NCBI GenBank assembly: GCA_046759285.1
Contig: JBHIBX010000001.1
Coordinates: 1-35,203, forward strand
Length of the DNA: 35,203 nucleotides
Source: Candidatus Omnitrophota bacterium
GTDB taxonomy: Bacteria; Omnitrophota; Gorgyraeia; Tantalellales; Tantalellaceae
Direction: 5' to 3'
The notes under the pieces: model-generated
Seen by the model: only the letters and a program-made list of their open reading frames with translations
Told to the model about the DNA's origin: nothing
The model's database searches: none
Position numbers and translations under genes: made by a program
Part shown: positions 1 to 35,203 of the stretch, piece after piece
Layout of the letters: every line of letters starts with the position of its first letter
Numbering within the stretch: position 1 is the first letter of the stretch

Positions 1-2
1 CA

Positions 3-707
3 AATGTAAAATATAACCTTGAAAAGGACTTGAATCTCAATATACCCGTTGATGTTATGACGAACGCGGGAATCTTTGTGCTGGATGATCTTGGGATAGA
101 TAAGAAGAATCCATTCCTGTACGTGATCCAGGGAGGTGCTGGTTCTTCATTTAATGATTTTCTGGAATGGAAGGCATTTATCGGTTACCTCGATTTCGCG
201 CATATTGCAGACACAATGTCCATGAGTTTGGTGCCGACTTCAGCGTCGATGAATATGAACGGTAATTATAGACATGATTACGACGTTTTGGAAGTGAGCG
301 GGGAAGTCACATCTCATTTTCTTGAGCAGCAGGATCTGGGGACATTCAGTAAACCGCTTACTTTCTTCGTTGACTATGTTAATAACCTTGCGATCAGTGA
401 TAAGGACAATGGCTGGGAAATCGGTGCAAAACTTGGCAAGAAAAAATTCAAAAAGTTTGGCGACTGGAGAGCAGTATATAACTTCAGACGACTCGAAAGG
501 GATTCGTTTCCTGATGATTTCCCGGATGCGGATGCTTTCAGGGGACGCACCGACGGTTTTGGCCACGAAGCCATCTTCAGTTATGGCCTCGCGAAGAATA
601 TATGGCTGGAATTTGATTATTATGTCTTCAGGGACAAAACGCGTGGAATGGATCCCAACGATAAATGGGGTCAGATCATTCAGTTAGATTTGAACACTAA
701 ATTCTAA
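3..707 (+). CDS. outer-membrane beta-barrel (porin-like) protein, 5-prime truncated by the window edge
   Basis: The frame of listed ORF 30..707 stays open back to nt 3. The listed TTG start would give no signal peptide. The protein is aromatic- and Gly-rich with alternating strands and ends ...QLDLNTKF with a terminal Phe, as in OMP barrels. Confidence 0.6.
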   Translation, partial: NVKYNLEKDLNLNIPVDVMTNAGIFVLDDLGIDKKNPFLYVIQGGAGSSFNDFLEWKAFIGYLDFAHIADTMSMSLVPTSASMNMNGNYRHDYDVLEVSGEVTSHFLEQQDLGTFSKPLTFFVDYVNNLAISDKDNGWEIGAKLGKKKFKKFGDWRAVYNFRRLERDSFPDDFPDADAFRGRTDGFGHEAIFSYGLAKNIWLEFDYYVFRDKTRGMDPNDKWGQIIQLDLNTKF

Positions 708-740
708 AGCTGGTTTTTTTGAGGATGTAAATTTAAATAC

Positions 741-1415
741 ATGTTTAAAAAAGTATCAAATGGTTTGCTTGCCGCACTACTATGCGCGCAAATAAGCTGG
801 GCTTCTCCGACGGGCCTTAATAATATACCTACAACAGATGTGGCGCCCGACAGAACGCTTGTCGCGCAAACGTGGCTCACCACCGGTGGCGAAATGAAAC
901 CGCTGTACGTGACGGGGGCCAAATACGGGACAATAAACAGGATGGAGCTTGGTATCGACAGCAAGGTAGGGTCCGGAAAATCCGGTCCTGTCGCCTTGCA
1001 AGCCAAACTCAAGGTCTTTGGGTCTGATTTCGGTTTTTCAGCGCTTGCCGGGACTGAAGGGATAACGTTTGACGGCGATATCTCCGAGAACATAGTTCCG
1101 TACGTTGTAGCGTCTCAGGACCTTAAGATATCCGAAGACGTGCAGCTGTTCAGGTTGCACGCGGGATATGGTTTTCAAAAACATAATTTCAGCGTTTTCG
1201 GTGGAGTTGACAGGTCGTTTAAAATATGGGGCCAGGAGTTTATTCCCAGAAGCGACATTAAACAGGTCAACGATGGTAGAGACCTCTTGATTAGTGCGGG
1301 GTTTTTATTAACGCTGCCCTTTAACTTGGCGCTTGAGACCTGGTTAAATATACCGACTGAGGATGGTGCTGAAGAAAGCATGACGATAAAATTAGATTAT
1401 ATAATGAAGTTTTAG
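741..1415 (+). CDS. outer-membrane beta-barrel protein with signal peptide
   Basis: N-terminal signal peptide MFKKVSNGLLAALLCAQISWA/SP. The strand pattern is beta-rich and alternating, and the C-terminus ...KLDYIMKF ends in Phe. Confidence 0.6.
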   Translation: MFKKVSNGLLAALLCAQISWASPTGLNNIPTTDVAPDRTLVAQTWLTTGGEMKPLYVTGAKYGTINRMELGIDSKVGSGKSGPVALQAKLKVFGSDFGFSALAGTEGITFDGDISENIVPYVVASQDLKISEDVQLFRLHAGYGFQKHNFSVFGGVDRSFKIWGQEFIPRSDIKQVNDGRDLLISAGFLLTLPFNLALETWLNIPTEDGAEESMTIKLDYIMKF

Positions 1416-1434
1416 ATTGAGAGGGGGGATTGGC

Positions 1435-2139
1435 ATGGCGGAGAAAAAATTTACCAGAAGAGATTTTCTAAAAGCCGGCGGTGTTGCTGTTGCAGGTGCA
1501 ACAGGCGCCCTGGCTGCAGACAAGGCGGAAGCGTTCGGCCCGCCGAAAACCAAAAAACGCATGGCGATGGCAATAGATCTCAGGCGTTGTTTTGGTTGTA
1601 ACGCGTGCAGTGTCGCTTGCAAAGCTCAGTTTGACGTTCCACTGGGCGTGTGGCGAAGCTGGGTTATTGCTGCAGAAAAGGGGGAGTATCCCGCTGTTAC
1701 CCGTAGTTTTATCCCGGTATTATGCAACCATTGTGAGAATACACCGTGCTTAAAGGGATGCCCGGCCACAGCTATAGTCCGCGATCAGAACGGTATCATC
1801 GAACAGCGCGAAGAAGACTGTATAGGTTGCGGATACTGTCTTCAGACCTGTCCTTATAAGATGCGTTTCAGGCATCCTGAAAAAAAGGTAGCAAATAAAT
1901 GTAATTTCTGTAAAGAACGCCTGGAACAGGGGCTTGAGCCCGCTTGTGTGGATACCTGTAATGCAAAAGCAAGGATCTTCGGGGATCTAAATGATCCGAA
2001 CAGTGAAATTTCTAAATTAATCGCTTGTAACCCAACGTCGGTCCTGCTTCCGGAGGAGAACACCCAACCGAAAGTCTTTTATATAGGCCTTGATGCCGTC
2101 GCATATAAGAAACGCGCGGCGGTCCTGAGACACTCTTAA
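1435..2139 (+). CDS. Tat-signal 4Fe-4S ferredoxin-type electron-transfer subunit of a Mo-bisPGD oxidoreductase (TtrB/NrfC/PsrB-like)
   Basis: Twin-arginine motif FTRRDFLKAGG. Multiple ferredoxin-type Cys clusters (CFGCNACSVAC, CNHCENTPC...CP, CIGCGYCLQTCP, CNFC...C..C). The ATG at 1435 has GAGGGGGG upstream; the listed TTG at 1417 is less likely. Confidence 0.88.
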   Translation: MAEKKFTRRDFLKAGGVAVAGATGALAADKAEAFGPPKTKKRMAMAIDLRRCFGCNACSVACKAQFDVPLGVWRSWVIAAEKGEYPAVTRSFIPVLCNHCENTPCLKGCPATAIVRDQNGIIEQREEDCIGCGYCLQTCPYKMRFRHPEKKVANKCNFCKERLEQGLEPACVDTCNAKARIFGDLNDPNSEISKLIACNPTSVLLPEENTQPKVFYIGLDAVAYKKRAAVLRHS

Positions 2140-2153
2140 ATAAGGAGGAAACT

Positions 2154-3041
2154 ATGGAAACAAAAATAGTTTATGATATTTTTAACCTCGTTTACTGGGA
2201 CTGGCGGATAGCGATGGACCTGTTCCTTGGCGGGTTAGGTGTAGGCGCTTTTCTGTGCGCGATCGCTCTTATGTTCTATAAAGGAAATGATGATCTGGTT
2301 GCCGTAAAAACCGGCGCCATTATCGGCCCGATAGGCATGACCGTGGGGCTTTTGTTCATGCTAGCGGAAATGGGGCAGCCTCTGCGTATCTGGAAGACCT
2401 GGACAAGGTTCAATTTCATGTCGACCTTGTCATGGGGAGGAATATTGCAGCAGGGATTTATCCTCTTCTCCGCGATATTCGCTATTTTTCTTTTTACCCA
2501 TAAAAACAGGGAATTCAGGAAGAAGGTAGCCTTTTTCGCGGGAGCTTTCGCTCTGCTTGTAGCGTTCTATCACGGGTTTCTTCTTTCTTTTGTTACCGCC
2601 AGGCCTCTCTGGAATGCGGGCGCGATCAGCGTATCCGCGATTATTGGCTCTATCAGTACAGGGGCGGCGGCCGTTCTGTTTGTTTCTTCTTTTTCAGAAA
2701 AAGGGAGAAGAGAACTGAAAGAGATGAATAGCGAAATAAGGAACTTTTTACTGGCCCTGTTATTTGTCCAGGCATTTACCTGTTTAATCTGGTTAGTAAC
2801 ACTGGTAACAGGAAAGGCCGATTTCATGAACGCTTTTATCATGCTGAATAAACATTTTGGGGTCCTGTTCTGGTTCGGGGCTATGCTGGTGGGGTTGGTT
2901 TTTCCATTTCTTGTCCTTGCGAGGTATAGTTTCGGCGAAAGGGAAAGTAAACCAATACCTATAGCGCTGGTAACCGCGGCTATTTTAATAGGAGGATTCA
3001 TTTTTAGATATGTGTTGATCCTTGGTGGTCAGATATCTTAA
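2154..3041 (+). CDS. NrfD/PsrC/TtrC-type polytopic membrane (quinol-interacting) subunit
   Basis: 295 aa with about 8 hydrophobic helices, placed between the FeS and catalytic subunits. The N-terminal region WDWRIAMDLFLGGLGVGAF is typical of the NrfD family. Confidence 0.85.
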   Translation: METKIVYDIFNLVYWDWRIAMDLFLGGLGVGAFLCAIALMFYKGNDDLVAVKTGAIIGPIGMTVGLLFMLAEMGQPLRIWKTWTRFNFMSTLSWGGILQQGFILFSAIFAIFLFTHKNREFRKKVAFFAGAFALLVAFYHGFLLSFVTARPLWNAGAISVSAIIGSISTGAAAVLFVSSFSEKGRRELKEMNSEIRNFLLALLFVQAFTCLIWLVTLVTGKADFMNAFIMLNKHFGVLFWFGAMLVGLVFPFLVLARYSFGERESKPIPIALVTAAILIGGFIFRYVLILGGQIS

Positions 3042-3062
3042 AAGAAAGAAGGGGGATTAACA

Positions 3063-5801
3063 ATGGCAAAAGATAGAAAAAAAATAAACCGTAGAGATCT
3101 CTTAAAATTGGGGCTGATAAGTTCCGCGCTTTTTGCCGTGAGTGCTCCATTCGGGATCTTAAAGCGGGCTTATGCAAAAGTGCCTGAGGAGGAACTGCCT
3201 GATGTGTTTGAAAAGGCGGCGCTGAAGATGAAATCTGTAGATAAGAAGACGTTAAAAGCCGTACCGACCAGCTGTCTGCAGTGTGTTGCCATCTGCGGAG
3301 TGATCGGTTACGTCGAAGACGGACGCATCGTTAAGATCGAGGGGAACCCTTACTGCCCCAATAACAGGGGCATGATCTGCGCCAAAGGGCAGGCAGGGGT
3401 GAACCAGGTGTATGATCCCGATAGGATTCTTTATCCCTTGAAAAGAGCGGGAAAGAGGGGAGAGGGAAAATGGAAGAGAATATCCTGGGATGAAGCAATA
3501 AAAGATGTTGCCGCCGCGATGGATAAAGTTTATAAAGGCGGTCATCCCGAAGAATTCATGTTCCATTACGGAAGAAGCAGGATAAAACCGGCCGTGAATA
3601 ACCTGATGCACTCAGTCTCTTCCAAGACCAAAGGAAACCATACCTCGATCTGTGAGGTCGGGAAATGGACCGGGCAGGAGCTCTCGATGGGGAAACACTA
3701 TGATATAAACGATGTCGAGAACAGCCATTTTATCCTGAATATGGGTACGAATATGCTCGAAGCACATACGAGCCACAGCTATTTTGCCCAGCGTGTAGTT
3801 GACGCGACAATGAAAGGGGCAAAGCTTGTCACTGTTGATGTGCGTCTTTCGAATACGGCAGCAAGAAGTGACAGGTGGATCCCGATAAAGCCGGGCACGG
3901 ATTCAGCGGTTATCCTGGCAATGTGCAATATTATCATGCAGAAAGGTTTGTATGATGAAAAATTCATCGATAAATGGACCAATGTGACGGTCGATGGGCT
4001 GAAAGAGCATCTTGCGCCTTATACCGCGGAATGGGCCGAAAAAGAGTCCGGGGTCCCGGCCGAAGGGATCGAAAGACTGGCTATTGAATATACTACAAAC
4101 AGGCCTTCTACCTTGATCACTTATCGCGGTTTTGTCGGCCACTACAACGGGACGCATTCCGAGTTCGCCGCCAAAATGCTTGATGTTATTTGCGGCAATA
4201 TGATGGTCAAGGGCGGAACGCAGATGAAAATATCCGGGAAATGGCAGGATCCCTACAAAAGTTCATCCAAAAAAGCGGATAAGGAACTGGGTAAACGTAA
4301 ACCCAAAGCCGCTAAGCTTTATGTGGCGGACGGAGATGATCTGGGAGTGGCGCTTCCGACCCACCATGTTGCTCAGCGAGTCCTGGAGAATATCAAGAAG
4401 GGAGGCAAGAAGAGCGGGCGCCGGCCCAAGGTGTATATGACCTACGTTTACAATGGGATCTATACTACCGGCGACTGCGCAGAGAATCTGGAAATAATGA
4501 AGAACGAGAAATTTCTTCCCTTGATCGTTTCAAGTGATACTTCAATGAGTGAAACAACCGCTCTTGCCGATTATATATTACCGGACGCTACTTATCTGGA
4601 GAGATGGACGACCGAGGCGCCGCAGTCTTATGCCTTGACCAAGTTTCTGCAGATACGTCAACCGGTAATAAAACCGCTTGGCGAGGCAATGGATTTCCAG
4701 GATGTTGCTATCAAACTGGGGAGAGCCATGAACGCCGATGTGGCGAAATATTTCCCGTATGATACCGCTGAAGATTATATTAAGGCTGCTTGTGAGAAAA
4801 CCGAAAAAAACGCGGAAAAACATCACAAGAAACTTTATGGTGTTGACGGTGAACCCATTAAGGTCTCTCTTTTCGACTATATCATGAAATACGGCATAGT
4901 CAATCAGAGCCTGAAGCCCAGCTATCATGTGCATAAGAAAAAACTTAAGAGCACGGATCTTAAGGATACGATAGTTGACGAAGAGACCGGCGTAGTCTGG
5001 AATCCTAAAAAGACTAAGGCAAAAGCAGGACAAACCTATACACAGGCAAAGAACGGATACAAAGGGTATAAGGGCCAGATGGTGGATGGCGTTGCTTATA
5101 AGGGATTTAAGCCCGATAAGATCAATAAATCCGGAAAAATGGAGTTTAAATCGCGCTTTTTGAAAAAAGCCGAAAAGAAACTCCTGACCCAGCTTACACC
5201 GATCGTAAAGGGAACTCGCAATGAGTTCATACTCGACCACATCAAAACCGGGATGCCTACATATCTACCTGTTCCCGAACATAAGCTTATGGGGAAAGAT
5301 GAACTTATCATGACGTCTTTCAAGGTCAATGTGCAGATCCATTCGCGTTCTCAGAACTGTAAATGGCTCACAGAGATATACCACAAGAATCCGGCCTGGA
5401 TCAATGCCAAAACAGCGGAACGTTTCGGGGTCAAAGACGGGGACATGATCAAGATCAAAGTGGCGGGTAAGTCCTATCCGGAAATAGGGTACAGCACAAC
5501 TGCTATGAAAGAAGTAACTGTCCGGGCAAATGTGACAGAAACCATCCATCCGGATGTAGTCGCTCTGTCCTATCATTGCGGTCACTGGGATTACGGCAGG
5601 GTAGCTTCGGGAAAGGCAGTTTTTCCGGAAGTCGCCGATGACGCGAACCTCTGGTGGCAGAAGAAAGGCACGAGAAAATTCGGTCCTGTGTGGGATGAAG
5701 CAAAAGGCGTGCATTGTAACTGGGTTATTCCTAACTCAGTAGACCCGATAAGCGGGCAATGGCCCAGCAACGATACGGTGGTGAAAATAGAGAAGGTTTA
5801 A
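3063..5801 (+). CDS. Tat-exported molybdopterin (Mo/W-bisPGD) oxidoreductase catalytic subunit, Ttr/Psr/Phs/Srd-like; substrate unassigned
   Basis: Twin-arginine signal INRRDLLKLG. N-terminal CLQCVAIC...C [4Fe-4S] motif. Candidate Cys Mo ligand in NHTSICEVGKW. C-terminal molybdopterin-binding barrel (GDMIKIKV...). Gene order B-C-A is as in ttrBCA/srdBCA. Confidence 0.85.
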   Translation: MAKDRKKINRRDLLKLGLISSALFAVSAPFGILKRAYAKVPEEELPDVFEKAALKMKSVDKKTLKAVPTSCLQCVAICGVIGYVEDGRIVKIEGNPYCPNNRGMICAKGQAGVNQVYDPDRILYPLKRAGKRGEGKWKRISWDEAIKDVAAAMDKVYKGGHPEEFMFHYGRSRIKPAVNNLMHSVSSKTKGNHTSICEVGKWTGQELSMGKHYDINDVENSHFILNMGTNMLEAHTSHSYFAQRVVDATMKGAKLVTVDVRLSNTAARSDRWIPIKPGTDSAVILAMCNIIMQKGLYDEKFIDKWTNVTVDGLKEHLAPYTAEWAEKESGVPAEGIERLAIEYTTNRPSTLITYRGFVGHYNGTHSEFAAKMLDVICGNMMVKGGTQMKISGKWQDPYKSSSKKADKELGKRKPKAAKLYVADGDDLGVALPTHHVAQRVLENIKKGGKKSGRRPKVYMTYVYNGIYTTGDCAENLEIMKNEKFLPLIVSSDTSMSETTALADYILPDATYLERWTTEAPQSYALTKFLQIRQPVIKPLGEAMDFQDVAIKLGRAMNADVAKYFPYDTAEDYIKAACEKTEKNAEKHHKKLYGVDGEPIKVSLFDYIMKYGIVNQSLKPSYHVHKKKLKSTDLKDTIVDEETGVVWNPKKTKAKAGQTYTQAKNGYKGYKGQMVDGVAYKGFKPDKINKSGKMEFKSRFLKKAEKKLLTQLTPIVKGTRNEFILDHIKTGMPTYLPVPEHKLMGKDELIMTSFKVNVQIHSRSQNCKWLTEIYHKNPAWINAKTAERFGVKDGDMIKIKVAGKSYPEIGYSTTAMKEVTVRANVTETIHPDVVALSYHCGHWDYGRVASGKAVFPEVADDANLWWQKKGTRKFGPVWDEAKGVHCNWVIPNSVDPISGQWPSNDTVVKIEKV

Positions 5802-5812
5802 ACCGGAGAAAC

Positions 5813-5872
5813 AGGGGCCAGACCTTTATTGACATTTTTATATTGAAGGCCTGGCCCCTTTGTGTTATTTTT
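5813..5872 (+). terminator. rho-independent terminator after the catalytic subunit gene
   Basis: AGGGGCCAGACCTT (5813-5826) pairs with AAGGCCTGGCCCCT (5846-5859), giving 14 bp with 1 mismatch and a 19-nt loop. It is followed by TTGTGTTATTTTTG. Confidence 0.6.
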
Positions 5873-5909
5873 GTTAAATACAATATATAATATACATGGA
5901 AAGGTTTGT

Positions 5910-6521
5910 ATGGAGACGGAGAAGATCTATGAATTCCTGGCAAATGTATTCGCTAAAGAACCCACCGGGGAGTTTTTGCGTACATTGCAGGAGCAGGGGA
6001 AAGAAGCATTTAAGGCTTTCAAAATCGATCCGTCAGCCGGCATAACACATCTTTCACGCAAGGAACAGGCAGAGTTACTCGCTGTTGAATACGCGGGACT
6101 TTTTTTGATGCCGGGGGCGTCTACTTTACCGAGGGAATCATTACAGCGGGGCGAAGGAAGGCTATGGGGCTCTTCGACTGTTGAGGTAAATAACCTTTAT
6201 AAAAAGTTTGGATTTGAATTAGATGAAAGCTTTCATGATACCCCGGATCATTTAAGCGTTGAGCTGGTGTTCTTAGCGAAGCTTTCCGGATTAGAGGCTG
6301 AATATTCCGACAAGAGTTTATCGGAGGCGAAGAAAGGGGTTTTGGAGGTTAAGAAGTATTTTTTGAAAAACCATCTTCTTAAATGGTTTCCTCGCTTCAA
6401 AGATGAAGTTGCCCTTCGCGCGGAGTATTCATATTACAAAGAGATTACCCGACTTTTAGGAATGGTTTTAGATGATGAATGGGAAGAATTAAAAAATATT
6501 AAGGAGGAGATAAATGTTTAA
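5910..6521 (+). CDS. TorD/DmsD-family redox-enzyme maturation chaperone
   Basis: Family-typical motifs EYAGLFLMPG and PDHLSVELVFLAKL. The ATG at 5910 (METEKIY) is preceded by GGAAAGG; the listed start 5862 lies in the terminator T-tract. Confidence 0.8.
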   Translation: METEKIYEFLANVFAKEPTGEFLRTLQEQGKEAFKAFKIDPSAGITHLSRKEQAELLAVEYAGLFLMPGASTLPRESLQRGEGRLWGSSTVEVNNLYKKFGFELDESFHDTPDHLSVELVFLAKLSGLEAEYSDKSLSEAKKGVLEVKKYFLKNHLLKWFPRFKDEVALRAEYSYYKEITRLLGMVLDDEWEELKNIKEEINV

Positions 6522-6699
6522 ATTCGGTATGGGAGAGCTTGTTGTAATATTATTGATCATTCTTGTCCTATTTGGCGCTTCAAGACTGCCGGAGATCGCC
6601 CGTGCCTTAGCCAAGTCCATCAAGGAATTCAAGAAGGCCGGGAAAGAAATAAAGGACGACATCGAAGAAGTAACTAAGGACGAGGAAGAAAAGAAATAG
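6514..6699 (+). CDS. tatA: twin-arginine translocase subunit TatA/E
   Basis: 61 aa. Single N-terminal helix GELVVILLIILVLFG, then the hinge and amphipathic helix ASRLPEIARALAKSIKEFKK and an acidic tail. Confidence 0.9.
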   Translation: MFKFGMGELVVILLIILVLFGASRLPEIARALAKSIKEFKKAGKEIKDDIEEVTKDEEEKK

Positions 6700-6720
6700 T
6701 AACAGGGGAAATTCGGGAAA

Positions 6721-7428
6721 ATGGCAAATGAAGAAAAACTCACTCTTGTTGCGCATTTAGAAGAGTTCAGAAGCAGGGTTATAAAATCTGTTATTTTTGT
6801 AATAATCTCAACCTGTCTTGTATATGGTTTTGTGGGCTCCATTCTTCCACCATTGATCAAACCCGTAGGAAAACTTGTGTTTATAGCGCCGCAGGAAGCT
6901 TTTGTGGCCAATATAAAGATAGCTTTTTTCGGGGGATTATTTTTATCCGCACCTTTCGTCCTTTTTCAGATCTGGCGGTTCGTATCGACGGGATTGCACA
7001 AAAACGAGACCAAGTACGTGCGGATATTTGGCCCCTTATCTTTTATCTTTTTTATCGCAGGTACTTTTTTTTGTTATTTCGTGATCATTCCGATCAGTAT
7101 TAGGTTCCTTCTTGGCTTTGCCACGGACCTGATGACTCCCATGATAACCGTAAGCAAATATATCTCTTTTGTGGGAACTTTGACCCTGACCTTTGGACTG
7201 GTTTTTGAGCTTCCGCTGGCAAGCCTTTTTCTCACGAAGATAGGTCTGATCACACCGCGATTTCTGTCGAAAAAAAGAAAACTGGCGATCGTCATTATAT
7301 TCGTGTCAGCAGCGATCCTTACTCCTCCGGATGTGATCACCCAGTGCATGATGGCAGTGCCGCTTCTGGCATTATATGAAATCGGGATTTTGTTCTCCAA
7401 AGCTGTATATAAGCCAAAAACGATATGA
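6721..7428 (+). CDS. tatC: twin-arginine translocase subunit TatC
   Basis: 235 aa with six TM segments. The N-terminus LTLVAHLEEFRSRV and motifs FIAPQEAF and LTPPDVITQ are typical of TatC. Confidence 0.9.
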   Translation: MANEEKLTLVAHLEEFRSRVIKSVIFVIISTCLVYGFVGSILPPLIKPVGKLVFIAPQEAFVANIKIAFFGGLFLSAPFVLFQIWRFVSTGLHKNETKYVRIFGPLSFIFFIAGTFFCYFVIIPISIRFLLGFATDLMTPMITVSKYISFVGTLTLTFGLVFELPLASLFLTKIGLITPRFLSKKRKLAIVIIFVSAAILTPPDVITQCMMAVPLLALYEIGILFSKAVYKPKTI

Positions 7429-8027
7429 CGCATAGAATCACGGGTATAATACTTTCAGGTGGAAAAAGCGCTAGAATGGGAAGAGATAAGGCGTTTATCT
7501 TATTTTCGGGTAAGCCCTTAATAGGGGTCATGATAGATAACCTGTCAGCGGTTTGTGTTGAGCTGATCATAGCCACAAATAAGCCGTATTTGTATCAGGA
7601 ATACAATGTTCAAGTGTCCATAGACATTATAAAGGACAAGGGTCCATTAGGAGGGATCCACGCCGGATTGATTGCCTCAAGAAATATGTACAATTTTGTC
7701 TGTGCATGTGATATGCCGTTTATAAACCGGGATCTGGTCGGATATATGGCGGAGAATGCCGATGGCTACGATGCGGTCATTGTCGAACATAAACAAGAAC
7801 TTGAGCCGTTATGCGCGGTATATTCCAAAAACTGCATAGAACATATTGAAAAGGAGCTTTATAGGGGTAATTTGAAGATGACGGATTTTCTCAAGAGTAT
7901 CAGGATAAAAGTAATGAAGGAGAGAGATATTTCAAAATTTGATCCCGAAGGTCGTTCTTTCGTGAACGTGAACACAAAAAAAGACTATCAATGTATATTA
8001 CAGGAAACTTTGACAAACAGAAAATAG
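7425..8027 (+). CDS. mobA: molybdenum cofactor guanylyltransferase
   Basis: N-terminal GIILSGGKSARMGRDKA nucleotide-binding motif. About 200 aa, in Moco gene context. Confidence 0.85.
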   Translation: MTHRITGIILSGGKSARMGRDKAFILFSGKPLIGVMIDNLSAVCVELIIATNKPYLYQEYNVQVSIDIIKDKGPLGGIHAGLIASRNMYNFVCACDMPFINRDLVGYMAENADGYDAVIVEHKQELEPLCAVYSKNCIEHIEKELYRGNLKMTDFLKSIRIKVMKERDISKFDPEGRSFVNVNTKKDYQCILQETLTNRK

Positions 8028-8956
8028 ATTATCTTCGTATATCGGTTACGGATAGATGTAATTTAGGATGCATTTACTGCATACCGCGTAACGGTATCAT
8101 GCACAGATCTCATGATGAGCTTTTGACTTTTGAACAGATCCTGAAACTGGCAAGGATATTTGTGTCCTTGGGGATAACCAAGATCCGACTTACCGGGGGC
8201 GAACCCCTTATAAGGAAAGGCGTGGTTGAACTTCTCAGGCGATTAGCCGGGCTTAAGGGCGTAGAAGAGGTGCTATTAACGACAAACGGGATCCTTTTGT
8301 CCAGTTATGCCGAACAGCTTAAAGCGGCGGGCTTGAGAAGAATAAACATAAGCCTGGACACGCTTAAAGAGGACAAGTTCCGGAGGATAACAAGGGGCGG
8401 TTCTCTTCATAACACCCTGGAGGGTATAGAAAAGGCCAAAGAGATCGGCTTAGATCCCGTGAAGTTGAATATGGTTGTTATGAAAGGTATAAACGAAGAT
8501 GAAATAATCGACTTTGCGGATTTTGCTTTCAGTAAGGGAGTAATTTTAAGATATATAGAATTAATGAAAGTCGCCCCCTTATGGAGGGAAGAGTATGTTA
8601 TGCCCATAGAAGAAGTCAAGGGGATTTGTGAAAATGCGTTTAAGCTTCAAAGGACAGAAAACCCAGATTCTGGCCCTGCAGAATATTATGAAGTTGCCGG
8701 GAAGGGCCTTTTGGGGTACATAAAGACAGACGGATATAATTGTATGAGCTGCAGCAGGCTAAGACTTACCTCTATGGGAGAATTCAAAACCTGTCTCTAT
8801 GAACCCCGGGGACTTCACTTAAAAGAACTTTTAGAAAACGGGGGCCGTGATGACGAGATCAGAGAGGCCATAAAGAAGAGATTATCGATAAAGAAAACCA
8901 CGGATTATCGGGATTGGGAGTCCAGCAAAGTTTGTATGGCAAGTGTGGGCGGATAA
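7991..8956 (+). CDS. moaA: GTP 3',8-cyclase (radical SAM)
   Basis: YLRISVTDRCNLGCIYC radical SAM motif, C-terminal cluster C..C...C, and terminal GG. The 37-nt overlap with mobA makes the exact start uncertain. Confidence 0.9.
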   Translation: MYITGNFDKQKIDYLRISVTDRCNLGCIYCIPRNGIMHRSHDELLTFEQILKLARIFVSLGITKIRLTGGEPLIRKGVVELLRRLAGLKGVEEVLLTTNGILLSSYAEQLKAAGLRRINISLDTLKEDKFRRITRGGSLHNTLEGIEKAKEIGLDPVKLNMVVMKGINEDEIIDFADFAFSKGVILRYIELMKVAPLWREEYVMPIEEVKGICENAFKLQRTENPDSGPAEYYEVAGKGLLGYIKTDGYNCMSCSRLRLTSMGEFKTCLYEPRGLHLKELLENGGRDDEIREAIKKRLSIKKTTDYRDWESSKVCMASVGG

Positions 8957-8970
8957 AATAAAGGAAAAAC

Positions 8971-9411
8971 ATGCGAATGATAGATGTAGGCAAAAAAAAG
9001 ATCACTGAAAGAAAAGCAATAGTAGAGGGTAGAATTCGCTTGTGTTCTTCTGTTATAAACATGATAAAACAGAAAAAAGTACCTAAAGGAGATGTCCTGG
9101 AAGCCGCGAAGATTGCAGGCATACTTGCCGTAAAGAACACTCCACATATTATTCCTTTATGCCATCCTATACCTATAGAATATGTAAATATAGAATTTTT
9201 GCCGGGAAAAGAAGAAATAAAAATAGTAACAACTGTCAAAGGAAATGCGAAAACAGGTGTAGAGATGGAAGCCTTAACTGCTACGACGGTCTCTGCGCTA
9301 ACCATTTATGATATGTGTAAAATGTTAGACAAAGAGATTTCTATCACTGAGATTAAGCTTATGAAGAAAACAGGCGGGAAAAGCGGAACATATGTGAGAA
9401 AGGAAAAATGA
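8971..9411 (+). CDS. moaC: cyclic pyranopterin monophosphate synthase
   Basis: 146 aa with conserved KGDVLEAAKIAGILAVKNT...IPLCHP and GVEMEALTA motifs. Confidence 0.9.
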   Translation: MRMIDVGKKKITERKAIVEGRIRLCSSVINMIKQKKVPKGDVLEAAKIAGILAVKNTPHIIPLCHPIPIEYVNIEFLPGKEEIKIVTTVKGNAKTGVEMEALTATTVSALTIYDMCKMLDKEISITEIKLMKKTGGKSGTYVRKEK

Positions 9412-9857
9412 CAAAGCAGGAAAGAAAAGTTATAGCGGTGTCTGTCTCCGAGAAAAAGGGCGAGAAAAAAAAGAACGCCGATTCCGTTGGGCTAAAGAAA
9501 GATCACGGGATACTGGGTGACGCGCATGCGGGTCCGGGGAACAGACAGATAAGTCTTTTGGCCGAAGAATCAATAAACAAGATGAAGAAAAAGGGCCTTG
9601 ATGTGAACGCCGGGGATTTTGCTGAAAATATCACCACTAAGGGTATTGACCTGCTCACTCTCGATATAGGATCGAAAATAAGGATCGGATCCGGAGTTAT
9701 TCTTGAGATATCGCAAATAGGGAAAGAGTGCCATACCCGGTGCAGTATCTATTACCGGGCCGGTGACTGCGTCATGCCAAAAGAGGGAGTGTTCGCGAAG
9801 GTTTTAAACGGAGGGGCTATAAGGCCCGGAGACAAGATTACAACAGTTGGAGGATAA
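9408..9857 (+). CDS. MOSC domain protein
   Basis: GDAHAG...RQISLL...FAENITTKGIDL...ISQIGKECH pattern of the MOSC beta-barrel with its conserved Cys. Start overlaps the moaC stop. Confidence 0.75.
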   Translation: MTKQERKVIAVSVSEKKGEKKKNADSVGLKKDHGILGDAHAGPGNRQISLLAEESINKMKKKGLDVNAGDFAENITTKGIDLLTLDIGSKIRIGSGVILEISQIGKECHTRCSIYYRAGDCVMPKEGVFAKVLNGGAIRPGDKITTVGG

Positions 9858-9859
9858 AA

Positions 9860-10336
9860 ATGTATAAAGTAGCCGTATTGACCACAAGCGATAAATGCAC
9901 GAAGGGCGAACGAGAAGACAAGAGCGGAAAGATCGTGCAGGAACTCGCCCAAAAGATCCCGGGTGAGATCGTAAAGTATGAAGTAATTCCTGATGAACCC
10001 AGCTTGATAAAGGAAAAGCTCATTGATTATACCGACAATCTTAAAGTCGATGTAGTTCTGACTACAGGTGGGACCGGTTTCACAGCTCGGGACAATACCC
10101 CGGAAGCAACCAGAGAAGTTATTGAAAGGGAGGCCCCCGGTATTCCTGAGGCCATGCGCTCGGAGGGGTTCAAGATAACAAAAAGGGCCATGCTGTCAAG
10201 GGGAATAGCGGGGCTCAGGAAGAAGACGCTCATAATCAATCTGCCCGGAAGCTCCAGAGGAGCTAAAGAGTCGTTAGAGGCTGTGGTTGACGAATTATCG
10301 CACGGTCTTGATATGATAGCCGAGAGGGAACATTGA
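9860..10336 (+). CDS. moaB: molybdenum cofactor biosynthesis protein MoaB/Mog family
   Basis: MoCF_biosynth domain motifs: VAVLTTSDK, LTTGGTGFTARDNTPEAT and PGSSRGAKESL. Confidence 0.85.
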   Translation: MYKVAVLTTSDKCTKGEREDKSGKIVQELAQKIPGEIVKYEVIPDEPSLIKEKLIDYTDNLKVDVVLTTGGTGFTARDNTPEATREVIEREAPGIPEAMRSEGFKITKRAMLSRGIAGLRKKTLIINLPGSSRGAKESLEAVVDELSHGLDMIAEREH

Positions 10337-10337
10337 G

Positions 10338-10859
10338 ATGATAATTGTTCAATTATTTTTATCATTTTTCAGAGTAGGTCTTTTCGCCGTAGGAGGGGCT
10401 TATTCTTTTTTGCCCCTTATTGAGAGAGAGGTTGTCGAGAAATATCACTGGCTGGCAAAAGATGAATTCATAGAGATCTTAGGAGCTGTCAGAATATTGC
10501 CGGGCGCGATTTCCATTAAATACGCCAGCTATACCGGATATAAAATCGCAGGTATTCCCGGTATGATCGCAGCGAACCTTGGGAATTTGTTGGGTCCGGC
10601 GGTTTTAATTATTTTGGCCTTGGGTCTTTACATGAAATATAAAGATCTACCGTCTGTCAAAAACGCGTTTAACATGGTTCATTTGGCCGTATTCGCGATG
10701 ATAATCGCGGTAGCGTTTAAATTGGTAGATGTCAGGCAACTAATACAACTGAAAAGTTTATTGGTTGTGGTTATCTCATTTATTCTTTTTATTTACACAA
10801 AGGTCCACCCCGCTTTGATCATTATCGGTGCGGGAATCCTGGGCGCGGTTTTAAAATAG
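10338..10859 (+). CDS. short-chain chromate ion transporter (CHR) family membrane protein, single half
   Basis: 173 aa. FFRVGLFAVGGAYSFLPLIEREVV is the CHR-family signature region. Hydrophobic throughout, and no partner half-gene is adjacent. Confidence 0.7.
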   Translation: MIIVQLFLSFFRVGLFAVGGAYSFLPLIEREVVEKYHWLAKDEFIEILGAVRILPGAISIKYASYTGYKIAGIPGMIAANLGNLLGPAVLIILALGLYMKYKDLPSVKNAFNMVHLAVFAMIIAVAFKLVDVRQLIQLKSLLVVVISFILFIYTKVHPALIIIGAGILGAVLK

Positions 10860-10881
10860 AGATAACTCTTGCAAAAAAAAC

Positions 10882-10909
10882 TTGACAAGAAATAGTTCGC
10901 ATGTATAAT
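10882..10909 (+). promoter_or_regulatory. near-consensus sigma70-type promoter
   Basis: TTGACA at 10882-10887, a 16-nt spacer, and TATAAT at 10904-10909 preceded by TG. It lies 23 nt after the CHR gene stop. Confidence 0.6.
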
Positions 10910-10947
10910 TGGACATGTACAACGTAGTGTATATCATAAAAAGCAAG

Positions 10948-10980
10948 GAGGCGTTCTGAAGGAACGCCTCTTTTTATTTT
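10948..10980 (+). terminator. intrinsic terminator 1 in the asr leader, or end of a roughly 65-nt sRNA
   Basis: Perfect 9-bp stem GAGGCGTTC (10948-10956) / GAACGCCTC (10962-10970) with a 5-nt loop, then TTTTTATTTT. Confidence 0.75.
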
Positions 10981-11020
10981 AAGCGCATAGTGTTGCGCAA
11001 TTAGAAAAGTTCAACGTACG

Positions 11021-11071
11021 AACGCCCTTTCGGCCGCAAAGTTTAGCGGCCAAAAGGGCGTTTTTTATTTT
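11021..11071 (+). terminator. intrinsic terminator 2 in the asr leader
   Basis: 17-bp stem AACGCCCTTTCGGCCGC (11021-11037) / GCGGCCAAAAGGGCGTT (11046-11062) with 1 mismatch, then TTTTTATTTT. Confidence 0.75.
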
Positions 11072-11105
11072 ATGGCGCTAAGTTGAGTCGAGGGAGTAGC
11101 GAATC

Positions 11106-12131
11106 GTGGCAAATGGACTGAAAGCGGTGAAATTTAGCAAAGAAGAGGCGCAGTCGGTTTTCGATGAATTAAGCCGCCATTACAGGGTTGTAGCTCCCAT
11201 GGAAAAACCCGGCGAGGGCAGGCTTTCGGATACGGATCTTGTAACCTATGATGAAGTAAAGAGTTTTGACCAGATAGAATTTTCTAAACAGACATTTTTT
11301 TCAGCAAAATCTGTAGTGTTTCCTCTGCGTGAGACAATGTTCACTTTTCAGAAGAATAAACGAGAAGAATCGAATGAAGAAATGCTTCCAACGATAATCT
11401 TTCTACGTTCATGTGATATACACGCCATGGAGGTAATAGACATACATTTCCTGGAAGGCAACGACCTCGAGGATCCATATTACGAAAAGCGCCGGGAAAA
11501 GATAAAATTTTTCTTGATTGAATGCTGTGAGTCTTTCGAAAACTGTTATTGCGTTAGTTTGGGCACAAACAAAACTGAGAATTATTCGGCATTCATGAGA
11601 AAAAATGACCACGGATACGAAATCCGGGTAAAAGATAAGGAGTTGGAGGAATATTTCCCTTCTGGAGGAGGCATTGTTAAGGAGCCGCGGTTTGTAGAAA
11701 AGAATATGCGATCCGTTGAGATACCCGGGCAGATCGATGTTTCCCTTTTTGAAGATGATATTTGGAAAGAATATTCTCTTAGGTGTATTGCCTGCGGAAG
11801 ATGTAATACTTCATGCCCCACGTGCACATGCTTTAGCGTCCAGGATATCCTCTCTGAAGATGAGAACGCGTTACACCGGAGAAGAATATGGTCTTCATGT
11901 CACGTGAAAAACTTTGCTTTATTGGCTGGGAACCATGATTTTAGGATTAAAAACGGGGACAGGATGAGATACAGGACATTGCATAAAATAATGGATTTTA
12001 ACAAGAGAAACGGCCGTCAGATGTGTACGGGTTGCGGCCGGTGTGACGATGTGTGTCCAGTATATATAAGTATGTTTCTGTGTGTTGACAAAATAAATAA
12101 AGTTATGCACAAGAGGGAAAAGGATGAATAA
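11106..12131 (+). CDS. asrA: anaerobic sulfite reductase subunit A (4Fe-4S)
   Basis: GTG start with GAGGGAG upstream. 341 aa. C-terminal clusters CIACGRCNTSCPTCTC and CTGCGRCDDVCP. Followed by asrB and asrC. Confidence 0.85.
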   Translation: MANGLKAVKFSKEEAQSVFDELSRHYRVVAPMEKPGEGRLSDTDLVTYDEVKSFDQIEFSKQTFFSAKSVVFPLRETMFTFQKNKREESNEEMLPTIIFLRSCDIHAMEVIDIHFLEGNDLEDPYYEKRREKIKFFLIECCESFENCYCVSLGTNKTENYSAFMRKNDHGYEIRVKDKELEEYFPSGGGIVKEPRFVEKNMRSVEIPGQIDVSLFEDDIWKEYSLRCIACGRCNTSCPTCTCFSVQDILSEDENALHRRRIWSSCHVKNFALLAGNHDFRIKNGDRMRYRTLHKIMDFNKRNGRQMCTGCGRCDDVCPVYISMFLCVDKINKVMHKREKDE

Positions 12132-12924
12132 TATTTATGAAGCCACACCGATAAAGGTTTCACAGATAAGAAAGCATACTCCATCAGAATGGTCGTTTCT
12201 TCTGGCACATAGATTAGAGGAAGAACCGGGGAAGTTTGTTATGGTTTCTGTGCCCGGTGCCGGTGAAGTCCCTATCACTGTGAGCGGATTTACTCCTAAA
12301 GATATAGAGATTACAGTAAGAAATATAGGAAAAGTGACATCACACATTTTCAAAGTGAAACGTGGAGATTATCTTTACATAAGAGGTCCATATGGTAATA
12401 CGTTTTCTTTTGAAAAGTTCATTGGTAAACGTCTTCTCATTATAGCAGGAGGTTCTGGTATAGCTGCTGTTAAACCTGTGGTGGAATATTATTATCAACA
12501 CGATAAGTCTGCGTTGAGGAAACTGGACCTTCTGGTAGGTTTTAAGTCGCCCAAACATATTTTATTCCGGCGGGAACTTGAAATGTGGGCAAAAAAGCTT
12601 GACGTGAAGGTGACGGTAAGCACCCACGAAGATGAAGAGGAAGAATGGCAAGGGGGCATAGGGTTTGTGGTGGACTTTGTTAAACATGTAAAGGACATCG
12701 GCGAAGGAACGCATTGTATCCTTGTAGGCTCCCCGATGATGATGACAAATACGGTGAGGGAGCTCTTCCGCTTTAATGTGAAACAGGAGAATGTGTGGCT
12801 TTCCTTCGAACGGCACATGAAATGCGGTCTGGGTAAATGCGGACATTGCAGGATAAGAGATAAATATGTATGCACGGATGGCCCTGTTTTCAATTATGAA
12901 GAAGCAAAAGAGCTAATAGATTAG
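12124..12924 (+). CDS. asrB: anaerobic sulfite reductase subunit B (FAD/NAD-binding, 2Fe-2S)
   Basis: PyrK/AsrB-type ferredoxin-reductase fold (RGPYGN, LIIAGGSGIA) and C-terminal CGLGKCGHCRI...C 2Fe-2S motif. Overlaps the asrA stop. Confidence 0.85.
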   Translation: MNNIYEATPIKVSQIRKHTPSEWSFLLAHRLEEEPGKFVMVSVPGAGEVPITVSGFTPKDIEITVRNIGKVTSHIFKVKRGDYLYIRGPYGNTFSFEKFIGKRLLIIAGGSGIAAVKPVVEYYYQHDKSALRKLDLLVGFKSPKHILFRRELEMWAKKLDVKVTVSTHEDEEEEWQGGIGFVVDFVKHVKDIGEGTHCILVGSPMMMTNTVRELFRFNVKQENVWLSFERHMKCGLGKCGHCRIRDKYVCTDGPVFNYEEAKELID

Positions 12925-12948
12925 AGAAAGAGAAAGGGGGATGGATCA

Positions 12949-13722
12949 ATGTATTTAGAATCTGTAGAAATTATTTCCAAAGCGGCAAAGATAAAAATTG
13001 AATATCTTAAAAGGTCGCTGCTTTCCTACACGGTTTCTTCAATTTTGGCTGGAACTTATGTAGGAATTGGTGTGGTCCTGGTATTTTGTATAGGCGCTCC
13101 TCTGGCAGCGGCTAATTCGATATTCTTAAAGACTTTAATGGGGGTTTCCTTTGGAGTCGCTTTAACCCTTGTGGTTTTTGCCGGAGCGGAACTATTTACG
13201 GGGAATAATATGTTCATGGCCATAGGACTTGCAAAAAAGGAAGTTACGGGTGGAGAACTTTTAAAAGTGTGGACATTTTCTTGGATAGGGAACTTAGTAG
13301 GTTCTTTTTTGCTCGCTTACCTGGTGGTAAACTCAGGCGTAGTTTCTCATGCTGCTTCTTTTATAGAAAAGGTATCAATAGCAAAGATGAATATGCCTGT
13401 ATCTCAGTTATTCTTGCGTGGGATATTATGTAACTGGTTGGTTTGCCTGGCCTTATGGACATCCAGCCGAGCTAAAAGCGATACGGCAAAATGTATTTTA
13501 ATTTTCTGGTGCCTTTTTGCCTTTATTTCCAGTGGATACGAACATAGTATAGCTAATATGACATTATTGTCTATATCCCTTTTTTCTCCTCATGGTGCTA
13601 TGGTTTCATGGCTTGGGTTTACGAGAAATCTTTTTTATGTGACACTTGGCAATATTGTTGGAGGGGCTTTTTTTGTAGGGGCGCTTTATTGTATTGCAAC
13701 ATATAGAGAAGAGAGGGGGTAA
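12949..13722 (+). CDS. formate/nitrite transporter (FNT) family channel, hydrosulfide-channel-like by context
   Basis: FNT signatures FAGAELFTGNNM and YEHSIANM, with six TM segments. The gene is embedded between asrB and asrC. Confidence 0.85.
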   Translation: MYLESVEIISKAAKIKIEYLKRSLLSYTVSSILAGTYVGIGVVLVFCIGAPLAAANSIFLKTLMGVSFGVALTLVVFAGAELFTGNNMFMAIGLAKKEVTGGELLKVWTFSWIGNLVGSFLLAYLVVNSGVVSHAASFIEKVSIAKMNMPVSQLFLRGILCNWLVCLALWTSSRAKSDTAKCILIFWCLFAFISSGYEHSIANMTLLSISLFSPHGAMVSWLGFTRNLFYVTLGNIVGGAFFVGALYCIATYREERG

Positions 13723-13728
13723 ACCTCA

Positions 13729-14700
13729 GTGTATAATACAAAAAAAATAATAAAAAATGCTTTTCGTATATCCAAGATACGAGGTGAGGGCGCGATAAGA
13801 ATACGTGTGCCCGGGGGACATCTTGAAGCCCGGCACCTTGAAGTGATTAAAACCTTGGCTGAAAAATTTGGCAATGGAACAGTGCATTTAACAACTCGCC
13901 AGGGATATGAAATACCGGGAGTGAAACTGGCCGATCTGGAGAAAGTAAAAAAATATATGGCCCGGATGATCGATGATATCGAAAAAGAAAGCAACGTTAT
14001 CCTCGAAAATCCGGAGGAGGGATATCCTCAAGCTGGCACAAGAAACGTTTCCGCGTGTATAGGTAATCGTGTCTGCCAGTTTGCTAACTCTGACACTACG
14101 CTCCTTGCTCAAAAAATAGAAAACGTAATCTATCCGAACAATTTACATCTCAAGGTTGCTTTGGCCGCTTGTCCTAACGATTGCATCAAGGCTCATGTGA
14201 ACGATATTGGCATTATCGCGAACATTACTCCTGAATATGATGAAGAAAAATGCATAGCTTGTGAAGCGTGCATAGACAATTGCCAGGCAAGAGTTACTAA
14301 CGCGATGAGGATGGAAAATTATAAGGTAATAAGAGATGAGGAATACTGCATAAAATGCGGGGAATGTATTCTTAAGTGCCCTACCGGGGCACTTTCTCGG
14401 GGTAAACAATTATACCGGATAATCGTAGGGGGGAGGACCGGCAAGAAAAATCCCCGTTTAACCAATACCTTTATAGATGACGCTTCAGAAGAGGTCGTCC
14501 TGGCGGTTTGCAAAAATGTATACCACTTTATTGATAAATACATCTACCGTCACCTCCCTAAAGAGCTTATTGGGTATATTATAGACAGGGAAGGGTATGA
14601 AGTATTCACCAGAGAGGTTTTGAAAGGTGTAGAACTGAACCCGGAAGCAGAAGTATTAAAACCAGATAATCCCGGTTATTTTTATGCCGTCCGGCCCTGA
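13729..14700 (+). CDS. asrC: anaerobic sulfite reductase subunit C (siroheme/4Fe-4S catalytic subunit)
   Basis: GTG start. Sulfite/nitrite reductase cluster motif SACIGNRVC...ACPNDC plus an inserted ferredoxin domain (CIACEACIDNC, CIKCGECILKCP). Confidence 0.85.
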   Translation: MYNTKKIIKNAFRISKIRGEGAIRIRVPGGHLEARHLEVIKTLAEKFGNGTVHLTTRQGYEIPGVKLADLEKVKKYMARMIDDIEKESNVILENPEEGYPQAGTRNVSACIGNRVCQFANSDTTLLAQKIENVIYPNNLHLKVALAACPNDCIKAHVNDIGIIANITPEYDEEKCIACEACIDNCQARVTNAMRMENYKVIRDEEYCIKCGECILKCPTGALSRGKQLYRIIVGGRTGKKNPRLTNTFIDDASEEVVLAVCKNVYHFIDKYIYRHLPKELIGYIIDREGYEVFTREVLKGVELNPEAEVLKPDNPGYFYAVRP

Positions 14701-14800
14701 TGAGAGATCCACCCCATATTCAGTCTCCCAAATATGCCTTTTGTTTCCACCTAACAAGGTTCTTACTTGATGATAGATACTTTTATGAAAAAGGCAGAAA

Positions 14801-14809
14801 TGATATAAT
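14801..14809 (+). promoter_or_regulatory. candidate extended -10 promoter element for the TCA-type block
   Basis: TGATATAAT at 14801-14809 in the 160-nt AT-rich gap. No good -35 element. A second TATAAT lies at 14833-14838. Confidence 0.3.
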
Positions 14810-14860
14810 ATTGCGATATACACATTATTAATTATAATATTTTACGAGGAGGGAAAAGAG

Positions 14861-16624
14861 ATGAAAAAATACACACTCAAGAATGTAGAAACTCCGGAAC
14901 TTTATGAGGAAATTTTCAGGTACGATAAAGTTCCGAAGATCGTTTTTGATGATGAAACCGCAAAACTCGATCTTCCAAAAGATTTTTGGATTACCTGTAC
15001 AACTTTTCGTGATGGGCAGCAAGCGCGCCCGCCATATACCGTTGAACAGATCGTTGAGCTTTATAAATTTATGCACAGATTAGGAGGCGAGAAGGGCGTT
15101 ATCCGGCAATGTGAGTTTTTCCTTTATAGTGACAAAGATAAGGAAGCCGTTGATGAGTGCAGGAAGCTAGGATATAAGTATCCTGAGGTTACAGGCTGGA
15201 TCAGGGCGAAAAAGGAAGACTTTAAACTCGTCAAACAGATGGGACTTAAAGAAACAGGGATTTTAACTTCTGCTTCCGATTATCATATTTTCCTGAAGCT
15301 GGGCAAGACCCGCAAAGAGGCGATGGAAGGGTACCTCGAGGTCGTCAGGGCCGCTTTGGAAGAAGGCATCATTCCCCGTTGTCATCTGGAAGACTTAACC
15401 CGCGCGGACTTCTACGGCTTTGTAATACCTTTTGTTCAGGAATTGATGAAGCTTTCCGAAGAGAGCAAGATGCCCATAAAGGTAAGAGCGTGTGACACGC
15501 TCGGGTTCGGGATCCCTCATCCCCAGGCGTCTCTTCCAAGGGGCGTTCCAAAACTGATCCAGGGCCTGATAAAAGAAGGCGGCGTTCATTCCGAGCGCCT
15601 TGAATGGCACGGCCATAATGATTTTCATAAAGTCATAGCCAACGCAACGATCGCCTGGCTGTACGGGTGTTCCGCGGCAAACGGCACGCTTCTCGGGTTC
15701 GGGGAAAGAACGGGAAATCCCCCGATAGAGGGGCTTATAATCGACTACATTTCTCTAAAGGGTGATTTCAACGGGGTCGACACCAAGGTTATAACCGAGA
15801 TCGGAGATTACTTCAAGAAGGTGATCAAGGAGCCCGTTTCTAAAAATTATCCTTATGTTGGTGACGAGTTCAATGTCACACGTGCCGGCATTCATGCCGA
15901 TGGAGGAATAAAGAACGAGAGGATTTACAACATATTCGATACGAGAAAACTCCTAGACCGGCCCATAGGAGTCAGCATTACCGATAAATCCGGCGTAGCT
16001 GGAATAACCTACTGGATAAACAGCTTCTTTGATCTGAAAGGAAAAGATGTTGTCGATAAACAACATCCGGGGGTCAAGAGGATACATCAGCTGGTGGACG
16101 CGGAATACCAGAACAAGAGGACGACGAGCATATCAAACCAGGAGATGGTTACATTCACCAAGAAATGCCTGCCTAATCTTTTTGAATCCGAACTTGAAGA
16201 TCTTAAGTCTAAAGCGAAAGAACTGGCTTATGAGATGGTTACAAAAATTGTCAAGGACCCGGCAATCGTTTCAATGGATCCTAAAAAGCAGGAGCCGGTT
16301 CTGCACCAGGTTACCGACACGCACCCGTTTATCAAATTGATCTACGTGACAGACGCGAAAGGGAATAAGATCACAAAAAATATCACGCAAAAACATGATA
16401 CTGAGGCTTACCAGAAAGATTTCGATGAGTTCGGTAATTTTTCTGACCGCGAATGGTTTACCTGCGTCATGGATCAAATGGATACGTGTTTTACGGACCT
16501 TTATACTTCAAAATTTACGGGACTTTTATGTATTACCGTATCTGCGCCGATTCTTGACGACAAAGAAAGTATCATTGGAGTTCTAGGTATCGATATCAAG
16601 TTTGAGGACCTGATAAAGATTTGA
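14861..16624 (+). CDS. HMGL-family acetyl-CoA:2-oxoacid condensing enzyme (Re-citrate synthase / homocitrate synthase-like) with a C-terminal Cache/PDC-like domain
   Basis: TIM-barrel motifs TTFRDGQQ and HGHNDFH...ANGTLLGFGERTGN. The last ~120 aa (IKLIYVTDAKGNK...FSDREWF...LYTSKFTGLLCITVSAPILDDKESIIGVLGIDIKFEDL) follow the Cache-domain pattern. Confidence 0.75.
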   Translation: MKKYTLKNVETPELYEEIFRYDKVPKIVFDDETAKLDLPKDFWITCTTFRDGQQARPPYTVEQIVELYKFMHRLGGEKGVIRQCEFFLYSDKDKEAVDECRKLGYKYPEVTGWIRAKKEDFKLVKQMGLKETGILTSASDYHIFLKLGKTRKEAMEGYLEVVRAALEEGIIPRCHLEDLTRADFYGFVIPFVQELMKLSEESKMPIKVRACDTLGFGIPHPQASLPRGVPKLIQGLIKEGGVHSERLEWHGHNDFHKVIANATIAWLYGCSAANGTLLGFGERTGNPPIEGLIIDYISLKGDFNGVDTKVITEIGDYFKKVIKEPVSKNYPYVGDEFNVTRAGIHADGGIKNERIYNIFDTRKLLDRPIGVSITDKSGVAGITYWINSFFDLKGKDVVDKQHPGVKRIHQLVDAEYQNKRTTSISNQEMVTFTKKCLPNLFESELEDLKSKAKELAYEMVTKIVKDPAIVSMDPKKQEPVLHQVTDTHPFIKLIYVTDAKGNKITKNITQKHDTEAYQKDFDEFGNFSDREWFTCVMDQMDTCFTDLYTSKFTGLLCITVSAPILDDKESIIGVLGIDIKFEDLIKI

Positions 16625-16626
16625 TC

Positions 16627-16902
16627 ATGGAGAAGACCAAAAGCCAGAAGAAGTCAGGCGCTAAAATAACGATAAATGAAAAGTGGTGTAAGAGGTGCGG
16701 CATTTGCACCGCCTTTTGTCCTCAGGGAGTATTTGTCGAAGATGAATTTAAACTGCCCATAGTCAAATACCCGGAAAAATGCATAAAATGCATGCTATGC
16801 GTGGTGCGGTGCCCTGAGTTTGCAGTTGAAGTAGAAGCGATAGAGGAAGAAGAAAAGGGACGGGCAAAAAAAGAAACGAAAAAGAAAAAAAATAAAGGAT
16901 AG
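16627..16902 (+). CDS. korD: 2-oxoglutarate:ferredoxin oxidoreductase delta (2x[4Fe-4S]) subunit
   Basis: [12 protein letters not shown] and [12 protein letters not shown] motifs. About 90 aa with a Lys-rich tail. Overall D-A-B-G order matches oorDABC. Confidence 0.8.
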
Positions 16903-16907
16903 GTGTT

Positions 16908-17837
16908 ATGGATAAGAAAGTAACAGTTGTTGGAGCCGGATTTGTGGGTTCTACTTGCGCTAGACGTATTATCGAAAAAGATCTGGCGGATGTTATACTG
17001 GTCGATATTGTGGAGGGTATGCCTCAGGGAAAGGCGCTTGACCTCATGGAGTCCGCCCCTATCGAATGCTTTCAAGCAAAGATCACCGGAACAAATGATT
17101 ACAGCCAGACGGCCAATAGCGATATTGTTGTTATCACTTCGGGGATACCGAGAAAGCCCGGAATGAGTAGAGATGATCTATTGCAGACGAACGCCAAAAT
17201 TGTGTGCGATGTTGTTAAAAATGTCGCCGCTTCAAGTCCGGAAGCCATTTTGATCATCGTTACAAATCCGCTGGATGTCATGAGTTACCTGGCGCTTAAG
17301 ATTTCCGGTTTCTCGCCCAGCAGAGTGATCGGGATGGCCGGAGTTCTTGATTCTGCCCGCTACCGGTATTTCATTGCCGAGGCGCTCGGAGTTTCCCCGC
17401 AGGATGTACAGGCAATGGTCCTTGGCGGTCACGGCGATTCAATGGTGCCCTTGCCGCGTTATTCCACTGTGGACGGCATTCCTGTTACGCAGCTTCTCCC
17501 CGGGAAGAAAATCGAGGAGATAAACGAAAGGACGAGAAAAGGTGGAGCCGAGATCGTCGGGCTTCTCAAGACCGGTTCTGCTTATTACGCCCCCTCAGCT
17601 TCGGCTACCGAGATGGTCAAAAGCATACTCAATAATGAAAACAAGATCTTGCCGTGTTGCGTTTATCTCAATGGAGAATACGGTCTGAAGGATGTATATT
17701 GCGGCGTGCCAACTAAACTTTCGCGTAAAGGGATTGAAGAGATCGTCGAGATCAAATTGACTGACGAGGAAAAGGCATCTCTTAAAAGGTCAAGCGATGC
17801 TGTAAAAGATAATATTAAAAAATTAAATTTGGGATGA
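16908..17837 (+). CDS. mdh: malate dehydrogenase (LDH-like family)
   Basis: VVGAGFVGS Rossmann motif, [14 protein letters not shown] with the Arg typical of MDH specificity, and the catalytic GGHGDS region. Confidence 0.88.
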
Positions 17838-17855
17838 AAATCAAACTGGAAATAG

Positions 17856-19004
17856 ATGCCGTCTGTAGAAACAAAAAATAAAGTAAAGTTTATTCAAGGA
17901 AATGAGGCTTGTGCTGAAGCCGCAATTGCCGCGGGAGTCACGTTTTTCGCGGGATATCCTATAACACCTTCCTCAGAGATCGCTGAAATTCTTTCTAAAC
18001 AGCTTCCTAAGATTGGCGGTAAGTTTATCCAAATGGAGGATGAAATCGCCAGTATAGGGGCTATTTTAGGGGCATCCTTAGCCGGGTTAAAAGTAATGAC
18101 CGCGACTTCCGGCCCCGGTTTTTCTTTAAAACAGGAGCTTATCGGGTTTGCGTCGTTGTGTGAAATCTCCTGCGTTATTGTAAACGTACAAAGAGGGGGG
18201 CCATCCACGGGCCTTCCGACATATCCGTCCCAGTCAGATGTAATGCAGGCTAGATGGGGTACCCATGGAGATCATCCGATAATTGTTCTTTCACCATCTT
18301 CTGTTTTGGAGACATATGAGTTGACTATTCAGGCAATAAACCTGACTGAAAGCTTGCGTGTTCCTGTCATTCTCCTGACAGACGAAGTCGTGGGGCATAT
18401 GTATGAGAAGGTGGAGTTTCCGGAAAAGGAAAGCTTGAAGTTATTAAGTCGCCCAGAGCCTAAAAAAATTTCCGGCAAAAAATATCTTCCCTTTGCGACA
18501 AGCTCTCCCAGGGATGTTCCGCGTATTGCTGATTTCGGGAAGGGTTTCCGTTTTAATGTCACGGGTCTCATCCATGATCTTGACGGGTTCCCGACGAATG
18601 AGCCGGATAAAACTGCAGCCCTACTTAACCGGTTACATGAAAAAATAAACTCGCGGATCAGGGATATATGTTTGTATGATAGCGAGGGGTTGGAGGAGTC
18701 TATAATTTTATGCTCTTACGGCGCTACAGCCAGGTCTTGCGTACAGGCCGCAAAAGAAGCTCGTAAAGCTGGAATTGGAGTTGGGGTTCTTAAGCTTAAA
18801 ACTCTCTGGCCTTTCCCTGATTTTATTTTTGATAACTTGAGGGGCAATAATAAGACTTTAATTGTTTGCGAGATGAATATGGGGCAGATTATTCGGGAAG
18901 TAGAACGGGCCTCAAAAGGACGCTTCAACGTTTTGGGCGTAAATTCTTCACGGGGCACCATGGTAACGCCCGCGGAGATACTGGATAAGATTAAAAGATG
19001 CTAG
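17856..19004 (+). CDS. korA: 2-oxoglutarate:ferredoxin oxidoreductase alpha subunit
   Basis: 382 aa. N-terminal GNEACAEAAIAAGVTFFAGYPITPSSEI motif of the 2-oxoacid:ferredoxin oxidoreductase alpha family. 2-oxoglutarate specificity is inferred from the sucCD/mdh context. Confidence 0.8.
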   Translation: MPSVETKNKVKFIQGNEACAEAAIAAGVTFFAGYPITPSSEIAEILSKQLPKIGGKFIQMEDEIASIGAILGASLAGLKVMTATSGPGFSLKQELIGFASLCEISCVIVNVQRGGPSTGLPTYPSQSDVMQARWGTHGDHPIIVLSPSSVLETYELTIQAINLTESLRVPVILLTDEVVGHMYEKVEFPEKESLKLLSRPEPKKISGKKYLPFATSSPRDVPRIADFGKGFRFNVTGLIHDLDGFPTNEPDKTAALLNRLHEKINSRIRDICLYDSEGLEESIILCSYGATARSCVQAAKEARKAGIGVGVLKLKTLWPFPDFIFDNLRGNNKTLIVCEMNMGQIIREVERASKGRFNVLGVNSSRGTMVTPAEILDKIKRC

Positions 19005-19819
19005 ATGAAATTCTAAAATATTTGAGGGTTGAAAAATTTCCGCATATTTGGTGCGCTGGATGCGGGCATGGGATTATTTTGCAGGCTTTTTTAAGAGCGG
19101 TTTTAGAGCTTGGCATTGATCAGGATAAATTGGTTGTTGCCTCCGGTATCGGGTGTTCTTCAAGGGCAGTAGGGTATATCAGTTTCGATACACTCCATAC
19201 CGCTCACGGTAGGGCCATGCCTTTTGCTACCGGCATAAAAATGGCCAATCCAGAACTAACTGTGGCTATACTTGCGGGGGACGGAGACATAGCAGCTATC
19301 GGAGGAAACCATCTGATACACACCGCCAGACGAAATATCGATATTACTACCGTGGTCTTTAACAATTTTAACTACGGCATGACCGGAGGGCAGTATTCGC
19401 CTACCACAGAGGAAGCTTTTTACGCTACTACTGCTCCTTACGGAAACATAGAACGGCCATTTGATTTGTGCACGCTGGCGAAAGCCGCGGGAGCCACTTA
19501 TGTCGCGCGTTCTACGACTTTTCACGCTCTTCAACTTCCAAAGCTCATCGCCGAAGGAATTAAACATCATGGTTTTTCAATTATAGAAGTCATTACTGGC
19601 TGCCCTACATATTATGGGAAATTTAATGAGATGAGCACTTCCGTTAAGATGCTTGAGTGGCAGAGAGACCACGCTGTAAATCTGAAGCAGTATCAAATGC
19701 TTTCGGAAGAAGAGAAGGAAGGTAAGTTCCCTATAGGATTGATTTATCAGGCTCACAGGCCCGAATACACGGATGAATATAATAAAATTATTAATAAGGC
19801 GAAAGAAGCGTCGCTTTGA
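18998..19819 (+). CDS. korB: 2-oxoglutarate:ferredoxin oxidoreductase beta (TPP-binding) subunit
   Basis: WCAGCGHG cluster motif and TPP motif GDGD...NN..YGMTGGQ. Confidence 0.85.
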   Translation: MLDEILKYLRVEKFPHIWCAGCGHGIILQAFLRAVLELGIDQDKLVVASGIGCSSRAVGYISFDTLHTAHGRAMPFATGIKMANPELTVAILAGDGDIAAIGGNHLIHTARRNIDITTVVFNNFNYGMTGGQYSPTTEEAFYATTAPYGNIERPFDLCTLAKAAGATYVARSTTFHALQLPKLIAEGIKHHGFSIIEVITGCPTYYGKFNEMSTSVKMLEWQRDHAVNLKQYQMLSEEEKEGKFPIGLIYQAHRPEYTDEYNKIINKAKEASL

Positions 19820-20393
19820 GCCTCCGACCGAGGCAGAGCGTTTTGAGATTACTCTGAGCGGATCGGGAGGCCAAGGAATGATCCTGGCGGGAAAGATACT
19901 TGCCGAGGCCGCTTCGATTTATGACAAAAAAGAAGCGGTTATGTCCCAGTCATATGGCCCTGAAGCAAGAGGCGGTGCGTCGAAGGCAGAAATCGTTATA
20001 AGTTCCGGCAGGATCGATTATCCTAAAGTCATGAAAGTTAATATACTGCTTGCCATGACACAAGAAGCCCTGGATAAGTACGGGAAATCATTGGGGCCTG
20101 AAGGCCTATTAATCGTAGATGAAACATTTATCAAGGAAGTTCCCGCTCGTTTCAAGAATGTTTTTAAAGCCCCATTTACTTCTCTGGCTATCAACCTGTT
20201 AGGCGCTCCCATAGTTGCCAACGTTATTGCTTTGAGTTTATTAGCCGCTATCACAAATATAGTTTCGAGAGAGGCATTGATACGCGCGGTGCTGGATCAC
20301 GTTCCCGACAAAGTTCTGGTATTGGATAGGATGGCAATTGACGCCGGGTTTAAAATTGCGGAAGACAGCGGTTTTAAGTGGAAACCGAGGTAA
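19773..20393 (+). CDS. korG: 2-oxoglutarate:ferredoxin oxidoreductase gamma subunit
   Basis: RFEITLSGSGGQGMILAGKIL and YGPEARGG motifs. The listed ATG overlaps korB by 47 nt, so the true start is uncertain. Confidence 0.8.
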   Translation: MNIIKLLIRRKKRRFEPPTEAERFEITLSGSGGQGMILAGKILAEAASIYDKKEAVMSQSYGPEARGGASKAEIVISSGRIDYPKVMKVNILLAMTQEALDKYGKSLGPEGLLIVDETFIKEVPARFKNVFKAPFTSLAINLLGAPIVANVIALSLLAAITNIVSREALIRAVLDHVPDKVLVLDRMAIDAGFKIAEDSGFKWKPR

Positions 20394-20397
20394 CAGG

Positions 20398-21525
20398 GTG
20401 AAAATACACGAGTATCAGGCGATGTCGCTATTCGACAAATACGGTATTAATACGGTTCAGTGTGAATTAACCGATCGGTCGGATAATGCCGGGGCAATAG
20501 CCGAAAAACTTGGTGGAAAGGTGGTTGTCAAAGCCCAGATCCTGGTCGGCGGACGGGGAAAAGCCGGCGGAGTAAAACTGGCGCGCACACCTGAAGAAGC
20601 CAGGAAAGCGGCGGAGAAGATCCTTTCAATGGAGATAAAATCTGAACCCGTCAAAAAAGTGCTGGTAGCCCAGGCAGTTGAAATTCAAGGTGAATATTAT
20701 CTTGGGATTACCGTTGACCGGGCGCTGAAAAGAATAGTGTTTATAGCGACCTCTGCCGGGGGCGTTGATATCGAGGAACTGGCTGAAAAAAGCCCCGAAA
20801 AAGTGTACAAGATGTATGTTGACCCCCTTGAAGGGCCGGATGAAACTGAATTGCGCAGTCTCGCGCAGGAAGTTTTTGAAAATCACGATCTTTTCAAAGA
20901 AGCCTGCGATACTATGCTCAGAATGTACAGGCTTTTGATTGAAAAAGACTGTTCTTTGGTTGAGATCAATCCATATGTTAAAGTTTCGCTTGATGGGCTT
21001 GTTGCGGTAGACGCGAAAATAAATTTTGATGATAACGGAGTAGTTAAACATCCCGACATCGAAGAACTAAGAAATCCTGAAGAATACAGCGCTGACGAAA
21101 TACGCGCCCAGGAAGCGGACTTAAGTTTTGTCAGCATGGATGGGAATATCGGCTGCATAGTCAACGGGGCTGGGCTGGCGATGGCGACGATGGATATTAT
21201 AAAATTGTTCGGCGGTGAGCCGGCAAATTTTCTTGATGTGGGCGGAAGCTCCAATCCGGCCAAAGTGCTCAATGCCCTAAAGATCATATTATCAAGCAGA
21301 AAAGTCAAAGCAATATTGATCAATATATTTGGCGGCATTACAAGATGTGATGATATCGCTAACGGTATCATCATGGCGACAAAACAGATCGACATAAATG
21401 TGCCGCTCATTATAAGGCTGATAGGGACAAATGAGACCGAGGGCAGGGACATACTTAAAAAGGCCGGTTTTGTAGTAGCGGAAGAAATGACTGAAGCTGT
21501 AAAGAAGGCAGTAGAGAGCATATGA
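20398..21525 (+). CDS. sucC: succinyl-CoA synthetase beta subunit
   Basis: GTG start giving [20 protein letters not shown]-grasp motifs and [18 protein letters not shown]. The listed start 20338 overlaps korG and is unlikely. Confidence 0.9.
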
Positions 21526-22388
21526 GCATTCTGGTTGGCGAGAATACAAAAGTTCTGATCCAGGGCATAACCGGACGTGATGGGTCATTCCACGCTCAGT
21601 CTATGCTTGACTACGGGACGAAGGTAGTCGGTGGGGTGACTCCCGGTAAAGGAGGTCAGAAAGTCGGCGCATTGCCCGTATTCAACACGATGAAAGAGGC
21701 GCGCGAGGCGACTGACGCGAATTGCTCCGTGATCTACGTCCCGGCGAAATTCGCCACCAGCGCCATCAGAGAAGCCGCTGATTGCGGCATAAAACTCATA
21801 GTTTGCATAACGGAGGGAATACCCGTCATTGAAATGATAGAAAATTATCAATACGTGAAGGATAAGAAGGCCCGGCTCATCGGGCCTAACTGCCCGGGCG
21901 TTATTACTCCCGGTAAGTGCAAGGTCGGGATAATGCCCGCTCGCATTCATGCCCCCGGAAATATCGGTGTAATATCCAGAAGCGGAACATTAACATATGA
22001 AGTTGTCTATAATCTGACAAAAAATAATATGGGACAGTCAACATGCATAGGCATAGGGGGAGACGCCATCGTCGGAACAGGATTCATTGACCTGCTCTCG
22101 ATGTTCGAGGAAGATAGCGGAACGGAGGCCACGGTTCTTATAGGCGAAATAGGCGGTGAAGAAGAAGAACAGACTGCTGATTATATACGGGCAAATATAA
22201 GAAAACCGGTTGTTTCTTTTGTTTCCGGAAGGTCGGCGCCGCCGGGTAAAAGAATGGGGCACGCGGGAGCGATCATCTCAAGAGGCAAGGGTACCGCCGA
22301 AGCGAAGATAAAAGCTTTTAAAAAGGCGGGCGTTCCTGTGGCTGACAGACCTGATGAAATACCGAAGTTATTAAAGGATTTGTTATAA
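21522..22388 (+). CDS. sucD: succinyl-CoA synthetase alpha subunit
   Basis: [20 protein letters not shown] and the phosphohistidine loop GHAGAII. Start overlaps the sucC stop. Confidence 0.92.
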
Positions 22389-22403
22389 AAAAGGAAGGTA
22401 ATC

Positions 22404-23552
22404 ATGGAAAATGTAAAAGATGAAGTAAAGATCGTCGACACCACTCTGCGAGACGGAGAACAGACCGCCGGGGTTGTTTTTTCAAACGACGAAAAAAGGA
22501 AAATCGCCGATCTTTTGGATGAGGCGGGTGTATATCAGATCGAGGCGGGTGTTCCCGCGATGAAAGGCGATGAAAAGCAGGCCATAAAAGACATCGTGAA
22601 GGATAATCACAAGGCCAGTATATTGGGATGGTGCCGCGCGGTATCCGATGATATCAGACAGGCTATCGACTGCGGCCTGGATGCCGTCTGCGTTTCCATA
22701 CCTGTTTCAGATGTCCATATCGAAAAAAAGCTGAAGAAAGACCGGAATTGGGTTCATGAAAATGTAGTCCGGGCCATTAATTTTGCTAAAAGCAACGGGC
22801 TTTACGTTTCCTGCAATGCCGAGGACGCTTCACGCACTAGAATGGAGGATCTAATCACTTTTGCCAGGATCGTTAAAGAAGCTGGGGCGGATCGTATGCG
22901 TTTTTGCGATACAGTAGGTATACTCGGCCCCGAGCAGACTGCAGAAAAGGTAAGGGCTCTGATACATGAGGTGGGGTTGACTATCGAGGTCCACGCGCAT
23001 AACGATTTCGGAATGGCAACTGCGAACAGCATCGCAGGCCTTAAATCCAGGGCTGAATTTGTCAGTGTTACTGTAAACGGATTGGGAGAGAGGGCGGGGA
23101 ATGCGGCTCTTGAAGAAGTTGTTATGGCGCTTAAATACGTTGAGGGGCGTGATATTTCTTTTAATATCTCAAAGTTAAAAGCATTGTCCGAGTTTGTTGC
23201 CAAGGCTTCGGGAAGAGAAGTGCCTGTAAGTAAGCCAATTGTCGGCAAGAATATATTTACACATGAAGCAGGTATCCAGGTCGATGGTCTTGTAAAAGAA
23301 CCGGAAACTTATGAAGTATTCCATCCTGCTGAGATAGGTGGAGAACGGCAGATTGTAATAGGGAAGCACTCAGGGAAAAACGCTGTAAAGATGAAGTTTA
23401 GGGAATTTGGTATTGATATAGATGATGAAATGGCAAAAAATATATTAAATGCTGTCAGAAAAAAGGCCGTAGAAGTTAAACGCCCTTTATTTGATAAAGA
23501 GCTTATGTACATATATTACAGTGAGACCAAAGAATTTGATAAGACGGATTAA
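22404..23552 (+). CDS. short HMGL-family synthase (NifV/AksA-type homocitrate, citramalate or second Re-citrate synthase); substrate unassigned
   Basis: DTTLRDGEQ, HAHNDFGMATANS and NGLGERAGNAALEE motifs. 382 aa with no LeuA-type regulatory domain. Stop overlaps the sdhA start (TAATG). Confidence 0.75.
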   Translation: MENVKDEVKIVDTTLRDGEQTAGVVFSNDEKRKIADLLDEAGVYQIEAGVPAMKGDEKQAIKDIVKDNHKASILGWCRAVSDDIRQAIDCGLDAVCVSIPVSDVHIEKKLKKDRNWVHENVVRAINFAKSNGLYVSCNAEDASRTRMEDLITFARIVKEAGADRMRFCDTVGILGPEQTAEKVRALIHEVGLTIEVHAHNDFGMATANSIAGLKSRAEFVSVTVNGLGERAGNAALEEVVMALKYVEGRDISFNISKLKALSEFVAKASGREVPVSKPIVGKNIFTHEAGIQVDGLVKEPETYEVFHPAEIGGERQIVIGKHSGKNAVKMKFREFGIDIDDEMAKNILNAVRKKAVEVKRPLFDKELMYIYYSETKEFDKTD

Positions 23553-25240
23553 TGAAACAGGAAATTATCATTGTAGGCAGTGGTCTGGCGGGAATGCGGG
23601 CGGCGATTGCTGCAGGATACAAAGGAATAAAATGTATGGTCATTTCTTTGGTTTATCCTGTCAGGTCACACTCTGTAACCGCACAAGGTGGGATCAACGC
23701 CTCGCTTAAGAATGTTGACAAAAACGATTCCTGGGAAAAACACGCTTTTGAAACGGTAAAAGGAAGCGACTACCTTGCTGATCAAAAAGCGGTAACTATT
23801 CTTACTAAAAAAGCGGTTTCTTCTGTCTGTGAATTGGAAAAGTGGGGCGCACCTTTTTCCCGTACCACAGAGGGACGGATCAATCAGCGCCCTTTTGGGG
23901 GAGCGGCTTTTCCCCGCACCTGTTACGCCGAGGACAGAACCGGTCATAATCTCCTCCATACTTTATATCAGCAATGCTTACGCCACAAAGTCCCTTTTTT
24001 AGATGAATGGATGGTAGTTGAGCTTATTGTGAAAGACAACCGTTGTCTGGGGGTAGTGGCATTAAACTTAAAATCGGGGGAAATAGAGGCCATACCGACA
24101 AAAGCGGTAATTATGGCTACCGGAGGAGCGGGAAGGATTTACGCTCAGTCAACTAATGCCCTTATCAACAGCGGCACAGGTATTGCTCTAGCCTATAGAG
24201 CGGGTGTGGGCGCAAAAGATATGGAATTTGTGCAGTTTCATCCTACCTCTCTCTACGGAACGAATATCCTTAGTACTGAAGGGGCCCGGGGTGCAGGAGG
24301 ATATCTTTTAAATAAAAACGGCGAGCGGTTCATGAAGAACTATGCCCCTCATCTTATGGAGCTCGCCCCGAGAGACATAGTAGCACGTGCGATTAAAACC
24401 GAGATACTTGAAGGCAGGGGCATTGAAGACGCTTATGTATATCTTGATCTAAGGCATCTGGGGGAAGACAAGATAAATGAAAAGTTGCCGGGCATAAGAG
24501 AAATAGGGATAAGGTTTGCTGGTATAGATGCGGTTGAAGCCCCTTTACCTGTTCAACCCGGACAACATTACACAATGGGTGGAATTGATTGCGATATTAA
24601 CTGCCAAACTTCTGTTCCCAACCTCTTTGCAGCGGGAGAGTGTTCGTGCGTTTCTGTTCATGGGGCCAACAGGTTAGGAGGAAATTCTCTTATGGAGACA
24701 GTTGTTTTCGGCAGGATTGCCGGAGAGAATGCTGCCCAATGCTGCCATGAGATTGAATACAAAGAGGATGCGGATGCGCTCTTTAGTTCTATGAATGAAA
24801 ACGAGAAAAGGATCTCTTCTCATTTTACTTCAAAAGGGAAAGAAAGAGTGGGAAAATTGCGCAAAAAGTTAAGAGAATTAATGATAGAGAAGGTAGGCAT
24901 TTTTCGCAAGGAAAGCGAACTAAAAGAAGCAATTGAAGAAATAAAAGAAATCAGGAAAAGGTATAAAGCAGTATCTTTAACAAGTTCAGGGAAGAAATTT
25001 AATTTGGAATTAATCACTGCTTTAGAGGTGGAATGCATGATTGATCTGGCACTGGTGATAGGGGAAGGAGCTTTAAAAAGAGAGGAGAGCCGTGGTTCGC
25101 ATTTTCGTACCGATTTTCCGAAGCACGACGATAAAAACTGGCTTAAACATACTCTTGCTCATTATACGTCCGATGGCCCGGAACTTTCTTATAAGGAAGT
25201 TGACCTATCTACCTGGCAACCGAAAGAAAGAAAATATTGA
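23552..25240 (+). CDS. sdhA: succinate dehydrogenase / fumarate reductase flavoprotein subunit
   Basis: GSGLAG FAD motif. RSHSVTAQGGINA carries the His used for covalent FAD. Also HPTS...TEGARGAGGYLLN, HYTMGGI, and ESRGSHFRTDFPKHDDKNWLKHT. Confidence 0.88.
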   Translation: MKQEIIIVGSGLAGMRAAIAAGYKGIKCMVISLVYPVRSHSVTAQGGINASLKNVDKNDSWEKHAFETVKGSDYLADQKAVTILTKKAVSSVCELEKWGAPFSRTTEGRINQRPFGGAAFPRTCYAEDRTGHNLLHTLYQQCLRHKVPFLDEWMVVELIVKDNRCLGVVALNLKSGEIEAIPTKAVIMATGGAGRIYAQSTNALINSGTGIALAYRAGVGAKDMEFVQFHPTSLYGTNILSTEGARGAGGYLLNKNGERFMKNYAPHLMELAPRDIVARAIKTEILEGRGIEDAYVYLDLRHLGEDKINEKLPGIREIGIRFAGIDAVEAPLPVQPGQHYTMGGIDCDINCQTSVPNLFAAGECSCVSVHGANRLGGNSLMETVVFGRIAGENAAQCCHEIEYKEDADALFSSMNENEKRISSHFTSKGKERVGKLRKKLRELMIEKVGIFRKESELKEAIEEIKEIRKRYKAVSLTSSGKKFNLELITALEVECMIDLALVIGEGALKREESRGSHFRTDFPKHDDKNWLKHTLAHYTSDGPELSYKEVDLSTWQPKERKY

Positions 25241-28026
25241 TGGCAGCAAGTAAAGTAAATTTCAGAATAAGAAGGTTTGATCCCGAAAAAGATAAGAGCG
25301 AATATGCTTTCTATGAAATTCCCCATGTGAAGGGGATGACAGTTTTGGAAGGCTTGTGGTACATAGTGGACAATATAGATGGCAGTTTAAGTTTTCGCTA
25401 TTCCTGTCGGGGGGCGGTCTGTGGATCCTGCGCAATGAAGATTAACGGGGTAATCGATCTTGCATGTCATATTCAGATTTCCTCTCTGCTTCCAGGAGTG
25501 ATTAACGTTGAACCTCTTCCTTATTTTACGGTTATAAAAGACCTTGTTGTGGATATGGAACCCTTTCTGGAAAAATTTAATTCCATTAAACCTTATTTTT
25601 CCAAGATTAAGACAGAAGGCGGAGAAAATCTTCAAACTCCACAGGATCGAAAAAAAATAGAAAAAGCAGTTACTTGTATTTTATGCGCTGCTTGTCATTC
25701 GGCATGCCCGTTAAACGCGATGGATGAAGATTATCTCGGACCGGCGACTCTTACCGCAGTCAATAGGTTTGCTATGGATAGTCGCAGCACCGGCTGCAAG
25801 GATCGTATTTTAAACATCAGTAATCTGGGAGATTTTGGGGGATGTATGAAGATCTCCAGATGTTCAAAGGTGTGCCCCAGGGATATCGAGCCTGCCGAAC
25901 GCATCGATGAAATTAAGCAGTGCGTTTCTTCCTTTCAGCCGCCTTCGGCCGAGAAAGTCAACACTGTCTGCGGTTTTTGCTCTGTAGGGTGCGGGTTAAC
26001 CATTTGGAAAAACGAGGATGGTACTTTGCAACTGACAACCGATTCAGATTATACCGTAAATAAAGGCCAGGCCTGTCCAAAGGGATGGGACGCCCTACTG
26101 CCATTACAGGCAAAAGACCGCGCGAGAACTCCTTATACGAGAAACAGCAAAGGGGATTTTGTGCCTGTAGACTGGGATGAAGCTTTGCAAAAATTTACCG
26201 ATAGTTTTAAAAATATCCAAGAGAAATATGGCAATGATTCTATAGCCTTTATAAGTACGGGCCAAATCCCTACCGAAGAGATGGCTTTTCTTGGATGCTT
26301 GACAAAATTTGGAATGGGAATTCTTCATGGTGACGGTAACACCCGCCAGTGCATGGCTACAGCGGCTGCTGCATATAAGCAATCATTTGGTTTTGATGCG
26401 TCGCCTTATACTTATAAGGATTTTGAAGAGTCTGATGTGATTATCTTTGTTGGAGGGAATCCTTTTATCGCGCATCCTATCATGTGGGAAAGAGTATGTT
26501 TGAATGAAAATAATCCGACAACTGTTATTATAGATCCCCGAAAAACGGAAACCGCTCACTGGGCAAGCAAACATCTCAGCATCATTCCCAAATCAGATGC
26601 TTCTCCTTTTTACTGTCTTGCCCATATTCTTATCAAGCGCGACGCTGTTGATAAAAGTTTTATTGACAATCATACTTCCGGTTTTGAGGAGTTTAAAGAA
26701 TTCCTCGAGAAATTTTCTCCTAAAACTGTAAGTAAAGAAACAGGGCTGAAAGAATCCGAGATCCATAAATTGGCGGATTTAATACAAAACGGCAGAAAAG
26801 TTTCCTTTTGGTGGACGATGGGGGTCAATCAGAGTTATATGGGAGTGAGGACGGCTCAGGCAATCATCAACCTCACTCTTCTTACGGGGAACATAGGACG
26901 AGCCGGGACAGGTCCTAATTCCATTACCGGTCAATGTAATGCCATGGGTTCTCGGCTTTTCAGCAATACTACATCTCTATTAGGCGGACATGACTTTTCC
27001 AACTCTGAACATAGAAAAAAGATTGCAAAATGTCTGGGAATAAAGGAGAAACAAATTCCGGAAGACAAAGGATGGGCTTACGATCAAATTGTCGATGGTA
27101 TTGCTGAAGGTAAGATCAAAGGTTTGTGGATAATCGCCACTAATCCGATACATTCCTGGGTAAATCATTCTCATCTTGAGAAAGTCATAGGAAATCTTGA
27201 ATTTTGCGTGCTTCAGGATATGTACCATACTACTGAAACTGCTAAGTATGCACATTTAGTTCTTCCGGCTGCAGGATGGGGAGAGAAAAGAGGGACGTTT
27301 ATCAATTCTGAAAGAAGGATCGCTGTCGTGAATAAAGCGGCTGATCCTCCAGGAGAAGCTTTACCCGATTTTGAAATTTTTAAACACGTTGCCGATTACT
27401 GGGGTTGCGGGGATCTTTTCGAAAAATGGGATTCAACCGAGGATATATTTCAATCCTTAAAAAGGATATCAAAAGGGACTCCCGCTGATATAAGCGGAAT
27501 AAAAGATTATAAAATGCTTGAGAAAAGCGGTGGAATACAATGGCCCTTTCCTGAAGGCAGTTCAATTAAAGAAAATGAACGTCGTTTATTTGAAGACAGA
27601 AAGTTTTACACTCCCGATAAGAGGTCTAAGTTTATTTTTGAAGATATCAAATCTCCTCCAGAGCCAGTTAATAAAGAATTTCCGTTTTTGCTTTTAACCG
27701 GCAGAGGAACTGTCGCCCAATGGCATACCCAGACCAGAACCAGCAAATCCGATCGACTTAAGAAAATATATCCGGAAGAAATTTACATGGAAATCAACCC
27801 CGAAGACGCTGAAAAGTTGAATATCAATGACGGTGAAGAGGTAACTGTTTCCTGTTGTCGAGGGGAAATAAGGGTTAAGGCGTGTCTGACCTATGATATT
27901 CCTGGAGGAGAAGTTTTTGTACCCATGCATTATAGCGAAACAAATGAATTGACTTTTCCAGCGTTTGATCCTTATTCAAGACAACCGTCTTATAAAAGTT
28001 GTGCGGTAAATATAATAAGTCCTTGA
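25237..28026 (+). CDS. fusion protein: SdhB/FrdB-type iron-sulfur subunit (aa 1-228) joined to a cytoplasmic Nas/NarB/Nap-type molybdopterin oxidoreductase (aa ~245-929)
   Basis: The N-terminal part has CRGAVCGSC...C (2Fe-2S), CILCAACHSACP and CMKISRCSKVCP. From aa 245 there is CGFCSVGCG...C (Mo-enzyme 4Fe-4S), NTRQCMATAAAAYKQSFG (Cys Mo ligand, no His as in FDH), and a LLLTGRGTVAQWHTQTRT C-terminal barrel. No Tat signal. One uninterrupted ORF, with an ATGA overlap onto sdhA. Confidence 0.8.
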   Translation: MMAASKVNFRIRRFDPEKDKSEYAFYEIPHVKGMTVLEGLWYIVDNIDGSLSFRYSCRGAVCGSCAMKINGVIDLACHIQISSLLPGVINVEPLPYFTVIKDLVVDMEPFLEKFNSIKPYFSKIKTEGGENLQTPQDRKKIEKAVTCILCAACHSACPLNAMDEDYLGPATLTAVNRFAMDSRSTGCKDRILNISNLGDFGGCMKISRCSKVCPRDIEPAERIDEIKQCVSSFQPPSAEKVNTVCGFCSVGCGLTIWKNEDGTLQLTTDSDYTVNKGQACPKGWDALLPLQAKDRARTPYTRNSKGDFVPVDWDEALQKFTDSFKNIQEKYGNDSIAFISTGQIPTEEMAFLGCLTKFGMGILHGDGNTRQCMATAAAAYKQSFGFDASPYTYKDFEESDVIIFVGGNPFIAHPIMWERVCLNENNPTTVIIDPRKTETAHWASKHLSIIPKSDASPFYCLAHILIKRDAVDKSFIDNHTSGFEEFKEFLEKFSPKTVSKETGLKESEIHKLADLIQNGRKVSFWWTMGVNQSYMGVRTAQAIINLTLLTGNIGRAGTGPNSITGQCNAMGSRLFSNTTSLLGGHDFSNSEHRKKIAKCLGIKEKQIPEDKGWAYDQIVDGIAEGKIKGLWIIATNPIHSWVNHSHLEKVIGNLEFCVLQDMYHTTETAKYAHLVLPAAGWGEKRGTFINSERRIAVVNKAADPPGEALPDFEIFKHVADYWGCGDLFEKWDSTEDIFQSLKRISKGTPADISGIKDYKMLEKSGGIQWPFPEGSSIKENERRLFEDRKFYTPDKRSKFIFEDIKSPPEPVNKEFPFLLLTGRGTVAQWHTQTRTSKSDRLKKIYPEEIYMEINPEDAEKLNINDGEEVTVSCCRGEIRVKACLTYDIPGGEVFVPMHYSETNELTFPAFDPYSRQPSYKSCAVNIISP

Positions 28027-28039
28027 GGAATGTGATGTC

Positions 28040-29341
28040 ATGTATAGCTTAAAAGGCAGTCCAAAAGAAGGGTTCTGGGGAGCAACATTAGGCTTTTTTA
28101 TAGGCTTTGCGGCTGTTTCTTTATTCGGTCCGGCAGCGGCGAAGTTTAAGGATGCCATGCAGTTGAGTCCGGTAATGGTCGGGATATTAGTGGCGATGCC
28201 GTCTTTATCCGGTTCTATTCTGCGTATTCCTTTCTCTGCCTGGGTAGATACCACCGGGGGAAGAAAGCCTTTTCTTGTTCTCCTTGCTTTTTCCATCATA
28301 GGGATGTTAGCTTTATCTTTAGTAATTTTTATCCTTTATCCCGACCATCTCAATGTACATTTTTATCCGCTTCTGCTTTTATTGGGGCTATTGAGCGGAT
28401 GCGGTATTGCTACATTTTCCGTAGGCATAAGTCAAGTTTCCTACTGGTTTCCTCAAAAAAGGCAGGGCACGGCTTTAGGAACTTATGCCGGGATTGGCAA
28501 TATTGCGCCCGGAGTGTTTTCATTTCTTCTTCCCATAGCTCTTAGAGGATTAGGGTTGGGAGGGGCATATCTTGCATGGCTTATATTTTTGGTAGCAGGA
28601 ACCGGTCTTTATTTTATGATGGGCAAAAACGCTTGGTATTTTCAGCTGCGCTATCAGGGGGCATCACCTGATGAGGCAAAAAATATCGCCGCTAAAAATG
28701 GGCAGGAAGTCTTTCCCGCAGGAAGTCTTACCGAGAGTCTTTTGCTTTCAGCTAGGACACGGAAAACCTGGATTCTTGTGGCAGTTTATTTTACTACTTT
28801 TGGAGGATTCATTGCCCTTACTGCATGGCTACCAATTTATTGGAAATCGTTTTATAATGTAACTATAGTAAACGCGGGTTTCTTAACTGCTCTTTATTCT
28901 ATTCTTACTTCTGTGATCCGTATCGGCGGGGGTGTTATTTCTGATAAATTTGGGGGAGAGAGAACGGCTATTTTATCTCTTTTTGTTATGTTGATCGGAG
29001 CCATTTTGATGACCCTATCACGCAATTTCAGACTCTCTGTATTTGCCGAAATCCTGATGGCGGTGGGAATGGGAGTAGGTAATGCCGCTGTGTTTAAACT
29101 GGTCCCACAGAAAATCCCTCAAGCGATAGGCGGAGCAGCCGGATGGGTCGGAGGCTTGGGGGCATTGGGAGGATTTGTTGTACCTCCTTTAATGGGGTCT
29201 TTTGTCCGCATATCTGGGATCAATGGTTATGCCCAGGGGTTTTCTGTGTTTATCATTTTAGGGCTTATCTCTATTATTGTTGTAAGCATTTTAAGCGGAG
29301 GCATGGAAGGTGAAGATATCACGCAAAGAAGCGCAGAGTAA
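28040..29341 (+). CDS. narK: MFS nitrate/nitrite porter (NarK/NNP family)
   Basis: 12 TM segments. SGSILRIPFSAWVDTTGGRKPF resembles the E. coli NarK SGALLRVPYSFMVPIFGGRR region. GMGVGNAAVFKLVP is the NNP-type signature. Confidence 0.75.
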   Translation: MYSLKGSPKEGFWGATLGFFIGFAAVSLFGPAAAKFKDAMQLSPVMVGILVAMPSLSGSILRIPFSAWVDTTGGRKPFLVLLAFSIIGMLALSLVIFILYPDHLNVHFYPLLLLLGLLSGCGIATFSVGISQVSYWFPQKRQGTALGTYAGIGNIAPGVFSFLLPIALRGLGLGGAYLAWLIFLVAGTGLYFMMGKNAWYFQLRYQGASPDEAKNIAAKNGQEVFPAGSLTESLLLSARTRKTWILVAVYFTTFGGFIALTAWLPIYWKSFYNVTIVNAGFLTALYSILTSVIRIGGGVISDKFGGERTAILSLFVMLIGAILMTLSRNFRLSVFAEILMAVGMGVGNAAVFKLVPQKIPQAIGGAAGWVGGLGALGGFVVPPLMGSFVRISGINGYAQGFSVFIILGLISIIVVSILSGGMEGEDITQRSAE

Positions 29342-29711
29342 GTTCATAGTAAAAATTGAAGAACTCAGCGGGGAAAATATCTATAAATGCTACCAGTGCG
29401 GAAAGTGTTCCGCCGGCTGTCCTATTGTTGGTCACATGGATATCCTGCCCAACCAGATCATCCGTTTGATCCAGCTTGGCTCTGAAAAAGAAGTGCTGGA
29501 TTCCAAGACCATCTGGCTTTGTTCAAGCTGTTTGCAGTGCGCCGCTAAGTGCCCCAAAGGCGTGGATGTGGCCAAGATAATGGATACCCTGAGAGAGGTA
29601 TTAAAAAGAGAAGGGGTAGACAAGGTGGAGCTTAAAAAAATAGCCGAAAAGATGTGGAAGAAGCTGCCCCAGCAGTTGATCGTTTGCAGGTTTCGTAAAA
29701 GTAGTGATTGA
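29310..29711 (+). CDS. hdrC: heterodisulfide reductase subunit C-like 4Fe-4S protein
   Basis: CYQCGKCSAGCP and CSSCLQCAAKCP motifs with the HdrC-type spacing. GTG start with GGAGG upstream. Overlaps the narK 3-prime end by 32 nt. Confidence 0.8.
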   Translation: MKISRKEAQSKFIVKIEELSGENIYKCYQCGKCSAGCPIVGHMDILPNQIIRLIQLGSEKEVLDSKTIWLCSSCLQCAAKCPKGVDVAKIMDTLREVLKREGVDKVELKKIAEKMWKKLPQQLIVCRFRKSSD

Positions 29712-29740
29712 AAAATTGACTTTTAACACAGGAGGAGAAA

Positions 29741-29887
29741 ATGGAGAAAGAAAAATGTAAAAAAAAGACCCTTGTGATTGACAAGGAAGAGAAAGCCAAA
29801 AAGAATGATAAAAAGGAGTGGAAGAAGCCGACTCTCGAGGATGTGTCCGGAAGGGTGATGGCACAGCCGTATATCAGATTCACCTAA
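29741..29887 (+). CDS. 48-aa PqqA-like precursor peptide (candidate RiPP/cofactor precursor); not in the supplied ORF track
   Basis: Manual translation gives MEKEKCKKKTLVIDKEEKAKKNDKKEWKKPTLEDVSGRVMAQPYIRFT. GGAGGAG (29731-29737) lies 3 nt before the ATG. The gene sits directly upstream of a PqqD-family gene and a radical SAM gene. Confidence 0.7.
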   Translation: MEKEKCKKKTLVIDKEEKAKKNDKKEWKKPTLEDVSGRVMAQPYIRFT

Positions 29888-29962
29888 TCTGTGTCATAGT
29901 GGAAGACAAGAGGTAAATTGACGTATGCTGTAAGTCATGGTCTCATTGAAAGGGGTGTCCTC

Positions 29963-30214
29963 ATGCAATTCGAGAAACATGTGAAAGTACGTAAGGAGAA
30001 GTTTGGAGCAGTGATTTTTGAAACATTGCGCGAGAAAGTGCTCATAACAAATGAAACAGGCGCGGAAATATTGAGTCTACTTGAAGGGGGAAAGGAGTCA
30101 AAGGATTTAATTACTGACTTGAATGAAAATTATAACGGTGATACATCGACGATCGAGAACGATGTGGAGGAGTTCGTTTCGATGTTGAGAGGCAAAAATA
30201 TAATCAAAAGTTAG
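29963..30214 (+). CDS. PqqD-family peptide-binding protein (RiPP recognition element)
   Basis: About 83 aa. FGAVIFETLREKVLITNETGAEILSLLEG...DVEEFVSMLRGKNII follows the PqqD winged-helix pattern. The ATG at 29963 has AAAGGGG upstream; the listed TTG at 29918 is less likely. Confidence 0.75.
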   Translation: MQFEKHVKVRKEKFGAVIFETLREKVLITNETGAEILSLLEGGKESKDLITDLNENYNGDTSTIENDVEEFVSMLRGKNIIKS

Positions 30215-30222
30215 GAGAAAAA

Positions 30223-31206
30223 ATGATAGAAAATGAATTACGCCCAACGTCAACTATACAGCAAACCGAAGGAGACAGTTTCGATCATTTTGTCTCTCCT
30301 TTATTTATCGCCTGGCAATTAAATTCAGCCTGTAATCTTGATTGCCTGCATTGTTGCGAAGAGGCAGGCCACAGCATGCCGGATGAGCTTACCGGGGAAG
30401 AAATAATGGATTTCTGCAGGCAGATAGTCGACCTTAAGATACCGTATGCGGCGATCTCAGGCGGAGAACCTATGCTGCATCCGGATTTTTTCAAGATCAG
30501 CGAGTTCCTTCGAAATGCCGATGTGAGCCTGAAGGTAGAGACGAACGGGCTTTTCATAAATCGCAAAACAGCTCAGCGATTTGCCGAACTTAATTTCCGT
30601 TCTGTGCAGATAAGCGTTGACGGTGCCACACCCGAAACCTTTGGTCAATTAAGGGGCAGAGGAAACTGGCAGAAGGTCATTGACGCCTGCAAGCATCTTA
30701 TAGAAGCTGGTTGCAATACGGAGGTAGTGTTCGTTCCTACAAAATTTAATATCCATGAAACCGGAGACGTCATCGAAATGGCATACGACATGGGTGTTTA
30801 CGGTTTCTACACGGGTAAGATCATGCGTATCGGGCGAGCGGCGCAAAACTGGGATATCCTGTGTCCATCCGATGAAGAATATGAAAAATTCTTCGATGTT
30901 CTAAAAGAAAAACAAGCTAAATATGAGGGCAAAATGAAGGTGTATTATTATCCTTATGATGTTATAGAGGAATTAAAATATCGCCTGGAACATCCTTCTG
31001 CGAGTCTTCTTGTTATTCCCAATGGCAAGGTCAAGCTTATCGGGCCGCTTCCGTTTATCTGCGGTGATCTCCGTAAGCGGGGTCTAACTGAGATTTGGAG
31101 AGAATACAAGAAAGCCTGGAGAAACCCAGAGGTTATTGCTTTTACAAAGAGAGTTATTGATAGCCCAGAACTCTTGAAAGAAGCCAATAAATGGAAAGAA
31201 CTTTAA
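30223..31206 (+). CDS. radical SAM enzyme of the peptide-maturase (PqqE/SPASM-related) type with a degenerate SPASM tail
   Basis: CNLDCLHC (CxxxCxxC) with the SGGEP glycine motif. The C-terminal VIPNGKVKLIGPLPFICGDL...LTEIW resembles the end of a SPASM domain, but only 2 Cys follow the barrel. Confidence 0.8.
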   Translation: MIENELRPTSTIQQTEGDSFDHFVSPLFIAWQLNSACNLDCLHCCEEAGHSMPDELTGEEIMDFCRQIVDLKIPYAAISGGEPMLHPDFFKISEFLRNADVSLKVETNGLFINRKTAQRFAELNFRSVQISVDGATPETFGQLRGRGNWQKVIDACKHLIEAGCNTEVVFVPTKFNIHETGDVIEMAYDMGVYGFYTGKIMRIGRAAQNWDILCPSDEEYEKFFDVLKEKQAKYEGKMKVYYYPYDVIEELKYRLEHPSASLLVIPNGKVKLIGPLPFICGDLRKRGLTEIWREYKKAWRNPEVIAFTKRVIDSPELLKEANKWKEL

Positions 31207-32081
31207 CAGGATTAATAAAGCTTATTCGATACAGGTTTTTATTAATTGCGGGTCTTCTGCCTTATTGCCTTGGGTCAGCAGTCGCGTTTTATTTCCGTGG
31301 GGAATTTAGTCCTTTTTTGTTTCTTGTGGGTCTGGCAGGTCTTTTTTTTGTACTGGTCGGTGTTGAGGCTTTCAATGAATTTTTCGACTGGCAACTTGGA
31401 ACAGACCGAGTGTTCCAAGTAGATCCCAAACCGGTGACTAAGAGCACTTTTTTTGTTGGCATTGTTGCTTTTTTTATTGCTCTAATTGTTGCCATTTTTC
31501 TGACGTTGAAGTTAGGTGTGGCGATAATTATACTTTCAGTTATTGGATTCTTCGCGGCTCTATTTTATCTTGGACCACCGATCAAGTTGGCGTATCGTGG
31601 GTTTGGGGAAATTACGATTTCGCTTTCTTATGGTCCCTTTATGATGATGGGAAGTTATTATGTTCAGACACAGCGCATAGATGTTCTGCCGCTTTTTGTA
31701 TCGGTAGTTCCCGCACTTCTTTTATTTGCGATATCGATACTGAATGAAGTACCAGACTATTTTTCCGATAGGCTTGTCGGCAAGCGGAACATATGCGTGA
31801 GAATCGGGCAAAAGAATGTAATGAAATTGTATGGAGGAGTTTTGATTCTCTTTTATGCAATTTTAATGATAGGGTTATTTTTAGGAAACTTTCCACGCCT
31901 GACTTTGCTTGCACTGGTTTGTTTACCAATTTCATTGATAACTTATACCATTGGGATCCGAGCATGTGAAAACCCATATAGGTTCATTTCGACGATTCGC
32001 AGCGGCATAATTCAATATGTTATTATCCTTAGTATATTTATTACGGGTTACATAGTTGACAAACACTTTTACGCGCCTTAA
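31191..32081 (+). CDS. UbiA-superfamily (MenA-like) membrane aromatic prenyltransferase
   Basis: About 8-9 TM segments. First Asp-rich motif NEFFDWQLGTD and second motif NEVPDYFSDRLVGKRN (compare MenA N-D-x-x-D...G-x-D and D-x-x-S-D-R-x-x-G-K). Overlaps the radical SAM gene by 16 nt. Confidence 0.8.
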   Translation: MERTLTGLIKLIRYRFLLIAGLLPYCLGSAVAFYFRGEFSPFLFLVGLAGLFFVLVGVEAFNEFFDWQLGTDRVFQVDPKPVTKSTFFVGIVAFFIALIVAIFLTLKLGVAIIILSVIGFFAALFYLGPPIKLAYRGFGEITISLSYGPFMMMGSYYVQTQRIDVLPLFVSVVPALLLFAISILNEVPDYFSDRLVGKRNICVRIGQKNVMKLYGGVLILFYAILMIGLFLGNFPRLTLLALVCLPISLITYTIGIRACENPYRFISTIRSGIIQYVIILSIFITGYIVDKHFYAP

Positions 32082-32100
32082 CGTGATTTAAGAGAATTAA

Positions 32101-32988
32101 ATGATAAAAATTCCTTATTTTCCAGGATGCACATTGACCAATAAAGCCAAGGGTCTTAATGAGACCGCGAAAGAGTGCATACGCATACTCGGAGTCGAGC
32201 TTAAAGAACTGGAAAACTGGTATTGCTGCCAGGCGAATTACTCCACCGTCACCGATAATCTTATGAATCACCTGGCGCCGGTCAGGACCCTGGTTTCGGC
32301 GAAAAAAGAGGGAGATAAACTGGCCGTTCTTTGCTCCACGTGTTATTACGTGCTTAAAAGGGTGAATCGTCTGATGGAGTCGGATGAAGAAAAGCGCGAG
32401 ACGGTCTTTGATTTTTTAGAAGAAGAATATAAGGGCCCCATAGAGATCGTTCACTTTTTGGAGGTTATCAGGGACGAGGTGGGTTTCGAAAAGGTTAAAG
32501 AAAAAGTGAAGGTAAGTCTTGAGAATATGGCGGTAGCTCCCTACTACGGCTGTCAGCTGCTCCGTCCTTTTGAAGAGATGGCATTTGACGACCCTTATGC
32601 ACCGACGATCTTTGAGAAGTTTCTCGAAGCCCTGGGCTGTCGGGTAGTGGATTATCCCTTTAAGACGGAGTGCTGCGGGTCTTTTTTAACCATATCCGAG
32701 ACCGAGGCGGTAGAAGACTGTGTTTCGAGGATACTGAATTACGCCGCTAACAGCGGCGCGGAAACGATAGCAACGAGCTGCCCTCTATGCAATTTTAATC
32801 TTGACTGGAGCCAGGAAGGCATATCCAGCAAAGATGAAGAGTTTAAGAAGATCCCCGTGCTTTATCTTACGGAGCTCATGGCTCTGGCTCTGGGGGTTGA
32901 AATAACGGATGAGATATGGGATGAACACGTCGTTGATCCACGACCGTTTTTAAAGAAAAAAGGATATTTAAAGAAGGTTTCCACATGA
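32101..32988 (+). CDS. hdrB: heterodisulfide reductase subunit B-like protein (two CCG domains)
   Basis: PYFPGCT...WYCC and PYYGCQLLRP...CCGS...SCPLC cysteine-rich CCG motifs. 295 aa. Confidence 0.85.
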   Translation: MIKIPYFPGCTLTNKAKGLNETAKECIRILGVELKELENWYCCQANYSTVTDNLMNHLAPVRTLVSAKKEGDKLAVLCSTCYYVLKRVNRLMESDEEKRETVFDFLEEEYKGPIEIVHFLEVIRDEVGFEKVKEKVKVSLENMAVAPYYGCQLLRPFEEMAFDDPYAPTIFEKFLEALGCRVVDYPFKTECCGSFLTISETEAVEDCVSRILNYAANSGAETIATSCPLCNFNLDWSQEGISSKDEEFKKIPVLYLTELMALALGVEITDEIWDEHVVDPRPFLKKKGYLKKVST

Positions 32989-34937
32989 AAAAAAGAATCG
33001 GTGTTTTTCTATGCTGGTGCGGGTCTAATATCTCGGATGTTGTAGACGTCGATAAGGTTCTCGAGACAATGAAGAAATATCCGGGCGTAGCTTACGCGGA
33101 ATATTATAAATATTTCTGCTCTGAACCGGGCCAGGATATGATAATAGACGCCATCAAAAAGCATAAGCTTGACGGCGCGGTTATAGCCGCCTGTTCGCCC
33201 GCCATGCACGAGGCGACTTTCAGGCGTGCGGCCAAGCGTGCCGGACTTAACGAGTATGAGCTGGAAATAGCGAATGTTCGCGAGCAATGCAGTTGGGTCC
33301 ATCGCATGCATAAAGGGGAGGCTACCAAAAAGGCCATTAAATTGATCTCGGGCATGGTGGAGAAAGTCAAACAGAACGTACCGCTGGAACCTATCGCGAC
33401 TCCCCTGGTTAAGCGCGCTCTTGTGATAGGCAGCGGCATAGCCGGCATGCAGGCAGCGCTGGATATTGCCAATAGCGGTTATCCCGTCATGCTGGTCGAA
33501 AGAGAGCCTTCAATAGGCGGACATATGGCGCAGCTCGCGGAAACTTTTCCCACGCTTGACTGTTCTCAGTGTATTATCACGCCCAAGATGGTGGAGGTTG
33601 CGCAGCACCCGAAGATAAAACTCGTCACGTACGCGGAAGTTCAAAAAGTAAGCGGCAGTGTCGGTAACTTTAAGGCCGAGATCCGCGTCAAACCCGCCTA
33701 TGTCGATAGAGAAAAGTGCACGGCCTGCGGCATATGTATTGAAAAATGTCCGGTAAAAGTCCCTTCCGAATTTGACGAAAAACTGGGCGAAAGAAAAGCA
33801 ATATATGTGAGCTCACCTCAGGCGGTACCCAATAAGCCGGTTATAGACGCCAAACATTGTCTATATCTATTGCAAGGGAAGTGCGGGATCTGCTCAAAGG
33901 TCTGTGAGATCAACGCGGTTGATTTCGAGCAGAAAGAGACCATTATAGAAGAAGAGTTCGGGGCTATTGTCATTGCTACCGGTTTCGACCTCTATCCTAC
34001 TGATAAGTTAGAAGAGTATGGGTATGGGGAGTTTAAGGACGTGATCAGCGGGCTTGAATTTGAAAGGCTGAATTCCGCATCCGGCCCGACAGAAGGCCAG
34101 ATAGTCCGGCCGTCCGACAGAACGATCCCGAAAGAAGTCGTTTTCTTGCAGTGCATAGGATCAAGGGATCCCGAAAGCGGCATGCCTTATTGTTCAAAGA
34201 TCTGCTGCATGTATACGGCGAAACACGCGATGCTCTACAGAAGAAAAGTCCCGGATGGACAAGCATACGTGTTTTATATAGATATCAGGTCGGGCGGAAA
34301 AGGGTACGAAGAATTTGTCCAGCGCGGCATGGAGGAGGAAAGAACGCTTTATTTTCGCGGAAAGGTAAGCAAAATATTTAAGGAGGATGACAGAATTGTG
34401 GTCTGGGGGGTCGATACCCTGACCGACAGAAAGATCGAGATAAAAGCTGATATGGTAGTGCTTGCCACGGCAATAGTTCCCCGCGATGATGCTAAGGAAT
34501 TGGCTAAAATTTTGAATGTAAGTACGGACGAATTCGGTTTTTATACCGAAGCGCATGTGAAATTGCGTCCAGTTGAGAGCACAACGCGCGGTATTTTCTT
34601 CGCCGGATGCGCTCAGGGGCCGAAAGACATACCCGACTCGATAAGCCAGGCCGGTTGCGCGGCCAGCAAAGTGGCCTATTTATTTTCTCAGGAGAAGCTG
34701 TATAGCGAGCCCGTTGTAGCCTGTGTGAACGAGGAGCTCTGCACGGGTTGCGGACTATGCGTCACGGCCTGTCCTTATGACGCCAGAGAAATAGACCCGA
34801 AGAAAAAAATAGCGATAGTCAAGGAAGCGCTTTGCCAGGGTTGCGGGGCCTGCGTCACGGTATGCCCGAACAAGGCATGCAAGCTGAAAAACATGACCAT
34901 GGAGCAGGTTTTCCGTATGATCGAAAAACTGGAATGA
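32985..34937 (+). CDS. hdrA: heterodisulfide reductase subunit A-like FAD/FeS flavoprotein
   Basis: N-terminal IGVFLCWCGSNI. FAD motif VIGSGIAGMQAA. Ferredoxin motifs CTACGICIEKCP, CGICSKVC, CTGCGLCVTACP and CQGCGACVTVCP. 650 aa. Overlaps the hdrB stop. Confidence 0.88.
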   Translation: MKKRIGVFLCWCGSNISDVVDVDKVLETMKKYPGVAYAEYYKYFCSEPGQDMIIDAIKKHKLDGAVIAACSPAMHEATFRRAAKRAGLNEYELEIANVREQCSWVHRMHKGEATKKAIKLISGMVEKVKQNVPLEPIATPLVKRALVIGSGIAGMQAALDIANSGYPVMLVEREPSIGGHMAQLAETFPTLDCSQCIITPKMVEVAQHPKIKLVTYAEVQKVSGSVGNFKAEIRVKPAYVDREKCTACGICIEKCPVKVPSEFDEKLGERKAIYVSSPQAVPNKPVIDAKHCLYLLQGKCGICSKVCEINAVDFEQKETIIEEEFGAIVIATGFDLYPTDKLEEYGYGEFKDVISGLEFERLNSASGPTEGQIVRPSDRTIPKEVVFLQCIGSRDPESGMPYCSKICCMYTAKHAMLYRRKVPDGQAYVFYIDIRSGGKGYEEFVQRGMEEERTLYFRGKVSKIFKEDDRIVVWGVDTLTDRKIEIKADMVVLATAIVPRDDAKELAKILNVSTDEFGFYTEAHVKLRPVESTTRGIFFAGCAQGPKDIPDSISQAGCAASKVAYLFSQEKLYSEPVVACVNEELCTGCGLCVTACPYDAREIDPKKKIAIVKEALCQGCGACVTVCPNKACKLKNMTMEQVFRMIEKLE

Positions 34938-35203
34938 TGAAAAAAGTATTACCGCCAGAAGTTCAGAAAGAAATAGAAGAAGCCATAAGAAAATGTTACG
35001 CGTGTAGGAAATGCACTTCCGGCTGTCCGGTGGCGCCGGAGATGGATTTTCCGCCGAGCGTCCTTGTGAGATGGCTTGCTGTCGGCGATATCGAGAAGAT
35101 CATTAAATCCAGGACGATCTGGGTCTGCTCGTCGTGCCAGAATTGCTACAGCCGCTGCCCGTTTGAAATAAATATTCCTCATATTATAGATCTGATGAAG
35201 GAA
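34934..35203 (+). CDS. hdrC: second HdrC-like 4Fe-4S protein, 3-prime truncated by the window edge; not in the ORF track
   Basis: Manual translation gives MMKKVLPPEVQKEIEEAIRKCYACRKCTSGCPVAPEMDFPPSVLVRWLAVGDIEKIIKSRTIWVCSSCQNCYSRCPFEINIPHIIDLMKE. The architecture matches the 29310 gene. The ATG overlaps the hdrA stop. Confidence 0.75.
   Translation, partial: MMKKVLPPEVQKEIEEAIRKCYACRKCTSGCPVAPEMDFPPSVLVRWLAVGDIEKIIKSRTIWVCSSCQNCYSRCPFEINIPHIIDLMKE

Follow-up and report, generated by a model that had tools for sequence, protein, structure and literature searches.

Organization of the locus

The 35,203-nt stretch of DNA analyzed here (the window) carries sdhA, a gene in which sdhB is fused to a molybdoenzyme, and a transporter gene, preceded by a run of TCA-cycle genes. 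The features, with the evidence for each, are as follows:

16908..23552, + strand: TCA-cycle gene run, upstream context (Pfam, NCBIfam)
23552..25240, + strand: sdhA, flavoprotein subunit, 562 aa (TIGR01812, PDB alignments, motifs)
25240..28026, + strand: sdhB::nas fusion gene, 928 aa, NCBI MFQ5951807.1 (ORF, Pfam, homologs P0002–P0008)
25240..25941, + strand: SdhB/FrdB module, aa 1–234 (NF004616, TIGR00384, alignments to 1kf6_B and 8gs8_B)
25942..25968, + strand: junction/linker, about aa 232–243 (motif spacing, AF2 model)
25951..26088, + strand: FS0 [4Fe-4S] domain of the Mo enzyme (PF04879; ligand columns invariant)
26119..28005, + strand: Mo-bisPGD catalytic and dinucleotide-binding domains (PF00384, PF01568)
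28040..29341, + strand: narK-family nitrate/nitrite MFS transporter, 433 aa (NarU/NarK PDB alignments)
29310..29711, + strand: HdrC-like 2x[4Fe-4S] protein, uncertain member (ORF overlaps the narK end)

Our view of this genome is one 35-kb contig from a metagenome-assembled genome; other parts of the genome may carry another sdhB, an anchor gene not linked to this unit, or a gene for nitrite reductase. The upstream run consists of mdh, three genes for a 2-oxoacid:ferredoxin oxidoreductase, sucC, sucD and a NifV-type (homo)citrate synthase-like gene, with intergenic gaps of 0–20 nt. Translation of the fusion from ATG gives 928 residues, and from an alternative TTG at 25237 gives 929. The stop/start overlap between sdhA and the fusion described in the initial annotation is present, but its sequence is TGATG, with 1 nt in common (TTGA with the TTG start), rather than ATGA.

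Redox modules of SdhA and the fusion protein

SdhA scored 792.7 bits against TIGR01812 (cut-off 567) and aligned with PDB 6lum_A (518 bits) and E. coli SdhA (484 bits), with the catalytic residues in register. The covalent-FAD histidine expected from the initial annotation was found as His40 (RSHSVTAQGG), and the set of dicarboxylate-site residues is complete, with the FHPT, RDIVAR, HYTMGG and GANRLG motifs present. Gln45 is of the SdhA type, and Gln occupies the corresponding position of HSVxAQGG in 7/7 SdhAs examined; Gln in this motif has been linked to efficient succinate oxidation (rule summarised in PMC4145680).

In the SdhB part of the fusion, Pfam placed Fer2_3 at residues 8–111 and Fer4 at 146–217 (929-aa numbering), and scores exceeded the cut-offs of both NF004616 (239.8 bits; cut-off 228) and TIGR00384 (223; cut-off 88). 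The module carries a 2Fe-2S motif CRGAVCGSCAMKINGVIDLAC (ligands C56, C61, C64, C76), a 4Fe-4S motif CILCAACHSACP (ligands C146, C149, C152 and C212) and a 3Fe-4S type motif CMKISRCSKVCP (ligands C156, C202, C208), and these cysteines are invariant across the homologs aligned. Both E. coli FrdB and human SDHB were matched end to end, up to query residue 234; the top PDB match was E. coli FrdB (170 bits), with 138 bits for E. coli SdhB. Judged by these alignments the SdhB part is complete, as originally proposed. The Trp and His of the SdhB ubiquinone site are replaced in the fusion by Ala160/Met161 and Met203.

The remainder of the protein contains Molybdop_Fe4S4 (240–283), Molybdopterin (295–720) and Molydop_binding (817–923) domains, in the same 929-aa numbering. 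The FS0 motif CGFCSVGC...C279 supplies ligands C244, C247, C251 and C279 and is accompanied by Lys281; the FS0 columns are invariant in the fusions and in stand-alone Nas proteins. The Mo ligand lies in Cys371-Met372 (RQC371M, nt 26350–26355), an ITGQCNAMG motif is present, and the Cys-Met and ITGQ columns are likewise invariant in the alignment. Relative to formate dehydrogenase 9t1s_L, C-M replaces U-H and T replaces R: whereas formate dehydrogenases have Sec/Cys-His and R-G-Q, the Mo site of the fusion has Cys-Met and I-T-G-Q, as in Nap/Nas enzymes. Foldseek comparison of the Mo domain with D. desulfuricans NapA gave TM values of 0.89–0.90. The domain is 58–63% identical to stand-alone enzymes of 720–750 aa, and its homologs bear nitrate reductase names; one close stand-alone homolog is encoded in a nas operon alongside NirA, PII, MFS, MobA and MoaA, and annotated nitrate reductases from nirBD clusters are among the matches. 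The NCBIfam nitrate-reductase equivalog cut-offs were not reached by the Mo part, the slightly higher and top score being that of the formate dehydrogenase alpha model TIGR01591 (516.7 bits, under its cut-off of 666), and the best PDB sequence matches are formate dehydrogenases. Because the top NCBIfam model is a formate dehydrogenase, the nitrate assignment rests on motifs and close homologs rather than on the profile scan. These support a Nas/NarB-type domain that groups with nitrate reductases, in agreement with the initial reading of a nitrate-type enzyme and not a formate dehydrogenase. Both halves of the fusion keep all cofactor ligands and catalytic residues.

Since the SdhB alignment runs to residue 234, the linker comprises only about 6–12 residues ahead of FS0 Cys244, in agreement with its earlier placement at nt 25921–25968. 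Stand-alone enzymes have an N-terminal segment of ~45 residues ahead of FS0, and in the fusion SdhB stands in its place. In 13/13 fusion proteins, 87–88 aa separate the first 4Fe-4S motif from the initial Cys of FS0, so that junction length is constant within one residue while its sequence varies. In the AF2 model (pLDDT 87.4 and pTM 0.85 for the entire chain), the SdhB helix extends to residue 231 and the FS0 strand begins at 238, with pLDDT of 75–85 between them. By spacing and model, the junction is rigid and constant in length.

Recurrence, neighborhood and relatives

The fusion is real: it is one ORF and recurs in 13 sequences (8 clusters at 90% identity, 55–68% identical) drawn from NCBI, ENA, JGI and Logan and representing at least 10 independent assemblies. 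Full-length homologs P0002–P0008 are 55–68% identical to the protein studied here, and GC content of the fusion loci ranges from 44 to 57%. A search for the architecture, suggested with the initial annotation, recovered a single cluster (50% identity) in a set of 1.84 billion representatives, and a single species out of the 185,579 in GTDB. At the level of sequence databases it is therefore very rare, essentially unique. The other in silico checks suggested at that stage were, where run, all favorable, and in the literature we found no description of a succinate:nitrate oxidoreductase of this kind.

At every locus sdhA lies directly 5′ of the fusion, with overlapping stop and start codons. The only PDB matches of the downstream transporter were NarU and NarK, aligned over the full length with the two conserved Arg residues and the two nitrate-signature motifs in register, which bears out its designation as a NarK-type porter. 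Orthologs of narK (55–73% identical) lie downstream of the fusion at loci L004/L010, L005, L007 and L008/L009, and 5 of the 7 lineages have narK after the fusion; at L001, an HPP-family protein adjoins sdhA instead. Aconitase and citrate synthase genes flank the unit at L005. The HdrC-like gene is absent from L001, L004 and L005, and across the loci compared the fusion has neither a ferredoxin nor a flavodoxin gene as a conserved neighbor. By gene content and order this is a rare conserved three-gene unit, predicted to encode a soluble SDH half, a cytoplasmic nitrate reductase and a nitrate/nitrite transporter.

The window contains no SdhC/D-type anchor gene, as stated in the initial annotation, which had however missed a CCG/HdrB-like gene 3 kb downstream (32101–32988) that resembles the type-E anchor SdhE and is not kept at other loci. 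Against the methylmenaquinol:fumarate reductase SdhE anchor model this gene reached 170 bits (cut-off 500), HdrB was an equally good match, and the gene after it is HdrA2-like (793 bits); for these reasons it resembles a member of an Hdr-like set. At L001, L004/L010 and L005, neither SdhC/D nor CCG genes were found, and the surroundings of the fusion in L001, L004/L010, L005, L006 and L007 lack CCG and small multi-TM genes. The organism encodes quinone-linked modules, an NrfD-like and a UbiA/MenA-like protein, and is thus not quinone-free. The hosts look anaerobic (Asr, Psr/Phs-like and Hdr-like genes).

The nearest stand-alone SdhBs (50–58% identical to the SdhB module) belong to anchor-less sdhA-sdhB-flavodiiron protein operons at 4/4 loci with readable context. 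One NJ tree, computed without support values, places them as sister to the module and separate from anchor-linked SdhBs. This suggests that the SdhAB clade repeatedly partners high-potential cytoplasmic reductases; nitrate reductase and flavodiiron O2/NO reductase are both obligate high-potential acceptors, which fits SdhAB as a donor. The anchor-less sister clade and the SdhA-type Gln in all SdhA partners add support beyond the initial annotation.

Proposed function and comparison with known systems

SdhA and SdhB::Nas probably form a soluble, cytoplasmic, quinone-independent succinate:nitrate oxidoreductase. Succinate would be oxidized to fumarate at the covalent FAD of SdhA, and two electrons would pass along SdhB from [2Fe-2S] through [4Fe-4S] to [3Fe-4S]. 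In ordinary complex II, electrons leave the 3Fe-4S cluster for quinone in the membrane anchor; here they would instead move to FS0 of the fused reductase, presumably within tunnelling distance, and on to Mo-bisPGD, where nitrate would be reduced to nitrite. NarK would import nitrate and probably export nitrite, which would be either exported or reduced elsewhere. The potentials of succinate/fumarate (about +30 mV) and nitrate/nitrite (about +420 mV) point to electron flow from succinate to nitrate. FS0 and Mo centre potentials of NarB-type enzymes are low, about −150 to −190 mV in Synechococcus NarB, and succinate electrons would therefore face an uphill intermediate step, of a kind that Nap enzymes tolerate.

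Joining of two genes by sequencing error is a negligible concern, even for a metagenome-assembled contig: nt 25900–25990 are in continuous frame, with neither a stop codon nor a frame change. We rejected this explanation on finding the in-frame junction at equal length in 13 sequences of 55–68% identity, from at least 10 independent assemblies and four data sources. It is unlikely that SdhAB is a fumarate reductase within a ferredoxin- or flavodoxin-fed dual terminal reductase, in which an external low-potential donor would dock on the Fe-S chain, as with NarB, and electrons would go either to Mo (nitrate) or via SdhB to FAD (fumarate). The closer PDB match to FrdB than to SdhB (170 vs 138 bits), the anaerobic look of the hosts, the 2-oxoacid:ferredoxin oxidoreductase in the window, which would supply reduced ferredoxin, and the NarB-like character of the close stand-alone homologs, normally fed by small redox proteins, would all suit such an enzyme. 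However, with SdhB in place of the ~45-residue segment ahead of FS0, the surface where donors usually dock is probably blocked. Every SdhA examined has the SdhA-type Gln, and conserved ferredoxin or flavodoxin genes are lacking next to the fusion. In the sister clade SdhAB is paired with another pure acceptor, and a conserved operon with two acceptors and zero donors would be an unlikely design.

We consider it quite improbable that the proteins belong to a membrane-bound, quinone-linked complex II with its anchor (SdhC/D or CCG-type SdhE) encoded elsewhere, Nas being an extra electron exit or an entry for quinol electrons. In complex II structures the anchor docks on the SdhB C-terminal face, and here the Mo domain, joined within about 10 residues of that terminus, would sterically replace the anchor. 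The quinone-site Trp and His are missing, and anchor-linked SdhBs belong to other clades. The UbiA/MenA-like and NrfD-like genes do indicate a quinone pool, our view is limited to a 35-kb piece, an HdrC-like gene directly follows narK, and the CCG/HdrB-like protein matches the SdhE model; that match, though, is far under the cut-off and equalled by HdrB, the next gene is HdrA2-like, and no such gene lies near the fusion at the other loci listed above. A substrate other than nitrate, either another oxyanion or formate (giving a soluble formate:fumarate oxidoreductase), is very unlikely. TIGR01591 and formate dehydrogenases head the NCBIfam and PDB matches, and we know of no characterised Nas-type enzyme in the exact subclade; but the TIGR01591 score is below the family cut-off, the Sec/Cys-His pair and active-site Arg have given way to Cys-Met and Thr as in Nap/Nas, the 58–63% identical homologs are named nitrate reductases (one beside NirA in a nas operon), and the conserved NarK-family neighbor has the nitrate-signature residues.

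For the succinate:nitrate oxidoreductase, the most likely role would be to let succinate oxidation proceed within an oxidative TCA cycle in anaerobes with a low-potential menaquinone, a poor acceptor for succinate electrons; nitrate would be the dedicated electron sink. The enzyme may also be purely assimilatory. If the proposal is true, uncultured anaerobes would burn succinate with nitrate, bypassing membrane quinones, an activity new to the literature.

NarB-like enzymes normally use small redox proteins as donors. Among Mo-domain homologs, lengths reach 1100–1700 aa, and a nirBD cluster contains a nitrate reductase of 1178 aa. Fusion of a Nas catalytic subunit to its dedicated donor, or a side-by-side position of their genes, is a recurring arrangement, as in Flp-NasC (PMC4724949), and the SdhB::Nas fusion would follow the same pattern.

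The fusion gene and its modules

Every long open reading frame of the 35.2-kb contig, which belongs to a Candidatus Omnitrophota metagenome-assembled genome, lies on the plus strand. The genes of the unit considered here are as follows.

23552–25240, plus strand: sdhA, 562 aa, directly before the fusion
25240 (ATG)–28026, plus strand: sdhB::nas fusion, a single uninterrupted ORF of 928 aa (NCBI MFQ5951807.1)
28040–29341, plus strand: MFS (NarK-family) transporter gene, 3′ of the fusion

Pfam domains of the 928-aa protein run in the order Fer2_3, 4Fe-4S dicluster region, Molybdop_Fe4S4, Molybdopterin and Molydop_binding. Among 5.8 billion clustered proteins searched there were seven more full-length fusions (927–954 aa, 55–68% identical), giving 13 distinct sequences once cluster members were counted; the assemblies behind them are from NCBI, ENA (TARA Oceans included), JGI and Logan, and the GC content of the fusion loci checked is 44–57%. 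In every locus with readable flanks sdhA ends at or on the start codon of the fusion. The initial annotation had described an ATGA overlap here, which was an error: stop and start share one base as TGATG. The distance from the first 4Fe-4S motif to the first Cys of FS0, the N-terminal [4Fe-4S] cluster of the Mo domain, is 87–88 residues in 13/13 fusions, and the linker sequence varies. Because the same in-frame junction with constant spacing recurs in these 13 sequences, a missed stop or frameshift can in practice be excluded; the single continuous SdhB-Mo gene first described therefore stands, and on comparative sequence grounds we take the fusion to be genuine and maintained by selection.

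A database check for the same architecture, proposed along with that description, found these homologs and showed the arrangement to be very rare. When 1.84 billion representatives at 50% identity were scanned exhaustively with HMMER, one cluster was the sole full-length match, all remaining matches being limited to residues ~237–925 of the fusion, and a pattern scan with junction-spanning alignment of 185,579 GTDB species representatives found one species (fusion locus L010). The public name of the protein encoded at 25240–28026 (P0001, MFQ5951807.1) is only 'succinate dehydrogenase iron-sulfur subunit'; this name omits the nitrate reductase domain, so that name-based metabolic reconstructions enter it as a standard complex II and overlook the nitrate reductase.

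SdhA scores 792.7 against a cut-off of 567 (TIGR01812, SdhA/FrdA subfamily), aligns best with M. smegmatis Sdh (6lum_A) and E. coli SdhA, and retains the covalent-FAD His40 together with the dicarboxylate-site residues of FHPT, RDIVAR, HYTMGG and GANRLG. Gln occupies its position in HSVxAQGG in all seven SdhAs examined. As summarised in PMC4145680, E. coli SdhA has Gln and E. coli FrdA has Glu at this position, and its exchange shifts catalytic efficiency towards the opposite direction. The SdhB module scores 239.8 against a cut-off of 228 for NF004616 and 223 against 88 for TIGR00384. Its 234 residues, at the N-terminus of the fusion, match E. coli FrdB and the human and porcine SDHB proteins from one end to the other, FrdB being the top PDB match, and the eleven cluster cysteines of the 2Fe-2S, 4Fe-4S and 3Fe-4S motifs are all present and invariant. 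The two SdhB residues that contact ubiquinone in SQRs are replaced (Ala160/Met161 align with WW and Met203 with His of human SDHB), a criterion that is weak alone, as E. coli FrdB also has neither the Trp after the first Cys motif nor the His after the first 3Fe-4S Cys. In an AF2 model of the whole chain (pLDDT 87.4, pTM 0.85) the final SdhB helix ends at residue 231, the first strand of the FS0 domain starts at 238, and the first FS0 Cys is C244.

The Mo domain has the Pfam set PF04879, PF00384 and PF01568 and invariant C244, C247, C251, C279 and K281 (the CxxCxxxC...C motif and a conserved Lys); a signal peptide or Tat signal is absent from the fusion, its N-terminus being taken up by SdhB. 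NCBIfam scores are ambiguous between formate dehydrogenase (FDH) and Nas, each lying under its cut-off (FDH-alpha, TIGR01591, 516.7 vs 666.25; NasC, 464 vs 1100; NasA_Halo, 451 vs 1000). Cys371-Met372 (RQC371M), the Mo-ligand Cys and the Met after it, aligns with U-H of the formate dehydrogenase 9t1s_L, FDHs having Sec/Cys-His there, and in the I-T-G-Q of ITGQCNAMG it is Thr that aligns with the catalytic Arg of the R-G-Q of the same enzyme. The Mo domain thus has neither the Sec/Cys-His nor the active-site Arg of FDHs, and scores below TIGR01591; RQCM and ITGQ-type motifs occur in 13/13 fusions. Nap and Nas enzymes have Cys-Met and TGQ at these positions, which agrees with D. desulfuricans NapA as the best monomeric structural match (TM 0.89–0.90, Foldseek against PDB); in that search the Mo fold is NapA/FDH-like, and no template was found for the domain arrangement of the fusion.

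Hundreds of stand-alone proteins of 720–750 aa, many of them named nitrate reductase, are 58–63% identical to this domain. They carry a conserved segment of ~45 residues before FS0, where SdhB stands in the fusions. One homolog, P0035 from Elusimicrobia, is encoded in a textbook nas operon (LysR, PII, MFS, NirA-type, PII, Fe-S/DmsC, Nas, MobA, MoaA); replicons of cultured bacteria contributed annotated nitrate reductases among the matches listed, one of them in a nirBD-MFS-nas cluster. Active-site motifs, homologs and the operon of P0035 together uphold the original assignment of the Mo domain to the Nas type.

Several of these homologs have features of their own. Directly before Nas in the Elusimicrobia operon (L033:6277-10217) is a 558-aa Fer4_11 Fe-S plus DmsC-like membrane protein, which may serve an assimilatory nitrate reductase as a quinol-linked donor in the membrane. 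The Nas homolog P0009 (932 aa, 98 member sequences) has a C-terminal extension of ~200 residues that resembles the start of a second molybdopterin-oxidoreductase domain and may reflect duplication or read-through. On the Chondrinema litorale plasmid NZ_CP111059.1 (L122:6992-10528), a 1178-aa annotated 'nitrate reductase' in a nirBD-MFS-nas-rubredoxin-siroheme cluster is a further Nas catalytic domain with a large fused extension, and Mo-domain homologs of 1100–1700 aa were also found.

Transporter, neighbouring genes and membrane anchor

The only PDB relatives of the transporter, in full-length alignment, are NarU and NarK. LRIPFS, IRIGGGVISDKFGG, GTYAGIGNIA and GWVGGLGALGGFVVP align with their NarU equivalents and comprise two conserved Arg (TM2, TM8) and two Gly/Asn-rich nitrate-signature motifs; the TIGR00886 score is 182.1, under the cut-off of 311.7. 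With orthologs (55–73% identical) 3′ of the fusion in 5/7 lineages, the NarK-type porter noted at the start is confirmed. At the marine fusion locus L001 (TARA) an HPP-family membrane protein, of a nitrite-transporter family, adjoins sdhA instead of narK. There, L001:6443-8187 encodes this protein and an Old-Yellow-Enzyme-type flavoprotein directly upstream of sdhA, and the neighbouring MFS gene is no NarK homolog.

In the window the unit ends a tight run of mdh, 2-oxoacid:ferredoxin oxidoreductase, sucCD, a NifV-type (homo)citrate-synthase-like gene, sdhA, the fusion and narK; at fusion locus L005, aconitase and citrate synthase genes lie downstream. The NifV-type homocitrate synthase gene (22404–23552, between sucD and sdhA) scores 493.6 bits, above the TIGR02660 cut-off of 462.9. 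No nif genes are in sight around it, and it may be a Re-type citrate synthase. Elsewhere, 14861–16624 encodes a 587-aa protein in which an HMGL-like catalytic domain of the homocitrate/isopropylmalate synthase type is joined to a Cache/PDC sensor at the C-terminus, an unusual pairing.

No nirA or nirBD gene was found within 10 kb of the fusion in any of the seven fusion loci. The window holds asrA, asrB and asrC (11106–14700), encoding an anaerobic sulfite reductase, with an FNT-family channel gene (12949–13722) between asrB and asrC, which resembles the known sulfite reductase/hydrosulfide channel arrangement. This cluster was considered as the missing nitrite reductase and rejected, AsrA and AsrC passing the NCBIfam sulfite-reductase equivalog cut-offs; the NIR_SIR protein of the window is AsrC itself. 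A second molybdoenzyme system at 1417–10336 comprises NrfC/TtrB-like Fe-S, NrfD-like membrane and PhsA/PsrA-like catalytic (912 aa) subunits, followed by a TorD-like chaperone, TatC and the Moco genes mobA, moaA, moaC, MOSC and moaB/mog; the organism therefore has quinone-linked sulfur-compound respiration. An Rfam scan of the window gave no match, and a promoter/terminator scan gave signals not clearly above shuffled controls.

Neither a small multi-TM gene nor a CCG gene stands beside the unit in fusion loci L001, L004/L010, L005, L006 and L007, in agreement with the lack of an SdhC/D anchor reported for the window. There, a CCG/HdrB-like gene (32101–32988) lies 3 kb downstream, with HdrC-like and HdrA2-like genes on either side; its scores as HdrB and as SdhE are equal and far under both cut-offs. 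As a type-E anchor it is an unlikely candidate, since the other loci lack it and it belongs, on our reading, to a separate Hdr-like set. The stretch concerned (29310–35203) encodes HdrC-like, PqqD-like, radical-SAM/SPASM maturase, UbiA/MenA-like prenyltransferase, HdrB/CCG-like and HdrA2-like (793 bits) proteins, so arranged that the peptide-maturase/prenyltransferase trio splits the Hdr-like set, and the contig ends within a second HdrC-like ORF.

Flavodiiron-linked relatives and the predicted electron path

A search with the SdhB part alone, which missed the fusion proteins themselves and is thus of no use for excluding other SdhB::X fusions, returned stand-alone SdhBs up to 60% identical to it. 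The four with readable context (50–58% identical), which are the nearest stand-alone relatives of the SdhB module, all lie in anchor-less sdhA-sdhB-flavodiiron operons.

L036:6481-10086, sdhA-sdhB-flavodiiron operon
L037:3630-7230, sdhA-sdhB-flavodiiron operon
L038, around 6001, sdhA-sdhB-flavodiiron operon
L120:6314-9941, sdhA-sdhB-flavodiiron operon

Their flavodiiron proteins have Lactamase_B, ODP and Flavodoxin(_1) domains, and nearby genes encode Rrf2 regulators, rubrerythrins, hybrid-cluster protein or fumarase, which suggests succinate-driven O2/NO reduction. A metagenome scan added 80 further loci. In metagenome and genome scans, SdhBs at most 48% identical belong to ordinary complex II, with two small three-TM genes upstream or with fumarase, malic enzyme or cytochrome bd adjoining. 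In a neighbour-joining tree of SdhB (no support values) the fusions group as a single clade whose sister is the flavodiiron-linked clade, and anchor-linked SdhBs fall apart from both; one stand-alone SdhB, P0273, is placed inside the fusion clade, its contigs being too short to show a partner. SdhAs of fusion and flavodiiron loci are 60–70% identical. Since nitrate reductase and O2/NO reductase are both obligate high-potential acceptors, SdhAB as donor is the simplest common logic. We tentatively suggest, with rather less than even confidence, that the fusion is the most explicit member of an unrecognised branch of complex II, in which anchor-less soluble SdhABs would serve as succinate-driven donors for high-potential cytoplasmic reductases (nitrate reductase by fusion, flavodiiron O2/NO reductase by operon), the electrons bypassing the membrane.

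In the predicted path, electrons would pass from succinate to FAD in SdhA, through the [2Fe-2S], [4Fe-4S] and [3Fe-4S] clusters of the SdhB module, and on to FS0, Mo-bisPGD and nitrate. Known structures show electrons leaving SdhB for the anchor through the 3Fe-4S cluster, on the same face as the SdhB C-terminus; a Mo partner fused ~6–12 residues past this C-terminus must therefore occupy the anchor face. The first element of the fused partner is its own entry cluster, FS0. Textbook potentials give a driving force of ~390 mV from succinate to nitrate. NarK would bring nitrate in and probably carry nitrite out.

Judged from gene content, we favour an electron-sink role, in which the succinate step of the oxidative TCA cycle would run without quinone; the run of TCA genes, the aconitase and citrate synthase genes of L005 and the lack of an adjacent nitrite reductase gene all point this way. 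An assimilatory role is possible, because nirA can be unlinked from narK-nas operons, in which NarK has been implicated in nitrite export (PMC4724949).

The same enzyme might instead be a dual fumarate/nitrate reductase fed by ferredoxin. That FrdB is the top PDB match of the SdhB module speaks for such a scheme, but the face on which a donor would dock is probably occupied, SdhA carries the Gln, and the sister clade is linked to flavodiiron proteins; we regard it as unlikely. Linkage to quinone through an anchor encoded elsewhere draws on the fact that a single contig is all that is at hand of this genome, yet such a complex is improbable on steric and comparative grounds, and we give it a low probability.

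That the Mo site acts on a substrate other than nitrate seems very unlikely, as the active-site motifs, the context of the homologs and narK oppose it. An artefact of assembly or annotation has a negligible chance of accounting for the gene, being excluded by recurrence of the same junction. A soluble succinate:nitrate oxidoreductase is the reading that we carry forward.

Novelty and comparison with known systems

Searches of the full-text literature turned up no published account of an SdhB-molybdoenzyme fusion, of a nitrate reductase dependent on succinate or of an operon joining SdhAB to a flavodiiron protein, and no EC entry is known to us for a soluble enzyme in which electrons go from succinate to nitrate. 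The parts are known (SdhA/SdhB of complex II, NarB/Nas-type nitrate reductase, NarK); the combination and the predicted activity were found nowhere in the literature searched. Text matches to 'sdhB' in PMC4724949 proved to be 'sdHb', single-domain haemoglobin.

A soluble succinate:nitrate oxidoreductase would be a new enzyme activity and would give anoxic waters and sediments a new, non-respiratory route from nitrate to nitrite. Among the TCA steps, succinate oxidation alone yields electrons of too high a potential to reduce NAD+ or ferredoxin; in textbooks it is tied to membrane quinone, and with low-potential menaquinone it is endergonic. If the two succinate electrons go directly to nitrate, O2 or NO, anaerobes with low-potential or no quinones could run succinate to fumarate and hence a complete oxidative TCA cycle, a simple account of how some uncultured anaerobes close the cycle. 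The gene fusion serves as a natural 'Rosetta stone', naming the donor for a Nas-type enzyme, and the sister sdhAB-flavodiiron operons suggest that the principle extends to O2/NO detoxification. The significance would be larger if the anchor-less SdhAB clade is a general succinate-driven donor for cytoplasmic reductases.

With complex II (SQR/QFR) the unit shares the covalent-FAD His and dicarboxylate residues of SdhA, the three-cluster ligands of SdhB and the order sdhA-sdhB. Unlike complex II, it has neither an anchor nor quinone-site residues, its SdhB C-terminus runs into a second catalytic enzyme, and its predicted acceptor is nitrate rather than quinone. The Mo part resembles NarB, NasA and NasC, monomeric cytoplasmic Mo-bisPGD enzymes with one [4Fe-4S] cluster, in domain set, lack of a Tat signal, Cys-Met and TGQxNA. 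It differs from them in having a 234-aa SdhB module in place of the N-terminal ~45 residues, in equivalog scores below the cut-offs, in the lack of an adjoining nitrite reductase gene (7/7 loci), and in its predicted donor, succinate via SdhA as against ferredoxin, flavodoxin or an NAD(P)H flavoprotein.

Methanogen TfrAB (NF004900/NF004898) is likewise soluble, anchor-less and quinone-independent, with an SdhB-like subunit fused C-terminally to a second catalytic module. The likeness is one of design only: the fused module here is Mo-bisPGD, not CCG (HdrB-like), and the fusion matches positions 3–209 of the 488-aa TfrB profile with a score of 154 against a cut-off of 385. In TfrAB, as Heim et al. 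reportedly described in 1998, the CCG module oxidises CoM-SH and CoB-SH and electrons run towards fumarate, whereas those of the fusion are predicted to leave succinate. In the alpha subunit of FdsA/FdhA-type NAD-dependent FDHs and in NuoG, too, a chain of Fe-S domains before FS0/Mo links Mo to a flavoprotein, and these proteins are the top full-length Foldseek matches (7vw6_A, TM 0.71). The N-terminal parts, however, do not superpose (rmsd 13.6 Å, Foldseek), the Fe-S domains are of SdhB Fer2_3 rather than NuoG type, and flavoprotein partner and substrates differ. Among Nas systems, B. japonicum narK-bjgb-flp-nasC unites narK, nas and a donor flavoprotein in one operon (PMC4724949), and M. smegmatis NasN is a case of a diflavin Nas donor, as cited in PMC7816997. 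The fusion unit resembles these systems in that catalytic subunit and donor are fused or encoded side by side, and differs in that the predicted donor is an SdhA flavoprotein with a three-cluster Fe-S subunit rather than an NAD(P)H-dependent flavoprotein.

Follow-up and report, generated by a model that had tools for sequence, protein, structure and literature searches.

The 35,203-nucleotide stretch of Candidatus Omnitrophota DNA analysed here (the window) raises the question of why a small peptide gene, a PqqD-family gene, a radical SAM (rSAM) gene and a UbiA-family prenyltransferase gene should stand together inside an hdr cluster. The reading we favour, to which we give a probability of about one half, is that these genes make up a self-contained pathway, mobile by horizontal transfer, whose product is a membrane redox carrier derived from the peptide and bearing a polyprenyl chain. 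The features concerned are these:

up to 29711, same strand as the peptide ORF: hdrC-like gene, ending 29 nt before that ORF
29730..29735, + strand: Shine-Dalgarno sequence AGGAGG, 5 nt ahead of the peptide ATG (direct reading of the sequence)
29741..29887, + strand: ORF for the candidate precursor peptide, 48 aa, with a Lys-rich variable N-terminal part and a conserved 22-residue C-terminal part
29819..29884, + strand: conserved peptide core WKKPTLEDVSGRVMAQPYIRFT, residues 27-48, from codon-position entropy and PqqA alignment
29963..30214, + strand: predicted PqqD-family peptide chaperone (RRE), 83 aa, ATG at 29963, after a gap of 75 nt (Pfam PqqD)
30223..31206, + strand: radical SAM enzyme, 327 aa, after a gap of 8 nt, CxxxCxxC at residues 37-44
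31191..32081, + strand: MenA/UBIAD1-like UbiA-superfamily polyprenyltransferase, 296 aa, 16-nt overlap with the end of the rSAM gene, stop codon included
from 32101: hdrB-like gene (CCG family match), after a gap of 19 nt
32985-34937: hdrA
from 34934: second hdrC (hdrC'), extending beyond the window end

Four genes interrupt an hdr cluster

The four-gene order and the spacings of 75, 8 and -16 nt claimed in the first-pass annotation were reproduced exactly from the coordinates, as was the placing of the genes between hdrC and hdrB-hdrA-hdrC' with gaps of 29 and 19 nt. The profile searches proposed with that annotation placed all three enzyme products above the Pfam cutoffs, for PqqD (51 bits, cutoff 23; E = 1.5e-13), Radical_SAM (83.5 bits, cutoff 29.5) and UbiA (81.8 bits, cutoff 34.2), and the hdrB-like and hdrC-like products matched CCG and Fer4, respectively. 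Promoter- and terminator-like sites were no commoner than in shuffled sequence, with none inside the two junction gaps; together with the shared strand and the short gaps, this makes co-transcription with the hdr genes plausible, where it had been called almost certain. An Rfam search of positions 28000-33000 gave no match. A gene at 7991-8956, which had joined the cassette rSAM enzyme through single-linkage clustering, was rejected as a second cassette rSAM since its product is a true MoaA (317 bits, cutoff 284).

The gene set recurs across bacterial phyla

A genome-collection scan made with the rSAM enzyme, using stretches of up to 20 kb from other genomes, found the peptide-PqqD-rSAM-UbiA unit in about 80 species-level genomes of at least 12 phyla, the carriers including Planctomycetota (anammox relatives among them), Phycisphaerae, Omnitrophota, Elusimicrobiota, Lentisphaerota and scattered Proteobacteria. 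Linkage was counted over 84 loci, 41 of which have long flanks. A UbiA gene occurs in 82 of these and in all 41 long-flank loci, nearly all loci on long enough contigs show PqqD beside the rSAM gene, and peptide homologues adjoin PqqD/rSAM/UbiA in 78 loci. The linkage of small ORF, PqqD, rSAM and UbiA, and the presence of the small ORF upstream of homologous PqqD/rSAM pairs, which had both been put forward as checks, are thus conserved. The gene order of the window recurs in about 60 single-rSAM loci, and about 20 proteobacterial loci have a six-gene form, PqqD-rSAM-UbiA-rSAM-peptide-rSAM, with three rSAM paralogues, an order that sets UbiA within the peptide-maturation genes. This form is found in the cultured phototrophs Rhodovibrio salinarum, R. 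sodomensis DSM 9895 and Rhodothalassium salexigens. High-GC proteobacterial loci were read by tblastn and from annotated contigs; long antisense ORFs called there (clusters 6, 8 and 17) were discarded as artefacts of naive ORF calling.

Since an identical four-gene order is found in dozens of unrelated genomes, the arrangement is, on sequence grounds, far beyond chance, and we conclude from these comparisons that the four genes are a real, previously unnamed cassette across bacterial phyla. Identity to the rSAM homologues of other phyla is 67-83%. The nearest relatives of the window enzyme carry the labels WOR-3, Pseudomonadota and Dethiobacter, and the incongruence of the rSAM tree with taxonomy indicates horizontal transfer. 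A tblastn search of 72,556 plasmids with the core peptide gave no match.

Neighbours of the cassette are respiratory more often than hdr

It can be seen from the 84 loci that hdr linkage is not a general feature, as hdr genes lie within 10 kb in only three of them, the window and two others (L027 and L039) with HdrA/MvhD genes 3-6 kb from the cassette. The recurrent neighbours are quinone-linked: FrdCAB/SdhAB, a long-chain polyprenyl-diphosphate synthase, nqrABCDEF, NrfD-type molybdoenzymes and a [NiFe] hydrogenase with HdrD-like proteins. In counts that are not phylogenetically independent, the synthase gene is near the cassette in 15-16 loci, mostly directly after UbiA, and 5 loci have nqrABCDEF immediately upstream. 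In two loci (L056 and L059) the cassette separates nqrE from nqrF, and in another two (L057 and L058) nqrF-like genes follow UbiA and the contig ends without upstream nqr genes. Betaproteobacteria carry Wolinella-type frdCAB and a TfrB/HdrD-like CCG protein directly upstream of the cassette, and PsrB/NrfD/Mo-oxidoreductase modules adjoin some cassettes. Among the 41 long-flank loci, 18 have an obvious respiratory neighbour. The general association of the cassette is with quinone-linked respiratory modules, not with Hdr. The one Lactamase_B gene, in L002/L003, is read from the other strand and is not a conserved neighbour.

The candidate precursor peptide is nearly invariant at its C-terminus

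The 22 residues that close the peptide are almost invariant across phyla (W-x-K-P-x-L-E-D-V-S-x-x-V-M-A-Q-P-Y-I-R-F-T), most of all the C-terminal P-[Y/F]-I-R-F-[T/S]. Clustering the family at 90% identity gives 58 protein clusters, clustering at 50% gives 99 representatives, and every homologue with a source name is called 'hypothetical protein'. Over 78 distinct DNA versions the entropy is 8.3, 5.8 and 29.9 bits at the first, second and third codon positions, the third positions of the core being saturated; judged from this codon pattern, the gene is under strong protein-level selection. The label 'PqqA-like' proved apt, as a gap-free alignment to the verified Klebsiella pneumoniae PqqA gave a BLASTP E of 6e-4, a score matched by 9 of 200000 shuffles. 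The aromatic residue near the C-terminus shares its register with the cross-linked Tyr of PqqA, and the W-x-x-P...D-V-S segment is probably the PqqD-binding part.

These results bear on what the cassette makes. The first-pass annotation had cast the Tyr44 phenol as a prenyl acceptor resembling 4-hydroxybenzoate, C-prenylated to give a lipid-anchored peptide that serves the flanking Hdr- and Sdh-like complexes specifically. Of the 93 representatives under 150 aa from a profile search, 82 do keep Tyr, the cassette of the window does sit between hdrC and hdrB-hdrA, HdrA/MvhD genes are near in two further loci, and two unrelated lineages have CCG proteins at the flanks of the cassette. However, Phe replaces Tyr44 in four representative clusters, one of whose loci (L088) is a complete cassette, so that the phenolic OH is not obligatory; in a second Phe-variant locus (L089) the contig end cuts the cassette before UbiA. 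With hdr genes so rarely nearby, and with the cassette standing alone between unrelated flanks in Rhodovibrio and Rhodothalassium, we regard this specific model as improbable.

It also seems unlikely that the product is a lipidated RiPP without an electron-transfer role, for instance a signal or antimicrobial lipopeptide that is secreted or anchored in the membrane, next to which respiratory genes would be incidental. A peptide with an RRE and an rSAM enzyme is standard RiPP architecture, prenylated RiPPs such as cyanobactins and ComX exist, horizontal transfer is typical of natural-product clusters, and 23 of the 41 long-flank loci have no obvious respiratory neighbour. Yet the core hardly differs all the way from Bacillota to Alphaproteobacteria although the enzymes are just 41-50% identical, whereas bioactive RiPP cores normally diversify; no conserved exporter, dedicated leader protease or immunity gene stands beside the cassette in the loci examined; and the cassette is repeatedly embedded within nqr or hdr operons.

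The radical SAM enzyme resembles peptide maturases

The cluster motif of the rSAM enzyme is C37-x3-C41-x2-C44, these three residues being invariant in 126 rSAM sequences and CxxxCxxC being kept in all paralogues. Pfam SPASM did not match the enzyme. Outside the SAM cluster, the only invariant cysteines of a 12-sequence single-rSAM alignment are C45, C156 and C280 (80%, 61% and 83% over the 126 sequences), and neither the seven-Cys set of a SPASM nor the four-Cys set of a twitch auxiliary Fe-S cluster was found. An AF2 model (pLDDT 82) has a C-terminal beta-hairpin plus helices and overlays best on SkfB, PqqE and SuiB. Taken together, these observations make the earlier description, a SPASM-like tail that lacks the auxiliary-cluster cysteines, a fair one. 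As to whether the enzyme groups with non-peptide enzymes, its closest solved relatives, again SkfB, PqqE and SuiB, are peptide maturases, and it has the marks of one: a CxxxCxxC core, a partner RRE/PqqD and an adjacent conserved precursor peptide. The cassette PqqD protein scores below cutoff on all NCBIfam PqqD, MftB and lasso equivalogs.

The prenyltransferase is related to MenA and UBIAD1

Both Asp-rich motifs of the prenyltransferase, N62-E63-x2-D66-x3-G70-x-D72 and N185-x3-D189-x3-D193-x3-G197-K198-x-N200, are intact in 73 of 73 cassette-linked homologues, with conservation of at least 99%. Its best NCBIfam matches are MenA models throughout, far under the equivalog cutoffs (NF004751, 94 against 264; TIGR00751, 62 against 102), the UbiA of the Phe-variant cassette likewise falls short of them, and human UBIAD1 is the sole PDB sequence match. 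These matches, and an adjacent polyprenyl-diphosphate synthase of the kind a quinone pathway needs, are what one would expect if two functions merely co-travelled, UbiA acting as a menaquinone (DHNA) prenyltransferase and the peptide, PqqD and rSAM making an independent, soluble cofactor akin to PQQ or mycofactocin, but this is very unlikely given the low equivalog scores, a second gene 3.4 kb downstream in a Brocadiaceae locus (L057) that outscores the cassette UbiA on MenA models, the interleaving of UbiA with rSAM paralogues and peptide in the six-gene form, its overlap with the rSAM stop codon in the window, and a linkage that holds in 82 of 84 loci and at least 12 phyla.

A proposed route to a membrane redox carrier

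We return to the cassette as a pathway to a polyprenylated, peptide-derived redox carrier; as product and chemistry are inferential, every chemical step is a proposal. The PqqD-type chaperone would bind the 48-aa precursor via the W-x-K-P-x-L-x-D-V-S segment and hand it to the PqqE/SkfB-like rSAM enzyme, which would modify the C-terminal P-[Y/F]-I-R-F-[T/S], the likeliest reaction being a C-C cross-link onto the aromatic residue. The MenA/UBIAD1-like transferase, translationally coupled to the rSAM gene, would then furnish the modified peptide, or an excised fragment of it, with a long polyprenyl chain that in many genomes would come from an adjacent IspB/HepT-like synthase. The product would remain in the membrane and function at the stage of electron transport occupied by the quinone pool, its potential probably being low. 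Its partners would be NQR, fumarate reductase/succinate dehydrogenase, NrfD-type molybdoenzymes, Isp-type hydrogenases and, for the contig studied here, the Hdr/Sdh-like CCG proteins. Where position 44 is Phe, a quinone on that ring would need extra hydroxylases, and the cassette encodes none. The whole C-terminal stretch is invariant, and the functional entity could be the entire peptide rather than a head group cut out of it.

More tentatively, the product may represent a new class of membrane electron carrier, with a peptide-templated head group built by radical SAM chemistry and a polyprenyl tail added by a MenA-like enzyme, that supplies or replaces a low-potential quinone. The chains concerned would be those of anaerobic respiration in Planctomycetota (anammox relatives included), Omnitrophota, Elusimicrobiota, Lentisphaerota and scattered Proteobacteria. 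MK-10 has been reported for Rhodovibrio, the only member of its family to have it (PMC7179689); the Rhodothalassium genome paper contains no discussion of quinones. In its extreme form, the proposal would make the cassette an unrecognised route to the 'menaquinone' of Rhodovibrio, which is chemically unlikely since no all-carbon ring closure from Tyr/Phe backbone atoms is evident.

A full-text literature search found no paper on a PqqD-rSAM-UbiA-peptide cassette, nor any characterised RiPP pathway with a UbiA-superfamily enzyme, in agreement with the first-pass annotation. The cassette suggests a lipid-linked cofactor, or a route to a quinone, that has yet to be described. To our knowledge, PQQ and mycofactocin, both soluble, are the only redox cofactors derived from ribosomal peptides; if our reading is true, the product would be the third and the first lipid-soluble one, and the UbiA superfamily would join the enzymes known in RiPP-type pathways. 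The carriers are mostly uncultured, environmentally important anaerobes whose electron-transport chains have been reconstructed on classical quinone pathways only. As the peptide is conserved like a housekeeping protein, its product is probably physiologically central where present, and the six-gene form in three cultured phototrophs makes the question directly testable.

Comparison with known systems

The likeness to PQQ biosynthesis lies in the peptide, which has the W-K-K-P start, a Tyr 18 residues on and then Ile plus three residues, all within the ungapped PqqA alignment, in a stand-alone PqqD-family protein, in an rSAM enzyme structurally close to PqqE and in an exporter-free, cofactor-like gene set. 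In contrast, four residues before the Tyr, where PqqA has the Glu cross-linked by PqqE, the cassette peptide has Met (Ile, Val or Lys in rare variants), the rSAM enzyme is without SPASM cysteines, and a UbiA prenyltransferase is obligatory. The peptide has no PqqA model match in Pfam or NCBIfam, scores stay below the PQQ equivalog cutoffs (TIGR03859 PqqD, 38 against 46; TIGR02109 PqqE, 74 against 381), and no PqqB or PqqC (TENA/THI-4) was seen in eight annotated loci.

With mycofactocin the cassette would share the logic of a peptide-derived redox cofactor and a nearly invariant C-terminal core, and no NCBIfam model scores higher with the rSAM enzyme than MftC (128 bits, far under the cutoff of 265); the PqqD-family protein reaches 18 against 33 on MftB. 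However, MftA ends in Gly-Val-Tyr and the cassette peptide in I-R-F-T, there are no MftD/E/F partners or SPASM clusters, and the place of the mycofactocin glycosyltransferase is taken by a prenyltransferase. MenA and UBIAD1, the nearest families of that enzyme, share its fold family, both Asp-rich prenyl-diphosphate motifs and frequent adjacency to a long-chain polyprenyl-diphosphate synthase, but the cassette UbiA lies within peptide-maturation genes and its acceptor is probably peptide-derived.

A tentative parallel is offered by plastoquinone and tocopherol (via homogentisate) and the caldariellaquinone of Sulfolobales, which combine an aromatic amino acid head group with an isoprenoid tail added by UbiA-family enzymes, although they start from free tyrosine and involve no ribosomal peptide, PqqD or rSAM maturase. 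Prenylated RiPPs (cyanobactins, ComQ/ComX) resemble the cassette in that an isoprenoid is placed on a ribosomal peptide, as we propose here. Known peptide prenylation relies on soluble enzymes of the ABBA or ComQ type that draw on short C5-C15 donors and act on variable cores, whereas the cassette combines an integral-membrane UbiA-type enzyme and probably a long polyprenyl donor with an invariant core.

Arrangement of the cassette and its flanks

The four open reading frames of the cassette lie where the first-pass annotation placed them, with the spacing that it gave: 75 nt between the precursor peptide and PqqD, 8 nt between PqqD and the radical SAM enzyme, and an overlap of 16 nt (−16 nt) between the radical SAM and UbiA genes. 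The cassette, its flanking hdr genes and the two genes upstream of them are as follows.

25237–28026, forward: SdhB–Nas/Fdh-like molybdoenzyme fusion, a single ORF of 929 aa
28040–29341, forward: NarK-like MFS transporter, 3′ of the fusion ORF
29310–29711, forward: HdrC-like di-cluster ferredoxin, short (133 aa), 29-nt gap to the cassette
29741–29887, forward: precursor peptide of 48 aa (ORF call), AGGAGG 5 nt upstream
29963 (ATG)–30214, forward: PqqD-family gene (Pfam PqqD, E = 1.5e-13)
30223–31206, forward: radical SAM gene (Pfam/NCBIfam)
31191–32081, forward: UbiA-superfamily gene (Pfam/NCBIfam)
32101–32988, forward: HdrB/SdhE-like double-CCG protein, 19-nt gap 3′ of UbiA
32985–34937, forward: HdrA
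34934–35203 and beyond the contig end, forward: second HdrC-like gene, ATGA overlap with the hdrA stop

A promoter and terminator scan around the cassette gave no signal above chance level and an Rfam search of the region matched no RNA family, so co-transcription with the hdr genes is plausible rather than demonstrated.

The window spans a complete contig of 35,203 bp from a Candidatus Omnitrophota MAG. Its large genes are all on the same strand, and include a PsrB/NrfD/Mo-oxidoreductase/chaperone module, tatC, molybdenum-cofactor genes, AsrABC-like genes with an FNT transporter, and a TCA operon (Mdh, KorABCD, SucCD, SdhA and two genes of the homocitrate/isopropylmalate-synthase family at 22404–23552 and 14861–16624). 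The product of 22404–23552 scores above the NifV cutoff (494 versus 463), but the TCA-operon context suggests that it is a Re-citrate synthase. The sdhA stop overlaps the start of the fusion ORF, which is of an unusual type: residues 4–230 are an SdhB/FrdB iron-sulfur subunit, and residues 239–926 a NasC/formate-dehydrogenase-like catalytic subunit of the molybdopterin type.

The precursor peptide has a near-invariant C-terminal core

The Lys-rich N-terminal part of the peptide varies in both sequence and length; the last 22 residues are near-invariant across lineages (W-x-(K/T)-P-x-(L/M)-E-D-V-S-x-x-(V/I)-M-A-Q-P-Y-I-R-F-T-stop), and the core is kept even in the proteobacterial form, where the enzymes are only 41–46% identical. 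Each of 78 loci has a different DNA version of the peptide, and entropy summed over the first, second and third codon positions is 8.3, 5.8 and 29.9 bits, respectively, indicating a translated product under strong purifying selection. A profile search of 1.84 billion representative sequences returned 99 matches, and all peptide clusters with a named source are annotated as 'hypothetical protein'. Rare variants mark the sites at which substitution is tolerated: Phe replaces Tyr in four clusters, and T48S, Q42R and Ile or Val at M40 also occur. The tightest constraint falls on P-[Y/F]-I-R-F-[T/S] at the extreme C-terminus. A lipidated RiPP natural product would be a possible output of such genes, but the invariance of the core and the lack of an exporter conflict with it.

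The peptide of locus L034 nearly lacks the Lys-rich part (MMKEWEKPTLEDVSEEIMAQPYIRFT); its gene (2498–2578, reverse strand) encodes 26 aa, the size of PqqA, and lies 3′ of UbiA on the opposite strand. This short natural form suggests that the peptide can do without its Lys-rich part. This contig is labelled Candidatus Hadarchaeota archaeon and may be mis-binned, with the cassette lying beside bacterial-looking MoeA and TatC genes.

The Phe-variant peptides are genuine. They end in MAQPFIRFT, have a leader of the form P-E-L-x-D/N-V-T, and occur in a complete cassette (L088, 356–2560; radical SAM enzyme 48% and UbiA 41% identical to those of the window) and in a second locus (L089, 295–1668) with peptide, PqqD and radical SAM genes on a contig that stops before UbiA. 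Since Phe replaces Tyr in these cassettes, the initial proposal that the Tyr phenol accepts the prenyl group is weakened. Alternative candidate acceptors are Phe47, the hydroxyl or carboxylate of Thr/Ser48, Arg46, or a ring made by the radical SAM enzyme.

Both cassette enzymes score far below the family-level cutoffs

Searches of Pfam and NCBIfam (release 20.0) met no cutoff beyond the superfamily level. The radical SAM enzyme of the window has the cluster motif C37-x3-C41-x2-C44; its top NCBIfam match is MftC (128 bits, cutoff 265), and AhbD, NirJ, StsB, WgkB, SkfB and PqqE come next, all of them far under cutoff. Among solved structures its nearest relatives in sequence and fold are SkfB, PqqE and SuiB, which bears out its proposed kinship with peptide maturases. 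No SPASM match was found by Pfam. Across 126 family members the three SAM-cluster cysteines are the only universal ones (C45 is present in 80%, C280 in 83% and C156 in 61%), so the family lacks the canonical ligands of a SPASM or twitch cluster, while the C-terminal hairpin-plus-helices fold is retained, in agreement with the SPASM-like tail without auxiliary-cluster cysteines described at first pass. Homologues from other sources are 67–83% identical to the window enzyme; those with a source label are assigned to Dethiobacter, Nitrospirota, Planctomycetota, Thermodesulfobacteriota, Lentisphaeria, Aminicenantia and Acidobacteriota, and their annotation goes no further than 'radical SAM protein', 'hypothetical protein' or 'MoaA/NifB/PqqE/SkfB family radical SAM enzyme'.

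For the UbiA protein the top NCBIfam matches are MenA models throughout, at 94 bits versus a cutoff of 264, and the sole PDB sequence match is human UBIAD1. Both Asp-rich motifs are kept in 73 of 73 cassette-linked homologues, and the enzyme should therefore be an active prenyltransferase. At one Brocadiaceae locus (L057) a second MenA-like prenyltransferase (7572–8759), followed by MobB, lies 3.4 kb downstream of the cassette UbiA and scores above it on MenA models (157 and 148 bits).

Wide distribution of the cassette in two forms

A GTDB scan of one genome per species identified 130 radical SAM relatives, from which 80 loci were retrieved and their layout read by tblastn with the window proteins. 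The predicted association of small ORF, PqqD, radical SAM and UbiA genes was confirmed, UbiA being present beside the radical SAM gene in 82 of 84 loci. The order peptide–PqqD–radical SAM–UbiA is kept in approximately 60 loci, with a tandem radical SAM duplicate in five (L009, L013, L028, L043 and L044). Cassette-type radical SAM genes without UbiA were seen at L045 (597–2627), where a polyprenyl-diphosphate synthase is directly 3′ of the radical SAM gene, and at L044 (519–2488), where two radical SAM paralogues stand at the contig start.

The second form, PqqD–radical SAM–UbiA–radical SAM–peptide–radical SAM, is found in approximately 20 proteobacterial loci (L064–L087; for example L086, 9738–14194, Rhodovibrio salinarum) and in one Elusimicrobiota single-cell genome. 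Its three radical SAM genes fall into separate paralogue clades, all with CxxxCxxC. A rival reading, in which a conventional MenA merely accompanies genes for a soluble cofactor, conflicts with the failed MenA cutoffs and with this interleaved layout. Cultured carriers of this form are R. salinarum, R. sodomensis DSM 9895 and Rhodothalassium salexigens, with a peptide of 47–51 aa, and their unrelated flanks indicate that the cassette is self-contained.

The closest relatives of the window radical SAM enzyme are from WOR-3 (82%), a Pseudomonadota MAG (79%) and Dethiobacter (77%), whereas those of other Omnitrophota are 61–68% identical, and the cassette is therefore horizontally mobile.

Respiratory genes recur beside the cassette

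Linkage to hdr is exceptional, being confined to the window, L027 and L039, and its rarity conflicts with the cassette being an Hdr-specific accessory. At least one respiratory neighbour is present in 18 of 41 long-flank loci, counts that are phylogenetically non-independent. An IspB/HepT-like long-chain polyprenyl-diphosphate synthase is near the cassette in 15–16 loci, mostly directly 3′ of UbiA. Five loci have nqrABCDEF directly upstream; at L056 and L059 the cassette sits between nqrE and nqrF, and two shorter Brocadiaceae contigs (L057 and L058) have an nqrF-like gene 3′ of UbiA. A conserved protein of approximately 150 aa that matches neither Pfam nor NCBIfam models is encoded 3′ of nqrF in nqr-linked loci (L015, 5873–6334, and four others).

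In Betaproteobacteria a Wolinella-type frdC-frdA-frdB set, all over NCBIfam equivalog cutoffs, is directly 5′ of the cassette; at L070 (3753–9500) it is accompanied by a 669-aa TfrB/HdrD-like CCG protein, and L071, L073 and L074 resemble this layout. A membrane histidine kinase and response regulator are near the cassette in 11–15 loci (for example L015, 9367–10716, and L032, 12869–13267, with 13 further loci); in NCBIfam the kinase is matched over nearly its whole length only by the redox sensors of the RegB/PrrB/ActS family (107 bits, under cutoff). PsrB/NrfD/molybdopterin modules and molybdenum-cofactor genes are also recurrent, and other loci have a [NiFe] hydrogenase with an HdrD-like subunit or Mtr-type outer-membrane cytochromes. 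One Lentisphaerota locus has a class I methyltransferase 3′ of UbiA.

Wolinella-type fumarate reductase takes electrons from menaquinol, and fumarate reduction requires a low-potential quinone. The quinone pool is also the point of contact for NQR, for NrfD subunits and for CCG proteins of the SdhE/HdrD type.

A proposed pathway and its relation to PQQ and mycofactocin

We consider it highly probable (approximately 85%) that these genes form a peptide-maturation cassette in which the UbiA enzyme is part of the pathway. The MenA-like transferase would attach a polyprenyl chain to the mature peptide or to a piece of it, a step argued for by the obligatory presence and translational coupling of the transferase and by the frequently adjoining polyprenyl-diphosphate synthase. 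The operon contexts argue that this product would act at the level of the quinone pool in anaerobic respiration; the odds that the cassette reading and a membrane redox-carrier role both hold are roughly even. There is a realistic, though less than even, chance that this product represents an entirely new category of electron carrier, lipid-soluble and templated by a peptide. The novelty lies in the coupling of peptide-derived cofactor maturation to a UbiA-type polyprenyltransferase. We found no description of the cassette in the literature, in which subscription journals were thinly covered, so an earlier description is possible.

The PqqA-like character ascribed to the small ORF is upheld by comparison with Klebsiella pneumoniae PqqA, whose sequence was checked against an annotated pqqA gene. 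The two align without gaps (BLASTP E = 6e-4, a score reached by 9 of 200,000 shuffles), with WKKP, D and Y-I coinciding in register and four residues following the Tyr in both. The Glu of PqqA that is cross-linked by PqqE corresponds to Met40 of the cassette peptide. By analogy, the peptide, PqqD and PqqE/SkfB-like radical SAM enzyme would act as their counterparts do at the outset of the PQQ or mycofactocin pathway.

Follow-up and report, generated by a model that had tools for sequence, protein, structure and literature searches.

We report that a 48-codon open reading frame in the genome of an Omnitrophota bacterium is, judging from the variation among its relatives, a real and translated gene whose protein is under purifying selection. 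Its co-occurrence with neighboring genes across related loci shows it to belong to an obligate four-gene unit, the other members of which encode a PqqD-family protein, a radical SAM enzyme and a UbiA-superfamily prenyltransferase. The peptide may give rise to a membrane-bound product that is modified by the radical SAM enzyme, polyprenylated and connected with respiration of the quinone type, a reading for and against which we judge the case to be evenly balanced. No family model for the peptide was found, and no description of the peptide/PqqD/radical SAM/UbiA system was found in the literature searched.

The gene lies in a window of 35,203 nucleotides (the whole stretch of DNA that was analysed), and its translation is MEKEKCKKKTLVIDKEEKAKKNDKKEWKKPTLEDVSGRVMAQPYIRFT. 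The gene and its parts are as follows.

29741..29887, + strand: precursor peptide gene, 48 aa, stop codon included (open reading frame, conservation and codon-position entropy)
29730..29737, + strand: ribosome-binding site of the peptide gene, AGGAGGAG (direct reading of the sequence)
29741..29818, + strand: variable Lys/Glu-rich N-terminal region, residues 1-26 (M1 is the sole conserved column of this region in the alignment)
29819..29848, + strand: conserved leader motif W27-x-x-P30-x-L32-E-D-V-S36, the presumed PqqD (RRE) docking segment
29855..29884, + strand: near-invariant C-terminal core [VI]39-M-A-Q-P-Y44-I-R-F-T48, with the stop codon always next

The ribosome-binding site was graded as strong, with about 5 nt separating its GGAGG from the start codon (ATG, 29741). 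The initial annotation of this DNA, which was made from the sequence alone, had called the frame unlisted; it is in fact present at NCBI as hypothetical protein ACE5JK_00160. The layout given there for the peptide was accurate in every position (W27-K-K-P30, D34 at P+4, M40 at P+10, Y44 at P+14 and IRFT after the Tyr), as was the description of a 25-residue N-terminus that is rich in Lys and Glu and contains one Cys, C6.

That the region might be only an untranslated spacer is contradicted by the pattern of codon variation. Among 80 distinct sequences, the entropy was 0.36, 0.25, and 1.36 bits for codon positions 1, 2, and 3, respectively, so that the third position was approximately four to five times more variable than the first or second. 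This pattern points to purifying selection on the protein and hence to translation of the open reading frame. Two antisense open reading frames, 29601-29864 and 29632-29883, were considered and rejected, the variable codon position being the third of the + strand frame. An RNA element in place of a gene was likewise ruled out, with no Rfam match at E <= 1 within 29300-30300. A scan for promoters and terminators gave counts that were not above those for shuffled sequence.

A word search retrieved 58 homologues, and a profile search approximately 95 genuine representatives of 50%-identity clusters; among GTDB species genomes, 310 contain a relative of the peptide, and these represent more than 12 phyla, bacterial as well as archaeal. 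Ahead of W27 the sequence varies, its length in the relatives found by the profile search ranging from about 4 to about 50 residues, whereas the C-terminal consensus, W-x-x-P-x-L-E-D-V-S-x-x-[VI]-M-A-Q-P-Y-I-R-F-T-stop, is almost invariant. Within the leader motif, W27, P30, and V35 are invariant in the alignment and L32, E33, D34, and S36 nearly so. The [VI]MAQPYIRFT core is invariant in the 80 distinct sequences despite free synonymous variation, rare variants having emerged from the profile search only. It is carried by Omnitrophota, Planctomycetota (including Brocadiaceae), Lentisphaerae, Elusimicrobia, and Burkholderiales, and also by Acidobacteriota, Bacillota, Chloroflexota, Hadarchaeota, and Bathyarchaeota. 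Conservation of this kind looks like that of a cofactor precursor.

Immediately downstream of the peptide gene are three genes that, with it, make up the cassette.

29963..30214, + strand: PqqD-family peptide chaperone, 83 aa (Pfam PF05402, 51.3 bits)
30223..31206, + strand: radical SAM enzyme, 327 aa, its CX3CX2C motif at C37-x3-C41-x2-C44 and its C-terminal domain shortened and twitch-like (Pfam PF04055 only)
31191..32081, + strand: UbiA-superfamily, MenA/UBIAD1-like membrane prenyltransferase, 296 aa (Pfam PF01040, 81.8 bits)

The PqqD gene has its ATG at 29963, although its frame is open as far back as a TTG at 29918 (the homologues of the protein are 82-87 aa in length), and the last 16 nt of the radical SAM gene are shared with the start of the prenyltransferase gene. 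All three genes accompany the peptide gene in 72 of 86 loci, and most of the remaining loci are cut by contig ends. Starting from the radical SAM gene, we found an upstream open reading frame ending in ...QPYIRFT* in all 52 of the metagenome loci that had enough upstream DNA, and the peptide was also present in three of three further loci retrieved in this way. The conservation of the open reading frame, and of its W-x-x-P...Y spacing, next to PqqD genes was upheld. The cassette has the generic layout of an RRE-dependent radical SAM system for a RiPP or cofactor, in that a short precursor gene, a PqqD/RRE protein and a CX3CX2C enzyme are kept together. In the analysis of neighboring genes, single-linkage clustering of open reading frames merged PqqD, radical SAM, and UbiA (as a result of overlapping or fused called open reading frames) and also yielded a cluster of antisense open reading frames in GC-rich loci, and we therefore used only those clusters that were confirmed by Pfam or NCBIfam. 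Neither the obligatory prenyltransferase partner nor the respiratory-operon context described below figured in the initial annotation.

The small PqqD protein scored under the cutoff of every PqqD-type NCBIfam model (MftB, TIGR03967, 17.9 bits against a cutoff of 33), and its sole relative in the PDB was TbiB1, a lasso leader-binding protein. Lasso leaders contain a YxxPxL motif, to which B1 proteins bind (PMC6784204). The W-x-x-P-x-L of the peptide mirrors this motif, and the sole NCBIfam match of the peptide was to the paeninodin-family lasso leader (NF033524), a match that was confined to the leader part and, at 17.1 bits against a cutoff of 27, was under threshold. The resemblance to lasso peptides goes no further than the leader: the core is unrelated, and neither the window nor the recurrent neighbor gene clusters contained a lasso cyclase or a B2 protease. 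The segment that starts at W27 looks like the place at which the adjacent PqqD protein would dock, a reading that is supported in substance because the motif is fixed, because it is the sole part of the peptide that aligns with PqqA, because it is lasso-leader-like and because the PqqD protein is akin to TbiB1. The proposal that WKKP itself is the docking motif has to be amended, however, since both of its Lys residues vary (position 28 is E, Q, or K and position 29 is K, T, or R in the 80 distinct sequences); the conserved motif is W-x-x-P-x-L-E-D-V-S.

The radical SAM enzyme resembles known peptide maturases but scores under the cutoffs for MftC and PqqE. Its best NCBIfam model was MftC (TIGR03962), at 127.9 bits against a cutoff of 265, and it scored 73.7 bits against the PqqE model, for which the cutoff is 381. 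An AF2 model (pLDDT 89.4) had SkfB, PqqE, and SuiB as its closest folds, and SkfB was the closest solved relative both by fold and by sequence (E = 9e-21). Cross-linking maturases such as PqqE and MftC carry the SPASM cysteine motif. The SPASM domain PF13186, in contrast, had no match in the radical SAM enzyme, and the seven-Cys SPASM motif that would denote two auxiliary Fe-S clusters is missing from it. The conserved cysteines of the type 1 enzymes besides CX3CX2C are C45, C156, C214, and C280, of which C214 and C280 are the only ones in the C-terminal third. The set differs in paralogues, three of which are found in type 2 loci, with C45, C156, and C280 being common to the type 1 enzymes and the peptide-adjacent type 2 enzyme. 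The enzyme may have one twitch-like auxiliary cluster site. SkfB, which makes a thioether and contains an auxiliary cluster, likewise has a shortened C-terminal domain; unlike in the SkfB system, however, the core of the peptide has no Cys, and the conserved cysteines of the enzyme are scattered and paralogue dependent.

A further point of comparison is mycofactocin, a redox cofactor tailored by glycosylation whose precursor, MftA, has a tail ending in ...GVY. The two systems have in common a PqqD-type chaperone (MftB), a radical SAM enzyme (MftC), and a C-terminal Tyr-containing tail. They are distinguished by scores that are far under the MftB and MftC cutoffs, by a tail (...AQPYIRFT) in which the Tyr is not C-terminal, and by the presence of a prenyltransferase in the cassette.

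This prenyltransferase is a member of the UbiA superfamily that falls short of the MenA equivalog models, none of which it matched with more than 94 bits (cutoffs 102-555; the best score was 93.7 against 264, and TIGR00751 gave 61.8 against 102). Its best match in the PDB, by sequence as well as by fold (TM 0.72/0.75), was UBIAD1, with which, as with MenA, it shares the Asp-rich motifs. These motifs, N62-E-x-x-D66...D72 and N185...D189...D193, are conserved, D189 being nearly invariant and the other four invariant. As is the case in quinone pathways, a polyprenyl synthase gene is often close by, adjoining the cassette in 14 loci from at least five phyla. Small residues at positions -5 and -4 before the first DDxxD motif mark long-chain polyprenyl synthases, and the cassette-linked enzyme has such residues (Ala, Ser) at these positions. 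What sets the prenyltransferase apart from MenA and UBIAD1, in addition to its scores, is its fixed genetic partnership with the other three members of the cassette. We know of no UbiA-family enzyme that accepts peptides.

In the window, the cassette splits a set of Sdh- and Hdr-like genes.

23552-25240, + strand: flavoprotein of succinate dehydrogenase/fumarate reductase (Pfam)
25237-28026, + strand: SdhB-type Fe-S domain fused to a molybdopterin oxidoreductase (Pfam)
29310..29711, + strand: HdrC/QmoC-like 4Fe-4S dicluster protein, directly upstream of the peptide gene
32101-32988, + strand: HdrB/SdhE-like CCG-domain protein, directly downstream of the cassette
32985-34937, + strand: HdrA-like flavoprotein, following the HdrB/SdhE-like gene

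Similar surroundings were found elsewhere. Homologues of SdhA and SdhB flank the cassette in six loci (L022, L029, L034, L046, L055, and L083), sdhC-A-B or sdhA-B adjoins it in type 2 loci (one of which, L029, also has a Crp/Fnr-type regulator), and sdh/frd genes adjoin it in Burkholderiales. Meanwhile, two Planctomycetota loci (L027 and L061) have the cassette between nqrE and nqrF, an Omnitrophota locus (L038) has it behind nqrA-F, and an NqrF-like gene adjoins it in 11 loci. Several of the NQR-linked loci come from related PVC lineages, so that not all of them are independent events. The cassette is alone among unrelated genes in many genomes, and the respiratory link is therefore frequent rather than universal. 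Hosts such as Planctomycetota and Burkholderiales are expected to make ordinary quinones already.

How might the cassette work? We envision that the small PqqD protein would bind W-x-x-P-x-L-E-D-V-S and offer the (V/I)MAQPYIRFT tail to the radical SAM enzyme, which would abstract a hydrogen atom and modify the tail, the likely site being Tyr44 or its neighbors. The MenA/UBIAD1-like enzyme would then add a long polyprenyl chain, the likely acceptor being the phenolic ring or a ring system to which that ring had given rise. The resulting product would be membrane bound and Tyr derived, whether still linked to the peptide or released from it, and it could carry electrons for, or be a cofactor bound by, Na+-NQR, succinate dehydrogenase/fumarate reductase and Hdr/SdhE-like modules. 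Five features of this scheme we infer from sequence comparison: that the PqqD protein binds the peptide, which residue is modified and by what kind of radical reaction, what accepts the prenyl chain and what redox part the product plays. Because quinone-dependent respiratory operons in many phyla contain or adjoin the cassette, its product may be a new cofactor, derived from a peptide and bound to the membrane, other than PQQ. No hydroxylase or protease was found in the core cassette, and a methyltransferase was seen in one locus only, so that a true quinone head group is not accounted for. Further points against the reading are the absence of the SPASM motif from the radical SAM enzyme, the lack of any UbiA-family enzyme known to us to take peptides as substrates and the ordinary quinones that some hosts are expected to make already.

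An alternative that we consider unlikely, albeit the strongest of those entertained, is that the peptide is a scaffold or donor from which the radical SAM enzyme excises or rearranges Tyr44 and that the MenA-like enzyme prenylates the small aromatic head group so obtained, giving rise to a conventional-looking, peptide-free isoprenoid quinone or phenol. This would fit with the fact that the prenyltransferase is nearest to enzymes whose substrates are small aromatic acids and quinols, with the linkage of the cassette to NQR, Sdh, and polyprenyl synthase genes and with the lack in the radical SAM enzyme of the SPASM motif of cross-linking maturases. Yet the core is invariant in all ten of its residues and always ends at the same one, which seems an excessive constraint for a Tyr donor, and the three radical SAM paralogues of type 2 loci suggest several modifications of the peptide. 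The tyrosine lyases ThiH, HydG, and CofH treat free Tyr in this manner; we know of no precedent for the scheme.

Rather less probable still is that the peptide is an ordinary secondary-metabolite RiPP, such as a lipidated, secreted signal or antibiotic, and that its respiratory neighbors are coincidental. The prenylated peptide ComX would represent a comparable outcome, a PqqD protein and a radical SAM enzyme beside a short peptide gene are the standard layout for a RiPP, the closest folds of the enzyme (SkfB, PqqE, and SuiB) are those of RiPP maturases, and several genomes have the cassette surrounded by unrelated genes. Bioactive RiPP cores normally diversify, however, whereas the core of this peptide is invariant from Archaea to Proteobacteria. 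In addition, no transporter, leader protease or immunity gene was recurrent among the neighbor gene clusters near the cassette, and the cassette is inserted in nqr operons and adjoins sdh/frd genes in unrelated phyla.

We think it very improbable that the peptide is an unmodified small protein, a regulator or accessory subunit for example, and that the neighboring enzymes act on another substrate: it strictly co-occurs with a PqqD-family chaperone and a radical SAM enzyme, and its variable N-terminus, conserved leader motif and invariant tail are arranged as in a RiPP or cofactor precursor.

Finally, the likeness to PqqA that had drawn attention to the peptide warrants comment. In both systems a short peptide has a W-x-x-P-x-hydrophobic-x-acidic leader (with the acidic residue at P+4), an invariant Tyr at P+14 and a short tail of four residues, a separate PqqD chaperone adjoins, the radical SAM enzymes are structurally of one lineage, and the core has a cofactor-like invariance. 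Indeed, an ungapped BLASTP comparison of W27-I45 of the peptide with W2-I20 of PqqA gave 7 identities in 19 positions (E = 0.002 for this single comparison). Nevertheless, when the peptide family was compared with PqqA by hhalign, 11 leader columns were aligned and nothing else, with a probability of 6.8%, and homology of the two cores was accordingly rejected. The equal spacing from Pro to Tyr is nonetheless real in both families. In PqqA, PqqE cross-links the conserved Glu-x3-Tyr pair, of which the Glu is essential; in the peptide, as had been pointed out, the Glu is replaced by Met, and we found this residue (Met40, four before the Tyr) to be invariant in the 80 distinct sequences. The Klebsiella PqqA sequence given in the initial annotation was genuine (44.8 bits against TIGR02107, cutoff 20), and control PqqA sequences gave 44.8, 45.5, and 36.1 bits against the TIGR02107/PF08042 models, whereas the peptide had no match to TIGR02107 even at E <= 10 and none to Pfam, PF08042 included, at E <= 0.01. 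The alignment with curated PqqA that had been proposed as a check therefore sets the peptide apart. As had also been noted, pqqB, pqqC, and pqqF are missing: no such domains were found in the + strand open reading frames of at least 120 aa in the window or among the neighbors of the related loci examined (open reading frame 741-1415 had no Pfam match). The peptide also has a long, variable N-terminal extension, its radical SAM enzyme is far under the PqqE cutoff and has no SPASM cysteines, and its cassette adds an obligatory membrane prenyltransferase. From these comparisons the peptide is not a PqqA, and PQQ chemistry, which the initial annotation had not expected, is excluded because the Glu is absent, the PqqA models are unmatched and pqqB, pqqC, and pqqF are absent; the idea that the peptide is a divergent PqqA and that the cassette makes PQQ or a close analogue is effectively refuted.

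We return, then, to the reading of the peptide as the precursor of a modified, polyprenylated, membrane-bound product. In its most specific form, which we advance only tentatively and consider doubtful as it stands, the product would represent a new class of membrane electron carrier or respiratory cofactor, having a ribosomally made, radical-SAM-modified, Tyr-derived head group and a long polyprenyl tail, that is used by Na+-NQR and by complexes of the fumarate reductase/succinate dehydrogenase type in bacteria and archaea of anaerobic or microoxic life, anammox Planctomycetota among them. The only free peptide-derived redox cofactors known to us are PQQ and mycofactocin, both of which are soluble. 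If the proposal is true, the product would add a third kind to these, and the first with a lipid anchor, made by a third system that follows the logic of pairing a precursor peptide with PqqD and radical SAM proteins. The distinguishing traits of the cassette are its lock to a MenA-like polyprenyl transferase and its occurrence in quinone-reducing respiratory operons of many little-studied phyla. With four genes and one invariant core of ten residues, the system is small and directly testable. Were the product to prove a lipid-anchored carrier or cofactor, the radical SAM field would gain a peptide maturase in which the customary SPASM cysteines are missing, the UbiA superfamily would gain a new kind of acceptor substrate, and anaerobic respiratory chains, those of anammox and candidate-phylum bacteria included, would gain a new part.

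The peptide that the initial annotation had presented as the product of an unlisted ORF is already entered at NCBI, as hypothetical protein ACE5JK_00160. It belongs to a cassette with the following members:

29741-29887, + strand: peptide ORF, encoding MEKEKCKKKTLVIDKEEKAKKNDKKEWKKPTLEDVSGRVMAQPYIRFT; AGGAGGAG lies upstream
Downstream of the peptide gene: PqqD protein, matching PF05402 at 51.3 bits, with all NCBIfam PqqD models below cutoff
Downstream of the peptide gene: radical SAM enzyme, 327 aa, with C37-x3-C41-x2-C44
Downstream of the peptide gene: UbiA-family enzyme, 296 aa, the start of its gene overlapping the end of the radical SAM gene

Its pattern of sequence conservation marks the peptide ORF as a genuine gene. 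Homologues numbered 58 (44-73 aa) in a word-indexed search; a profile search of every protein in a 1.84-billion-protein library gave 100 matches at E <= 0.001 (about 95 apparently genuine); and when one genome was scanned for each GTDB species, 310 of them had a relative. In the family alignment the N-terminal part is variable and the C-terminal 22 residues are near-invariant, following the motif W-x-x-P-x-L-E-D-V-S-x-x-[VI]-M-A-Q-P-Y-I-R-F-T-stop. Among 80 distinct nucleotide versions of these 22 codons, entropy at codon positions 1, 2, and 3 was 0.36, 0.25, and 1.36 bits, and every synonymous codon for P, V, A, T, and R was in use, the mark of selection acting on the protein encoded in this frame and on this strand. 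Rfam reported no RNA family at the locus. Because peptide-based searches favoured the core, we also sampled independently by means of the radical SAM protein. All three loci retrieved in this way (L085-L087) had the peptide, and in a metagenome scan a small upstream ORF ending in QPYIRFT-stop was present in 52 of the 52 loci whose radical SAM gene had 650 nt or more of sequence before it. Rare core variants (IMAQPFIRFT, IVLRPYIRFT, and an ending in IRFS) came from the profile search alone. In one such protein, P0264, Tyr44, elsewhere invariant, is replaced by Phe (IMAQPFIRFT), Glu33 by Ile, and Ser36 by Thr; natural variation, a pseudogene, or a sequencing error could account for it.

Peptide, PqqD, radical SAM, and UbiA genes occurred together in 72 of 86 loci, the exceptions being mostly at contig ends. 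Type 1 cassettes, in the order peptide-PqqD-rSAM-UbiA, are found in Omnitrophota, Planctomycetota, Lentisphaerae, Acidobacteriota, Bacillota, archaea, and others; type 2 cassettes, in the order PqqD-rSAM1-UbiA-rSAM2-peptide-rSAM3, are found in Burkholderiales/Casimicrobiaceae, Elusimicrobia, and some other Pseudomonadota. Among the type 2 loci in which the three radical SAM paralogues are seen are L029 (2686-7050), L059, and L083. Some genomes hold a second copy of the peptide gene (L074 and L022 in one MAG, L058 and L082 in another); the copy at L078 (6001-6066) is an orphan, with none of the three partner genes within 6 kb, in the MAG that also holds the full cassette L026. In L086 a class I SAM-dependent methyltransferase gene (9862-10626, + strand; Methyltransf_11/25, with a weak BioC-like NCBIfam match) directly follows the UbiA gene and may encode a tailoring enzyme.

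The resemblance to PqqA proposed by the initial annotation is accurate in its particulars. The peptide has W27-K-K-P30, D34 at P+4, M40 at P+10, Y44 at P+14, and four residues after the Tyr, preceded by a K/E-rich N-terminus of 25 residues with one Cys; the PqqA used for comparison is genuine (44.8 bits on TIGR02107, cutoff 20); and the window's + strand ORFs of 120 aa or more have no PqqB, PqqC, or PqqF domain. Ungapped BLASTP against that PqqA aligned W27-I45 with W2-I20 (7/19 identities, E = 0.002 for a single comparison). The peptide had no match to TIGR02107 even at E <= 10 and none to PF08042 (no Pfam match at E <= 0.01), whereas three control PqqA sequences scored 36-45 bits, and when the family was compared by hhalign with four PqqA sequences, 11 leader columns alone aligned (E26-S36 with M1-R11; probability 6.8%, E = 0.005). 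Given these results and the lack of PqqB, PqqC, and PqqF domains, the peptide fails the test of PqqA membership; what it has in common with PqqA is a leader-type motif and a fixed distance of 14 residues from Pro to Tyr. Met40 is invariant in the family.

The sole NCBIfam match of the peptide was of its leader segment to the start of a paeninodin-family lasso precursor model (17.1 bits, cutoff 27). The only solved relative of the cassette PqqD protein is TbiB1, a lasso leader-binding protein. In lasso leaders a YxxPxL motif is bound by B1 RRE proteins (PMC6784204). Together with the leader alignment, these likenesses support the earlier proposal that WKKP is a PqqD docking motif, but not the part of it that concerns the Lys pair: position 28 is E, Q, or K and position 29 is K, T, or R, and so W, P, and L would be the key residues of the putative motif.

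The model of the radical SAM enzyme (pLDDT 89.4) is predicted to be nearest in fold to the RiPP maturases SkfB (also its best PDB sequence match), PqqE, and SuiB, and then to MoaA and viperin. Its best NCBIfam model, MftC, scored 127.9 bits against a cutoff of 265, and no NCBIfam model reached cutoff. It has no SPASM Pfam match and lacks the seven-Cys SPASM motif. Outside CX3CX2C, C45, C156, C214, and C280 are conserved in type 1 enzymes and C45, C79, C156, C241, and C280 in rSAM2; rSAM2, which adjoins the peptide gene, is the only type 2 paralogue to have C45, C156, and C280 in common with the type 1 enzyme, rSAM1 and rSAM3 having Cys sets of their own. One twitch-like site is possible. The UbiA enzyme keeps N62-E-x-x-D66...D72 and N185...D189...D193 and falls below every MenA cutoff; UBIAD1 is its only PDB sequence match and, for the predicted structure, its best fold match (TM 0.72/0.75).

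The flanks of the cassette vary among genomes, with some neighbours recurrent. A polyprenyl synthase gene (PF00348) adjoins it in 14 loci, from Omnitrophota, Planctomycetota, Lentisphaerae, Elusimicrobia, and one Hadarchaeota archaeon; in its FARM region, H-x-A-S-L-x-H-D-D, position -5 is Ala, a pattern that in chain-length determination fits long-chain enzymes. An NqrF-like gene adjoins the cassette in 11 loci. L027 (Planctomycetaceae) and L061 (Brocadiaceae) share one gene order: polyprenyl synthase, NQR subunits (nqrA-E in L027; NQR calls partly fused in L061), cassette, and nqrF. In L038 (Omnitrophota) nqrA-F comes first, followed by the cassette and then polyprenyl synthase. NCBIfam bears out the L027 assignments: NqrB, NqrC, and NqrD score above their cutoffs, and NqrE and NqrF just below. 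The NqrA-like subunit of L027 (1606-2994, + strand) has an RnfC-type 4Fe-4S dicluster region and scores well below the NqrA cutoffs, which suggests a form intermediate between NQR and RNF. The nqrF-like gene is followed by a gene for a conserved protein of some 150 aa, matched by neither Pfam nor NCBIfam, in L027 (9573-10025), L025 (5419-5880), L036 (5349-5786), and L061 (9562-10017), three of the four being labelled Planctomycetota. Next to type 2 cassettes, sdhA and sdhB are found in L022, L029, L034, L046, L055, and L083, with an Sdh_cyt membrane subunit in L034 and a Crp/Fnr-type regulator in L029.

The window spans an entire contig (35,203 bp) from a Candidatus Omnitrophota MAG. In it the cassette splits a gene set: SdhA, an SdhB-molybdopterin fusion, a NarK-like transporter, and an HdrC-like protein lie on its upstream side, HdrB/SdhE-like and HdrA-like proteins on its downstream side. 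Farther upstream come an NrfD-type quinone-interacting complex and enzymes of the TCA cycle. All ORFs taken as genes in 1-35203 are on the + strand, and they form an anaerobic energy-metabolism island: an NrfD/PsrC-type complex, TatC, molybdenum-cofactor genes, a sulfite/nitrite reductase-like protein, a formate/nitrite transporter, malate dehydrogenase, 2-oxoacid:ferredoxin oxidoreductase, succinyl-CoA synthetase, and Sdh/Hdr-like genes. The unusual 929-aa fusion (25237-28026, + strand), whose gene immediately follows that of the SdhA-like flavoprotein, joins an SdhB-type 2Fe-2S domain (Fer2_3, residues 8-111) to a complete molybdopterin oxidoreductase (Molybdop_Fe4S4, Molybdopterin, Molydop_binding). 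Also oddly paired, in a 587-aa protein (14861-16624, + strand), are an HMGL-like domain of aldolase/carboxylase type and, at the C-terminus, a Cache/PDC sensor domain.

The peptide is best explained as the precursor of a modified, polyprenylated, membrane-bound product serving quinone-type respiration, because the core is invariant across Bacteria and Archaea, because a MenA-like prenyltransferase is obligate and often comes with its own polyprenyl synthase, and because the cassette lies repeatedly inside or beside operons of quinone-reactive complexes. The PqqD protein would dock the leader, the radical SAM enzyme would modify a residue of the peptide, and a prenyl group would be transferred to an acceptor; by our own reasoning, a phenol such as Tyr would be chemically analogous to 4-hydroxybenzoate, a UbiA substrate. 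We know of no UbiA enzyme that accepts a peptide, and the core cassette set includes no hydroxylase or protease. Weak points of the respiratory part of this reading are that many cassettes stand alone and that several NQR-linked loci come from related lineages. Rival readings are that the peptide merely donates a Tyr for a small prenylated head group, that a secreted lipopeptide is made, and that the peptide is a small protein without modification; a fourth, a divergent PqqA, is effectively refuted.

The peptide has no NCBIfam or Pfam family model, neither the radical SAM enzyme nor the PqqD protein reaches a specific NCBIfam cutoff, cassette proteins are named at source only "hypothetical protein," "radical SAM protein," or "prenyltransferase," and our literature searches found no published description of a peptide-PqqD-rSAM-UbiA system. 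We rate the cassette as belonging to a known kind, RRE-dependent radical SAM peptide maturation and peptide-derived cofactors, with a substantial chance that the product of the precursor is a categorically new lipid-anchored cofactor.
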